64,000 nucleotides of DNA. Origin: Phyllobates terribilis. Lineage: Eukaryota. Below, in pieces: positions 1 through 64,000 of this stretch. Positions within the stretch are counted from its first letter, which is position 1, and each line of letters starts with the position of its first letter. Under the pieces are notes generated by a model that searched no databases, was not told the DNA's origin, and saw only the letters and a program-made list of their open reading frames with translations. The position numbers and the translations under genes are program-made. Where the stretch lies: the NCBI RefSeq assembly GCF_046119375.1, contig NW_027362773.1, positions 112,840,001 to 112,904,000 on the forward strand. The letters run 5' to 3'.

Positions 1-80
1 CCTTACCTGAAAGAGGAGATACCACACCTCAAGCTGAGGTGCAGTACCCCTGTGGCGACTGAACCCTCAGGGGCGCCACA
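1..80 (-). mobile_element. Terminus of an LTR related to the LTRs at 30092-30589 and 33745-34264 (runs off the window)
   Basis: ccttacc...gaggtgcagtacccctgtggcgactgaaccctcaggggcgccaca aligns by eye with ccttacccggg...gaggtgcaatacctctgtagcgaccgaaccctcggggcgctaca; it starts with TG on the minus strand. Confidence 0.75.
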
Positions 81-1272
81 TCATCATATGACACTCTATC
101 ATAGAAAATTCATCATATCCCTGAGGAAGTCACATCTGTGGTGATACGCGGTGACTTGTTTGTTCTTTTCTCTTTGATAATGTTTATAATTATTTATATA
201 TTTATTCATTTATTTTTATACTATTTATTAATATACTTTATTTTTTTTATTATCTTGGAACTTCATATATTGCACAGATATCCTTTTGCCGTTTACACAG
301 TATGTCATATGCTGCATTTTCTATGCTAGCAGGTTTGTCATCTTATATGATTTGATAGGGGGTATTTTTGACCCCCAACGCTTATCATGTTGTTTTGGTA
401 GGTCTAGTATTTAGCTTTTTGCTGTTATGCACTTTTTAAATGTTTTTAATGCACATGGATTATTTGTACTAAGTGACCTAAAAAACTATATAAATTGTGC
501 ATGCCCAATTTCACATAGCTATCTTTATTCTTTTGTATGTGTTGCTATCCATAGGGTATGTCAGTATCAGATGGGTGAAGGTCCGATACCAGGCACCCCC
601 ATTGATTAGCTTCGACAGTTGACGGATACATGTAATGTGCAGAGCATAAAATATCATATAAGTGTTACTCCAATTTAATCAGAAATCAGATAAATTTACA
701 TATACAATAAATATTTTATTGATACAAAACTACACAATTAAAATAAAAGTTAATAGTAAAAACAATGAAAGCAATGAGAGGCCAATGAGAGACACAAAAT
801 AGTAAAAACAATAAAACAATACAAAGGATAGCCACAAGATGGTAGAATACTACGAAGAAGTGATGATAATATGTATAGGCACATATAGATATCCACAAAA
901 TTGATTACAATGCAATTTTATGAGAAGCATAGCTCTTGAGATCAGCAGTATGGCAGCGGAAGCCACAGGAGGAACTGGAAAAATAAAGAGGCAGCCTAGC
1001 TATCTACTTTATGCCTCTCTTCCCTCAATGATAGTGACTGCAGAGTCAGCATAGGGGATGACACAGAGCAAAGGACATCGTAGGCAGAACCTCTTACATC
1101 AAGTTGTAGGATGGGGACTCAACTGGGGCACTGCTTCTATCCAGTCCAGAAAACAAGCTGAAATTCAAAAAAACTCTCTCTTTTAGCTAAATCAGAGAAA
1201 ACCAGCTGGATTCCACTCCTGGCTGAGTGTTCTACTAATAGAACCCCTATTTATTGTTTTTAGGTGCTACTA

Positions 1273-1945
1273 ACGGTGGAGAAGACCCTCATGGACATCA
1301 TGGTTGGAAGAATAGAAAGATCAAGTTGAAGAGGAAAACCAGCAACCCGATGGCTTGATACAATCAAGATAACGGTGGAGAAGACCCTCATGGACATCAT
1401 GGTTGGAAGAATAGAAGGTACAAGGTGAAGATGAAGACCAGCAACCTGATGACTTGATGCAATTAGGATAACAGCGGAGGAACAAGGTGACAAGGAAGAC
1501 CAGCAACCTAATGGCTTGATAAAATCAAGATAATGGTGGAGAAGACCCTCATGGACAACATGGTTATAAGAATAGAAGGAACAAGGTGACGAGAAAGGCC
1601 AGCAAGCCAATGGCTTCATACTATCAAGATAACAGTGGAGAAGACCCTCATGGACATCATGGTTGGAAGAATAAAAGGAACAAGATGAAGAGGAAAACCA
1701 GCAACCCAATGGCTTGATACAATCAAGATAACGGTTGAGAAGATCCTCATGGACATCATGGTTGGAAGAATAGAAGGTACAAGGTGAAGAGGAAAACCAG
1801 CAACCTGATGGCTTGATACTATCAAGATAACAGCGGAGAAGTCCCTGGTGGACTTATCTAGGCTTCAACAAGATCGATCTTCCTATAGATCGTTCATCCA
1901 TCAAGTCACCATGGCTCAAGATCAAGCTGAATGCAATTAAAAAAG
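1273..1945 (+). mobile_element. 5'-truncated RTE-clade LINE 3' end with a 99-bp coding segment tandemly amplified about 5.6 times
   Basis: Units start at 1273, 1372, 1471 (62 bp), 1533, 1632, 1731 and 1830. The plus frame reads IMVGRIEGTR*RGKPATRWLDTIK...VDLSRLQQDRSSYRSFIHQV*, matching the RTE C-terminal G(K/R)IEG.R.RGRP..RW.D motif, and is followed by an A-rich tail. Confidence 0.7.
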
Positions 1946-2160
1946 TAAAAACATTGGCATGTGAAAGCATAAACACCCAGGATCATTGCAACAGGAACAT
2001 CGGCTGTAAATAACAGTTGTCTACATCTGGTGACAGTAAAGGCACTGCTCCCTGTACCATGCATTTACAAAACAGTGCAGGAATAGGATAAATTAAATTA
2101 GATGTTAAAAGAAAGAACGACAAATGTTTCCTTTTTGGATCAAATGGAAACACAACTTAA

Positions 2161-2591
2161 AAGGAATCTCTCAGCAGGTTTCTTATATTCAGTCTGAGAG
2201 TAGCATCATATAGGGCCTGAGAATCTGATTCCAGGGAAGTGTCACTTATTAGGTTGTGTTTCAATGCAAACAGTGTTTTATCTGCACGGGATTAACACTG
2301 ACTACAGCTCACGTGCACACTAGTCAGGCTAATCTGTGCAACTCCACCCCCACCACTGATTGGCAGCTTGCTCACAATGCACAGTGTACACAGGAAGCCA
2401 GTTGGGTTGTGAGCTGGGTTATACACAGAGCAGAAGACTTAGGTCTTATACATCTACATTAGACAAAACAAGGATCCTATCAAAACTACACCAAGCAGCC
2501 CAGTAAGTGATACATCCCTGGAATTAGGCTTTCTTGCCCTATAGCACACTGCTCTCAGATTATATAGAAAAATCCTGCTGACTGATTCTCT
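2161..2591. mobile_element. TTAA-flanked MITE (T2/Kolobok-like); related copy at 51610-52178
   Basis: TTAA on both sides, imperfect TIRs (aggaatc..cagcagg / cctgctg..gattctct) and clear similarity to the 51610 copy. Confidence 0.6.
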
Positions 2592-3637
2592 TTAAAAACT
2601 GCTGATCTGAAATATATATTGAGTTGTTATAATTCAGTCATAGAAGACCCTCTGTATGACTCTGATTCAATATATGACTCTGATTCAATATGGAGTTTAT
2701 TTTCTCTAAAGGAGTCCTACAACCTGTCAACCTCCATAACCTCCATGCATTGCCATATGACGGGTACGTTGATGAACACATACAACACATAAGTTAGTAG
2801 TCTTCAAAGTTTTGCTCCAGGTAAACTTTAAGCTCTGGGATCATAAAACTTTTCACTTTATACTTAATTTTTTTTAACGTTTATCACAAAGTATACAGTG
2901 TTTTGCAGCTTTCCTTTCTATATTCCAAAGATTTTATAGGCAAATGGTAAATTAAACTTACCCAAATTTAATGAACAACAACTCATTGTGGCTCACTGTA
3001 TCTAAAGGAACAGAAGGAAAGACAAAAACTTTTCTCAATAAAAAAAACTGTGTAAAATCATTCGCTACATCACAAAATCCATAGTCATTTATGCAGCCAG
3101 ACTCTTTTTGAAATCACACTCACATATTATGTTCTGATTATACAAATTTGTCTAAGCATCTAATATGTAATAAAATAGTAAGTTCATTATAAATCACTGA
3201 ATCGGAACATACATTTGTGATATTTAATTCCAAATGAACATACAATTGTGCAATGTTTTTCACCAAGTAGAAGCCTTAGGAGCTTGATCGTATATGGAAA
3301 GAATTGAAGGGAGTCTGTCAGCCCAAATTGGTTTTGCATGACTCTGCCTCCCTCACTTGTGATTGACAGCATTCAATTAATATGAAAATATCAATACTTC
3401 CTGATTGCATTACCTAGCTAATTAAATATAAGTGTCAAAACCAGTTATTACAAAAGAGATAACTTATTAGAATATTCAAAGCATACAAATTTGCACAACA
3501 TTATGCAAGCTACTTTTCATAGTTATAAAATTATTTATACTTCTTGCAGAAATTTAAAACCCAAAGAGATGAACTGGAATATAAATTGGTGCGCATGCAG
3601 CGTGTAGGCATATGTTCACACTGGCCACTAGCCAGTC

Positions 3638-4998
3638 AAAACCTAAGTTAAATGCAAAATAAGCAAATACCCTGCAGAAAATAAATAAATGCATGAAAAT
3701 AATATAGGTGTAACACTATTGCCAGGTCCACTGCATGGTTCCCCTTCCTCCTCCATGCAGGGATGCTGGCATACTCACTGCTCCGGCCCCGTAGCGTGGT
3801 CCCCTTCTGCTGGCATATCTCCTGCTTGTGCACGCCGCACTTCCTGGCAGCTCACCTAGGATTCTTAAAGGGGCAGCGCGCGCACATAGTAAAATGCCTA
3901 CAGCGAATTCCTGAGAGGCATTTAGTATAATGACCTCACTTGCTGGATGGCTCTCAGCCTATTGCTGGGAGTCATCCTGTATAAGAGACTCCCTCTCCCT
4001 TAGGGAGTCGCCAAAGCAACAACTTTCATTAGTATGAAGTCTCCCCTACTAGTGAGTTGTTGGGTTCTCTGATCCTGGTGTGGCAAGTGTCCTGAACCCA
4101 AATCCCTGGTCCCAGTGTTGCCAGGTCCTGAACCCTAATCCCTGGTCGGTGTGCGACCAGTGTCCTAAACATTGTCCCCTGGTCCTGGTGCGGCCAGTTC
4201 TGTTCCCAAAGTCACCAGGTCCCGGTGCGGCCAGTTGTCTGAATGTTTCCCTATCCGAGTATCTGGACTGCTACAACCTATCCCTGAAGTATCTGTCTGC
4301 GTCTCCATGTCAGTAACCGTTCTGCAGTACACCTGAACCTACTGGTCTGAAAAGAGCCTGAGTCTGAGTTAGCTAACCTGATCCCTGGGGTCAGCTGCTG
4401 CAGTACCAGCATCTGCCTAAGAGTGGTACCTGGTGGCCAGCTTCAGTCCATCCTGTCTCCACCATCTGGAGCTGCCGTGAGCACCAGGTAGCCGCTGAGC
4501 TACGCCCCTACCTAGGCAGACCTGTCCCTGTAACACAGTGGGTTCACTAATCCACATGTGCCGTCAGTGGACGTAACAATAGGGTACTTAGTCAACATAA
4601 TTTTTGATCAAAAAAATTTAAAAGCCATTCTACCACGTCAATGTGACCTTATTCGGGACGGTCCTAACCTCTAATATTAAAACCTTACCATATGTCAAGT
4701 GATGTAATGTGAATAATGTACATTACATTCATATAGTTCCCCATGGCTGGGTGTCCATTAGCTGGGGCTCAGTGCTTCTCAGCCTTTATTCACATTACGT
4801 ACCTTGACATATGGTAAGGTTTTAAAAATAGAGGTTAGGACCATCCCGAATAGGGTCACCTTGATGTGGTGGGATGGCTTTTAATTTTTTTTTTATCAAA
4901 ATTGCGTTAACTAAGTACCCTATATTATTTTTATGCACTATTGCTATTTACTTATTTACTGCAGGGTATTTGCTTATTTTGTTTTTATCTTAGGTTTT
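3638..4998. repeat. Foldback (long palindrome) element interrupted by a solo LTR
   Basis: 3638-3708 plus 4579-4720 is the reverse complement of about 4780-4998. Confidence 0.7.
3709..4578. mobile_element. Solo LTR, 870 bp
   Basis: TGTAAC...GTAACA ends with a perfect 5-bp TSD ATAGG (3704-3708, 4579-4583). Confidence 0.8.
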
Positions 4999-7229
4999 GT
5001 TTTTCCTGCATAAATTGCCAAGTCCTGAAAATGTAAGTCATGGTCAGTAGTGTTAAACGAACGTGCTCGGATGAGGTGTTATGCAAGCACTCTCGTGTGC
5101 TAACAGAGTATCTTCGGCATGTTCGAATACTATGCTCGAGTCGCCAAGGCTGCATGTCTCGCAGCTGTTCGACAGATACAACAAATGCATGGATTGCCTA
5201 ATTGTTTCAATGGAGGTTGAAGTCTCAGCTCTTTCTCACTTCCCTTGTTATTATTAATCAAATATGTTCAATGTGAGGATGATATATCTCCTCTACGGAG
5301 ATGTCTTAATGGATTTTACAATTTTTCTCTACGACCGTAACATTGTTGAAACCTATCCTGCATAATATATTCTTGATGATAATGGTCGATAGTAGAGGAA
5401 TAGTTTCTACAAATAATATGCAAATATTGTCTTTTGAGAATTCTCAACCAAAAAAGAGAAATAATTTGATCTGAATAATATGATCCGGTTTATAAGTCCC
5501 AAAATAATATAATAGAAATGTCAGGGGGGTTCTTATAATCATTAAAAATTAAACAAAAGATCAAAAAGATTTTACAAAAAAACTGCGGGATCAGTTTAAT
5601 AGTGCATACAATAAATTTTATTAAAGATATATTCTCATATAAATGAAAAAGACATATAAGGTGAGACAGAACTAATTGCAAAAATTGTTGTAAATGGTAA
5701 TACATGGTGGATTCCCATAAAAAGACATATAGGATCCTCAACAAGATTCACTTGAAAGTTATCAGGAGACAGCATGTATGCTTATTAGTATTACATATTA
5801 TTCAAAAAGTATGAAAAATAATAGTGCTCTCCAGATATCATAATACACAGTGCACATAAGCAGGTACCTAATGAGTTAAAAGCTAATAAGCATCGCAGAT
5901 ATTCAATAAAGAGGTGCTATCCCTTTAGACATGCTGGCGTTATGGAGCAGGCTGGGGATCCGTGCGAGCGCCTCGACGCGCGTTTCTCCTTCAGGCTTCG
6001 TCAGGAGACGTGGGGAAAGATTAAAATAGGGCACTATATAACTGGATGGGTTCGGCAAACAGCGAATCAGCGCACCGCTCGTCCTTTAAGAATGTCCATT
6101 TTGAGAGGCTGTGGGTATTAACTTTCCCATCTAAGTAAATTATTGGTATTATCCTCCCAGAGATAATATATATCGGGTGGTGGCTTTCTCTTAGAGAATA
6201 CAGGAGCAATAAGCCAAACAAGAGTGTATAGGAGAGCTGGTTCAGATGGCGGTCGATCGAACAAACGACTGAAGCATCGTTCGGCCGACAGCCATCTAAT
6301 GTGTATGTTTGGCCATAGTACCTTGATTCATTATTCTCCAAGTCTCCTAGGTGTTATCTCATGAATATGATGTACCTTCAATTGGCTTCAACTGGCACTG
6401 ATAAAATAAAAAACACTTATTCTTACCTCTCATGCCAACGCCGTTCCAGCGGAGTCAACACTCGCGTTCCTGGGGCTCTCGTCCGGTCATTAAGACATGT
6501 GAGCCCGGAACAGCGCTAGCACGGGAGGTGAGTATAGGTGTTTTTTATTTTTTTGGTGCAAGCATTCAGATCAAAAAGGGGTTGTCCTATTGGTGGACAA
6601 CCCCATTAAGTCCATTGTATGTAATGTATTTTCCTAAATATCTCGATGAGTAACATAATACTCAGTAGCTGGCGGATATGACTTGAGGACCGGACAATTT
6701 ATGTATTTTAAAGCTATGGAAAGGAACTTGCCTTATGTTGTGCACATTTCTACGCCTTGAATATTCTAATGAGTAGTCTCTTATGTAATAACTGGTTTTG
6801 ACACTTATTAAATGGATTAAGTAATACGATAAGGAAGTATTGATGTTTTCATATTATTTGAATATAATATTCATTGTGTGAATGACATAACGTGGAATTT
6901 TTTAATTGTCCTTAATTTATGGATGATGGATTTTTATATTATTAATTCTGAATTAGAGTTGTTTGGATCATGTAATCTACTATTGTTGGCACATTATGTA
7001 TCTAGTCTAATATTGTGCATATTATTCAGTTGTAAAATTACAAGAACTCAGTCTTTTATAGGGTCAGTTATCGACGAGTGGGGATGACATCTGGAATTTT
7101 AGGGTGCCAACTTCCACAGCCAGACAGAAACAGTTTAACAGGGGATAAGTGAGGTGCAGTGTATATTTATCACTTACTATTACTTTTTCCTATAGTATCT
7201 TGATTCTATATGAGAGACAGCGTAATGGG

Positions 7230-7452
7230 ATAGGAAAAAAGAGCAGCATATAATATGATTCAAGCACTATCAAAAACGTGATTCCATTGCAATTTATATC
7301 ATAAAGTACAATATAAAGTGCAAGCTATAAAGTGAATTTTACTTTATTTCTTGCACTTTGTATTATACTTTTTGATACTAACTACCATGGAATCACGTTT
7401 TTGATAGTGCTTGAATCATGAATCATATTATATGCTGCTCTTTTTTTCCTAT
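7230..7452. repeat. AT-rich palindrome
   Basis: ataggaaaaaagagcagcatataatatgattcaagcactatcaaaaacgtgattcc is mirrored by its reverse complement ending at 7452. Confidence 0.75.
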
Positions 7453-8228
7453 TCTCCTTTGGTGACCTTGATATTATTATATGTGAACTTTTGTTCTGTT
7501 TTAACATGATATAATAAAGTTTTTTTTAATAAAGTTATAATAAACTTTTTGCATCATAAAGTAATTTTTTAGGATATATTTTAGGCTTCTATAGGGAGCC
7601 TGAAACAAATTTGTGTTAAAAACACATGTAAAAGTGCCGGTAAAAAACCGCAGATGCATTTTCAAGTGCAGAATCAAAGCTTTTCTGTGATAAATAAACG
7701 CACATTAAAAACGCGGCTTTAAATCTGGTGCAAAAACGCAACAATCAAAGAAGATTGTTACTGTGTATTTTGGTGCAGACAACATGTAAATAAAAGGCAG
7801 CGTAAAAAAAATGCAGCATTTATGCTACGTGTGAACATTGCCATAGGCTTCTATGGGAGAGACGGAAAAAACAGGAAAAAAAGCGGGTAAAAAAACGCAG
7901 TTGCGTTTTAAGTGCAGACTCAAAAGTTTTTCTGTACTAAAAAATGCATTAAAATCACTGCTTCAAATCTGCATCAAAAACGCACCAAATAAAGCAGAAA
8001 ATGCTTAAAAAACACAATAGTTAGAGAAGATTGTTAGAGAAGATTGCATGCAGAAAAATGCAGAAAAAATGAAAACAATCTAAGTCAAAATCAGAAGTAA
8101 AAGAAAAATAAAGTTTAGTGTAAACGTTTTGCACTTTATGACTTGGCACACAAAGTTTTTCTAGGAGTTTTTGGAGCAGAAACTGAGTATAAACTCTCCA
8201 AATCCTCCTTGAAATCACAAAACCTCAA

Positions 8229-8371
8229 GTCTATGTTCCCACGATAAGTTTTTGATGAGTTTTTTTACGCACTGTATTTTAGAAAAAATGCAAGCAATCT
8301 ATTTTATTTAATGTGTGCAGAAAATCTGCAACATCAAAAACTCACCAAACACTTATCGTGGGAACATAGCC
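8229..8371. mobile_element. About 145-bp PIF/Harbinger-type MITE (family copies at 35347-35491, 41697-41848, 49260-49401)
   Basis: TIRs ggcta(t/c)gttccca / tgggaac(a/g)tagcc; the 49260 copy has a TTA TSD on both sides. Confidence 0.7.
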
Positions 8372-9418
8372 TTAAAACTTTGATTTTCTGCTCAGTTTCT
8401 GCTCCGAAAACTCAGTAAAAAGACTCCATGTGCACATAGCCTAATGTTATATTTTGAAGACTTTCCTGATCTCACAGGATTAAGGATTCTCATGCCATTC
8501 TTGGTTCTATACGAGTCTATAGTCATGATTCAGGCAGGATTATACATTTACTTCTTGAAAAGTTTTTAAATAACTTTTTTATGTATTTTAAATAACATAT
8601 TTTTTGTTTATTTCAAAGCATTTTTTGTTATATTAAAGCTATGTTCACACATCATGTTTTTTTTAGCGTTTTTTGATGCTGTTTTTTATGTAAATTTTCA
8701 GCTGGCTTTTGCAGTACCTGCAAAGTCTATGAGAAACCAGAATTCCCACATCACACATCATGTTTTTTTTTTGCTCAGGATTTTGCGCCTTGCATGTTTT
8801 TTGGGAAAATAGAGCATGTCACTTCTTTCAGCGTTTTTTTCCGCGTTTTTTCACCCATAGGAAGTAATGGGTGGTGAAAAAAACGCTGAAAAAAATGCAT
8901 TAAAAAAGCACAAAAATTTGTATCAGCATTTTTGATGCCAAAATAGAATGGGGTTCTTTTTTTCACAGAACTTTATGTACATGCATAAAAAGTAACACAG
9001 AAGGACAGTGAAAAAAATGCAGAAAAAAGCACCAAAAATGCATCAAAAAAGCACCAAAACTGCAAGAAAAATCCAGAACAAAATGCCCTTGAAGATCAGG
9101 TTTTGCTGCAGAAAATTGACGCCAAAAAATATGATGTGTGAAAATAGCCTAAAAATCCTATGTAGAAATAGCACCAGAAAAACCTTACCCCATGCTGTAG
9201 GATATTAAGAACCATTGTATTTGGCAATGTCTTGTTCTAGTGATAAGTAGTAATAGTGATTCTTACCTATGTAAGGACAGGTAATGATGACAGATATCTT
9301 CTCCCAGGCACATAAATCATGCAAAGTGTCCTGTCTTCCTCCAGCAGTGCTTTTATCTGATGCCCTTCCCAGGGAAATCATCCTCACAAATAAATGAAAG
9401 GGTTTGTACCAGGAAATT

Positions 9419-10268
9419 AAAGGGGTTTTCCCAAGGACAAAAAATATTTTCATTAATAGATCTTGACATGAAAATTAGTTCTAAAATTGGATGTGACATA
9501 ATAATGTTCCTGTGCCGAGATAATCTTAGAAATGTGCCCCTGCTGTGTGCTGTGTAATGGCTGTGTCTGATCATACAGGACCATGGTCTGATCATACCAC
9601 ATCTCCTGACCAAAAGAGAGTATACAGACAGGACATCATTGGATCGCAGCTTATTCTTTCTGTAAGGGCTCGTGCAGACAAATGTATAACTCGGAAGAGG
9701 GCTATCCGTCATTTTGACATTTTGTACATGTCCGATTTTTTTTCTAGGACAGAGTCAGTCCAAGGAAAATATCTCACGATTTTCCTCCGAGAATCAGATG
9801 GCACTCGCCCATTCTATTCTATGGGTCCATGGGAAAAATCGGACCGCACTCAGATAACATCCAAGTGCGGTCCGATTTTCATGGATCTCATTATAGAGAA
9901 GGTAGAGAAACTTTTTTTTCTCTCTTCACAACCGAGAAAATCAGATCACACTCTGATTAGAGTTTGATCCGATAAAAAAAAAGGGTAAAAATATAAAAAT
10001 ATTTTTTCTCACAGAAAACAGCAGCTGCGATCCTGTGCTGTCCTGTCTGTATACTCTTTTCCTCCCCTCCTGCCCAGGAGATGTGGTATGATCAGACCAT
10101 GTCCCTGTATGGTCAGACACAGCCATTACACAGTACACAGCAGGGGCACATTTATAAGATTATCTCAGCATAGGAGCATTTTATTTAAACACATCCAATT
10201 GTGGAACTTATTATTATTCCAAGATCTATTAATTAAAACATACTTTGTTTGTGGGAAAACCTCTTTAA
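9419..10268. mobile_element. TTAA-flanked palindromic MITE with a nested Harbinger-like MITE (about 9663-9975)
   Basis: 9419-9660 is inverted relative to about 10010-10268; ends ttaa-agggg / cctct-ttaa. Confidence 0.6.
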
Positions 10269-10487
10269 GGCTAAGTTTTTTTTCAAGTCAATTAAGTTTC
10301 ATATGATCGTCAGAGAGTTTAAATTTTTGGAAATTTCCAATTCATGTAATGAACGCTTTCATGTGTCATTTAACAAAATGTTCAACTCATTCATGAGTTT
10401 CTCAAAAGAAAAAGTTAGGCAAGAATGCTGCAGTTCCACCGATCGTGGCAAAAAGACACAACATGTAAACGCAGCCTTAAATGCTTA

Positions 10488-10800
10488 AAGAGGTTGGCCA
10501 CTACTTTTCCATTGATGCCCTATCCGGTTACTCAATTTCTCAGCTGCTCCGTCTTCTAGTAGTGGCCGCAGCTAGGTACTGCACATCTGCTTAGTATTCA
10601 AATCAATAGGAGGCGAATGTGTAGTACCCTGCGGCGTCCACTATCAGAAGACTGCCAGCCCCGCAAGCGAGTACTTCCAGCTGCCGCCGCCATCGATGAC
10701 AGCTAATTGGCCGGGGTGCCCGGTGTTGGACCCCGGCCAATCAGACATTGATGGCCTATCTTAAGGATAGGCCATCAATGTAAAAGTAGGAACAACCTCT
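10488..10800. mobile_element. TTAA-flanked T2-like MITE
   Basis: ttaa|agaggttggccactactttt...aaaagtaggaacaacctct|ttaa. Confidence 0.6.
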
Positions 10801-10987
10801 TTAAGGCACAGTAAACAGAAGATTCCCCAAACTGCCCCTTTCCTTAAAGGTTTATTCATAAAAAACTAAAATACTCTATCAATAGGATGGAGATAACTTG
10901 CTCATTACTGAGGGTCCAACTGCTGCGGCTCTGGAACCCCGAGAGGAGGGCTCTGCTGCCTTGTCTTGGATGGAGTGGAGGAGTGTA

Positions 10988-12613
10988 CAGTGGGTATGGA
11001 AAGTATTCAGACCCCTTTCAATTTTTCACTCTTTGTTTCATTGCAGCCATTTGGTAAATTCTAAAAAGTTCATTTTTTTCTCATTAAAGTACACACTACA
11101 TTTTGACTGAAAAAAAAACAGAAATGTAGAAATTTTTGCAAATTTATTAAAAAAGAAAAACTGAAATATCACATGGTCATAAGTATTCAGACCCTTTGCT
11201 CAGTATTGAGTAGAAGCACCCTTTTGAGCTAGTACAGCCATGAGCCTTCTTGGGAATGATGCAACAAGTTTTTCACACCTGGATTTGGGGATCCTCTGCC
11301 ATTCTTCCTTGCAGATTCTCTCCACTTCCATCAGGTTGGATGGTGAATGTTGGTGGACAGCCATTTTTCGGTCTCTCCAGAGATGCTCAATTGAGTTTAG
11401 GTCAGGGCTCTGGCTGGGCCAGTCAAGAATGGTCACATTCTGAATCCACTACTTCGTTATTTTAGCTGTGTGCTTAGGGTCATTGTCTTGTTGGAAGGTG
11501 AACCTTAGGCCAAGTCTGAGGTCCAGAGCACTCTGGAAGAGGTTTTCATCCAGGATATCTCTGTACTTGGCCGCATTCATGTTTCCTACAAATGGCAACC
11601 AGTCGTCCTGTCCCTGCAGCTGAAAAACACCCGTATAGCATGGTGCTGCCACCACTATGTTTCACTGTTGGGATTGTATTGGGCAGGTGATGAGCAGTGC
11701 CTGGTTTTCTCCACACATGCCGCTTAGAATTATCACCAAAAAGATCTATCTTCATCTCATCAGACCAGAGAATCTTATTTCTCATAGTCTGGGAGTTCTT
11801 CATGTGTTTTTGTGCAAACTCTATGCGGGCTTTCATATGTCTTGCACTGAGGAGAGGCTTCTGTCGGGCCACTCTGCCATAAAGTCCCGACTGGTGGAGG
11901 GCTGCAGTGATAGTTGACTTTGTGGAACTTTCTCCCATCTCCCTACTGCATCTCAGGAGCTCAGTCACAGTGATCTTGGGGTTCTTCTTTACCTCTCTCA
12001 CCAAGGCTCTTCTCCCACGATTGCTCAGTTTGGCTGGACGGCCATGTCGAGGAAAACTTCTGGTTGTCCCAAACTTCTTCCATTTAAGGATTATGGAGGC
12101 CACTGTGCTCTTAGAAACCTTGAGTAATGCAGAAATTCTTTTGCAACCTTGGTCAGATCTGTGCCTTGCCACAATTCTGTCTCTGAGCTCCTTGGGCAGT
12201 TCCTTTGAGCTCATGATTCTCATTTGGTCTGACATGCACTGTGAGCTATGAGGTCTGATATAGACAGGTGTGTGCCTTTCCAAATCAAGTCCAATCAGTT
12301 TAATTAAACACAGCTGGACTCCAATGAAGAAGTAGAACCACCTCAAGGAGGATCACAAGGAAATGGACAGCATGTGACTTAAATATGAGTGTCTGAGCAA
12401 AGGGTCTGAACACTTATGGCCATGTGATATTTCAGTTTTTATTTTTTAATAAATTTGCAAAAATTTCTACATTTCTGTTTTTTTTCAGTCAAGATGGGGT
12501 GCAGAGTGTACTTTAATGAGAAAAAAAATGAAATTTTTAGAATTTACCAAATGGCTGAAAAGAAACAAACAGTGAAAAATTTAAAGGGGTCTGAATACTT
12601 TCCGTACCCACTG
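10988..12613 (-). mobile_element. Tc1-family DNA transposon, 1626 bp, long (about 220 bp) IR/DR-type TIRs
   Basis: TA TSDs; TIR cagtgggtatggaaagtattcagacc at both ends; transposase homology on the minus strand. Confidence 0.95.
11200..12214 (-). pseudogene. Disrupted Tc1 transposase
   Basis: MSSKELPKELRDRIV (HTH), [15 protein letters not shown] and WPSQSPDLNSIE motifs are split over three ORFs, with an in-frame TAG and frameshifts. Confidence 0.92.
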
Positions 12614-13024
12614 TATGTGTGTGAGATGAGAGAGCCGAGAGCCGTACGTGACTTTTTCCGGCAGTCCCATGAACAATGAATTAAGCGGAGGCTGAATTTG
12701 GGCACCTCTGCTACATTCAGGACAGGTTCTAAAGTCCTGATCTCAGGATCGCTGGGAATCCCACAGTTTGGACCCAAGTGATTAGCAAGTTATCCCCTAT
12801 TGCATGGATGGATAGCTTTTTTTTTAATAACCTTGTAATCTCCAGTTATTTCATGCACATGCATATGACTATAATACCTTCAGAAAAAGTTTCAGGATTG
12901 CACAAGATAGGATTCAATCTATTCTTGGGTGTACCTTTAGTACAGAGGTAATAATCACACCTATCCCTGGGAACGGAGGTGAACCAAAGGCGCTGCTATT
13001 ATATAAAAAGGTGCCAGTACTATA

Positions 13025-13270
13025 CAGTGCTGGCCAAAAGTATTGGCACCCCTGCAATTCTGACAGATAATACTCAGTTTCTTCCTGAAAATGATTGCAA
13101 TCACAAATTCTTTGGTATTATTCTCTTTATTTAATTTGTCTTCAATGAAAAAAACACAAAAAGAATTGTCCTAAAGCCAAATTGGATATAATTCCACACC
13201 AAACCTAAAAAAGGGGTGGACAAAAGTATTGGCAGAATTGCAGGGGTGCCAATACTTTTGGAAAGCACTG
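13025..13270. mobile_element. Internally deleted Tc1 derivative (246 bp)
   Basis: TA TSDs; TIR cagtgctggccaaaagtattggcacccctgcaattctg, with only about 38 bp of the right TIR kept. Confidence 0.85.
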
Positions 13271-13595
13271 TAAATGGCACATGGTAGGAGGAAGGGGGAA
13301 GGCGTTACAGAGTTTGCTTTCGATCACTGGAATTTAAATTTGTGACTATGTTATTGATACTAAATATATGGTCTGCAAGCATATAGCCTGGATAGTTTCG
13401 GACTGGGGTGCCAAGGGCCCACTAGTAACATCAACTCCAGGGCCCCACGTTTCAGCTACATGCAAATATGACTTTATCCTCATTCACAAATTTCTATAGC
13501 AATAAACGGAGTAGATTGTTAAATGAATAAGATGCTGCCTTTGTCTGTACATAGTGAATCAAGTGTATTGTGCCAAGTACTGCTCATATAAGAGG

Positions 13596-14145
13596 TGTAG
13601 GAATGACTAACTACAACACAAAGGGAAGGGGGATAAGGGGGCCCAGGCTCTAGGGAAAGGGGGTAGGTTGACCTTATATCACCCTGTCTCCCCTAAATGT
13701 CCTTATATTGGTTCTGCACCAATCTCCACACAGGAACCTCGCCCTGTCTTTCCCTGGCGTTTGGCCCTGGCTAGGGAAAGGAGGGGATGAGCGCTAGTCG
13801 ATCCCCACTGACTACTAAAGACAACAAGGGGGAACAAACAAGGAAAGGTAGCTTAGCTTTAGTCAACTTCAGAGAGATGAACACACGTCCTCTTAGCACC
13901 AACGAGGAAGAAGTACTGCACTAGCTCCAAGCCTTCACAAGGGGTCATGTGAGTATCGCTGGCACCTCCCTCTAGCAAAAAGCAGGTATTTATACACCCA
14001 GGCCAGGGTGTTAATTAGCAAGAGGAAGGTAGCCACTGGGTCCTAGAGAGACAGCTTTTAAGAAGGTGTCTGTAATGCCGAATGAAGAGATCACCTGCGA
14101 ACAACTGCAGGGTGACTGTCTGTCACTTCTGACACACCCATGACA
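13596..14145. mobile_element. LTR-like insertion (550 bp) flanked by a 15-bp duplication
   Basis: TGTAG...TGACA ends; ctgctcatataagag lies at 13580-13594 and 14147-14161. Confidence 0.6.
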
Positions 14146-14829
14146 TCTGCTCATATAAGAGAGTGGTGCCCACTCCTGCTCAGGGGCCCACCAGAGGATT
14201 CTCCTGTGGGCCAGTCCAAGCCGAGTAGAAAAGCACTACTGAGTGCAAAACAGTCATCGTCTGCACATATGTTGCATCTCTTCCCCTTGCCTGTAACCTC
14301 GCTTTTAATGTGATGTAATAAAGAAGAGTTTTTATCATATTTGGAGAGTACTGCTGAAAAGGCTTTACACTCAATCTGAATTAACACAAATAGTTGCACT
14401 AAAATGTAGCAAAATTTGCACCAAAATTTAATTTCATACATTAGCGCAAAAATGTCACATTTTAAAAATGCAATTGATAAATCAGCCGCAAAAATCTGAA
14501 CACCCCAAACCGTACCCTTAAAGGGGTTGTCCACTACTAGGCAATCCCTTCTCGATCTGAATGTATGGTGCCAATAAAATAATAACACGTATACTCACCT
14601 CTCGTGCCAACACTGTTCCAGTGGTGTCGGCACTCGCATTTCTGGGCTCACGTGAGGTTGTTATGACATGTGAGCCCGACGCCCAATCATCAATGGCGTC
14701 ACTGCCCCCGCCTTTGGATGTATTGAACATCAACAGGAAGTCAGGGCTGCAGCTGATTATCAGCCATCAATTGCTTCTAACAGCCGCTTGTGGAGTGGAA
14801 CTCTGCCAGTGGCTGTTAAACTGTTAAAT

Positions 14830-16476
14830 GTCACTGTTAACCTTTGACAGTGGCATGTAACGTGCGCCGGCAGGGGGGGCGCATCATTCTAAGAGCCCAT
14901 TGGCGCGCCCGTGATGTGATCGCCAGGCGCCGATGGATTTCCACGACAGCCATGGGTCTGCTGAAGACCCTGTTTTTATCATGATGGCTTTCCTGTGAAA
15001 ACTAGCCCGTGACTGGCATTCGTAGAAAAACGTGATTTTTACTATATACAGCAATGCTGTGGTATTGCTATATATAGCACAAGCGATTAGAAAATTGCAG
15101 GTTCAAGTCCCCTAAGGGGACTAACAAATACAGTGAAAAAAAAATGTTTTAAAAAATATATATTAAAGTTTAAATCACTGCTCTTTACCCCCCCATCAAC
15201 AATAAAAATTAAAAAAATGCAAAAAGTTGGTATCGCTGCGTCTGTAACAGTTCGATCTATCAAAATATAATATAAATAAATCTGATCGGTAAACGGCGTA
15301 ATGAGAAAAAAATCGAAACGCTATCATTTTTTTGTTTTTTTAGGAGCCGCAACAACACAATAAAATGCATTATGAGGTGATCAAAACATGGTATCTACTC
15401 CAAAGTGATATCAATAAAAACATCAGCGTCCAAAAACAAGCCCTCACACAGCCCCATATTCCCAAAAAATGAAAACGTTACATCTCTTGGAAAATAATTA
15501 CGCAAGCAAAATGTTTTTTTTTTTTTACAAACTTTCAGAATTTTTTTCACCATTTAAATAAAATAAAAATAATGCATGTTTGATATCTCTGTAATCAAAC
15601 TGACCTGGAGAATCATATTTACGGGTCATTTTGAACACTGTAAAGTAACAAAAAAATGCAAAATTACGATTTTTTTGCTGCTATTCTGACTCACTTAGAA
15701 TTTTTTTTATCGCTTTCCAGTACATCACATGATAAAATGGATGGGGTCATTCAAAAGTACAACTCGTCTCGCAAAAAACAAGTCCCCACATGGCTTTGTT
15801 GACAGAAAAATATAAAAGTTATAGCTCTTGGAATAAGGGATGGAAAAAATGAAAGTGCATAGACGAAAATGTGCGCCCATCCTTACTGCGATTTTTGGGA
15901 GGCAGAATGAACAAATCAGCAGCAGGTGAAGAATTGGTTTTATTTATTTTTTACGCCGTTCTTCGTGCAGTATAAGTGATTAAACGACTTCTTGTGACGG
16001 CTTTTTTTTTGTGGGACGAGATGACAGTTTTATTGCTAACATTTTAGGCACATGACTTTTTTTGATCGCTTTCTATTCCGATTTTTGGGGGCAGAATGAA
16101 GCAATTGAGTAATTGTTTGTTTTGGGTTTTTTTTACCATGTGATAAAAGTGATAAGGCAGCTTTATTCTAGACATGCAGGAAATGTTATTTATTAACTAT
16201 TTTGTGCAATATAACGCTCTGGTTTAAGGGCATAAAAAATTATAAGTTTGAAAATTGCAAAATTTTCGTCATGCTTCTGATATTTCTACAGATAAACGCA
16301 AAAACTATCGACCTAAATAACCACTAACAAAGTACAACTTATCACGAAAAACAATCTCAGAATCACTGGGATCCGTTGAAGCATACCAGAGTTATTACCT
16401 CATAATTGACAGTGGTCAGAATTGAAAAATTTGGCCTGGTCAGAAAGGTGAAAACAGGGTCAGGGGTGAAGGAGTC
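14830..16476. mobile_element. Degenerate non-autonomous piggyBac-like element, homologous to 60575-63485
   Basis: Long collinear similarity (tagcacaagcga...ctgatcggtaaacggcgtaa...aaaagttat); degenerate right end ggggtgaaggagtcaa; boundaries approximate. Confidence 0.5.
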
Positions 16477-16768
16477 AATAATATATGGACCACAATGGGG
16501 AATATTATCAATATTATCATATTACTCCTATTGTGGAGTAATAATTCTAGCCCCAGTCCTCCAACTGGCCCAATTCAGTAATAATGTCTCTCAATTGGCC
16601 TCCTACAGTTAATATATTACCCACTTGCTACCATACATTATTAGTTTATGTCCCCCATCCTGTAAGAGTGTCCCCCATCCAGGCTCTTTTTTTAATAATG
16701 TCCCCCATTCTGTATTAATGTCCCCCATTCTGGCGCTCTTCTCCAAGACATATATGAAAAAAAACTAC

Positions 16769-16770
<2 letters not shown>

Positions 16771-16810
<40 letters not shown>
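16771..16810. repeat. (AT)n microsatellite
   Basis: Direct reading. Confidence 0.95.
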
Positions 16811-16814
<4 letters not shown>

Positions 16815-17524
16815 TATTCTTCTTACCTGTCCCCGTTCCCAAGAGGTGCAGCGTCCTCTTCCTACTCCTTTGCTGACGCAGGGAGGCAGGGGATCACAAC
16901 AGTGAAGTCATGTGCTGCCCATGACAGTCACGCGAACGTCAGCCTCCAGCCTCTGATAGGCCAGCGTCGTGTATGGCTATTGCGGTGCAGGGAGCTGGAG
17001 ACTCTCTAATACATTTCAACTGAATCCAGCTGAATATAGTGTTGCATTCGGTCGGCCACACCGTCCGTGACTGTGATTGTTATGCCCCTGGGAGGATGCC
17101 TTACCCACCTTTCTACATCTCCTAGCAAAGTTTTTACCCACATGCAGTTTACAGTTTCAGCGCCCACAAAGTTACCTCTTACTGGAGAATGCTCTTCCAG
17201 GGCTAGGGGCACTTCCATTGTGTTTTCTTGCTTTTTTGCATTTTACTTCAGGGAGAACTTCATTGGATTTTTACTTACTAATAAAAGTTTAAATGTTGAA
17301 AAGCAGGTGTAAGAGGGTGACCGGGACGGTCATGTGCTTCTCCCTTGATTAGAAAAACAGTTATAACCTGTGTATATGAAAAAATGTTGTTTACTGCAAA
17401 GAACCTTATAGGCACCAAGGTGCATGGTTAATGTATTGCTATAATATGTGGATGACTCAATGTGTTCTGATAAATGTATTAGATTTAGGGAAAGGATACG
17501 ATTATTACATAGGTTAAAATTTAG

Positions 17525-17970
17525 TTATAAGATAGGATTGGGAACAGTAATATGATGAGTCCCATAAGAACAGGAAGTAGACAAGTTTAGGATAGAAACA
17601 GTTGATGTGTTCAGGAACAGTTCCAGTGTGGGAGAGGTCGGGCCAGGTAACAAGGGGAGCATATCTTGGTTTCTGCAGTGCGAGTGAGAGATTAGATGGA
17701 GAGAGAGCAATAGTTGGAGGTCTGAGGGCACGAGAAGTACGAGCTGTTCAGCAGCAAGAGAATGTCAGCCATAAACTCGGAGCGGACATTCCTGGAACAT
17801 CCGGGGCCTACGGTCCAACTGAGGCACTGAGAAGCGTGCCTCAGTATCTTCCTAGGAGAGGAAATTGGACGGGGAAATCGCTAAGGGAGTTGGGACGGGA
17901 CTCTTGGAAGCAGCAGAGTATCCCAGGGGTCAGAGTTGAAAAAGAGGAAAGGGATAGCTCAGGGTGAGCA
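17525..17970 (-). mobile_element. Old LINE (L2-like) fragment
   Basis: The purine-rich plus strand gives a C/T-rich minus strand encoding an S/P/L/T-rich sequence (LNLSTSCSYG) resembling the L2 ORF2 linker; weak evidence. Confidence 0.35.
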
Positions 17971-18362
17971 CACAGCGGCCATCAGAACGTGCTGTGCTAT
18001 GGACTTTAAAAACGGAAAAGTTTGTGCCCAATACTGCGTGTCTCATTGAGATGAAAATGGACAGTTAAGTAAACTTCTTTATTATAAAATGAATTTGATG
18101 TCCCCTAATGTGCGTGCGGTGGTTCCTGAAGTTGAAGAACCGGAGACAGCAGAGGTCTGCAACCAAAACATGAGTGTTACACACCACACGCATAGCACAG
18201 GAGAATCGGGACACTGTTTATTTGTAGAGGGCCAGGGTGTGGGAACACAGCAGCCCCTCTCCCATGACTACCACCTTGCGCACCTTACACAGATAACATA
18301 AGAAAAACACATAACTTGTGTAACATTCTATCTCCTTTTTCTACTAATCATTATAATATATA

Positions 18363-19936
18363 CACTGCTCAAAAAAATAAAGGGAACACTTAAACAACAG
18401 AATATAACTCCAAGTGAATCAAACTTCTGTGAAATCAAACTGTCCACTTAGGAAGCAACACTGATTGACAATCAATTTCACATGCTGTTGTGCAAATGGA
18501 ATAGACAATAGATGGAAAGTATTGGCAATTATCAAGACACCCTCAATAAAGGAGTGGTTCTGCAGGTGGGGACCACAGACCACATCTCAGTACCAATGCT
18601 TTCTGGCTGATCTTTTGATCACTTTTGAATGTTGGTTGTGCTTTCACACTCGTGGTAGCATGAGACGGACTCTACAACCCACAGAAGTTGCTCAGGTAGT
18701 GCAGCTCATCCAGGATGGCACATCAATGCGAGCTGTGGCAAGAAGGTTTGCTGTGTCTGTCAGCGTAGTGTCCAGAGGCTGGAGGCGCTACCAGGAGACA
18801 GGCCAGTACACCAGGAGACGTGGGGGGGCCATAGGAGGGCAACAACCCAGCAGCAGGACCGCTACCTCTGCCTTTGTGCAAAGAGGAACAGGAGGAGCAC
18901 TGCCAGGGCCCTGCAAAATGACCTCCAGCAGGCCACAAATGTGCATATGTCTGCACAAACGGTTAGAAACTCCATGAGGGTGGTATGAGGGCCCGACGTC
19001 CACAGATGGGGGTTGTGCTCACAGCCCAACACTGTGCAGGACGCTTGGCATTTGCCACAGAACACCAGGATTGGCGGAGTCGCCACTGGCGCCCTGTACT
19101 CTTCACAGATGAAAGCAGGTTCACACTGAGCACATGTGACAGACGTGACAGAGTCTGGAGACGCCGTGGACAGCGATCTGCCGCCTGCAACATCCTTCAG
19201 CATGGCCAGTTTGGCAGTGGGTCAGTAATGGTGTGGGGTGGCATTTCTTTGGAGGGCCGCACACCCCTCCATGTGATCGCCAGAGGTAGCCTGACTGCCA
19301 TTAGGTACCGAGATGAGATCCTCAGACCCCCTGTGAGACCATATGCTGTTGCGGTTGGCCCTGGGTTCCTCCTTATGCAGGACAATGCCAGACCTCATGT
19401 GGCTGGAGTGTGTCAGCAGTTCCTGCAAGGTCAAGGCATTGAAGCTATGGACTGGCCTGCCCGTTCCCCAGACCTGAATCCGATTGAGCACATCTGGGAC
19501 ATCATGTCTCGCTCCATCCACCAACGTCACGTTGCACCACAGACTATCCAGGAGTTGGCGGATGCTTTAGTCCAGGTCTGGGAGGAGATCCCACAGGGGA
19601 CCATCCGCAACCTCATCAGGAGCATGCCCAGGCATTGTAGGGAGGTCATACAGGCACGTGGAGGCTACATACAATACTGAACCTAATTTTGACTTGTTTT
19701 AAGGACATTACATCAAAGTTGGATCAGCTTGTAGTGTTTTTGCACTTTAATTTTGGGGGTGACTCCAAATCCAGGCCTCCATTGGTTAATAAATTTGATT
19801 TCCATTGATGATTTGTGTGTGATTTTGTTGTCAGCACATTCAACTTTGTACAGAACAAAGTATTCAATGAGAATATTTAATTCATTCAGATCTAGGATGT
19901 GTTATTTGAGTGTTACCTTTATTTTTTTGAGCAGTG
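18363..19936 (+). mobile_element. Tc1-family DNA transposon, 1574 bp, short TIRs
   Basis: TA TSDs; TIR cactgctcaaaaaaataaagg(g/t)aacact. Confidence 0.95.
18660..19680 (+). pseudogene. Frameshifted DD34E Tc1 transposase
   Basis: [14 protein letters not shown] (HTH), FTDESRF, MQDNARPH and SPDLNPIE with 34 residues between D and E; frameshifts near 18825 and 18970. Confidence 0.93.
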
Positions 19937-20217
19937 TATATATGTGTGTATTTTTTTATTTTAAATATTGTTTTATTTAATTATATTCTTAAAAACTGAC
20001 TGTAAATCTCAATGTAATATTTGACACATATTAAATATTGCAAAACATTTCCAAACAGCAGGACTACAACTCTCCTTTTATTGTTTTAGTTACATGTAAA
20101 TCATGGAGGCTGCTCTGATATTATTGGATTGTTCATGTATTTCAATAGTTTTACTTCATAATGGAAGATATTCACATCAGATAGTGATTTTGCTGATTAC
20201 TTTCTTGTTTTCAGCTG

Positions 20218-20227
20218 TCACCCAAGC
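20218..20227 (-). CDS. TMEM272: TMEM272-like gene B, terminal coding exon (…RLG*)
   Basis: Strong acceptor ttttcttattttatttcag|G CTT GGG TGA completes the phase-2 codon; AATAAA at about 19955-19977; the paralogous exon of gene A reads RLE*. Confidence 0.8.
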
Positions 20228-20555
20228 CTGAAATAAAATAAGAAAAATAAAGTACTAGTAATTATGAGAAGTTGATAAGAATGAAAGGTATAGAAATAAT
20301 AGAGAAAAAGTAAAATGATAACTAAATGAAATAAAGAAAACTAAATGATAAGGAAAACTAATACAAAACAAAAAACATAAAAATAGCTCTAAAATACTGT
20401 TTTAGTAGTGTCTCCTGAAGTTTCCCCGCATTTTAAAGAAGGGAAATGTTTTTTTCATTATATGCAAAAAGAAAAAAAGTACTAATAAACTATTATAACA
20501 TTTATTTGCTCACTATATACAGTGAGAGAAGAAGAACGAACTACATAAAACTCAC

Positions 20556-20724
20556 CTCTCATAAAAGTATTGTCTTATATTAAAGGAACAGGAGCTGCGC
20601 AGTAACAATCCGATATAGATCAGGTAATCCACTATCATGACTCCGAATGCAAATGAGTAGAGATTCGGGTAACAAACATAAAGATCTTCATCATCATTGA
20701 TGCTTTTAAATAAAAAAGAACTGC
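20556..20724 (-). CDS. TMEM272: TMEM272-like gene B exon (TM4), 169 nt
   Basis: ag/gt boundaries, phase 1 to 2; GSSFLFKS...VCYPNLYSFAFGVMIVDYLIYIGLLL...FYER resembles TMEM272 C..TLYLFAVG. Confidence 0.88.
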
Positions 20725-21468
20725 CTGGAATGTAAAGTAACACAATAGTGTATATAACGACATCTAATTAGCCCTAAAAGATTATCATTCTCACAAAAGA
20801 TTGTAAGGTATATTTACGCAATGCGGATTTGCTACAGAAATTTTCTGCACATCTCATTTATCTTAATGTTGCTTGTTAGGGCAGGTTCACACGACGTATA
20901 AAAAAAAATCATTCAGTTTCATCAGTTTCATCCAGAAAACTCAGACTATTTTTTTTCTCCCTTGTCATCCGAGTACAATCTGTTTTTCTACAGCAGCATC
21001 TATTATACAAGACCATTTGCATTTTCCTAAGTTACAGAATTGCAATATATTCGTAAAAAAAAACAGATGCTGTAATGAGTCTCCATACGGCATCCAATTT
21101 TTTTATTTTTTGCGCACCCGTAGACTTGAAAGCTTGAGTCTCATCCGACACATGGAAGAAACTAGTGCATGCTGCCATTTTTTTCCCATGCAGACAAAAT
21201 TGCCAGTTTGTACTGCCCCATTAAATAACATTGGTCGGAGTGCTGTCCATTTTTTATGGGCACCATTGGGACCAAAAATACAGTCATGTGAACCTGGCCT
21301 TTAAGGGCTCTTTCACACGTCCGTGTTTCCTGTACGTGTGGTGACACTGACACACGCAGACCCATTTAAATCTAAAGGGTCTGCGCACATGTCAGTGTGT
21401 TTCCACGGACCGTTTTTTTTTGCAGATGCACGGTCTGCAAAAGTGCCTCACACTGAACAGACACAGGT

Positions 21469-21973
21469 TGTCAGGGTAAGAAAGAATATATATTTTTCCA
21501 CTTTTATACTTTTATACGCTTTGCTTATGTACTAACCACCATTTTGTGTCCTATAACAATAAGCTTTCCTTGCTACGTGTTACTTAGATCGAAACTTATG
21601 CTAAGATGGCGCCAGTATCAGCCAAGCACCTGTTTCAGAGAAATGAAACCAAAACATCAACTGACTGTTGTCTGCCCAGAGACTGAGTTAAGGAGTCGTG
21701 GACCAATCAGGAGTGGCTGGAAACTAGACATTTATGGCTTACCCCGCCCCGAACACCCCCTTTCCCCTCCCCATTACGTAGTGTATTTAAGTTTGTGCAT
21801 GCGGAAATAAAGACAGAACATTGCTGAGATCGTGGCTTGCCAGTAGCCTTCTGAGCATGCTCTGAGTTTGAACCAGCTTGTTGTCTGACTCATTCTTTGA
21901 ATGGTTGACCCATGCTCATAGCCTTAATTTGGAGTGACTGGAGGACGAGTGGAATGTCGCTACGACCCCGACA
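21469..21973 (+). mobile_element. Solo LTR (505 bp, ERV-like architecture) inside a Harbinger-like MITE (about 21305-22700)
   Basis: TGTC...GACA ends, near-TSD aggt/gggt, with CCAAT, TATTTAA and AATAAA in order. Confidence 0.7.
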
Positions 21974-24260
21974 GGGTGACATCCATGTGTCATCAGTGTG
22001 ACACGTACCGGCGCCTGGGAATCAGCTCTACAGTTAGCACTGCTCCCAAGTGCCGGGTGCTGAACGCTGCCCTCATCGTGGTTCCGGCTGCCGCTGCGAT
22101 CAACACCAGCAGGGACAGTGATGAGGGTAGTAGTAGTCTTCTACCGCAGTGTCCCTGTGTAAAAATAAGATTAAAATAATAAAATCCATATACAGATCTG
22201 TTTTAAGTGTCCCCCATTGTAATCCTCTGACCTCTGACGCCAAGGAGCCGGGGAGAATGAGCCGCTGCAGCGATTGGCCCCGGAGATGAGCTCAGTGAGT
22301 GACAGGACACCGCTCCTGAGCTAAGCTATGGGGCCCACTCGCTGGAGCGGCTCATTTTCCCCAGGGTCAGCGGTCAGAGGATTACAGCAGAGGACACTTA
22401 GAACAGGTGAGTATATGGATTTTATTATTTTAATCTTATTTTTAATTTTTACACAGGGACACTGCTGGAGAAGACTGCTACTACCCTCATCATTGTCCCT
22501 GCTGGTGCGGATCGCAGCTCCGGCCGGAACCATGATGAGGGCAGCGTTCAGCACCCGGCGCATGGGAACAGCGCTAACTGTATACTGATTCCCAGGCGCC
22601 GGTCCGTATGATCCTGATGCAGCACATGGGCAGCACACCGTTGCCACACGGAACACGGATGTCTCCGGTACCGGAAATATACGGACGCGTGAAACCGGCC
22701 TAAGGATCAGTTTAGCGTGTGGTCTTTAACCCTAACCAGTACTGATTAAAAAGTGTAGGAGTGAAAACATGTCGTCAGCAACTTAAAACTGGAACAGATT
22801 AAAGTAAATTTGAGGCAACTCAGCCTAAGGCTAGGGTCACACAAGCATATAAAAAATTGGTCCATTTTTCATCCTGAAAAGTGGGACGATTTTTTTTCTC
22901 ACTTGCCATTCACGTACAATCCGTTTCTTTACTCAGCTGTTATTAATCATTTACAGGACCATTTACAGTTTCCTATGTTACAGAATTGCAAAGTATCCGT
23001 AAAAATCGGATATTATACTGTGTCACCATACGGCATCCGATTTTTTTTCTCGCACCCATAGACTTGAATGGGCGAGTCTCTCCGATTTCCGGATGAAAAT
23101 TGTGCATGCTGTGTTTTTTTCAGACACAGATTCGGCCAGTGAAAACAATCACTCATCTGTACTGCTTATTGAATAAATTTGGTCCGAGTACGATACATTT
23201 TTTTTAACATGTAACACTCGGACCAAAAATACGGTCACGTGCACGAGCCCTAGCGGTTACAGTCTCCTAAAAAGGGCAAATATATATTCTTGTACCGTGT
23301 TAGCCAGTAGATAGAAAAATATTTATATTTGAAAGTCCTCAGTGGTTGATACCTTTTAATGGCTAACTGAAAAGATGGTAAGAAATTGCAAGCTTTCGAG
23401 ACTACTCAGGTCTCTTCATCAGGCATAGTATACCTCAAAATCTGAAGAGTCACATATTTATACACAATAAGACACACAAAAAATGCAATAGGTAAGACAG
23501 GTGATGAAACACCTAAACATTTCTGGCTATAAATATTTTAGCAGTTAATAGATAAGGAGTGTGAAGGTTTTATTGTCATGTGACTAGGTCCAGTGTTGTG
23601 ATGGCCTCAGAAGTCTGAGGAGCACATTCCTTAGTTGATGTAGAATGACATAAATCCGTGCGACACATTCATTCCTGCTCTGAAAGTGTTAAAGGTCACC
23701 ATCAGTTTATATTCTGAGATTCTTCTTTCTCTTTGAGATTTAAAGTTACCTTTTAATACCATTCTACATCAGCTAAGGAATGTGCTCCTCAGACTTCTGA
23801 GGCCATCACAACACTGGACCTAGTCACAGGACAATAAAACCTTCACACTCCTTATCTATTAACTGCTAAAATATTTATAGCCAGAACTGTTTATCTCTTC
23901 CATAATAACTCTGCTTTTCATCACCTGTCTTACCTATTGCATTTTTTTGTGTGTCTTATGGTGTATAAAGAGGGATTTTTGGTACTCACCGTAAAATCTC
24001 TTTCTTGGAGCCTTCATTGGGGACACAGGACCATGGGTGTATGCTGTTGTCACTAGGAGGCTGACACTAGGCAAAAAAGAAAAAAGCTCCTCCTCCGCAG
24101 TATACACCCGCCTACAGGCATGAAGCTCACCAGTTAGTGGCTAAAGCAGTAGGAGGAACTTAAACAATTAACTATGCAATGCCCAACATGGCACAACCGC
24201 GAAACTATATTAGATGCCCAACAGGGCCCACTGTAGCTATGCCCAAAATCAGGGAGGGTG

Positions 24261-24358
24261 CTGTGTCCCCCAATGAAGGCTCCAAGAAAGAGATTTTACG
24301 GTGAGTACCAAAAATCCCTCTTTCTTTATCGCTTCATTGGGGGACACAGGACCATGGG
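24261..24358. other. DIRS1 internal complementary region (ICR)
   Basis: ...gagtaccaaaaatccctc|tttctttatcgc... is the reverse complement of the joined right and left termini. Confidence 0.92.
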
Positions 24359-24409
24359 ACGTCCTAAAGCAGTCCCTAGGGTGAGAGAACAGAAAAAGGT
24401 AGCCACAGA

Positions 24410-25462
24410 CTAGGTCTGACTGCCGGCAACTGCTGCCTGCAGAACCTTCCGTCCAAGACTGGCATCAGCCGAGGAATAAGTGTGGACCTTGTAAAACCTT
24501 GAAAAGGTGTAGAGTGAAGACCATGTTGCAGCCTTACAAATCTGAGAAGCTGAAGCCTGATGGCGAACAGCCCAAGAGGCCCCCACCGCCCGGGTGGAGT
24601 TAGCCCTTACCCCCGGAGGCGGAGATTTGTCCGAGACGCGATATGCTTCCAAAATGGTAGAACGTATCCAACGGGCGATTGTTGACTTGGAAGCAGGGAG
24701 ACCCTTGCGACGCCCCTCAGGAACGACAAACAGGGCGTCCGAACGCCGAAGGGGAGCCGTTCTAGAAAGGTACACACGCAGAGCTCTGACCAGATCCAGT
24801 TTGTGCAGGGATTTCTCCCGAGGGTGCACTGGGGCCGGGCAGAAGGAAGGCAAAACAATGTCCTCATTGATGTGGAAAGAGGAGACTACTTTTGGCAAAA
24901 AGGAAGGCACCGGCCTGAGCACTACCTTGTCTTGATGGAATACCAGAAATGGTGACCGACAAGAGAGGGCTGCGAGTTCTGCAACCCTCCTAATAGAGGT
25001 AATAGCCACCAGAAAAGCCACCTTCCAGGAGAGAAGAGAGGCTGAAATGTCCTGAATGGGTTCAAATGAGGGCTGTTGAAGGACGCTCAGGACCATATTA
25101 AGGTCCCATGGAACCACCGGGTGGCGATAATCCGGCGCTAGGTGAGCCACCCCTTGCAGAAACGTCTTGACCTGAGGACAGAAAGCCAAGTTTTGCTGGT
25201 ATAGAATAGACAAGGCCGAAACTTGGCCTTTGAGAGTGCTTAGAGAGAGTCCCGCTTCCAGGCCAGACTGAAGGAAGGCCAAAATGACCGGTAGTGAAAA
25301 GACATGGGAGCTAGCTGATCCTTTTCACAGTGACGAAAGAAAGCTCTCCAGGTTCTGTGGTGTATGCGCGAGGTTGCGGGTTTCCTGGCACTAATTAGGG
25401 TCTGGATAACGTTGTCCGCAAAACCAGCTTTCCTTAACACTGCGGCCTCAATAGCCATGCCA
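24410..25462 (-). pseudogene. DIRS1 tyrosine recombinase (frameshifted near 25290)
   Basis: The N-terminal part (AGFADNVIQTLISARKPAT..YHRTW-like) is in ORF 25240-26295; the catalytic part SIRR..NSTR..W..FSRFY is in ORF 24410-25282. Confidence 0.9.
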
Positions 25463-27577
25463 TTAAATTCAGAGACCGAGAACTCTGATGAAGAATAGGT
25501 CCCTGAGAGAGGAGGTCCGGACGGTCTGGCAGTCTCCAGGAGGAGTCGACGAGCAGGTTTACCAGATCTGCGTACCAGACGCGTCTTGGCCAATCCGGGG
25601 CTATTAGAATTACCTGTACTCCCTCTGTCTTGATCTTTTTGACGACCCGAGGAATCAATGGTAGAGGGGGAAATAGATAAGGGAGCTGGAACTGAGACCA
25701 TGAGATGACTAGCGCATCTTGAGCGATCGCAAGGGGATCGCGGGACCGGGCTACGAAGGATAGAACCTTGTGGTTTAACCGAGAAGCCATGAGGTCGACG
25801 TCCGGTGTGCCCCATCGTAAGCATATCTGATGGAACACCTCGGGATGGAGAGACCATTCTCCTGAGGCAAGGCCCTGCCGATTGAGGAAGTCGGCCGCCC
25901 AATTGTCGACCCCCGGAATGTGCACTGCTGAGATTGCCGGAACAGTGTTCTCGGCCCAAACTAGCACTCTTGCCACCTCTTTGAAGACGGACTTGCTGCG
26001 TGTTCCTCCCTGACGGTTTATGTACGCCACCGCCGTGGCGTTGTCCGATTGTACGCGGACTGGGAATCCAGCAAGAATGTCCTGCCAGTGACGCAACGCC
26101 AGATAAATTGCCCTTATCTCCAATATATTGATTGGCAGGGAGGCTTCGTGGAGACTCCAACGGCCCTGCACTGTGTGGTGGAGGAAGACTGTCCCCCAAC
26201 CTATGAGGCTGGCATCGGTTGTGACTACCTGCCAGCGAAGTGGCAGGAATGACCTCCAGAGTCTGAAGGAAGAAGGACGAGTCCACTTCTGACATGAGGA
26301 GGTAACCTGATGCGTCGATCTAGAGACGACGGGTTCTTGTCCTATGCCGACAGAAGGGCCAGTTGAAGAGGCCGGGTATGGAACTGGGCAAACGGGACAG
26401 CTTCCATGGCTGCCACCATTTTTCCCAAGACACTCATGCACAAGCGAAGGCGGAGTGGACTCGGGTCGGAGAGAAGGTGAATCCCCCGACGGATAGAGTC
26501 TATCTTCTCCCTTGGGAGAAGGACCCGGGCATGGGTCATGTCGAACTGCATCCCTAGAAAGGTTAAGCGCTGAGATGGGACCAGGGAGGATTTGTCTGTG
26601 TTGATCAACCAGCCTAACCGAGAAAGTGTGTCCAGGGTGATCTGGAGACTGTGGAGACAGTCCCTGAATGTGGGACCCTTGATCATTAGGTCGTCGAGGT
26701 AGGGGATAATTACAATCACCCTGGCTCGTAGAATGGCCATGACCGTCGCCATTACCTTTGTGAAAACCCTCGGGGCGGAGGCAAGCCCGAAGGGGAGAGA
26801 AGTGAATTGGTAATGTGCGCTCTGGAAGGCAAATTGAAGGAACTTCTGATGTGGTGCGTAAATTGGAATGTGAAGATACGCATCCTGAATATCCACTGAA
26901 CATAGGTATTCCCCGGCCTCCATTGAGGCGATTACCGACCTGAGGGACTCCATTCTGAAGTGCCGTACGCGTACCTGTCGGTTTAGTTGTTTGAGGTCTA
27001 GGATCGGACGTAGTGAGCCGTCCTTTTTTGGAACGATGAAAAGATTTGAGTAGAAACCTGAACACCTTTCTTGGATGGGGACTGGAACTATAACTCCTGA
27101 GTGCAGAAGGGAGGCAATGGCCTGAAGGAAACCGGGAAGTCGAGATGAATGCGGGTGGCGGGACCTGAGAAATCGTGTTCTTGGCATGGTGTTGAACTCG
27201 ATTTTGTAGCCTGAGGTCACTATCTCCTTGACCCAGGCATCCTCTATTGCCGATACACAGGGGTCTCGGAACAGAAGAAGACGGCCGCCCACCCTGGGAG
27301 AAATCCCAGGTGGGAGTGACCCGTCATGCTGAGGAAAACCTGTTGGATCGAGATCGGGATTCAGAGGACTTGGAAGAGCGATCCTTTGCACGCCAGCTGG
27401 GAGTTGGCCTAAAGGTAGGCTTACGTTTGTCTTGCTGTGCTGGGGTACGGTCCTGTTGAGAGGAGGATCCTGGTTGAGAGAACCGACGAAAGGACCGGAA
27501 CTGAAGGTAACATTTTCTAGGAAAAGGGCGATTAGGTCTCGACTGAGGAAGGGAAGTGCTCTTGCCCCCAGTGGCAT
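25434..27577 (-). pseudogene. DIRS1 pol: reverse transcriptase, RNase H and Dam-like methyltransferase domain
   Basis: LRPILDL, DIQDAY, LPFGL and YLDD (RT); TDAS, LEIRA, DN and ADFL (RNase H); DLMAS..YLFPP (MT); TGG to TAG stop at 26342-26344 plus a nearby frameshifting deletion. Confidence 0.93.
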
Positions 27578-28808
27578 CAGAGATGATCTGGTCTAATTTA
27601 GACCCAAACAGTCTGGAGCCCTGGAAAGGGAGATTTGTTAGTGATTTCTTGGAAGCCGGGTCGGCGTTCCAAGCCTTCAGCCAAAGAATCCTACGTATAG
27701 CGATGATATTGCTGGAGACGCGTGCTGAACAGGTAGCGGCGTCGAGGGATGCCGTGAGGAGATATTTCCCTGCGTGGGCAATCTGATCCGCTAGGTCAGC
27801 CAGATCGTCTGGGGAAGCCCCGGAAAGGATGCCCTGCCCAAGCTGTTTGGCCCATGCGGAGACTGCCTTTGATACCCAAGTTGAGGCGAAGGAAGGACAA
27901 AAGGAGGTGCCAGCAGCCTCGAAGGCTGACTTAGCCAAGGCCTCAACCTGTCTATCTGTAGTGTCCTTGAGGGAAGAACCATCTGGGAGGGACAGTACCG
28001 TCTTAGCCGAAAGACGATAGACAGGAGGATCCACAGAAGGGGACTCCGTCCATTTGCTGACGAGGTCGTGGTTAAATGGGTATAGCATGTCTAACTGCTT
28101 CTTTCCAGTGAAGCGTTTCTCTGGATGCTCCCATTGTTTTTCAAAGTTTTGAAATTCTGAATGGTTAGAGAAGGTGCGTGCCGGGCGCTTAATTCTCTTG
28201 AAGGAAAAGGAGTAGTCCTGAGAAGGGCTCTCGTCCTCTTTAACATGCAGAGTGTGATTGACGGCCGATATAAGGCGGTCAACCATGTCCTGGACTTTAG
28301 AATATTGGTCCGTATCGGATCCAGAGTCAGAATCTGATTCAGTGTCAGATCCCGGAGCGGCCTCTTGGGAAGAGGTGTGAGATGCAGGGAGCAATTTGGA
28401 GTCTGGAGAGCTGGAGGATGAGCTTGTGTGAGTACGTTTCTGAGAACGTGCCCTCGGTCTGCCCTTAGAAGGAGGGGGCAGGGGTGCCTGCGAATCGTCC
28501 GTTGGAACGTTCGGAGCACTGGTGGCCGTGGATAGCATGGGCAAACTTTCTAGGACCTGCACCAGAGATTGAGATACCTTGGTGAGGTCAGAGACAGACT
28601 GGGACATAGCAACAGCCCACTCCGGAGGAGGGGGAGTTACCTCGTCCTGGGCGGCAGGGGGGTCTTGGGGTGCCAGCATGGTGGGAGGCTTGCAGGTCAA
28701 GCAGAAAGCCGTTGTCAGACCCGCGGGCCACTTAGTACTGCAAAGAGCACAGGCATAATATGTGACTGTGTGAGTGGGACGGACAGAAAGCTCCCTGGGT
28801 TTGGGCAT
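27324..28808 (-). CDS. DIRS1 gag-like ORF1 (494 aa, open)
   Basis: Long ORF upstream of and overlapping pol; N-terminal CxxC..CxxC and vertebrate DIRS ORF1 motifs (P.VDPPV, D..DR.VE, RR..WL..W..D...K..L..LPF.G..LFG..LD). Confidence 0.85.
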   Translation of the reverse strand: MPKPRELSVRPTHTVTYYACALCSTKWPAGLTTAFCLTCKPPTMLAPQDPPAAQDEVTPPPPEWAVAMSQSVSDLTKVSQSLVQVLESLPMLSTATSAPNVPTDDSQAPLPPPSKGRPRARSQKRTHTSSSSSSPDSKLLPASHTSSQEAAPGSDTESDSDSGSDTDQYSKVQDMVDRLISAVNHTLHVKEDESPSQDYSFSFKRIKRPARTFSNHSEFQNFEKQWEHPEKRFTGKKQLDMLYPFNHDLVSKWTESPSVDPPVYRLSAKTVLSLPDGSSLKDTTDRQVEALAKSAFEAAGTSFCPSFASTWVSKAVSAWAKQLGQGILSGASPDDLADLADQIAHAGKYLLTASLDAATCSARVSSNIIAIRRILWLKAWNADPASKKSLTNLPFQGSRLFGSKLDQIISDATGGKSTSLPQSRPNRPFPRKCYLQFRSFRRFSQPGSSSQQDRTPAQQDKRKPTFRPTPSWRAKDRSSKSSESRSRSNRFSSA

Positions 28809-29336
28809 ATGTGACTGACCAGAAATACTGCAGAGGAGGGAGCCTGTGTGGTGCCAGAGTAGGTTCTACCCGGTCTGGAATGTGCACGGTCCCGTATCCC
28901 CAGTCAGAAAGTCCGGAGACGCGGAGACAGGAGCAGAGCTGTGGTGATGAGGCAGTCAGACAGGATGCTGCTGCCGGAGCCAGAACGAGAGCAGCGTAGA
29001 GGGGCGGAGAGTGTTTCCCTGAGCAAGCTAGGGGAGCCAAAGCTCTGATAGGTAGAGGGGATGGGGGGGCGAGCTTAAGAACTTGGCCGCTGATAGGCCC
29101 CTGGGATAAAAGTGGGCGTGACGGAATCGTCATAACGCTCCACAGTCCTGATTGGCCGTTTTCCGGGAGGGGCGTGTACCCGCCCAAAAGAGAAATGCCA
29201 ACCCGAACCCGCCCCCCGAGAAAAAGCGCGGGCAGAATTGCCGCGCAAAAGAGGGAGAGAGAAACGGGGGGGAGGGTTGTTGTTCTGTGGGAGACGCTAT
29301 CCTGGGGAACGCCATTGAGTATGAGGTCCGTCTATC

Positions 29337-30091
29337 TGTGATGCCCAGCTGTGCTTGGTATCACAGATCCTAGAAGGGTGTATTGAAGGATTCCTCCACA
29401 AGAGGCCCCCATAACCATTCACACATCTCCACCTTCCACCTCAGACCACCAGAGGGAGCCCGTTAGGGATAGATAAATAGGGAAGGTGGAGCCAGGCAGC
29501 TCAGTTCCTCTGGAGAGTTCAGCAAGTACAAACCTAAATGCAGAGTCGAGCTCAGTTAGTCTAGACTGGAACTGACAGAGAGCAAACCTGTTGAGAGAGT
29601 TCCTGCAGTAGAAGCCTGAGAGAGGTCAGTCTGCAGTGGAGCGTGTTCTAGCTCAGAGAGGTGAGCTTTTGGTGTGCCGGCGCCATAAGATTGGTGAAGC
29701 GCGGCAAGCTGCCGTTAGTGTGAGTAGCCTATTGAAGGCCCGAGTAGGCCGAAGGCGAGTAGAGAGAGTTAGTTCATAGGGGGCAGAGGAGCTTAACTAG
29801 CTCACCCCGAAGAAGCAGTTACCGGACACCGGGTCCGAAGCTTACCGGGATCTCCACGACCCAGTAAGATAAACCGGAATCCCTGGAGAACTACAAGTCC
29901 CAGGATCGCTAAAGTGCTGATACGTACCAGAGCCAGGAGACACATAGGCCCCGTAAGTCGGGAGCGTGTAATCCAACAGAAGGCCCTACCACAAGGTCAG
30001 CCAGCGCAGGACAGAGACAAAGTTAGGCCTAGCTCCAGGCAGGTCAGAAACTTACCACGCAGAGGCAAGAAACAGGAGGCCCAAAACCCGC
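29337..30091 (+). mobile_element. 5' part of a second, oppositely oriented LTR, fused to the truncated 3' LTR of the cold-shock element
   Basis: Begins with TGTGATGCCC...GGTATCACA hairpin, then ATAAATA and a purine-rich tract; no similarity to 32964-33745. Confidence 0.5.
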
Positions 30092-30589
30092 TCTGTTCCT
30101 TTCTGTTTCTGTTCCTTTCTGTTCCTGTTCCTTTTTTCTGGCTCTGGCCTTCACTCTAGGCCTGCCTCGTGGAGCTGGGCCCAGACTGAGCCACAGCTCC
30201 CTGTCAGCCCTCTCTGGCTGAACTCCTCTTCTCCTCCTGACTGAATCTCTCTCAGAAATAAGATGGTGCCCACCTTATATACCTCCCTCTCTGTGTATGA
30301 GTCCAGGTGACTTGCAACCAATGGGCTCCTACCTATGCCCAGAAACCGTCCTCTCCTGCTCCTACATCACTGGGTTTTCCTCCCCACTCCAGCCAGGGAC
30401 AGGTTCTGTCGTGCCTGCATTACTGTACTAATGGGAGCACCGTTGAGCTGTCCCCCGGAAATGGGGTATGTGTGATGCATGCAGCTAACTGAGTCCCGGT
30501 CCACACACCATCCTTACCCGGGAGTGGGATATCACACCTCTGGTTGAGGTGCAATACCTCTGTAGCGACCGAACCCTCGGGGCGCTACA

Positions 30590-30600
30590 TTCCCCCCTGG
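30590..30600 (-). promoter_or_regulatory. Polypurine tract
   Basis: ccaggggggaa directly precedes TGTAGCG of the 3' LTR on the minus strand. Confidence 0.8.
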
Positions 30601-31191
30601 TAAACCACAGCACGTCCTCGGGCTGGAAAAGAGCAAAGACAATTCAAAAACATACATTTTTAGAATGCATTCGCATATAAGACAATAACCATTTAACCCA
30701 TCCCTTTATGGGAGGCACTTTTCTCCTTTAACGTTACTGGTACACTTTTCTCCTTTAACAAATATTACAAGACTTTCTTCACACATATAAAATACCATAA
30801 AACTCTTTTAGCAGCATATAAAACTTTTCAGTATAAAACATTCTTAAGTAAAACATATTCTTGGGTACTGGCCGCGGTGCAACTTGCGACCAGGTGTTTT
30901 TTCTTCTTAAAGGTGCAACAGTCCAGCAAATTTGTCTTGAGGTAGACGTTGCAGTCTTTTAATAAAACCTGTAGGGGGCGCTTTAGGAAGCGCAACTATT
31001 TACAGGGGCGGCCGCTCTCAGTCCTCGGCCAGGTAGGGAGGGGAATGGCTGTTCTCAGTCCCCAGCCAGATTAGGGAAAAGGGATGGCTGTTCTCAGTCC
31101 CCAGCCAGATTAGGGATATAGGGGGTAACTTCCAAACATCAGTTCTTATACCCTGACGGGTAACTATATACATAGGCACATTTTCTCCTCC

Positions 31192-32043
31192 TTACCACTG
31201 ATGGTATCCTCCATATGCGCCTTGTTCCTCCGGGTAGTCTTCAGGCCTGTCCTGGCCCTCTTGGTACTCGGGGTCCGAGTGGTACTGCTCCTCCTCTCCT
31301 ACCACTCTATGGACGTGGAGGGCGTACAGTCCTTTTGCACCCTTGTGCCGGGTGTAGGTGACCACGTCGCCAGGATATAAATCTCGTCCGCGATGTCCCT
31401 CTGGCAGGTGGCTCTCGACGTCCCTGCGGGTCAGAAAGACGTCGTCGGTGGTTTCAGGGTCCTTGATGAAGCCCCAGCCGCGATCCATCTGAAACTTCAC
31501 CACGGTCCCGGTGACTCTGGGACCGCTGGCAGCTCGGGGTTTCTGTTGGGCTCTTCTCTTCTGCTCCGCACTCCGTGTTTGGAGCCGCTCCTCCCTGACA
31601 CGTCGCTCCCGCCGCTCCCTCTCAAATGTCGCCAGCTGTTGGCGGCAGGACTCCAGTCCACGGGCTGCGTCCGCCCGGGTTTCCTGGGTGAACCCCATCA
31701 GGTTTTCTCCAGTGGGGTCCCACTCGAACTGGGCGTCCTCCAGCGGGGGATAGCTTATCTCTCTGGGCTCCGGAGCTGGTATCAGGGGTTCGCGCGGGGG
31801 CTGGTCTCTCCATTGGCGGCTGCTGATCAGGTCGGCCGGCCATACCAGGGGCAGTCCATCCGGGCCGGTGTGCTGGGCGAATAGATCCACGCCCAGGGGC
31901 AGTATGGCAGGGGGCCCCGGTGGGGGAGCAGCGCCCGGGGGCACTCGGCCTTGCGACCATGCCGGTGGTCGCCTGCTGGTCGTGCCCGGGCGTGGCACCG
32001 TCAAGGAAGGGGGCGCTCGTGAGGCAGTGACGCCCGGGTGCAC
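31192..32043 (-). CDS. LTR-element ORF2: Pro-rich region, coiled coil, cold-shock domain (about 31303-31515), acidic/Tyr-rich tail; true start uncertain
   Basis: VTGTVVKFQMDRGWGFIKDPETTDDVFLTRRDV...LYPGDVVTYTRHKGAKGLYALHV matches the CSD pattern GTVKWF...KGFGFI...DVFVH...L.EG..V.F....G.KG..A.NV. Confidence 0.8.
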   Translation of the reverse strand: MHPGVTASRAPPSLTVPRPGTTSRRPPAWSQGRVPPGAAPPPGPPAILPLGVDLFAQHTGPDGLPLVWPADLISSRQWRDQPPREPLIPAPEPREISYPPLEDAQFEWDPTGENLMGFTQETRADAARGLESCRQQLATFERERRERRVREERLQTRSAEQKRRAQQKPRAASGPRVTGTVVKFQMDRGWGFIKDPETTDDVFLTRRDVESHLPEGHRGRDLYPGDVVTYTRHKGAKGLYALHVHRVVGEEEQYHSDPEYQEGQDRPEDYPEEQGAYGGYHQW

Positions 32044-32095
32044 TAGGCCTTGCGACCCGGCCTATGACGTCTCTCTCTCTTTATTGCGCCCGGGG

Positions 32096-32878
32096 TTAAA
32101 GGGCACGGCGCGGGGCGGGGCGCGACAGCAGTGTTTGCAACCTGAGGCCTAGCTGGTAGCGGCAGAGGTGTGGCGACAGGTGCGGTTCCCGGGGCTTCGG
32201 GCCTTGCAACGGGAGGCTGAGGTATGCTCGCGTTTTCAGGGCTGGGAGTGGTGACGTCCCCGTTACCTGCCTCGGTTGTTGCGGTCTCCTCCGTGGCGTC
32301 GTCCCCGGACTCTGGTCCACCTTCACCGCCCTCGGCGTGCGGCTGGGCGGTGGTAGCGCCTCCTGCGGTCGGGTCACGGCTTGCCTTGCCAACTCCTCCT
32401 TCCACCCGGCGATCACGTCCCGCTGCGCCCGGACCATCCTCCGGTCCAGGTCTTCTAGCGCGGCTTGCGCACGCTCCAGGTCTCTGGGGAGCTGCGCCAG
32501 CAACTCTGTTAGGCTGCATGGTGGCTCAGCCTGCAGCAGGCTACGGGCCAGCGTGTTGGTGGGGTGCGGTGCTCCTTCCATTCCCGGGTGTGGCCTGTCC
32601 AGACTGATCCAGACCGCACCCTGCCCCACAGTTTTCTTTCCTGTCCGCCCCCATTGGGGGTGGTCCTGGGGCCATCTGCTGACAATCACTTTCAGGGGCA
32701 GCCCCCCCACATTGATGGACATCTCTACAGCCGCACTCATGGCTGTTGGGGGCGGGCTCCTTCTTTGGCGCCATTCTGGGACCTGGCCCACGATGGGAGG
32801 TGGCTTCCTGCTGTCTTTTGGCGCGCACATTATGGCGTCCGTTCTGCTGGGGCGGGCGCCATTTTTCAACACAGTCAA
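32096..32878 (-). CDS. LTR-element ORF1, uncharacterised, with coiled-coil segment (first ATG at 32830)
   Basis: 260-codon GC-rich ORF just downstream of the PBS; heptad-like LAQLPRDLERAQAALEDLDRRMVRAQ; no recognisable family motif. Confidence 0.5.
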   Translation of the reverse strand: MTVLKNGARPSRTDAIMCAPKDSRKPPPIVGQVPEWRQRRSPPPTAMSAAVEMSINVGGLPLKVIVSRWPQDHPQWGRTGKKTVGQGAVWISLDRPHPGMEGAPHPTNTLARSLLQAEPPCSLTELLAQLPRDLERAQAALEDLDRRMVRAQRDVIAGWKEELARQAVTRPQEALPPPSRTPRAVKVDQSPGTTPRRRPQQPRQVTGTSPLPALKTRAYLSLPLQGPKPREPHLSPHLCRYQLGLRLQTLLSRPAPRRAL

Positions 32879-32940
32879 TTTCGATTAAACAGTCTCTTTC
32901 TCTTCAGGGCGCAATACCCGTTGGTGGCGGGTTGGTAACG

Positions 32941-32958
32941 ATCCTGCCGACTACATCA
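32941..32958 (-). promoter_or_regulatory. Primer-binding site complementary to the tRNA-Ser 3' end
   Basis: Plus-strand atcctgccgactacatca versus tRNA-Ser(AGA/TGA) 3' end atcctgccgactacgcca (16/18), 5 nt inside the 5' LTR end. Confidence 0.8.
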
Positions 32959-35900
32959 AAAGTTGACGCGCCCCCTGGGCCGCGTGGGGAACCCGGAACC
33001 GGGCCCTTTTTGTGGACGCTGGGGGTTGTAGTCACCGTGGCGGCGACCCGGTCCCGTGGCTCAGGGTGGTCAAACCAGTGGCAGTCTTTATAGGGTTTTT
33101 GTGGTTTAATGTCCGACTATGCCACCCGTGGATTGCGGTCAGTGCGAACCGCCGCTGCAAGGCTGGGGCTGATGGTGTATGCAGCTGAGGTCATGTAACT
33201 CCCCACGGGAGGAGTGCAGCCCCAGGGCAGTGTAGTAGATGGTGGGGGTGATGGTGCGCGGGCGTCCCAGCACTAGTAGTGCTGTATGCGGTGAGAAAGC
33301 ACAGAGACAAGGTATTGCAGTTCAAGTTCTTTTACTCACAGTTCTCATCCAGGTCACTTATGCGCAGGTAGGACCGCCAGAGCCGTGCTGCATCCACCAG
33401 GCAGGGGGCCCGGTCAACCCCCAGGTAATTACGGAGTGTGGCACAGGACTCCCTTCTATCCTTTCGTCAGCCGTGCCCCACCAGTGACACTACTTCTGTC
33501 CAGCTGCCTCGGTCTTCTCTTGGGAGGCTGGGTGTCCACTTCCCTGACCCTATGTGGTGTGCCTTTCTAGTAGGTGTAGTGAGGGGTCGCACCAGTAAAT
33601 GGTCACGACCGCCGGTCCTTGGCTGAGGATTAGTCGCCTCTACCAACTTGGGATCCGGTACCCTGTTCTGCCAACCCGTCACCCGCAATCTCCTGGGTCC
33701 TTAGGGTTCCTTCTGCCTTCGTGTCTCTGGGCCTCTCTTGGTGTTCTGTTCCTTTCTGTTTCTGTTCCTTTCTGTTCCTGTTCCTTTCTGTTCCTTTCTT
33801 CTGGCTCTGGCCTTCACTCTAGGCCTGCCTCGTGGAGCTGGGCCCAGACTGAGCCACAGCTCCCTGTCAGCCCTCTCTGGCTGAACTCCTCTTCTCTTCT
33901 CCTCCTGACTGAATCTCTCTCAGAACTAAGATGGTGCCCACCTTATATACCTCCCTCTCTGTGTATGAGCCCAGGTGACTTGCAACCAATGGGCTCCTAC
34001 CTATGCCCAGAAACCGTCCCCTCCTGCTCCTACATCACTGGGTTTTCCTCCCCCCTCCCCACTCCAGCCAGGGACAGGTTCTGTCGTGCCTGCATTACTG
34101 TACTAATGGGAGCACCGTTGAGCTGTCCCCCGGAAATGGGGTGTGTGTGATGCATGCAGCTAACTGAGTCCCGGTCCACACACCATCCTTACCCGGGAGT
34201 GGGATATCACACCTCTGGTTGAGGTGCAATACCTCTGTAGCGACCGAACCCTCGGGACGCTACATAAGCATCGGCAGGGAAAAGAGAAGCTTCCCTATTA
34301 ACCCATGATTGAGATGAGAGGGCTGAGGGAGCAGCAGGGATGAATTGTACCTTTCTCGATGACTGTTCTTGCTCCTTCCCTCTGAGGATGTACACAGGAG
34401 GTCCTCCGTGGATAGGGGGGATCCTGGCTTTTCCTCCTTCCCGCACTGACCGGTCCTGAACAGCGCAGGAGACGGTGTCGACCTCAGAATCTGGGGGAAG
34501 GTCACCGTAGTGACCACCGTCTCCCTCCCAGTCCGCTCTGAGGAGGGGGCTGGCGTGGGGAATGGGCAAGGACTGGCCACCAAGAATCACCCTGAGACAC
34601 CCTAAGGTGGCAGGGGATAGGTCCTGTCCAGCGGGTCCGAGAGTGGGCGATGTGGGGGTAGCCACATTGCTCTCTCGATCGCTAGTGGATTAACAGGGGA
34701 CGCAATGTGCCCTGTTAGCCTGAAGAGCTGTATCTGAAAAATAAAGATGAAATGTTAATAACACACAACAGGGTTGGATCTGAGAAGATCCAGGTCTACC
34801 TCTTACAGACACTAAGCTTAAACTGGTGAGCTTGATGCCTGTAGGCGGGTGTATACTGCGGAGGAGGAGCTTTTTTCTTTTTTGCCTAGTGTCAGCCTCC
34901 TAGTGACAACAGCATACACCCATGGTCCTGTGTCCCCCAATGAAGCGATAAAGAAATATTTGACTCTTCAGATTTTGTGGTATACTAGCCTGATGAAGAG
35001 ATCTGTGTAGTCTCGAAAGCTTGCAATTTGTTACCATCTTTTCAGTTAGCCATTAAAAGGTATCAACCACTGAGGACTCTCAAATCTATATATTTTTCTA
35101 AAAAGGGCGGAAACTTTATGGTTGCATACTGAGTAGTGGCACAGAAACTGGTTGCACTGGTGCAGACAACAGGGCCTGCAACTACTCCCTCAGATCTCAG
35201 GGTCACTTTTTTCCTTTGTAGACCGCCCTCCAAAATCTCTGACTGGCCTCGAGGTGCTGTCAACTTCTCCTTTTATAATTTGACTCCACCTAGAATGGAG
35301 GCTATATACCGACCACCTACAAAACACTTCACTTATAGTACGTTTTGGCTATGTCCCACAATGAGCTTTTGGTGAGTTTTTGATGTTGAAGATTTTCTGC
35401 GCCCATTAAGTAAGATCAGTTACTTGCATTTTTTTCTAAAAAAAAACACAGTGTAAAAAAACTTACCAAAACTCATTGTGGGAACGTAGCCTTAAAATGC
35501 TAAAGCTGCATAGCATGCAATATTTGCAACACAAAAGACTAAAAATAGTTGGCACAATTGGTAAGCCTACGTATTCGCGCCTGACGTCATCTGTGACTGA
35601 CTCAATCTTCTGAAATGTGTAAACTGGCGTCTGGTATTTTTTTTTCGACTGAATGGAATCACAAATTGTTCGAATTTGACGGGATCTGAGAATTTCATAA
35701 AATTTGACTTAAATTTGAGTTTCTATTGAATCAATTCAAGTCACTAGTCACGTCAGGTGATACAATTTTGGGGTTCTACGAGCTCAGGTTTCCACCAATT
35801 CCCAAAATGATTTCAATGATGCACAACTATTGTGAAATAAATGTCAGAGAAATCTCACACACCGTTCTTATGATGTAGGTAACGTTTTCTTTTAATGCAC

Positions 35901-36002
35901 TTGCAATTTGATTTGAAATATTGCAGGATGATTCACTGGCTACTTTACCTGGAAAAATTGCTGTAACGTCTAAAAAAACATGGTATTGGAATTTTTACTG
36001 TA

Positions 36003-36554
36003 CATTCTTTGGTTCATGAGAAGTGAGAGTGGAATGAACGTCAGTGACAGCAACGAGAAACATCTTTGTGCCGAATAGTCTCACCGACTTGTTGGCCAAC
36101 AGGTCAACTCCACTACGCCTTTCTGCTCTTCGATAGTTTATGTGTGGTGCTTGCATTTCACTCTTGCCGAATTCCTTCTTCATTTGTTAATGTAGAGATA
36201 CAGTTTGGAGGAGCGTGTTTTTATTGTGAAAATTTATTGGAAAACTGAGTTTCTAAAGAAGTTTAGAGATCGAAATCCGCCATCATCGGTGGATAAGCTG
36301 GAACGTACAGGAACATTACTGGATAGGCATGATGGAGGACGTCTCCTTTGGGGTCATTTGAAAGGTTGGGTGTACAGTAACAAGCCATGAGCATTACAGG
36401 TATATTGAGAGAACATACAACAAGAAATTCAGGCTATGACCCCACACATCCTGCGGAATACATTCAACAATATGGAACGGCGTGTTCAGGATTTGAACGG
36501 TGAACATTTTCAACACCTGCTTTAGAACATCAGTTTCTCATGAACCAAGGTGTG
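36003..36554 (+). mobile_element. Internally deleted Tc1/mariner-superfamily element
   Basis: TA TSDs; TIR ca..cttggttcatgagaa; residual N-terminus (EERVFIVKIYWKT) fused to C-terminus (LWGHLKGWVYSNKP...NGEHFQHLL*). Confidence 0.75.
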
Positions 36555-36662
36555 TACAGTCCAAATTTCAGTACCATAGATTGTCTCTTTTAGAAGTTAC
36601 AGCAACTTTCCCAAGTAAAGTAGCGAGTGAATAACCCTGTATTATAAATGATTACCACCTAC

Positions 36663-36839
36663 CTGCTACAAACCAGATGAAGCTAATCATAATAATAAAA
36701 TATTCTGAAGCCATGAACAATTTCTCCAGCTGAGATCTTAGAAGCAATAATACAGCCGACACCAAATGGACAACTCCATTAATCAGAAGAAAGATGGGCA
36801 TGTACGGCCTGATCAGACAGTCATCTTTATGAATGGCTC
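36663..36839 (-). CDS. TMEM272: TMEM272-like gene B exon (TM2-TM3), 177 nt
   Basis: cag|GA..G|gtaggt, phase 1 to 1; GAIHKDDCLIRPYMPIFLLINGVVHL...FIWFVAG. Confidence 0.9.
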
Positions 36840-38654
36840 CTGTGGATAAGTAGGAATACAGATTAACAGTGCTACTATAATCAGAGTGAGCCACAAAATA
36901 GGGGAATCCAGTTGTTATCTGATCAGATTATTAACCTTATGTACTGGTTATATAAGATCAAAAGTCAGTATGAATGAGATTGATGCTGAAGGAGAGATTC
37001 ATTACTAGAAAGAGCTAAGTGCTACATTCCTGTGTCCATTCGGAGTTATTTCATACCAATAATATCTATCTCCTTCTTTGCCCGTGAGTTTCCCCAATTG
37101 ATCAGCTAATAGAAGTATTAACTAAAAGCTTTAACCCAGTATTTGAAAATTGTTTCAAGGTAGGACCAACACAAACTTGTGTTTTTAAACTTTACAAACT
37201 GATAAGGTGATAAATAGATAATAAAGATTACCTTTTTAATAATCACAGAACCTATAGTTAGGGCTTATTTGCCTTATGGCAAAATGACAGTAAATGAGCA
37301 AATAAAATTGAGAGGAACTGAATTCTAAAAAAAATCTGCATTCACCAAAATGCAGAATTTTTTTTGTAATTTGCTTCCGCGTGGATTCAGCAAAATGACG
37401 GTTGATGGCTATTATTTTTCTGAAATGTAAAAGGACATCAAAATATAAAAAAATATATATTTATATACTCACCTCTCCAGCCACTCTGCTCCTCACAATC
37501 ACCCGTCTGGTCCTTGCCGCATCTTCTGATTGCCACCGCTCATGCTGAATTCCCCGGAGGGTCCTGCATATGTGCACTAGGTCACGGCACACGCTATAAC
37601 ATCATGTTGTCGTGACCTTTTTTTGGACTTGTGCAAAACCCTTCCAAGCCTAATCAAAGGCAAAAGTCCCGGCCCAACATTAGAAGCCTGGGAATTTTAG
37701 TTCGAGCAGCGGTGGCCTAAGGAGGCGACAAGGACGGGACAGGTGGCGGTGAGGAGCGGTGGGCCCGAGAGGTAAGCGGTGAGATGAGTATAAGGATTTT
37801 TTTTCTTTTTAACATCTTATGGTTATTACTCTCTGTGGTCTGGATGGAACCCAGAGCATAATAACTCATAATTCTCTACAAATTAAATTTTTAGGGAAAA
37901 TCCATGCTAACTGGCGACTTCGAAGTTTACCTGACCCATTCATCTCTAATGGACAAGAAAGCTAAACATAACATATCCTACAAATTGCCATTAATGTGAC
38001 ATTATCTGGTGCATGGCCTGAAATGATTCTTGTTGAACTCCTGTGTTCCTTCTTGACTCTCTTTTCATCTATTTTAAAGTGGATTTTTTTTTTAAAAAAA
38101 GTCAAACTCATCATATGAGGATAAGATTTGAAATGCAGAATGAACCATTTTATCTTAAAGGGAATGTGTCATCAGAAAAAGACCTATTGTTTCTATATCA
38201 GATTACAAGTACTTTTTAAACATTTTTTGCATTTTGGTTTTTAAATATTCAAATCTTTATAAAAAAAAAAGTAAAAGTTAGTAGTCTTGCAATTTTTACT
38301 TTGGCCTCTGTGGCTATTTTTATACTTAAACTTCTTGTCCTTTCAAAGATAGTTCTCAGGAGGCTCGTTATCATCACAGGAAGGATTAGAATGATAAGTA
38401 ACACCTCTATACACAGCCAACAACACAGGATCTAGCTTTTATAATAAATTACATCACAGCTTATTCTGCTCCCTCTTACTGGTGATAGAGGAAATGTTAT
38501 AGCCAATATCACTGGGTGGAAAATGCTCTGTCCAGCCAGGTATACTAGTCTGGCTGCTAACTGTGGCGCCATCCAGTCAGGCAGAATGGGTGTGTGTGCT
38601 GTCCAACAGTCCAGCACGTGTGACCAGCTCCCTTCTGTGGCCTATAGAACAGTA

Positions 38655-39310
38655 CCACACCCTACTTAAACTCCCAGCATATTACTGGGAATTGCCAGTT
38701 ATTGCTTGAAATTTTCCTGGTTCACTGGTGTTACTCATGATGCTCTTTTCCTGATTCTGACTCGGCTTGTGATCCAAACAATGTTTGTTCTGTAATCCAT
38801 CCTGATTCTAGCCTCAGCTAACTTGACTTTGTTTTAACTGACCATACTTATACTCCCAGCATATTACTGAGAATTGACAGTTATTGCATGGAATTTTCCT
38901 GGTTCACTGGTGCTACTCTGATGCTCTTCCCTGATTCTGACTTGGCTTGTGATCCAAACCATATTTGTTCTGTAATCCCTCCTGACTCTGACCTTGGCTA
39001 TCCTGACTTTGTTTTAACTGATCACCTGGTATTTATTTCCCCAACTACAGTTTTGTTTCTTGGTTCTTTCCCTAGTTCTGTCCTCCAGTTTCTGACCCAG
39101 TTATTTAGGCTAGTTTTGTATTTTTGTCTCAGGCTCGCTCCTCCGACAAGCAGCCACTCTGTGGATACAACTCAGGGGCGCCGTAGTAAGTCCAGATCCC
39201 AACATAGGAGTTAAAGGGTGAAGGCCATGGTTCCTCTGGGATCTGCTAAATGGAGTGGCTTGAGCCAAGTCTGTCCGAGGTTGCCCTCTTAGGCAAACGG
39301 CTTCAAACAG
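38655..39310. mobile_element. LTR-like remnant with an internal tandem duplication of about 186 bp
   Basis: ccatact..actcccagcatattactg..gaattg..cagttattgc occurs twice about 186 bp apart; family not determined. Confidence 0.45.
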
Positions 39311-39802
39311 ACTTTAAACTCCCCCTCCCTTCACACTGAACTTTGTACATGTTTCATAAGTGTTCTGTATAAACACAGGACCTGAGTGAGTCAGTTTCTG
39401 CTAATGTTTGTGAACTTCCTGAAATAGGAAGTATTAATCTAGAATATTCTGGTGACCAGGGTGAAAGTTGTAAGATTTCTAATTTTTATTTCTCAAGAAA
39501 AAAACAGAAAAGAGACAAGAGCACATAGGGTAACTCTGCGTTAAATATGAATAGGGGGTGAAGAAGTGCTCATCTGATGGGGTTTGTGGCTTTCAAAACT
39601 CCAATAGTTCCACATTCTTAGAGAAATTCAAGTAGTTTTTTAGTGACGCATTTCAGGTTTGGACCAAACCCTTTTTGCAAAAACCAACTACATATTTGTA
39701 GTTTGTTTTGAAAAAGAGTCCGAACCTGAAACGCGTCAATACATTTTTATTTTTTGGCACAGTTTGTGATGGAATAAAAAAAAGCCAAATTTAAAAAATA
39801 TA

Positions 39803-41390
39803 CAGTACAGACCAAAAGTTTGGACACACCTTCTCATTTAAAGATTTTCTGTATTTTCATGACTATAAAAATTGTACATTTACACTGTAACACATCAAAA
39901 CTATGAATTAACACATGTGGAATTATATACTTAACAAAAAAGTGTGAAACAACTGAAAATATGTCTCATATTCTTGCACACTCTTGGCATTCTCTTGATG
40001 AGCTTCAAGAGATAGTCACCGGAAATGGTCTTCCAACAATCTTGAAGGAGTTCCCAGAGATGCTTAGCACTTGTTGGCCCTTTTGCCTTCACTCTGCGGT
40101 CCAGTTCACCCCAAACCATCTCGATTGGGTTCAGGTCTGGTGACTGTGGAGGCCAGGTCATCTGGCGTAGCTCCCCATCACTCTCCTTCTTGGTCAAATA
40201 GCCCTTACACAGCCTGGAGGTGTGTTTGGGGTCAGTGTCCTGTTGAAAAATAAATGATGGTCCAACTAAACGCAAACCGGATGGAATAGCATGTCGCTGC
40301 AAGATGCTGTGATAGCCATGCTGGTTCAGTATGCCTTCAATTTTGAATAAATCCCCAACAGTGTCACCAGCAAAGCACCCCCACACCATCACACCTCCTC
40401 CTCCATGCTTCACGGTGCGAACCAGGCATGTAGAGTCCATCCATTCACCTTTTCTGCGTCGCACAAAGACATGGTGGTTGGAACCAAAGATCTCAAATTT
40501 GGACTCATCAGACCAAAGCACAGATTTCCACTGGTCTAATGTCCATTCCTTGTGTTCTTTAGCCCAAACAAGTCTCTTCTGCTTGTTGCCTGTCCTTAGC
40601 AGTGGTTTCCTAGCAGCTATTTTACCATGAAGGCCTGCTGCACAAAGTCTCCTCTTAACAGTTGTTGAAGAGATGTGTCTGCTGCTAGAACTCTTGTGGC
40701 ATTGACCTGGTCTCTAATCTGAGCTGCTGTTAACCTGCGATTTCTGAGGCTGGTGACTCGGATAAACTTATCCTCAGAAGCAGAGGTGACTCTTGGTCTT
40801 CCTTTCCTGGGGCGGTCCTCATGTGAGCCAGTTTCTTTGTAGCGCTTGATGGTTTTTGCAACTGCACTTGGGGACACATTCAAAGTTTGCCCAATTTTTC
40901 GGACTGACTGATCTTCATTTCTCAAAGTAATGATGGCCACTCGTTTTTCTTTACTTAGCTGCTTTTTTCTTGCCATAATACAAATTCTAACAGTCTATTC
41001 AGTAGGACTATCAGCTGTGTATCCACCTGACTTCTGCACAACACAACTGATGGTCCCAACCCCATTTATAAGGCAAGAAATCCCACTTATTAAACCTGCC
41101 AGGGCACACCTGTGAAGTGAAAACCATTTCCGGTGACTACCTCTTGAAGCTCATCAAGAGAATGCCAAGAGTGTGCAAAGCAGTCATCAAAGCAAAAGGT
41201 GGCTACTTTGAAGAACCTAGAATATAAGACATATTTTCAGTTGTTTCACACTTTTTTGTTAAGTATATAATTCCACATGTGTTAATTCATAGTTTTGATG
41301 TCTTCAGTGTGAATCTACAATTTTCAAAGTTATGAAAATACAGAAAAATCTTTAAATGAGAAGGTGTGTCCAAACTTTTGGTCTGTACTG
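39803..41390 (-). mobile_element. Tc1-family transposon, DD38E (Intruder-like), 1588 bp
   Basis: TA TSDs; TIR cagtacagaccaaaagtttggacacacc; right TIR about 268 bp, left TIR 227 bp owing to a 41-bp deletion. Confidence 0.93.
39931..40976 (-). pseudogene. Frameshifted DD38E transposase
   Basis: MARKKQLSKEKR (HTH), LWSDESKF, FQQDTDPKH and SPDLNPIE with 38 residues between D and E; frameshift near 40680; C-terminus deleted. Confidence 0.9.
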
Positions 41391-41542
41391 TATATATATA
41401 CAACACAAAAACCTTTTGTCATTTTCGATGATATATTCCGTTTAACTGGAGTACCAGCTTTCAGATAACTCATGAATTCACCATTAATCACTGATTGTCA
41501 TACATGATAAGTAACAAAAAAGATAATGAAATTATCACTTAC

Positions 41543-41602
41543 CCATTACAATCATAGCTATGCCTAATCCAAACCAGACAATTAACAGAGATATTTCGGC
41601 AA
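41543..41602 (-). CDS. TMEM272: TMEM272-like gene B exon (TM1), 60 nt
   Basis: tttcag|..|gtaagt, phase 1 to 1; FAEISLLIVWFGLGIAMIVMG. Confidence 0.85.
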
Positions 41603-43036
41603 CTGAAATTTGAAGAGATTTTAAGTAGTTGACTTTTGGTTAAAAAAAAATCTAAATAAATAATTTTTAGAACCTTTACAGGATTAATGTGTTTGAGGCT
41701 ACATTTTCATGATGAGTTTCTGGTGAGCTTTTTATACTGCATATTTTTGAAAAAATGCAAGAATCTATTTTACTTAATGGATGCAGAAATGGTGCAGAAA
41801 ATCTGCAACATCGAAAACTCACCAAAAGCTCATCATGGGAACGTAGCCTTACTCACCACTGTAAAAATAATAAAATGTGCTGAACATATTGCTAACACTG
41901 CTTAGCCCATTAATTGGCTGCAGTCAATCAATCAATTGTATGGCAGTCAGATGAATTTGAAGCTTAGGCTTTTTATCCTTTTAAATCTGCCGCACTATAC
42001 AACCGTCTGTGAAGGATGGCACCAAAGAGATCACGCGGAATCCCACCGCGGCCACCACATGTGAAGGATCCGCACCTCGCCACCCTGCCTGACGTCACTA
42101 TTACATCAGAAGGATCACGTGATACGGTCTCCCCACTTGCACCAATGTGCTGTTCCATCCCATCTAGGGGCACGTAAGGTCAGCTTGGCACAGCTTTACA
42201 CAGACACCCCTTGTCCATACGGGCCCAGGGAGGCACTGCACAGAAAATCACGGAATACACTAGCCTGTGATCTACTGTGACGGTGAGTCACGGAGACTTT
42301 CTCCCATAGCAGGGAGGATCGTGGAGGGAGTTTAAGGCGTAGGCGCGAGATTACAGCGCCACAATTGCACGTCACAGGACACTGTGATATGCAGGGGAGG
42401 TGGGTATTATTATAATGAAGAGAGGAGGTGGGGATTCTTTCCGTGCCTGGGGCATGGAAGGAATTATTAACCTAAAGATATAAGATTTCACCGCAACAAG
42501 ACCATTAATATGAGGTATACAGGTAGGACTAGATTAACATTTCTATCACCTGTATGCCCAATAGGTTATATACAGTACTTCCCAGGGGGTGACAGATTCC
42601 CTTTAAAGGACAGTCCTAAGGAGGCGGTTCTGGTGCCATCGGATCACGCCGGGTCCCTGCTACGTGTTAAGACCAAACACAGCTTTGCTATCTTTTTCCT
42701 ACTAGCTATTCTACATATCTCCCCACCCTGTGACACCAGAACGGATCGAGGCCCTGGAAAGTGTTTGGTCCGGTCTGGGGATCTCGGAAATATACACGAT
42801 GTACAGCTAGGATGTATAGTATCTCCATATTCTCCTTATGAAATCCTAGCTATCTGAACAAGGCAGACTGCATGATATCCACATGGTAAGCAAGTGTTTG
42901 TCCTGCTCTGAGCAGGTCAAGGTGTGAGATCTGTCACCACAGCCTTTTGACTCTTGACCCCCCCATGCTGCTGCTAGATGTTCTGTACAGCCACAGGCTG
43001 AAGAGAGTTTTATGATCCCATGCCAAATAGGATACA

Positions 43037-43210
43037 AATTATTATTATTATTATTATTATTATAGCGCCATTTATTCCATGGCACTTTACATGTGAAGAA
43101 GGGGTATAATACAAGAACAATTACAATAATCTTGAACACAATGTGACGGCGACGGGTACAAGAGGAGCGAGGACCCTGCCAGCGAGGGCTCACAGTCTAC
43201 AAGGGGTGGG
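43037..43210 (-). mobile_element. L2-type LINE/SINE 3' end with (AAT)n tail
   Basis: cttgtagactgtgagccctcg...tggcgctataataataat on the minus strand. Confidence 0.75.
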
Positions 43211-43619
43211 TGATCATGGAGATATAATTCCATATCAAATATTCTTCACACCGTCTATTCACATACTATTGTGAATTTTGTACTTTGTGTATCTCAGTAC
43301 TATTTTGCCTTTTCCATGTATATATCATTACTTATTAATAACTTTTGTGATCTTACATTACTTTATGCCATATGGCAATCAGATTTCTTTATTGCACTTG
43401 CACTTTACCCTTTTGTAATAATGTCCATACAATTCTAATATTACTTTATGCCTTTCTGTTTACTCTTTATTCATATTTATTATCAACGACTATGGCTCTG
43501 TTTTTAATTACAAAAGTACAAAGTTCGCCAGCTCCGTAGATTGCCTGTGAAAATCATCGGCACAGAAAGTTAAAACCCCTGCTCGACTTGAGATGCCGAC
43601 AAAGCAAATGAAGGTATCC

Positions 43620-44020
43620 AGCCATTTGGATATAAAACTTCTCCAATTTATTGGTTCAGCTTAAAAGGTTCTAAGTAAGTAAAAAATATTGCATCAAGGC
43701 AAAATATGACGCGTTTTGTACATAGAACTGTCTTTAGTCATTTCCATGACATAAAATTTCTCCAATTTATTGGTACTGTTCCAGGTACTGTATGTGAAAA
43801 ATATTGCATCAAGGCAAAATACGACGCAATTCGGATATAGAACTGTCCTTAGTCATTTCCATGACTTATAAAACTTCTCCAAGTTATTCGGACAGCTAAA
43901 AAGGTTCCAGGTACATTAAAAATTTGCATCGTCGCAAAAAACAACATATTTTGGACATAGAACTGTCCTTAGTTATTTCCATGACTAAGGACAGTTCTAT
44001 GTCCAAAACGCGTCAGTTTT
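43620..44020. repeat. About 118-bp tandem repeat (3 copies) ending in a hairpin; carries decayed hammerhead-like motifs
   Basis: aaaacttctccaa.ttatt.g recurs near 43635, 43750 and 43870; ggacatagaactgtccttagt is inverted at about 43950-44005. Confidence 0.6.
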
Positions 44021-44261
44021 GCCTACATAACACTGATATTTAAGTAGGTTTAGAAAATAAAAAAAGTAACAGGAATGCTTCTTCAATAATGCTGTTAGCA
44101 TAATTTATTCTTTTAGCTCTAATATTAAGATGTCCAAAATATTATACTATGGTATTTAATATTAATATGTCCATTACTGATGTATACACTCATCTCTCCT
44201 TCTGATAATGGATACTACTAGTATATAATCCACTTAGCAAGCTCTGAATGCACACACTTAC

Positions 44262-44310
44262 ATAATCCACAGGAGAACGCCATATCAATGTGATAAAAGC
44301 CCTGTAGTAT
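44262..44310 (-). CDS. TMEM272: Probable TMEM272-like gene B exon, 49 nt
   Basis: T-rich acceptor ending in aag, donor gtaagt, phase 0 to 1; ILQGFYHIDMAFSCGL; keeps the frame into the TM1 exon. Confidence 0.7.
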
Positions 44311-44619
44311 CTTGTGCAAACAACATTGAGAAAAAAAAAACATATATTACTTTTCCAAATAAACAGGTAACATGCACTCGGTATAACATACATGTCACTA
44401 TATGATGTTGTTATTTACTAACTGAAGACATAAGAGTCAGCGATCATCACTGGTTATGTAATAAAATAATATTTTACATATAAAAAACACTTTATGGCAG
44501 TTTAGACTCCTAAATCAGTCCTTGTTCTCATTTCCAAAGATTTGTTAATGACCAAGGTCAAGCTAGTAATTTAACAATCAGATCAATCAAATCAATTTTC
44601 TTTTGTGTTATAGGATCTT

Positions 44620-45080
44620 GGGTGGATGGATGGATAGAAAGAAGGATGGATGGAAAGAAAGATGAATGGATGGATGGAAAGAAGGATGGATGAAGGAATG
44701 ATGGCTGTATGGAANNNNNNNNNNNNNNNNNNNNNNNNNNNNNNNNNNNNNNNNNNNNNNNNNNNNNNNNNNNNNNNNNNNNNNNNNNNNNNNNNNNNNN
44801 NNNNNNNNNNNNNNNNNNNNNNNNNNNNNNNNNNNNNNNNNNNNNNNNNNNNNNNNNNNNNNNNNNNNNNNNNNNNNNNNNNNNNGGAGGAAAGATGCAT
44901 GGATGGAAAGAAGGAAGGATGGATGGATGGAAAGAAGGATGGATGGATGGACAGATGGATGGATGAATGGAAAGAAGGATGGAAAGAAGGATGGAATAAG
45001 GATGCATGGATGGATGGATGGATGGAAAGAAGGATAGATGGATGGATGGAAAGAAGGATAGATTGATGGATGGAAAGAAG

Positions 45081-45140
<60 letters not shown>

Positions 45141-45145
45141 CAGGG
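44620..45145. repeat. (GGAT/GGAA/GATA)n microsatellite containing an assembly gap (N 44715-44885)
   Basis: Direct reading. Confidence 0.95.
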
Positions 45146-45173
45146 AAAAATAGATGGATACAGGGACAGATAG

Positions 45174-45586
45174 TGTGACAAAGTCACTGGCATGTTATGT
45201 GCTGAGAGGGTTAATCAGCCATTTTTATGGGCCAGTTTTTTGTGAACGACTATAGAGCGGGTGGGAGGTCGTTCACCATATCTCCACCCCAGGGTGTGGT
45301 CTTGGGTTTAAATACCCAGCCTGTAGAGGCATTCAGTGTTCAGTAAGTCTGGAGAGGCAAACTCCAGACATGTTTGTGTTGAGATGACCTGAACCATGTG
45401 GAGTTGCTAAACTCTGAGCAGGCGGACCCCTGCTAACACAAGGACTGTGTTTTGCCCAAAGGGCCGTGTTTATTTTTATGGACTCAATGTTGGTTTATGT
45501 TGCATTCTAATAAACCAACAAGAAATTTAAAGAGACAGTGTACCTGTGTCTACCTCCGTGTGCAGCTGAGTGAGCGATCTACCACA
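45174..45586 (+). mobile_element. Solo LTR (413 bp) inserted in a GATA microsatellite
   Basis: TGTG...CACA ends, 4-bp TSD ATAG, TTTAAATA and AATAAA inside. Confidence 0.75.
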
Positions 45587-45625
<39 letters not shown>

Positions 45626-45646
45626 CATACATACATACATACTCAC

Positions 45647-45710
45647 CTCTTCACTGTAGTAAACTAGGATGTGGTTTATATTCACATTTTCAGTTTCAAG
45701 TAAGAAAGTT
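45647..45710 (-). CDS. TMEM272: Probable TMEM272-like gene B exon, 64 nt
   Basis: ttttatttccttattcacag|..|gtgagt, phase 2 to 0; (R)TFLLETENVNINHILVYYSEE. Confidence 0.65.
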
Positions 45711-47208
45711 CTGTGAATAAGGAAATAAAACCAGAGTAATCATGTGACTGAGTGCTGTAAAAAAAAAAAAGTAGAAACCTGCTTGCTACCAATATTACAG
45801 ATTTGTCATGATGAATCATGGCTATAATAATCTTTACACATAATGTAATTGCTGCCCAAACTATATAGTAACCCACACAGCACAACCTTGTATCTCCAGG
45901 GGTAATGGATGACCCCCACCCCAGAAAGCTTTAACTGGAGGTAAAATATCACCAGGGGGTTCAGCAAAAAGATGATAATAATCCCTTTGCACTGTACATA
46001 TAGATACCTTTGCCATACAATGCTATATAAACATTGCCGTAATAATATGAAGCTAAAATATTCTCTTCATTCGCAAAGGTGAAGACCACTAGTTAGTAGG
46101 GGAACACACAGGGAATAGATTTAAAGAGATTGTCCACTACCCTGAATCAGTTACAGGTTTTGCCATAAATGCTTTAGAATAATGCCCCTAAAAAAAAGCA
46201 TAAAACTTTCTGCCAAGTTTCATGTTATTTTCTGCTTCTCTTCTTGTGTCCTGGCACCAGTTTTGCAGTCACAGCCGTCCCACCACTTCCTCTTCAGAAT
46301 CCTCTTACTACATTTCCCATCATTCCTTGTGCTGGGCTGCAAGCCAGCAGTGAGGACAGACCTGTAACTCCACCTACACCCCAGCCTCACCCTCTGCCTA
46401 GCACTATCTCCTGTACAGGACACTGCTGGGGATAGAAATAAGGCAGAAAGCACGAGAACACCAGCCTTGGCACTGAAGATTATCCCTTATTCCCCCTTAT
46501 TGAAATGGACAAATTGGATGGGGAGAGATCTGAATATATTCACATTTTAAAGGGAATACAGCAGGATGTATATACATTATACAGGGTATACAGCGATGTG
46601 TGTGCATGTATATAAACCCTGCTGTATACATACAGATACAAGGGAGAGCTGGGACTGCAGAGAGAGGCTGTTGCAGCATTCACAGAAACAGAATGGGGTC
46701 AGCTGAATGCAGCCCAAAGCAAAGTCACACCCACCTGTGATGTTAGCCCCACCCATGTTGTAAGCCCCACCCAACTGATCAACAAGCCCCTCCCATCCTT
46801 TCGTTTTCAGTGCCCGGTGAGGGAAAATCTGATGTAACATCACAGGAACCCAGAGATTGTGAGACCAGAAGAGCAGCTCAGGATACAGAAGGATTTGGCA
46901 AAGCAAAGTATTTCATAAAATGTTGCAGACGTTCTTGAAATGTTAACACATTTTCTAGGAGACCGACCACCGCTGCTGCCCAGCTCGTAAGCGCAGCACT
47001 GAAGCTGGCTGGGATTAGGAGCTAACAGTGCTTTCCAGTAATCGCAGCCAGCTTCAGAGCAGCGCTTACAAGCTTAATAGAAAAGAGCTTGTAAGAACTG
47101 CACATTTTGTTCGACAGTAGTGGTGGCCAGTCTCCTAACAAGCTATAAACAAAAGAAAAATGTTAATGTGACCAGCTCTGTTGCATTTAAGCTGCAGTGA
47201 AAACTCAC

Positions 47209-47249
47209 CTCTCCTGTACTGGTTCCTTGTCACTTTGACATTTCAACAT
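47209..47249 (-). CDS. TMEM272: Candidate first coding exon of TMEM272-like gene B (MLKCQSDKEPVQER)
   Basis: ATG with A at -3; donor AG|gtgagt in phase 2, matching the next exon; gives a 189-aa protein close to TMEM272 length. Confidence 0.45.
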
Positions 47250-48054
47250 ATTACTACTCAGTTTGATTGCTGTGTCCAGCTCTGCTACATTTAACTTACA
47301 TTGCAAACCCGGCTCTGCTGCATCAGTTGTTCATCCTTTTGATTATCATCATCTCTCTGATATTAACATGTTACTCTGCTTCCTTGTGGATTACAACTCT
47401 GCTACACTAGTTGCCATTGCTCCAAATCTGCTACATCGTTGCCATTGTTCCTTCTAGATCATCTTACTGCAACAAATCCTTTGTCCTTGCCGCCTGGTAC
47501 TGCTCATCCGAAAAAGGGCTTTGAGGATGCACCTCTCCAAATGAGACATATCTCAAACACTGTGCAAACTGACCTATGGTACTTTTATTTTTAGATCTGC
47601 AGTATGTCAATTTTTCGAGCAGGTGCACCATGTAATTGCATTCAATATGGAAGCGCCTATGCGTTTTTAGTATGTTTCCGCTGCAAAAACACAATATAAC
47701 ACATGTAATCCGCACAAGACAGTATCAATCAATTTTTGTCAAGGCTTAATACCAAGAAATAATAAAAAATGAGTAGTTTAATTGAATGCATGACATACCA
47801 TAAAGAGACAAAAACTGCAGCGTTAAAACCATGATAACGCAAGCAAAAAAAAAACCACACTCAAAAACACAATGAATAAAATGCAAGTAACCTAATTTAG
47901 CAAATAGGTGCTGAATATATGCAATATCAAAAACTTACCATGTGCACACTGAGGTTTTTTAGTAGTTTTTGGAGCAGGAACTGAAAGGAAACTTGAAATC
48001 CTCCTCCATATCTCAGAACTCATCAATAATTTTAAGTTTATGTTCCTCAGATCT

Positions 48055-48111
48055 CTCATACTTTGCACTGATGAGGGGCAATAGCCCGAAACATCATGTC
48101 TGCAAATTGAG
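48055..48111 (+). ncRNA. Type I hammerhead ribozyme, copy 1 (predicted cleavage after C48100)
   Basis: tttgca CTGATGA gggg-caata-gccc GAAA c-atcat-GTC tgcaaa: intact core, stem I 6 bp plus ctca/tgag extension, stem II, minimal palindromic stem III. Confidence 0.85.
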
Positions 48112-48384
48112 TTTCTGCTTTGGCTTTTATCCTAAGTCATATTGCAAGACTCATTAATGAGTTGATTGTGACTTGTAGGATCGCTGCTTCCAACAGGTGG
48201 CGCTATAGAGTACATGTCCTCTTCCTCTCTGAAGAGTCAATTTGCATATTTAATTTCCCTGAGGAGCATTGCACATTAAATAAACCCCTTTACATTGGTA
48301 TGTCAGGGTCGGTATGTAACTCTCCACACGGAGAGACCTTATCCCTTAGACCTCAGTCCAGAGCCTCATACCTAACCAAATCAG

Positions 48385-48445
48385 ATCTCATACTTTGCAC
48401 TGATGAGGGGCAATACCCTGAAACACCATGTCTGCAAATTGAGAT
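48385..48445 (+). ncRNA. Type I hammerhead ribozyme, copy 2 (predicted cleavage after C48432)
   Basis: tttgca CTGATGA gggg-caata-ccct GAAA c-accat-GTC tgcaaa; G10.1-U11.1 wobble; atctca/tgagat stem I extension. Confidence 0.8.
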
Positions 48446-49929
48446 TCTGCTTTGGCTTTTATCCTAAGTCATATTGCAAGGCTCGTTAAAGGGTTGATAT
48501 TGACTTGTAGGATCGCTGCTTCCATCAGGTGGCGCTATAGAGTTCCAGTCTTCTTCCTCTCTGAAGAGGCAATTTGCATGTTTAATTTCGCAGAGGAGCA
48601 TTGCACATCAAATAAACCTCTTTACATTGGTATGTCAGGGCCAGTATGTCACTCTCCACAAGGAGAAACCTTACCCCTTAGACCTGAGTTTATATTCCAA
48701 AATCTCAGCAAAAAGACTTTGAGTGCATGTAGCCTTAGAGAATATTTTTTTCCAAACTGGTTGCTTAGTAGACATCTTCCTGTTCCTAAGGATCAAGATA
48801 AAGATCCCTATGTGCCAGACTCCGGACCACATTGAGTAAAAAGTAAACTTTATCTTTTTTGTTTCCTCTTTCACTTACCAAAATTAACAGACTCAGTTTC
48901 ATTAAGACTAGCACTTTGAACTTGTTTCAATGAAAGGATCGCTGGACTAAGATACATCAAGTTTATTAAAAGGCGTAAGCACTAACATCTTACAACAGCC
49001 ATGTGTTTCCGGCAGAAATGTTTCTCCAGCCAGGGACAAAAATTAAGATCAATTTGTTAGGCAGACTTTGCTACACCATGTCCAGCTCTGTGTAATTTTT
49101 GAAAAGTTGGCGGATCTGATCTTGCATAGACTGGTGTAAAAACTTTGGGTCCGATTCATTAAAGTTTTTATGCCCAAAAACCAGAATTGCACCAAAATCT
49201 AGCTATTTTTGACATGTTAAAGTCAGAGTTCTGGTGTGTGGAATTTTTGTAGAATTTTAGGCTACGTTCCCACGATAAGTTTTTGGTGAGTTTTTTACTC
49301 TGCGTATTTTCAAAAAAATGCAAGTAACCTATTTTACTTAATGGGTGCAGAAAATCTGCAATATAAAAAACTCACCAAAAATTCATTGTGGGAACATAGC
49401 CTTAGGGTTTGGTTATCAAAATATAGCATCTTCCAAGTATAGCATTTTTTCTACAAACATTTTTATAGGACCCGAAATAAGCCATTTAAGACAGTAATGA
49501 CAATTTTCAAATGTCAATACAAATGCATGCAAAAAAAACATAAAAATTCTTGAAATACTTGGTGTTTTTACATGTTTTAAAATGCAGAAAAAAAAATGTG
49601 AGTCCTGAGAGTATGTGCACATGTTGAGTATTTTTCTGCTCTAAATTCGTGTATGTTGCCAAGAAAAACACAACGTAAAATAAGTGTTATTATAATGAAT
49701 CAGTTTACCAAAGAATAGCTAAAATACATGATTTATTTTTTTTAAATGGCTAACCTCAGACCTGTGGGGAAACCCAGGATCTTATATGGCTCCTCCAGTT
49801 AGGCAGTTGGGATCCGGCTGTCAATCAGCAGTACGTCGGAAGTTTCACCCCGTCAACAGAACAGAAAAGAAGCCACTACTCTGTCGACGTGACATCAGCA
49901 GAGGCAGCTGAATCGAAAATCACAACAAG

Positions 49930-50042
49930 CGCTGGGCGCAACAGACGCTGGGCACAACAGACGCTGGGCACAACAGACGCCGGGCACAGCAGACGCCGGG
50001 CACAGCAGACGCCAGACACAACAGGCGCCGGGCACAACAGGC
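49930..50042. repeat. 16-bp minisatellite (gctgggcacaacagac)
   Basis: About 7 degenerate copies. Confidence 0.85.
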
Positions 50043-50269
50043 ATATAGATATCAACTACCTGCCTGTTATTGCTTAGGCACATTTTTTATTTTTCACAAA
50101 GTCCCGGATTTCCCCTTTAACCTAAATCTTCTGGCACCATAAAGGGAAGTCACACAAATTCTTGGTAGGCAGAATCTTTAAACAGGATCTATCATTTCTG
50201 AGAAAAACTCAAGTAACAGGAAATTACAACATAGGACCTTTTCTAAAAATATAAATAAAAAACAAAGTA

Positions 50270-51125
50270 GCATTCTGCAACTCTAAGTATGCGAATATGA
50301 AATATATGAAATTTGAATAGCATTACTGCTGTAGAAAATAGAAATAACTGAGAAATCTTAGTGTATAAATTGGCCAATTCATGTATACCTGGTAGCCACG
50401 TTAAGGCGTCTCTCAAAATACCAGGAACCTGCCTGTGTGAACTCCTCTCTAAGAGACTATGTCTGCTTGTGTATGGGAAGGCAAGAACCTGCTGCAATTA
50501 AAACCACCTGTGGCCTAGAGGTGGAGTGCTCAGTTAAAGCTTATACATAAAAACAGAAAAAACTGACCAGCACTTCCAAAACAAGAAATTGGTGTGAACA
50601 GGTACTTACTAGGAGCAGCTACCCCCATATACAACTAACAAACAAAGCAGCACACTGTAACGCTAAGTATGTGAACATGAAATATATGAAATATGAATAG
50701 CATTACTGCTGTAGAAAATAGAAATAAATGAGAAATCTTAGCGCATAAATTGGCCAATTCGTGTGTACCTGGTAGCCACGATAAGGCAAGTGGTTCTAAT
50801 TGCAGCAGGTTCTTTCCTTCCCACGCACAAGCAGACATAGTCTCTTAGAAAGGAGTTCACATTGATAGGGTCCTGGTATTTTGAGAGTCACCTTAACGTG
50901 GCTACCAGGTACACATGGATTGGCTAATTTATGCGCTAATATTTCTCATTTATTTCTATTTTCTACAGCAGTAATGCTATTCATATTTCATACATTTCAT
51001 GTTCACATACTTAGCGTTACAGTGTGCTGCTTTGTATGTTAGTTGTATGTGGAAGTAGCTGCTCATAGTAAGCGCCTGTTCACACCTATTTCTTGTTTTG
51101 GAAGTGCCGGTCAGTTTTTTCTTTT
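50270..51125. repeat. Composite direct and inverted repeat (Penelope-like foldback)
   Basis: 50270-50400 is repeated directly at about 50650-50780; 50540-50780 is inverted at about 50890-51125; 50430-50500 is inverted at about 50790-50860. Confidence 0.7.
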
Positions 51126-51609
51126 CCTAAAAATATGTCAATAATAAAACAGAGGATTTACCTCTATGAGACATGGACATAACTTTTTTCCTATTTTAGC
51201 AGTGACCATTGTAAGGATATATTCAAATGTGGCATTAGGTATAGCAGAAATCTCTGGAAAAAAAATATCTGCCATGTGTGTATGTACCCTAAACCCACAA
51301 GATTTGACCTGTTCTGTGAAATCTCCCGCCTCTCCTGAAACTTGAACCTTTCAGTTTTACACAAGAACTTTTTTGGGTTTTTGAAGAGGAACTTCCATCA
51401 GGAACATTCATTTTTTTTGGAGGAGATTTTCTTTTCCTGAAGCTTTTCTTGGAAAGGTTTTGAAGAGTTTTGGCAAAGGTTGTTATGTCCTGTAGAGTAT
51501 TTTGTTGCATTTTGCTTTGACTCTTCTTAGTTTAGAGCGAATTCCATAAAGACCTTCTATAAATGTACATATCTTAATAAGATTTCTTTTCATTTCAGTC
51601 TATTTTTAA

Positions 51610-52178
51610 AGGGAATCCATCAGCAGTTTTTTGTTATGTAATCTGAGAGCAGCATGATGTAGGGGCAGAGACCCTGATTCCAGCGATGTGTCACTTACTG
51701 GTCTGTGTTTTGCTGTTTCAATACAATCAGTGTTTTATCAGCAGCAGACTATCATTACAGGACTAGGTGTCTCTTGGTCTCACCTTTGCCTCCATCACTG
51801 ATTAGCAGCTCTCTGTAATTATAAAAAGTAATTAAAGTACAGAAAGCTGGCAATTAGTGGTGTGGGCGGGGTTATACACAGCTTAGTATTCCAATCAGTG
51901 GTGTGGGCGGAGTTATACAGAGCTCAGCATTCCAATCAGTGGTGTGGGCGGAGTTATACAGAGCTCAGCATTCCAATCAGTGGTGTGGGCGGAGTTATAC
52001 AGAGCTCAGCATTCCAATCAGTGGTGTGGGCGGAGTTATACAGAGCTCAGCATTCTGAGCTCTGCTAGATCTGCAGCAGAAAAACTGTGATTGTATCACA
52101 ACTGCTGCACCCAGTAAACTAATTGATACATCACTGGAATCAGGGTCTCTTTCCCTACATGCTGCTGTCAGATTTCCT
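51610..52178. mobile_element. TTAA-flanked MITE with an internal 41-bp tandem repeat (about 51855-52055)
   Basis: TTAA flanks; repeat unit ccaatcagtggtgtgggcggagttatacagagctcagcatt. Confidence 0.7.
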
Positions 52179-52619
52179 TTAACCCTGTCACAATCTCTTC
52201 TTATGGCCTCATCCAGACGTCCATTTTTTTATTTTTTTTTTTGCATATGAGAAAGAAATTGACTGTTTTTCATCAATTCTCATTCAGTGTGTCCACTCTT
52301 ACTATCAGTTTGACATCTGTTTTTTTTTTTGCAAAGGCAAAAAAATGTTTCCAAGCTTCTCCTGCCCAATGAAAAACCGAAACGTCTCCCTTATTTTTTT
52401 AAGGATAATTGGTTTGCAAAAAGCCAAGTATGTCAACACACCTATAGTCTATAATTAATGTGTGTTCTATACGTGAAATACGAGGGTGTGAATGGGGCCT
52501 TAATCCCATATTGCTTATGCTTCAGTTCCTGCCTAGTTGGAAGTTTTCTTACCTTCTCTTCTTGTTCCATTAACCATGCTTTATTCACTTGCAGCCAACA
52601 TTTGATGTATATATACTGT

Positions 52620-52790
52620 ATAGCAGGATGGGGCCAAGGATAAGGGATATATATACCAGGATGGGGAACACATATAACAGGATGGGGAACATATATAACA
52701 GGATGGCAGACATATATACCAGGATGGGGCCAGGAAGAAGGACATATATACCAGGATGGGGAACATATATACCATGAAGGAGGACATACA
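52620..52790. repeat. About 21-bp minisatellite (caggatggggaacatatata.)
   Basis: Direct reading. Confidence 0.75.
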
Positions 52791-54504
52791 GTATATATAT
52801 ATGGGGGAGATGTGGGGGGGCCCAATCTTGCACCAGGACCCATCGGACTCTAGTTCCGCCACTGTTATGTCACATAACATGAAGGGATTAAATATGTAAA
52901 CGCAAAAAAGGAGACAAAAATGGAACGTAGGGCCCACCAGAGAATACCCATATAATGGTAATGGAGGCCCCCCATAGTGATATCTCATGGCAGACTACAT
53001 AGGAGAATACAGTACTGAGCAGAAGATGAGTCACAGGCAGAATACCTAATAATTAAAGGGGTAGTCTACCTTTATTTTTTTCATCCATAGGCTTTCTGTA
53101 TGTGAAAATATCAGTCTGGTGCACTTACCCGTTGCTAATCCAGCATTGGCGCACCCACCACTGCTGCACCTGGTCTTCGTTAATATGGTTGCAGTGGTGA
53201 TATCCCGTCAAAATCTCAGGACTGATGCAACCAATGATTGGACTCAGTGGTCTAGCGCCTTCTACATCGGCATCACTGCTGAGCCAAGTAATTGACTGCA
53301 GCAATCCAAGCATGGGATGTAGTTATGATGTCAACTCTGAAGTCATATCAGTTAAACTATGATGCTATGATGTGATCTGTTCCCGTAAATCAGCAAAGAG
53401 GAGCTCAGAAAAAAGAAAAGAGTTAAAAACTCCTTGTCAGAAATAAGCTCACTGATGGATCCTCAGTTAACTCATTGTGCAGCCAGAAATGTTCCGGTGA
53501 AATAAAAAGCCTGTATAAGCCAAACAGTGCAAAATTTTTAATTTAACAAAATTGCAAAAGTAATATTTAGCCACAAGTACAAGAATTAACAAGGAAAACC
53601 CAAGAAGGTGTCCATATTCTTTAAGTATTACATAGTAAGTAGCAATCATTCAGAAGAGTCTGCCAGAGCAGGGGTTTGAACTCAAGAGTTTGTACACATG
53701 GATTTTTTTTTTAGGTAGTCAGAAGCAAAAATTTTAGTAGTGGAAAACCGTCCACCTTTGAAGATTTTTTGGAGATGTTTTTTTTTTCCTGAAGCAGTTT
53801 TGAAAAGTTTGAAAATGTTTTGAAAAGTTTTTCCTGAAGTGTTGATCAAACAGTGTCTAGTTCGGAGCAGATTCCATCACTAAAGTGGAGTGACAGCCAT
53901 GTTCTTTTTTATATATATATGTCCATGAAATAATCGGACAGCACTCAGATGCCATCTGTCTGCTGTCTGTTTTTCACTGACTTAGGGCTCATTCAGACCA
54001 GTTATTCTGATCAGCCTCTGATCAGAGTTTTATCAGAGCGTGGTACGAATGTCATCCAATTTTCTCGCATGTGGAGGAATTAAAAAAGAAAGTTTCTCCA
54101 TCTTCTTCATTCTAACAGTCTGTGAAAATCAGACCGCACTCAGATGTCATCAGAGTGCAGTCTGATTTTTTTCACGAACCCATTGACTTGCATTGCCGAA
54201 TTTTATCTGACTCTCCGATCAAAATTGGACATGTCTCCATGATTTTCTGCAAAAAATAACAGAAATGTGAATGGCCTCATAGACAGTCACAGGTCTGAGT
54301 GCTATCCATGAAAACCACAGCATGTGTAAGTTGGACATCTGAATGAGCCCTGATAGATGGGAGAAGCAGGAGAAACATTTTTTTTCTCATCAGTGAAAAA
54401 AACTGATGACACTTAGATCAAACTCTGATGAAAATCACTGATGAAACTCGGTCCGTTTTTCTCGTTCTTAAAAAAAAAAAAACTGACGTCTAAATGAGGC
54501 CAAA

Positions 54505-54650
54505 AACTGATGAAACTCTGATCGAAGACTCTGATCGAAAACTCTGATCGAAAACTCAGATCGACGACTCAGATCGACGACTCTGATCGAAGACTCTGAT
54601 CGAAGACTCTGATCGAAAACTCTGATCAAAAACTCTGATCAAAAACTCGG
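54505..54650. repeat. 11-13-bp minisatellite (actctgatcgaa) inside nested Harbinger-like MITEs
   Basis: Direct reading. Confidence 0.8.
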
Positions 54651-55050
54651 TCCGATCTTCTTGTATGAGAAAAATCACTGACGTCTGAATGATTCCTGAT
54701 GCCAGAAGAAACAAGGAACTCCATTATTTTTCCAGAAGAGACATGTGGATGAAAATCGGATTCAACACACTGGTGTGAGCATATAAAAAACCTGACGTGT
54801 GAATATGGCTTTATTGCTGCAAAGTTAAGCGTGTCACGTTTTATTATATTACAGGATATTAGCACAGTCCATTCTCTGCTTACAAATAGTATTTAGCAAA
54901 ACAACAATTGTAGTTGAATTCGTTACAAGTTTCTCTGATATTTTCACATGTGAAGAATTCTATGATTTGAATTCCGTTTCCATTTCATCTATACGGATTT
55001 GTTAATTTTCCGATAATTGCTGCTTTGTTTTTCTTTTGGTTTGTGATTTG

Positions 55051-55060
55051 TCACTCAAGC
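55051..55060 (-). CDS. TMEM272: TMEM272-like gene A, terminal coding exon (…RLE*)
   Basis: tttttccattgtgttttag|G CTT GAG TGA; same size and phase as the gene B terminal exon; AATAAA at about 54810 and 54840. Confidence 0.8.
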
Positions 55061-57166
55061 CTAAAACACAATGGAAAAAAAATAGATTACTAATAAAATA
55101 TTAATTTTACTGTATCTAGCAAAGAAGCAAACCCTGCAATGTCATATTCATGTAGCCCCAGCAACACGTATTGTGATACATTGATTGTGATAGAAAAAGA
55201 GACATGTTACTATAAGGCTAAGTTCACACTTTGGGTTTTTGCTGCATTTTTTTTTCTGCAGGCAAAACCTGCTCTTTTGACAGTAAAAAAGCTGCTTACA
55301 AAAAGCAGGATTTGCTGCATTTTTTTCTGCATTTTATAGGATCCCAAAGTTCAGCTTTGCTTCCACCACAGAAGCATGAACAATATGAGATGTTAGGTCA
55401 CCAATGCAAAACATATGTAGAACCATAAAGCATTTTTGGAAGAAAGGGCAATTTGATAAAAACATTTTTCCACTAAATATTTTGATGTCTGAAAAAATAG
55501 TGAATATTCTGAACAAAAAATTCATATGAGTTCATGAAAAAATACATAATTACAAATATAACAGCAGGGGGAGTTGAATTGGTCAGACATAGTTTACCTA
55601 AGACATTGGCAGAGCATTTAGTTTGTAGTACACTATCTACTTTCAATGTTTCCTTGGCCTTTGAGTTGGTTAGGTATTGTTCAATTTCACACCTTGATCA
55701 GCCAATGTTTACTTTTCACATATCACTAATTTAATTAAACTGTACTAATCCTAACTGCCATCTCAGGTGAGGACACCAAAACATGGTTTAAATTTGGGAA
55801 AAATCACAAAAATAAATGGGTTTCACATCCTGCTGTAACTGATTTTTTCACTAAAATCGCAGCAAAAACTGATAACGATATTTTTGGCTGCATGTTTGCT
55901 GCTTTTTTGCACTTACTCGTTGCTTTCTATGGGTGAAAAAACATTGCAAAAATGCTGAAAGAAATGACATGCTGAAGTTTTCTAAAATGCAGCAGTTTTC
56001 CAATTCAGTCAGGTAAAAAAAAAACAATGTGTGTGCATGAGATTTCTGAAATCTCATAGCTTTTGCTGGTACTGTAAAATGCCGCTTTCAATTTGCATAA
56101 AAAAACAGCAAAAATGCAACGTGTGAACATAGCCTTAGAGCATTCCTATCATATGTGGAGGCTGCAATAAATGCTCAGATCTTGAGTCGCAGAAAAATAT
56201 ATAATGAAATATAAAAGAAATAACAATAAATAACAAAATAAATAGAGAAAAAAAAGAATAATATTGTATGGGTCCATACCAGGCTCTAATATGCAAGTGT
56301 GCATGAGGTCTTAGTGCTAAAGCAGATCTGTCACTGGATTTTACAAGACAGACTGCTTATATTATTACCTTTTTTCTATAGAATAGCGGATCAGGCAAAA
56401 TTGGAATCTTCCTGTTCATACAGAAATTCGATTTGCAGAAAAGTTATTCTCTATAAATTTAATGTCGTTTATTATATTCTGGGATCTCTCGAGACTTCAG
56501 AGCAAAATAAACATAAGATGTAAAAAAAGAAAAATGGCGTCCTGACGTCATGTGACCTTGAGTACACATGCGGGGGTTTCTGTACTATCAAAAAATGCGG
56601 TGAGGACTTTTGTGGATTTTTGTAAAATGCGAGTAGAATTCAATTAAAATGTATTTGCTCATCTCTACTTTTATCTCATAGGCATGATGAGATTGTTGTA
56701 CTTACTTTGAAAATACATGTAAAATTGGCTTTATAGTCCAGCTAAAGAGGGATAGAGTTCATGAGTGTGAGTGTATTCAGTTTACAAGAAGCCTCCTTGA
56801 CTGACAGGTGCAGCTTGTTCGGAGCAGTGTGAGCTCTCAGCAGGGATGAGGGACACTGAGGAGCTGTCAATCAGGTGACGTGGGTGGAGACTGAGTTAAA
56901 CTTTCATAAGGAATTTTATAACCATTCAGACATGGACCTCCAAATTAAATACACCAGCCTCATCGGATCTTAGAGATCTAATTAATAATGTATGCAGTTT
57001 GTATTGTTAAATCTGGTGTCGGACTGCTTTAACACAGCATTACTTGTCACATGTTATCCCTCTATGGAAGCCATTGCACAAATTTTAGAAACAAGGACGT
57101 AAGTAATATGCCAGATGGTAAATTCAGAAAGATAGGGACTATTTTTTTTTACTTGGAATATTAATA

Positions 57167-57170
57167 TATA

Positions 57171-57220
<50 letters not shown>
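57167..57220. repeat. (AT)n microsatellite
   Basis: Direct reading. Confidence 0.95.
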
Positions 57221-57224
<4 letters not shown>

Positions 57225-57371
57225 AATATCTTATCTACATTTAGCGTGTTGTTTTATAAAACGCCAGTACAATTTAGTTGTTTAAGCCCAAGTAATATAG
57301 AAATTTAGCAATAATGAAAAACATAAAAAAAATAATAATAATTAAAATTAAAATCAGTCAAAACAACTCAC

Positions 57372-57540
57372 CTCTCATAAAAACATATTTTTAATGAACA
57401 AGTAATGCATGGAAGTATCAAGCTAAGGCCAATAATAACGTATTCAAAGATCAAGAATCCAAAAGCAAAGTAGTAAAGGGTCTCGTTACACAGGTCTGGT
57501 CCTTTATCCTTACTGTACAGACTGAAGACCCAAATACTTC
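57372..57540 (-). CDS. TMEM272: TMEM272-like gene A exon (TM4), 169 nt
   Basis: ttttag|..AG|gtgagt; GSIWVFSLY...CNETLYYFAFGFL resembles TMEM272 GNYWVFSVY...CDKTLYLFAVGVL. Confidence 0.92.
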
Positions 57541-58369
57541 CTAAAATAGAGAAAAATTTTGAAAAAATAAGCTTCATATAAATATTAAATTCATTTCACT
57601 AATACATTACATCAGGCAGAATTCTATGGATAAGCCAAGAATCATGTTGGCTTGAACAATTCAGAATATCATAACTTTTTCCTGATTAGTTTCAGTCGTA
57701 GTAATTGGAAATAGACATAAGTTCTGGTGCTGCTGTGTATGAACTCAACCTAATCCCCTCATCGGGTAAAATACAAAAATAATAATAATGTTGCGCCATC
57801 AAAGCAAAGTGGCGTAATGTGGGGTACCAGCGCCCAGTCAAAGACAAGTATTTTGTGTCCTCTTAACCCTATGGCCCATTAGCTGTCCCCGAGCCCCTTC
57901 TACAAGTCTAGTATTGAGCCCCTTATCCCCATGAACATGTATTTTAAGAAAATACTGGATATTTTCCCCATTATCCCTCTATTTTTTTCAGCATTTTGCT
58001 GAAATCAAATATAACATATAAAAAAATATAAAGTTATATATTGCTAGCATTTTTTTTTTGCTCTTTATTTTTTTTTTTATATAATGATATTATTACCCTT
58101 GCCTAGCCCTAACCCTAGCCCCAGTACTATACCTAAACCTAGCCTTGATATTTTGCAGCCTGACTTCAGACCTTGCCTTTGAAATTTCATTTGCCTAGCC
58201 CCCTTGTTTCGATCAGCACCGTTTTGGACTGCTGACTTCGGACTGTGACTTGTTTACTTTTTTGTTTTGCTCCTCTGCCTTTGACATACTCTCTTAGTAT
58301 TTGACCTCAGACTTCTTGACTCCCCTGCCTCACGGTTTGAATGTGAGAAGTGATGATAACCAGTGTCAC

Positions 58370-59779
58370 AATACTATACTTAAACCTAGCCCCCATCCCA
58401 GCCCTGATCCTAGCTTAAACCCTAGCCCCAGTACAATACCTAAACTTAGCCCCCATACTAGCCTTAACCCTAACCCCAATAGTATACCTAAAGCTAGCCC
58501 CCATCTAGACCTAACCCTAGCCCCAATACTATACCTAAACCTAGCCCCCATCCTAGCCCTAACCCTAGCTTAAACCCTTGCCTCAGTACTATACCTAAAC
58601 TTAGCCCCCATACTAGCCTTAACCCTAACCCCAATACTATACCTAAACCTAGCGCTCATTCTAGACCTAACCCTAGCCCCAATACTATACCTAAACCTAG
58701 CTCCCATACTAGCCCTAACCCTAGCCTAAACCCTTGCCCCAGTACTATACCTAAACCTAGCCCCCATACTAGCCTTAACCCTAACGCCAATACTATACCT
58801 AATCCTAGCCCCATTCTAGACCTAACCCTAGCCCCAATACTATACCTAAACCTAGCTCCCATCCTAGCCCTAACCCTAGCCTAAACCCTTGCCTCAGTAC
58901 TATACCTAAACCTAGCCCCCATACTAGCCTTAACCCTAACCCCAATACTATACCTAAACCTAGCCCCTTTCTAGACCTAACCCTAGCCCCAATACTATAC
59001 CTAAACCTAGCTCCCATCCTAGCCCTAACCCTAGCCTAAACCCTTGCCTCAGTACTATACCTAAACCTAGCCCCCATACTAGCCTTAACCCTAACCCCAA
59101 TACTATACCTAAACCTAGCCCCTTTCTAGACCTAACCCTAGCCCCAATACTATACCTAAACCTAGCTCCCATCCTAGCCCTAACCCTAGCCTAAACCCTT
59201 GCCTCAGTACTATACCTAAACCTAGCCCCCATACTATACCTAAACCTAGCCCCATTCTAGACCTAACCCTAGCCCCAATACTATACCTAAACCTAGCTCC
59301 CATCCTAGCCCTAACCCTAGCCTAAACCTTTGCCCCAGTACTATACCTAGCCCCCATACTAGCCTTAACCTTAACCCCAATACTATACCTAAACCTAGCC
59401 CCCATTCTAGGCCTAACCCTAGCCCCAATACTATACCTAAACCTAGCTCCCATACTAGCCCTAACCCTAGCCTAAACCCTTGTCCCAGTACTATACCTAG
59501 CCCCCATACTAGCCTTAACCCTAACCCCAATACTATACCTAAACCTAGCCCCCATTCTAGGCCTAACCCTAGTCCCAATACTATACCTAAACCTAGCTCC
59601 CATCCTAGCCCTAACCTTAGCCTAAACCCTTGCCCCAGTACTATACCTAGCCCCCATACTAGCATTAACCCTAACCCCAATACTATACCTAAACCTAGCC
59701 CCATCCCAGCCCTAACCCTAGCCTCAACCCTTGCCCCAGTACTATACCTAAAACTAGCCTCCACCCTAGCCCTAAACCT
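58370..59779. repeat. Telomere-like (CCCTAA-variant) satellite with about 155-bp higher-order periodicity
   Basis: Built from ccctaa/ccctag/cctaaa hexamers; identical ORF artefacts start at 58805, 58960 and 59115. Confidence 0.9.
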
Positions 59780-60346
59780 ATGGAAGAAATTTTGCACCCT
59801 AGTAAAATTTAGAGCCTGGGGTGATTGTCCCTCTGTCCGCCCCCTTAAGCTATGCCACTATGTCAGAGTAAAGTTTGGGCATGGTAGAGAAGATTTCAGC
59901 ATGTTGGCCATCAACAAACCCAATTATTTGATTCCCTAGGAGAGATGCACTCCTAGAGTTGTCACCCTAGTGAGATAAATATGCATGACAGGTCGATTCT
60001 TCTCTACAGATTTATAACATTCAAGGTAAAGATCAGGAGCTCTCACACCCACCTCTTATACTGACAGAGTGGGAAAAAAAGGGGGAAAATCATACAAAAA
60101 GCCATTATTCTTTGCGATTGGCAGATTTGCCACTCAGAAATATCTCAGGGCTCTTATCTCGAGTCTCCTCAATCAGAATCCCGTGTAAACATGCAAGTGT
60201 AGAAAAATCAAACTTTTCATATTTTCTATGCCCCTATGTAAATATTGATAGGGGAGTTGGGTGCAAAGTGAATTAATCAGCTTTATGGATCTATTTTAAC
60301 ATATTAATGATATAAACTTTAAATTTTAGTTATAAGAAACACTCAC

Positions 60347-60523
60347 CTGTTATAAACCAAGCAAAGGTGAAAATTCCAATAAATCCTTCTAGAATTAAGC
60401 TGCATACCCCCAGAACGCCTCTTATAAACAATAATAAAACGGCCACCAAGTGTGTGACTCCAGAAACCAAAAGAAAGATAGGTATGAGCGGCTGGATTGG
60501 GCAATCGTCTTTGTATGTGGATC
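60347..60523 (-). CDS. TMEM272: TMEM272-like gene A exon (TM2-TM3), 177 nt (not the frame shown in the ORF track)
   Basis: ctcttacacag|..G|gtgagt; GSTYKDDCPIQPLIPIFLLVSGV versus TMEM272 EDCPIQPLIPLYLLVGG. Confidence 0.92.
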
Positions 60524-60574
60524 CTGTGTAAGAGAACAGGGTAGGTCGTTATCATTCAATAATTCTATAGACCA

Positions 60575-63485
60575 GATATATGTAGCACAAGCGATCAGAT
60601 GATCGCAGCTTGAAGTCTCCTATGGAAACTATTGAAACCAGTAAAAAAATGTTTTTAAAAATATTTAAAAATTTAAAAAAAAATATAGAAAAGTTCAAAT
60701 CACCCCCCTTTTGACCCCATTCAAATAGAACAGTAAAAAAATCAAAAATACACGGATTTGATATTGCCACTTTCACAATCCCCAAATCTATCAATATATA
60801 AAAATAATTAATCCAATCGGTAAACGGCGTAACGAGAAAAAAAATCAAAACGCCAGAATTATGTTTTTTTGGTTGCCCTAACATTGCATTAAAATGCAAT
60901 AATAGGCAATCAAAACATCGGATCTACCCCAAAATGGTATCAATAAAAACATCAGCTCAAGGCACAAAAAATAAACCCTCACCCGGCCTCAGATCCCGAA
61001 AAATGGAGACACTACGGGTCTCGGAAAATGGCAACTTTTTTTATTTTTTTTACAAACTTAGGATTTTTTTTCACCACTTACCGTATTTTTCGGACTATAA
61101 GATGCACTTTTTTCCTCCAAACTTTATAGTCCGAATGTGTGTGGGTGGCTGTGGATGGTGGGGATATGGGGGGGCAGCAGCAGCGCGGAGGAGTGGGGCA
61201 CAGGAGGCAGCAGCGGCTGCTGCAGCCTACACTGTTCCTGCTGCTAAAGAAAATGTATATTCACTGCTCCCCACGCCCATGGCGTGGGGAGCACTGAATA
61301 TTCATTCTCCTTACTCACAGGCGTACAGTGTCTGAAGCAGCTGCGGCTCCTGCAGCGCTCGGCGGTCATTTGTGCCCGCTACTAAAGAGCATGAATATTC
61401 ACCCCCTCTCCACACCCATGGGAGTGGAGAAGGGTGAATATTCATGCTCTTTAACACGCAATCGCCCGGCAGCTGCAGGAGCCTTGGCACGGCTACAGTT
61501 TGCGCCCGCTATTAAGGAGCATGAAGTGACTGCTCCCCATGCCAATAGTCCCGGCGTGGGGAGCAGTGACTCTTCCGGCACAGCATCTGCCTGTGTGAGC
61601 ACGCATGGCGGTGACGTCATGCGCGGCTCACACAGGGAGATCCGTGCTGGCAGCAGAGCAGGACGCGACGCTGGAGCAGAGGGAAGAAAGGTGAGTAGGA
61701 GTGTTTATTTTTTTGTGTAATGGGGATGGAGGTGCCATACATACCAGGATGTGGGGGTGCCATGCATACAAGGATGTGGGGGTGCCATGCATACCAAGAT
61801 GTGGGGGTGTCATGCTGCATGACACCCCCACATCCTTGTATGCATGACACCCCCACATCCTGGTATGCATGAGACTCCCACATCCTGGTATGCATGACAC
61901 CCCCACATCCTGGTATGCATGGCACCCCCACATCCTGGCATGCATGACTCATGCATACCAGGATGTGGGGGTGCCATGCATACCAGGATGTGGGGTTGTC
62001 ATGCATACAAGGATGTGGGGGTGTCATGCATACCAGGATGTGGGGGTGCCATGCATACCAGGATGTGGGAGTCTCATGCATACCAGGATGTGGGGGTGCC
62101 ATGCATACCAGGATGTGGGGGTGCCATACATATCAGGATGTGGGGGTGCCATCCATACCAGGATGTGGGGGTGCCATGCATACAAGGATGTGGGGGTGCC
62201 ATACATACCAAGATGTGGGGGTACCATGCATACCAGGATGTGGGGGTGCCATGCATACCAGGATGTGGGGGTGTCATGCATATCAGGATGTGGGGGTGCC
62301 ATGCATACCAGGATGTGGGGGTGCCATGCATACCAGGATGTGGGGGTGCCATGAATACCAGGATGAAGGGTGCCATATATACCAGGATGATGGTGCAAAG
62401 CATATCAGAATGAGGGATGAGGGGGGGCCATGCATACCAGGATGTGGGGGTGCCATGAATACCAGGATGTGGGGGTGCCATACATATTAAGATGTGGGGG
62501 TGCAATGCATACCAGGATGTGGGGGTGCCATGCATACCAGGATGTGGGGGTGCCATGCATACCAGGATGTGGGGGTGCCATGCATAACAGGATGTGGGGG
62601 TGCCATGCATACCACGATGTGGGGGTGCCATACATATCAAGATGTGAGGGTGCCAGGCATACCAGGATGTGGGGGTGCCATACATATCAAGATGTGGGGG
62701 TGCCATGCATACCAGGATGTTGGGGTTCCATGCATACCAAGATGAGGAGGGGCATGCATACCAGGATGAGGGATGAGGGGTGCCATACATACCAGGATGA
62801 GAGGAGCCTTGCATACCAGGATGAGGGGGGCCTTGCATACGAGGATGAGGGGGCTTTGCATACCAGAATGAGGGGTGCCATGCATACCAGGATGAAGGGT
62901 GCCATATATACCAGGATGATGGTGCAAAGCATATCAGAATGAGGGATGAGGGGGGGCCATGCATACCAGGATGAGGGGTGCCAAGCATACCAGGATGGGG
63001 GATATTAGTACAGAATTGGGGGATATTACCCCCATAACAGTGTTAACAGCAGACTCCTTCCCCCCATAAAAGGGCATCATGACCACATTTTTGCTTAATT
63101 TTTTTTCCTATATTCCTCCTCTAAATCCCAAGTGCGTCTTATCGTCCGGTGCATCTTATAGTCCGAAAAATATGGTAAATAAAAAAGAACCTATACATGT
63201 TTGGTATCTACAAACTCGCAATGACCTGGAGAATAATAATGGCAGGTCAGTTTAATCATTTAGTGAACATGGTTAATAAAGAAAAAACAATAATTGTGGA
63301 ATTGCACTTTTTGGCAATTTCACTGCACTTGGAATTTTTTTCCAGTTTTCCAGTAGATTATATAGCAAAAAACAAGCCCTCACACAGCCATATTGACTGA
63401 AAAAATAAAAAAGTTATGGCTCTAGGAAGAAGGGGAGTATAAAACGAAAGCGGAAAAAATGGAACATGGCCTAGGAGTAAAGGGG
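60575..63485. mobile_element. 5'-truncated non-autonomous piggyBac-like element, interrupted by a Tc2-like element
   Basis: Right end AAGGGG|TTAA; homology to 15070-16470; the host reads through across the TA insertion site. Confidence 0.65.
61081..63175. mobile_element. Non-autonomous Tc2/pogo-like element (2095 bp) filled with a 25-bp minisatellite
   Basis: TA TSDs; TIR ccgtatttttcggactataagatgcac; unit ccatgcataccaggatgtgggggtg at 61730-63000. Confidence 0.8.
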
Positions 63486-63762
63486 TTAAATAGCACAACC
63501 ACTTCAAGACAGCAAATCGATCACTTATAAAAATAGGAAATTACCTGGTGAAAAAAATGTATGGTTTGCAGTGTTTCTGTTTAGCCTTCATTCCTTAAAA
63601 GAATTGTCCAGGACTTAGTGATGACCCATCATCTTGGGTACAGCAGCTCAGCTCCCATTGAAGTGAATGTTATCTGAGCTGTGGTTTTGGATAATGTCAA
63701 CTACACCGTGTACAATGCTGTGGTGTGCCAGTCCGCGCACTGCTTACATTCAGCCGCCATAA

Positions 63763-64000
63763 GGCTATGTTCACACGTTGCATTTTTGCTGCATTTTTTT
63801 ATGCAAATTACAGTACCAGCAAAAGCTATGAGAGTTCAGAAATCTCATGCACACGCTTGTTTTTGTTCCTGACTCAATTGGAAAACTGATGCGTTTTTGA
63901 AAACTACAGCATGTCAGTTCTTTCAGCATTTTTTCACTCATAGAAAACAATAAGTACGTGCAAAAACTCAGCAAAAACACTGCTATTAGATTTTGCAGCA
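63763..64000. mobile_element. Harbinger-like MITE (ggctatgttcacac family), inverted relative to the copy ending at about 56133
   Basis: Terminal ggctatgttcacacgttgcattttt matches the reverse complement of about 56100-56133. Confidence 0.65.

Follow-up and report, generated by a model that had tools for sequence, protein, structure and literature searches.

The DNA between positions 30092 and 34264 of a 64,000-nt stretch of the Phyllobates terribilis genome (contig NW_027362773.1, positions 112,840,001 to 112,904,000; hereafter the window) has the outline of an LTR retrotransposon that has a cold-shock domain (CSD) but lacks a polymerase. This raises the questions of how such an element moves and what the CSD does for it.

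Structure of the window element

The unit is a decayed copy of a ~5-kb non-autonomous Gypsy-type LTR retrotransposon on the minus strand, on which all features below lie unless stated otherwise. The 5′ LTR (32964..34264; 1301 bp, TGT...TCA), the extent of which is backed by full LTR pairs in other copies, contains a TATA-like motif at 33949 and AGTAAA at 33336. It is followed by a tRNA-Ser-type primer binding site (PBS; 32941..32958), a single ORF (31192..32830, Met at 32830), a polypurine tract (PPT; 30590..30598) and the first 498 of the 1301 bp of the 3′ LTR (30092..30589), the remainder being deleted. The interior is exactly 2374 bp. A preliminary description, made from the letters of the window alone, had placed this LTR-PBS-PPT unit and its 2374-bp interior at the same coordinates; the two ORFs of its layout did not hold, as there is one ORF with two frameshifts (near 32335 and 32080), and the 3′ LTR is reduced to 498 bp.

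Pfam searches of four window frames yielded the CSD as the sole match and no gag or pol domain, in agreement with the reported lack of RT, RNase H, integrase and protease. The PBS was also read correctly: it has complementarity to tRNA-Ser genes (AGA and TGA) of the genome, with two mismatches in the window copy. None of the first four tRNA-motif loci was tRNA-Ser (three had no call, one was called tRNA-Ala); of 12 further loci, 4 were called tRNA-Ser.

The truncated 3′ LTR is fused to ~755 bp from the start of a different Gypsy family's LTR (29337..30091, plus strand; 85% to L037 6884-6163). One deletion removed the rest of the 3′ LTR and part of the adjoining foreign LTR, and the target site duplication (TSD) of the window copy is therefore unreadable. 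Both LTR elements sit inserted in the 5′ region of a DIRS-type retrotransposon (24019..34937) with inverted terminal repeats and Pfam matches to RT, RNase H and LAP2alpha, uninterrupted copies of which occur at L122-L126.

A single ORF with a cold-shock domain

Twenty-four other copies contain one frame of 490-610 aa (typically ~550 aa) starting at Met, and this frame is open in 29/43 sampled CSD-type copies. The two ORFs described previously are the outer pieces of this ORF, because the window copy has been frameshifted twice. The window frame with the CSD spans 289 codons from stop to stop, with its first Met at residue 122, in place of the 283 codons given earlier. It encodes a predicted 48-residue Arg/Glu-rich helix (31543..31686), the CSD (31306..31512) and an acidic, Tyr-containing disordered tail (31195..31300), the last as previously noted. 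The supposed coiled coil before the CSD is retained as a predicted helix, in which Arg and Glu make up 24/48 residues, and not as a coiled coil.

The window CSD scored 34.4 bits against PF00313 (E 2e-8; gathering cut-off 27), and a score of 25.4 against the same cut-off was obtained in one of three other copies tested. Its predicted model is a five-stranded OB barrel with TM values of 0.87 to CspA and 0.74 to YBX1. Both the Pfam and the structure-prediction checks thus came out in favor of the domain proposed: the CSD of this family is genuine and is predicted to fold like those of CspA and YBX1.

YBX1 contacts bases through four core residues, W65 and H87 among them (PMC7498358). The W65 equivalent is Lys in 61/63 sequences and the H87 equivalent Thr in 62/63; the equivalents of F74, F85 and K118 are retained (62/63 each), Trp occupies the Y72 position, and extra basic residues are present. 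With two of four YBX1 stacking residues replaced, nucleic-acid binding by the CSD is putative.

The best PDB sequence matches of the CSD were YBX1/2, and its long loop, which carries the invariant surface motif RRDVESHLPEGH, has a YBX-like length. Identity to host CSDs is ~30%, and in a CSD tree that has no LIN28 row, the grouping with Y-box CSDs is one side of a branch with a support of 28/64. The CSD likely descends from a host gene, perhaps one of the Y-box type, that was taken up long ago via RT template switching.

Copy number and recent insertions

Genome-wide, the exact CSD motif gave 22,667 matches and the LTR end plus PBS 40,142 matches, with none for either reversed control. The first 80 LTR-end/PBS matches on contig C1, a sample confined to the initial 18 Mb of a single contig, comprised 43 CSD-type, 35 gag-bearing and two other loci. 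TSDs of 4 bp flanked 17/18 CSD-type and 11/12 helper-type full LTR pairs, and 12/15 full pairs of an older set. The suggested non-autonomous frog LTR family with a CSD is borne out.

LTR substitutions had a median of 0.245% in CSD-type pairs (n = 18, three at 0.0) and 0.81% in helper-type pairs (n = 12; p = 0.004). The family has been recently mobile, as other copies demonstrate, including insertions with identical LTRs. Recent mobility had been deduced from near-identical LTRs in the window; the 498 bp of the window pair contain 6 mismatches and 3 gaps and do not themselves establish it.

The CSD is missing from 5/43 sampled CSD-type copies, all five young, and CSD-less genomes have therefore been insertable at least once. 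Breakpoints differ among all five deletion copies, and three premature stops lie at different places. A shared lesion suspected in L223 and L231 was rejected, both frames being open. Contigs from four sequencing runs cover all 30 bins, although the run types are guessed or unknown, the contigs are strandless and RNA is inseparable from DNA in them; this coverage was set aside as evidence of expression.

A candidate helper element

The gag-bearing loci contain a Gypsy element with PNMA, zf-CCHC, protease, RT, RNase H and integrase domains in Gypsy order (L082), matching PNMA-type Gag Gypsy elements (Metaviridae). Of the first 40 loci, 15 had gag-pol coverage that was nearly complete. CSD-type and helper copies have in common the last ~280-370 nt of the LTR, the PBS and 60-200 nt of leader, with 68-82% identity in most of 11 pairings and a shorter match in L072/L060. 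Their U3 regions did not align, and the CSD element has only the cis sequences of this helper, with no protein in common. The autonomous partner sought for the family is likely this co-resident gag-pol Gypsy (35/80 sampled loci), judging by the common LTR end and PBS, and mobility of the CSD element is very probably helper-driven.

The genome also has a second family of CSD-only elements, the LTRs of which are unrelated to those of the first. No helper for it was found in 20 PBS-sampled loci, and a search for its CSD among shorter proteins gave nothing. An autonomous element carrying a CSD was not found in 80 family-1 and 20 family-2 PBS-sampled loci, nor in 23 loci around diverged CSDs, several of which hold gag-pol pieces of neighboring elements.

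The protein of the CSD element has no Gag Pfam match, and its profile-profile probability against the helper Gag was 0.1%. In tblastn searches, helper gag-pol had no match in 21/22 CSD-type interiors and one 33-residue match in L071. CCHC was found in 0/26 alignment rows of CSD-type ORFs. The AlphaFold model, built on a shallow alignment (28 rows) and of low confidence over the N-terminal 108 residues, has no helical capsid domain. ESM Atlas searches gave nothing usable for the N-terminal 160 residues and only CSD leads below 0.9 for the C-terminal part. By these profile and model comparisons, the CSD protein is accessory cargo rather than Gag. The idea that the CSD stands in for a CCHC knuckle is therefore unsupported; helper Gag has this knuckle in 15/15 copies examined.

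Selection on the ORF

Among 24 intact ORFs, dN/dS was 0.08-0.15 in the CSD, 0.15-0.21 in the helix region and 0.50-0.56 in the Pro-rich part, with likelihood ratios against omega = 1 (IQ-TREE) of 371 for the CSD and 5.8 for the Pro-rich part; since these ORFs were picked for being open and the subfamilies look recombinant, the tree-based tests are possibly distorted. The N-terminal part is under weaker constraint. Divergence at synonymous sites of the CSD is high (dS 0.6-1.4), and several subfamilies each retain the CSD at an omega of about 0.1. In 45 older copies, 54 N/22 S were counted among private changes, against a neutral expectation of 2.44, and 33 N/68 S among shared ones (p = 5e-7). 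In 36 PBS-sampled copies, changes in at least three copies numbered 45 N/88 S, and those common to exactly two copies looked neutral (25 N/9 S). The CSD and the preceding helix are under purifying selection, strong for the CSD, and the dN/dS well below 1 expected of a conserved ORF was thus obtained. Private changes being neutral-like and widely shared ones mostly synonymous, the pattern suggests that the protein may favor, in a self-directed way, its own RNA.

Possible role of the CSD protein

On balance, we narrowly favor a non-autonomous Gypsy-type element that is mobilized by its helper and encodes a CSD protein that binds the element's own RNA and raises its chance of being copied; taken alone, the self-directed RNA-binding role appears probable. 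The LTR would drive a full-length RNA, from which the ~550-aa protein would be translated to act preferentially on its encoding RNA, either shielding it from decay or silencing or favoring its entry into helper particles. Helper Gag, via its own CCHC knuckle, would recognize the common U5/PBS/leader region, helper RT would prime on tRNA-Ser, and helper integrase would generate the 4-bp duplication, so that packaging, reverse transcription and integration would likely all be supplied by the gag-pol Gypsy.

With the same element and helper, the CSD protein could work in trans in the germline, either against silencing or as a translation factor (it might, for instance, compete with proteins of the Y-box type or with factors of the piRNA pathway), and selection would reflect a few source loci needing the CSD. 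The young CSD-less copies and neutral-like doubleton changes are consistent with trans action, as is the abundance described for Gypsy RNA in poison-frog ova (PMC6278860). We nevertheless consider it unlikely: a benefit acting in trans allows free-riding by defective copies, yet the broken copies checked have no lesion in common, and the low omega of the CSD is held in several subfamilies separately. Fixed replacement of both the W65 and the H87 equivalent, together with the invariant loop motif, would suit a CSD that no longer binds nucleic acid and is a protein-interaction module, with helper Gag or a host factor as possible docking partners; the retained F74, F85 and K118 equivalents, the Trp at the Y72 position and the added basic residues make this quite improbable.

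A highly diverged Gag, with the CSD replacing the CCHC nucleocapsid and the element building its own particle, would fit a sole ORF directly after the PBS with a nucleic-acid-binding domain near its C-terminus, and frog elements that lack pol but encode a Gag-like protein have been described (PMC4585706). It is very unlikely given the absent Gag Pfam and profile matches, the blank tblastn interiors, the model lacking a capsid domain and the weaker constraint on the N-terminus. That the conservation stems from a benefit to the host or from an RNA signal overlapping the ORF, rather than from element-level protein selection, is hardly credible in view of the high dS in the CSD and the neutral decay of inserted copies, unlike host genes. 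An extension of the favored self-directed reading, tentative and as a whole rather doubtful, is that the element has become an LTR retrotransposon's protein-coding satellite: the captured CSD would be a cis-acting mark that wins its own RNA a place in helper particles, so that the element matches and has recently outpaced its helper. The same strategy would be followed by two or more families whose LTRs are unrelated, probably across hyloid frogs, and would contribute ~1% of the 10.6-Gb genome.

Comparison with known elements

CSDs have been described in 46 bird endogenous retroviruses (ERVs), with several captures (PMC12287698). Like the frog element, these hold a host-type PF00313 domain within an LTR element; they are few, occur among complete gag-pol-env ERVs, and come with no selection test in the pertinent parts of that report (PMC12287698), whereas the frog CSD gene is the only gene of a Gypsy-dependent element with >22,000 copies, and its RNP surface is degenerate. 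Xenopus 1a11, xretpos(L) and lambda-olt 2-1 are likewise frog LTR elements without pol and with an ORF, transcribed in embryos (PMC4585706). As described there, the 1a11 protein is Gag-like, copies number tens to hundreds, the elements were judged probably immobile, and a tRNA-Arg primer was suggested for xretpos (PMC4585706). The CSD family differs in its non-Gag protein, tRNA-Ser primer, candidate helper and identical-LTR insertions.

TR-GAGs are defined as Gag-carrying non-autonomous LTR elements. The CSD element differs from these and from the 1a11 type, the sole ORF of which is Gag-like, and its open frames and dN/dS below 1 separate it from TRIM and LARD elements with non-coding interiors. 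TRIM, LARD and TR-GAG (PMC13570524) and MaLR/MERVL (PMC5131818) similarly keep LTRs, PBS and PPT and need an autonomous partner; such elements are described as non-coding or Gag-carrying, in contrast to a non-Gag protein under purifying selection. Here, the frog element keeps only a host-type, putatively RNA-binding domain under strong selection, and a parasite of a retrotransposon would thus invest in its own accessory protein.

Maize Bs1 is a case of host sequence between LTRs. LTR-mediated retrocopies also have host sequence there, arise by template switching and can move again as non-autonomous elements, but are described as mostly young, low-copy passengers (PMC5131818), whereas the CSD cargo is old, diverged and selected. 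By analogy, retrocopy-type template switching is the likely origin route of the CSD element.

No description of the CSD family was found in the openly accessible literature searched, and the words "cold", "Y-box" and "autonomous" are absent from the main texts of PMC6278860 and PMC12208295. The tens of thousands of frog copies and the two-partner system offer statistical power on the benefit of a CSD to retroelements and have a bearing on the large size of poison-frog genomes. Relatives are present in Bufo, Ranitomeya and Anomaloglossus, and a CSD search in Bufo gave two Bufo proteins only. Frog proteins named "uncharacterized", "CSD domain-containing" and "Y-box-binding protein 2-A-like" fall within the CSD-element clade and are likely element ORFs by this placement, which points to an annotation problem.

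Structure of the window copy

The element lies on the minus strand at window 30092–34264 and comprises a 5′ LTR (34264–32964), a PBS (32958–32941), an interior of 2374 bp between the LTR repeats, a PPT (30598–30590) and a 3′ repeat consisting of only the first 498 bp of the LTR. The two ORFs of the preliminary description reflect damage, because frameshifts near 32335 and 32080 split one ORF into an apparent ORF1 and ORF2; 20 other copies, picked for long open frames, were ~5 kb long with a single ORF. A full LTR pair was scorable in 15 of these 20 (median divergence 2.0%), and 12 of the 15 had a 4-bp TSD. A single-ORF layout is known from zebrafish BHIKHARI.

The element is inserted within the 5′ part of a DIRS element. 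In five uninterrupted copies of the latter, window 29329 continues, over ~56 nt, into 34265 (in four copies) or 34311 (in one). Between the DIRS flank and the element lies a 755-bp LTR piece of another Gypsy family (29337–30091), and a single deletion would be the simplest account for the missing inner ends of both this LTR and the element. The DIRS-type element (24019–34937), interrupted in its 5′ region, has inverted termini with 99% complementarity, and its long frames are of gag, RT/RNase H and recombinase-like type. Elsewhere the window contains Tc1/mariner-like transposase frames recognized by eye (11546–12352, 18465–19680 and 39931–40713), a GGAT/GATA microsatellite (44600–45200) and tandem arrays of a 12/24-bp CCCTAA-rich repeat (58096–59900) and of a 25-bp repeat with an internal inversion (61700–63040).

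Cold-shock domain

The CSD noticed by eye in ORF2 was confirmed: at 31512–31306 it was the sole Pfam domain in the four window frames searched (34.4 bits, cut-off 27). Of nine PDB sequence matches (E 2e-4 to 9e-4), eight were Y-box CSDs and one was a bacterial cold-shock protein. An AlphaFold model of L032, an unbroken natural copy, built with a 28-row alignment, showed a confident CSD barrel (pLDDT mostly 85–89), a helix at 384–431, a weaker helix at 118–153 and disorder in the rest; Foldseek matched the barrel to CspA (TM 0.87) and YBX1 (TM 0.74).

In the available part of the YBX1 study, base contacts are made by W65, F74, F85 and H87, with K118 nearby (PMC7498358). Going by the alignment from the PDB search, the equivalents of F74, F85 and K118 are each kept in 62/63 copies, and the element has Trp at Y72, Lys at W65 and Thr at H87. 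Judged from these residues, nucleic-acid binding is plausible, and its mode likely differs from that of YBX1. W65 of YBX1 reads m5C, an ability that would be lost in the element CSD given the Lys replacement.

Abundance and helper element

A 30-nt degenerate CSD pattern matched the genome 22,667 times and a 33-nt pattern for the LTR-end and PBS junction 40,142 times, both lower bounds (the PBS of the window copy itself fails the junction pattern); the reversed controls gave 0 matches each. If most are full length, CSD copies make up ~1% of the 10.6-Gb assembly by arithmetic.

The first 80 junction matches, all from the first 18 Mb of contig C1 and thus a biased place, comprised 43 CSD-type loci, 35 with gag and two others. 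Near-full gag-pol was present in 15 of the first 40, and in L075 pol lies behind an insertion. These Gypsy copies are the likely autonomous partner: both classes have in common the last ~280–370 nt of the LTR, the PBS and some of the leader, at 68–82%. The PPTs are also alike, U3 is not in common, and the PBS is complementary to tRNA-Ser genes of the genome. LTR pairs differed by a median of 0.245% in CSD-type copies (three at zero) and 0.81% in helpers, and both classes are young. The model in which this helper mobilizes the CSD element is well supported.

The helper L082 has PNMA, zf-CCHC, protease (below cut-off), RT, RNase H and integrase Pfam domains. Its gag and pol share one frame; in most helper copies L053–L086 they occupy separate frames, consistent with a −1 frameshift. 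In two other LTR elements, L188 and L191, PBS-like sites reach far into tRNA-Ser sequence, in L191 to the anticodon arm.

The CCHC knuckle was found in 15/15 helper copies versus 0/26 CSD ORF rows. The element ORF had no Gag Pfam domain, helper gag-pol gave no tblastn match in 21/22 CSD-type interiors, the profile–profile probability against helper Gag was 0.1%, and no capsid-like fold was found in the L032 model. The proposal that the CSD stands in for the CCHC knuckle is therefore not supported.

Selection on the protein

The ORF is conserved among copies. Across 24 intact ORFs, pairwise dN/dS was 0.08–0.15 for the CSD (codon-model likelihood ratio against omega = 1, 371), 0.15–0.21 for the motif-plus-helix region (393), 0.18–0.42 for the first helix (109), 0.42–0.74 for the N-terminus (39) and 0.50–0.56 for the Pro-rich linker (5.8). 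Private CSD changes in 45 older copies (54 nonsynonymous/22 synonymous) matched the neutral expectation of 2.44, versus 33/68 for shared changes. Among 36 copies chosen by PBS alone, changes in one copy numbered 36/21, those in two copies 25/9, where nonsynonymous depletion was absent, and those in three or more 45/88. Private changes thus look neutral and widely shared ones depleted of nonsynonymous change; therefore copies decay after insertion and the spreading lineages have retained the protein.

The frame was open through the CSD in 29/43 sampled CSD-type copies (26 by script and three on inspection), and among the broken copies examined, the five deletions that removed the CSD and the three premature stops were all distinct. 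As to function, which we infer, established reasoning on cis preference takes this pattern to point to a CSD protein acting in favour of its own encoding RNA. The sample is small, and the protein may instead be supplied in trans by a handful of source loci. In L052, L065 and L207, separate CSD-removing deletions rejoin at one short sequence within the region of the acidic tail, which suggests a hotspot of template switching.

Origin, relatives and a second family

Named relatives were found only in frogs: Phyllobates, two Ranitomeya species, Anomaloglossus and Bufo; a dendrobatid host is therefore likely. LTR context was examined in the searched genome; protein hit P0001 was nearly identical to young copies there and was left out as an independent relative. 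In a CSD tree of 48 rows and 77 columns, 21 rows formed one starred group (support 98/95) of frog element CSDs, Bufo ‘YBX2-A-like’ proteins and two unnamed proteins. A split supported at only 28/64 puts this group together with Y-box-like rows; LIN28 is absent from the tree, and a Y-box origin is therefore possible, neither established nor refuted. Capture by template switching inside LTR particles has been documented (PMC5131818).

As far as the accessible portions of these sources go, CSD capture by LTR elements is described for 46 bird ERVs (PMC12287698), zebrafish BHIKHARI is an LTR family expressed in the embryo (PMC9341512), and pol-less frog LTR elements are known, among which 1a11 has a Gag-like protein (PMC4585706), unlike the frog CSD element. 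In the literature searched, which did not extend to Repbase, Dfam or subscription journals, we found no earlier account of a non-autonomous LTR element with a CSD protein under selection as its sole gene.

A second family (L145–L148, L151–L159 and L168–L187) has the same pol-less layout, the same tRNA-Ser PBS, LTRs of ~1.02–1.04 kb, an interior of ~2.6 kb and a CSD ~33% identical to that of the first. Its LTRs had no nucleotide match to those of the first family, and the combination of unrelated LTRs with a common PBS and layout implies that the pol-less CSD design either is old or has moved between LTR backbones. There were 466 exact LTR-end and PBS matches; among 20 sampled loci, 17 had the CSD and none had gag-pol. 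Nonsynonymous/synonymous changes in 13 copies were 23/31 (private) and 12/22 (shared).

Shorter relatives (L139, L140 and L141) have a CSD beginning at Met, and L139 and L141 carry another PBS-like sequence after an LTR end like that of the first family. Diverged CSD ORFs with no LTR pair detected occur, in oriented coordinates, in L137 (4378–5274), L149 (4826–5608) and L150 (3215–4765); the L137 CSD keeps the RNP2 His and falls within the element clade. L111/L138 represents a single decayed Y-box-like CSD without LTR context, placed among Y-box-like rows. Intronless multi-CSD frames clustered on C1 (L091–L098), which resemble CSDE1/UNR, are apparent retrocopies, with exon-like pieces on contig C2.

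Follow-up and report, generated by a model that had tools for sequence, protein, structure and literature searches.

Our analysis of a 64,000-nt stretch of the genome of Phyllobates terribilis (the window) shows an insertion carrying two type I hammerhead ribozymes. We read it, with a probability of about 0.72, as a decayed, dispersed copy belonging to a non-LTR retrozyme family of a dendrobatid frog; as such it is a new locus of an already known class. An earlier note on this DNA had placed a two-unit tandem at 48046..48688. The tandem stands, but its true limits are slightly narrower and enclose 1.93 units:

47943..48727, no strand assigned: palindromic host MITE, its right arm interrupted by the insertion
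48035..48046, plus strand: left target-site duplication, 12 bp, 11 of 12 identical to the right copy
48047..48686, plus strand: retrozyme insertion, 640 bp, 1.93 units of a 332-bp repeat, delimited by TRF, local alignment and junction offsets
48355..48380, plus strand: 26-nt stretch of the unit that occurs once, between the aligned blocks
48687..48698, plus strand: right target-site duplication, abutting the insert end

TRF gives a period of 332, and local self-alignment pairs 48047-48357 with 48381-48689 (281 identities, 28 mismatches and one 2-nt indel). A target-site duplication of equal score is reached by 6 of 833 random position pairs, and its right copy begins with the next three bases of the repeat unit, a microhomology. 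In silico excision of the insert leaves flanks that are self-inverted, and the sequence across the junction aligns to 8394-8455, a relative without the interruption (74% over 62 nt, E 1.8e-6). Both ends of the insert lie away from the cleavage sites, and a poly(A) tail is missing. Since the 26-nt stretch is present only once, the dimer must have been copied from a longer template. No further copy of the 332-bp unit was found in the window, the best other match having an E value of 0.41. The insert lies between two minus-strand TMEM272-like genes and is antisense to both. Cleavage of host pre-mRNA was considered and rejected, since these genes are on the minus strand and no hammerhead is. A plasmid collection gave no match, and a bacterial promoter scan, which is irrelevant to a frog host, gave 0 sites.

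The two hammerheads, with their catalytic positions and stems, are arranged as follows:

48055..48111, plus strand: hammerhead 1, core C3-A9 at 48068-48074, G12-A15.1 at 48088-48091, C17 at 48100
within 48055..48111, plus strand: stem I of hammerhead 1, 6 bp, then a 4-bp extension across a 3x1 internal loop
48075-48087, plus strand: stem II of hammerhead 1, G-G lesion at 48084
48091-48099, plus strand: stem III of hammerhead 1, 3 bp
48387..48443, plus strand: hammerhead 2, core C3-A9 at 48400-48406, G12-A15.1 at 48420-48423, C17 at 48432
48407-48419, plus strand: stem II of hammerhead 2, with G10.1-U11.1
48423-48431, plus strand: stem III of hammerhead 2, palindrome lost
48101..48432, plus strand: interval between the cleavage sites, a hypothetical 332-nt monomer defined by geometry only

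Both hammerheads are real and far above chance. The earlier reading of two full type I cores 332 nt apart is confirmed by their coordinates and by a descriptor scan of both strands, which returned exactly these two motifs among 55 CUGANGA sites, 31 of them on the plus strand and 24 on the minus; in dinucleotide-shuffled versions of the window (n=200) it found 0.025 loose matches per window and 0 strict ones. The cleavage triplet is GUC in both copies. Standard pairs occupy 33 of the 34 cells that the 17-pair structure makes over two copies, and two hammerhead sequences (n=2) yield no covariation. Stem I, described earlier as paired with an extension, is perfect in both copies. The description of the other stems held in part. 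Stem II is present but damaged in both copies: copy 1 carries the G-G at its loop-closing pair, and copy 2 has G10.1-U11.1. Stem III is short as claimed (3 bp, 3-nt loop), but its palindrome, interrupted by a central C-C, exists in copy 1 only.

The Rfam Hammerhead_1 family, which the earlier note had suggested as a check, is absent from the families listed by all four Rfam scans, of the window, of 901 nt and of two 91-nt cut-outs. There were 0 matches over the whole window at the gathering threshold, and the 4 matches at E<=10 over 901 nt include no hammerhead family. The 91-nt cut-out of copy 1 matched Hammerhead_HH9 with 20.1 bits and an E value of 0.0039, below the gathering score of 52; that of copy 2 matched only RAGATH-1 (E 3.4). 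HH9 (RF02275), a vertebrate intronic hammerhead, is thus the best Rfam match. In common with the frog motif it has the core, a UAC loop leading into a 6-bp stem I, and a loop 2 of the C-to-A type, whereas the frog motif has a 5-nt loop 2 and is repeat-borne, intergenic and antisense to the neighbouring genes.

Assignment to the retrozyme class, also proposed earlier, is supported by size, base composition, type I architecture, amphibian host and target-site duplication. Non-LTR retrozymes are defined by units of 150-450 bp, low GC (below 45-50%) and a target-site duplication >4 bp (PMC7229834). The frog unit has 332 bp and 42.8% GC, its duplication has 12 bp, and its hammerheads stand in at least two consecutive units, both complete despite the 1.93 units. 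No encoded protein was detected: Pfam gave no match for the ORFs overlapping the insert, among 94 ORFs scanned, and a protein search with two frames of the unit, a weak negative, found no relatives. Retrozymes occur in 7 of 7 surveyed amphibians, with a mean unit of 316 bp, and co-occur there with Penelope-like elements (PLEs) (10.64898/2026.07.22.740005); Ranitomeya is not named in the main text of that study. Axolotl Rtz331 and Rtz353 and the Xenopus REP4 dimers likewise carry one type I hammerhead per repeat, in units of about 330 bp with GC <45%. Absence of a detected protein, a target-site duplication >4 bp, dimeric structure, intergenic position and amphibian host are also common to the insert and metazoan non-LTR retrozymes. 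Unlike those compared, both hammerhead copies in the frog are damaged, and its stem III has 3 bp and a triloop where the axolotl ones have 1 bp (Amex1) or 2 bp (Amex2) and a tetraloop.

Newt satellite 2 was another likeness drawn earlier. PMC2114352 gives a unit of 330 bp for Notophthalmus, and PMC2220036 mentions an snRNA-type promoter of newt satellite 2. Newt and frog units (330 versus 332 bp) both carry a strand-specific hammerhead with an extended stem I, and the putative frog promoter would have a similar layout to that of the newt. RNAs of satellite 2 in newt ovary start some 47 nt before the cleavage site; the offset predicted for the frog is 52. The frog case differs in its anuran host, in the single dispersed dimer seen and in stem III, as the newt-type helix III has 1 bp and a palindromic tetraloop. 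The elements of the putative frog promoter, together with one further motif, are:

48190..48203, repeated at 48522-48535, plus strand: CTCF-like motif, 1 mismatch to the consensus, found in 16 of 5000 unit shuffles
48240..48247, repeated at 48572-48579, plus strand: perfect octamer, -141 to -134 from the predicted start
48255..48272, repeated at 48587-48604, plus strand: SPH/ZNF143-like site, 7 nt after the octamer, with one extra spacer base
48320..48330, repeated at 48652-48662, plus strand: PSE-like element, -61 to -51
48381, plus strand: predicted snRNA-type start, the unit 2 equivalent of the insertion 5' end, 52 nt before cleavage site 2

These motifs suggest an snRNA-type promoter layout within the unit, a feature absent from the earlier note; the call is motif-based and partly post hoc. 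The octamer arose in 79 of 5000 unit shuffles, and octamer and SPH-like site within 40 nt of each other in 0 of 5000, for a pattern chosen after inspection of the sequence. The SPH-like site has 2 mismatches, and only with the longer spacer; at canonical spacing there is no match with up to 3 mismatches. The first hexamer of the PSE-like element fell between -70 and -50 in 46 of the 5000 shuffles. A mammalian PSE consensus is not matched at <=3 mismatches; at -60 in unit 2 it agrees in 9 of 14 positions, and in unit 1 this site is outside the top five. Presumably the element resembles a PSE of the frog type; a literature search on the Xenopus PSE gave unrelated papers only, among the matches listed. 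The octamer lies at -215 to -240 in chicken 7SK and type 3 promoters, so the frog one is closer. No 3' box was found downstream. A search of the literature, in which subscription and older papers are thinly covered, found no paper on such a promoter in frog retrozymes, and the main texts of PMC7229834 and 10.64898/2026.07.22.740005 do not discuss an internal promoter (one mentions only T7).

The putative promoter is downstream of hammerhead 1 and would therefore transcribe only hammerhead 2, so that a monomer would need read-through from outside. This bears on the claim that plus-strand transcription releases a 332-nt monomer able to form a circle: the geometry of the sites is indeed 332 nt, but release is weakly supported. 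Divergence between the units is 9%, and their differences (3 in 49 ribozyme positions versus 24 in 251 elsewhere, p 0.59) do not set the ribozyme apart as better conserved than the remainder of the unit; selective conservation is absent. The two copies agree at all 15 core positions (chance P ~0.24 at 9% divergence), which leaves room for some activity. The ratio of transitions to transversions between units (13:15) looked low but was set aside, being no different from that of 9 control repeat pairs (104:62, p 0.14). In the in-register double hammerhead, the helix III that joins copy 1 to copy 2 contains two neighbouring mismatches and has an energy of -2.1 kcal/mol, against -3.8 for copy 1 with itself. 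A slipped register is favoured in both stems II, by 2.4-3.3 kcal/mol, and the catalytic fold is predicted to cost 5.7-6.1 kcal/mol in copy 2 and 7.6-11 in copy 1; these are nearest-neighbour energies, which do not take loop-loop contacts and Mg2+ into account. The interval between the cleavage sites has a predicted fold of -89.7 kcal/mol (z -2.5). Of the 9 Xenopus dimers predicted, just 1 showed cleavage in vitro (10.64898/2026.07.22.740005). The mismatches in helix III, the slipped stems II, the lack of selective conservation, the promoter position and the Xenopus record all make circle release weakly supported, and, given the promoter position and the lesions in both ribozymes, we consider it likely that the locus makes no 332-nt circle now. 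By analogy with the axolotl type with a 2-bp stem III, which showed 22% monomeric cleavage in 1 h (PMC7229834), the 3-bp stem III could permit weak monomeric cleavage.

An active locus, in which plus-strand read-through, for example by divergent transcription from the gene B promoter, covers both hammerheads and a double-hammerhead fold releases a monomer that circularises, is in our view unlikely. It would agree with the intact cores and perfect stems I, with axolotl dimers, which cleave much better than monomers and yield circles (PMC7229834), and with one highly active X. tropicalis REP4 dimer, although the other 8 of the 9 Xenopus dimers were inactive (10.64898/2026.07.22.740005). The candidate ATG of gene B is 798 nt away and divergent, which matches the earlier figure of about 0.8 kb, but the first exon is itself only a candidate, with no open join found to the gene B exon at 41.6 kb. 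The mismatched helix III, the slipping stems II and the lack of selective conservation count against activity, as does the 15.2 kcal/mol that stems I and II of both copies would cost in the 640-nt ensemble. It is also improbable that the insert is a heavily 5'-truncated autonomous PLE, a partial pseudo-LTR tandem and not a separate retrozyme family. Such an origin would suit the 24 of 57 Xenopus retrozyme families that match Repbase TEs, 21 of 22 matched TEs being PLEs, at their termini (10.64898/2026.07.22.740005), and PLEs do form partial tandems and are often 5'-truncated (PMC8557442). In both copies the core contains an AUG from which a frame of 28 codons runs, and the ORF of the anole PLE likewise starts within its hammerhead (PMC11167929). 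Like PLE pseudo-LTR hammerheads, those of the frog are type I, in partial tandem, with ends off the cleavage site and an AT-rich target (PMC4209133; PMC11167929). However, the earlier comparison to minimal Penelope-type hammerheads fails: these have a helix II of 7-8 bp, a helix I of 4-5 bp and a minimal helix III (PMC4209133), and the canonical frog motifs have 6+4 bp in helix I, at most 4 bp in helix II and 3 bp in helix III. No RT or GIY-YIG ORF adjoins them. Pfam, a six-frame search for a GIY-YIG-like pattern and the protein searches, in part weak negatives, revealed no PLE link to the insert, and the target-site duplication abuts both of its ends; a PLE tail of 30-40 bp cannot be defined from a single insertion. 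The sole RT match among 15 ORFs searched is a DIRS-like element at 24-29 kb.

Two other explanations have far less to recommend them. Maintenance by the host as a regulatory element between the TMEM272-like paralogues, either a CTCF boundary or an Oct/ZNF143 enhancer, is very improbable. The insert is intergenic and close to the candidate first exon, and its CTCF-like site in each unit makes up 2 of 4 matches in the window, where 0.64 are expected; but the motifs arrived with the insert, the CTCF-like stretch doubles as one arm of a predicted RNA hairpin, and differences between units are evenly spread (3-6 per 50 nt). Insertion of a single unit followed by its local duplication, through slippage or unequal crossing-over, hardly comes into consideration. 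Local amplification of PLE termini has been proposed as an origin of retrozyme tandems (10.64898/2026.07.22.740005), yet the 26 nt that occur once complete the 332-bp period and match the target site in their first 3 bases only, and so derive from the template.

For the dispersed retrozyme copy, which remains our preferred reading, we propose a route, drawn from two repeat copies. In a source array RNA polymerase II would probably read the hammerhead strand from the internal promoter of one unit, with RNA starting ~52 nt before the next cleavage site, a joint step that we favour slightly. In intact arrays the hammerheads with weak stem III would cut multimers to monomers, which a host ligase can circularise; multimer cleavage and monomer circularisation are established for axolotl (PMC7229834). 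A helper reverse transcriptase/endonuclease, probably Penelope-like, would have made nicks with a 12-nt stagger in the AT-rich target. It would have primed within the RNA, 254 nt beyond site 2, and its synthesis would have run across both intact cleavage sites, ending 54 nt ahead of site 1. The anole PLE enzyme favours AT-rich DNA, initiates within the RNA and works on unprocessed RNA, and the ends off the cleavage sites and the missing poly(A) tail fit this behaviour (PMC11167929). Since that enzyme primes without homology, the 3-nt microhomology is not diagnostic. The template may have been an uncleaved linear transcript, for which we see somewhat better than even odds, or a circle read for 1.93 rounds, at somewhat under even. 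The inserted copy would then have drifted neutrally; both ribozymes carry lesions.

Hammerhead retrozyme dimers are known from every surveyed amphibian, and as a class member the frog insert is ordinary. Its junction anatomy, a clean 12-bp target-site duplication and a 5' end ~60 nt downstream of a PSE-like site, may be useful, as it bears on retrozyme transcription and on whether circles or linear precursors serve as template. Coincidence of the predicted start with the insertion 5' end hints at uncleaved primary transcripts, rather than circles, in that role. We advance, only tentatively, the idea that frog retrozymes carry their own snRNA-type Pol II promoter, a feature cited until now for newt satellite 2 alone, and spread via uncleaved capped primary transcripts; on this view the insert would extend full-length from the cap site across two hammerheads left uncut, flanked by its 12-bp duplication. 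If this is true, the constitutive expression of amphibian retrozymes would be explained, and their circles would be a side product and not the transposition intermediate.

The hammerhead anatomy, the limits of the insertion, the duplicated target and the host context are directly visible at this locus, and the element, real and clearly delimited, adds a new member to a known class, the non-LTR retrozymes; its family or a close relative may be among the published amphibian retrozyme consensuses. The tandem type I hammerheads 332 nt apart that the earlier note had proposed are borne out: two lie on the plus strand of a 332-bp repeat, with cores beginning at 48068 and 48400 and, from motif positions, cleavage nucleotides at 48100 and 48432. 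Of the 55 CUGANGA sites counted over the two strands of the window, only these two match a core plus three-stem descriptor, which on 200 dinucleotide shuffles of the window gives 0.025 loose and 0 strict matches per window. The 6 bp of stem I are extended, beyond a 3x1 internal loop, by four or more additional pairs; pairing is found in 33 of 34 cells, with two copies allowing no covariation. The Rfam comparison suggested in the same note gave no match of any kind in the window at gathering thresholds, and every hammerhead family was absent from a scan of 901 nt around the element. As 91-nt cut-outs, copy 1 (the first hammerhead) matched Hammerhead_HH9 at 20.1 bits (cut-off 52; E 0.0039), and copy 2 matched RAGATH-1 only (E 3.4).

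The junctions show that the two-hammerhead element is an insertion. Its 640 bp amount to 1.93 units, running from 54 nt 5' of the first cleavage site to 254 nt 3' of the second. Local alignment places the units at 48047-48357 and 48381-48689 (281 identities, 28 mismatches, one 2-nt indel) and found no further copy in the 64-kb window. A direct repeat of 12 bp, identical at 11 positions, adjoins both ends (48035-48046 and 48687-48698); an equal score occurred in 6 of 833 random position pairs, 167 of 1000 draws having been excluded as located on the locus or on the microsatellite and gap region. The 3' junction has a 3-base microhomology, and the insert has no poly(A) tail at its end. Deleting the insert in silico leaves flanks that make a palindromic element, 47943-48727, which we take to be a MITE. 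The rejoined flanks align across the junction with a relative that lacks the interruption (8394-8455; 62 nt at 74%, E 1.8e-6). Left of the junction this alignment holds just the 12 target bases, enough to establish that the empty relative has a single copy of the target.

All 15 core positions are common to both copies (P ~0.24 at 9% divergence). The units differ at 3 of 49 ribozyme sites and at 24 of 251 elsewhere (p 0.59), and the three ribozyme differences are confined to stems II and III. The predicted energies of stem II, stem III and the dimer helix, like the cost of the catalytic fold, neglect tertiary contacts and Mg2+. Stem II of copy 2 pairs G10.1 with U (-4.1 kcal/mol), and its A9-pairing register is stronger (-6.5). 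In copy 1 the canonical 3-bp stem II reaches -4.2 kcal/mol and the alternative register, which leaves one more G behind A9, is stronger at -7.5; an extra G at this position is harmful. Since an unpaired base after A9 is reported as usual in minimal hammerheads of Penelope-like elements (PLEs; PMC4209133), the slipped stem II of copy 1 is not necessarily dead. Stem III by itself is predicted at +2.1 kcal/mol, and the in-register dimer helix at -3.8 (1:1), -2.1 (1:2) and -0.1 (2:2). The catalytic fold would cost 5.7-6.1 kcal/mol in copy 2 and 7.6-11 in copy 1. The element at this locus is probably inactive. A long predicted hairpin lies 3' of each hammerhead (48128-48178 and 48460-48510). Each core also contains the AUG of a 28-codon frame (48071-48157 and 48403-48489), for which a search found no protein relatives; an anole PLE ORF is reported likewise to begin inside its own hammerhead (PMC11167929).

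The element lies antisense to two tandem TMEM272-like paralogues, genes A and B (20556-60524, both minus strand), 6.1 kb from the end of gene A:

60.5, 57.5 and ~55.06 kb, minus: gene A exons
54845 and 54815, minus: gene A AATAAA signals
47249-47209 and 45710-45647, minus: gene B candidate 5' exons, in frame when joined together
~41.6 (weak match), 36.8 and 20.7 kb, minus: gene B exons homologous to gene A

Exon 60348-60521 has three protein matches, one to a TMEM272-like protein of Ranitomeya imitator (95% identity) and two to Dendrobates and Anomaloglossus, which places the window in a dendrobatid frog; identity to the R. imitator protein is 90-95% for gene A and 39-47% for gene B. An open join from the candidate 5' exons to the 41.6-kb exon was sought and none was found, so the first exon of gene B is a candidate only. 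The separation of about 0.8 kb claimed for it agrees with the 798 nt measured to the candidate ATG, and the element is antisense.

Related palindromic MITE copies are at 8228-8465, 35343-35502, 41692-41849, 47943-48727 and 49255-49404, one of them the retrozyme target. At a distance of 3.2 kb from the element, a tetranucleotide microsatellite contains an assembly gap (44715-44885, 171 N). A presumably DIRS-like retrotransposon (24410-28865, minus) has long open frames coding for RT, RNase H and a gag-like protein (LAP2alpha match), together with a weak match to a tyrosine recombinase; a 117-nt inverted repeat, 99% identical, accompanies it (24019-24135 and 34821-34937). A GC-rich element of ~4 kb (30223-34265) resembles a young, atypical LTR-type element; it is bounded by direct repeats 97-99% identical (30223-30590 and 33891-34265) and encloses a 289-aa frame in which a cold-shock domain is recognised (31192-32061, minus, E 2e-8). 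There are three Tc1/mariner transposase remnants (11546-12352, 18465-19680 and 39931-40994), a C-rich satellite (58369-59780; 12-, 24-, 48- and 155-bp periodicities, telomere-like hexamers, GC skew -0.56) and a 25-bp satellite (61727-63001) with an inverted block of five copies inside (61816-61948).

With +1 set at 48381, which corresponds in unit 2 to the insert's 5' junction, the repeat has a promoter-like layout:

-191, plus: CTCF-like site, unit 1, recurring in unit 2
-141, plus: perfect octamer, unit 1, recurring in unit 2
-126, plus: SPH/ZNF143-like site, unit 1, recurring in unit 2
-61, plus: PSE-like site, unit 1, recurring in unit 2
+52, plus: cleavage site, relative to 48381

We liken the -191 motif to a CTCF site and the -61 motif to a frog-type PSE. 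A second, short predicted hairpin overlaps the CTCF-like motif. In 5000 shuffles of unit 1 minus its ribozyme part, with patterns picked post hoc from the sequence, the octamer recurred in 79, the CTCF-like match in 16, the PSE-like hexamer within -70 to -50 in 46, and the octamer with either the SPH-like site or the PSE-like hexamer in 0. The chance that a randomly placed 5' end lies no more than 5 nt from a given point is 0.033. Against a promoter, the mammalian PSE consensus is not matched at 3 mismatches, reaching 9/14 at -60 in unit 2 only; the SPH-like site is one base longer than the human Z-motifs in PMC3499247 Fig. S10, and the distal element is closer to the start than in the chicken 7SK promoter. 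The DSE/PSE scheme follows PMC3499247 and PMC2235858, and newt satellite 2 is cited as a precedent for an snRNA-type promoter (PMC2220036).

Axolotl retrozymes of 331 and 353 nt are reported to show little cleavage in monomeric form (6% and 22% after 1 h) and far more as dimers, to build up as linear and circular RNA, and to be ligated efficiently in vitro by RtcB (PMC7229834). An amphibian survey reports retrozymes in 7/7 species and cleavage in 1/9 Xenopus dimers (10.64898/2026.07.22.740005). The anole PLE enzyme is described as cutting AT-rich DNA, beginning reverse transcription within the RNA and using unprocessed RNA (PMC11167929). A PLE-type enzyme probably made the present copy by target-primed insertion, with either an uncleaved transcript or a circle as template, and the copy would then have decayed neutrally. 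To a motif-based snRNA-type promoter combined with mobilisation through uncleaved primary transcripts we give about one chance in three.

If the promoter is real, the order along the locus is hammerhead 1, promoter, hammerhead 2, promoter, and the element's own transcript, beginning near 48381, would carry hammerhead 2 alone. That transcript would therefore lack both a partner in cis for a dimer and a second cleavage; similar logic has been applied to Schistosoma repeats (PMC6765202). The 332-nt monomer, for its part, would need a plus-strand transcript begun upstream of 48047.
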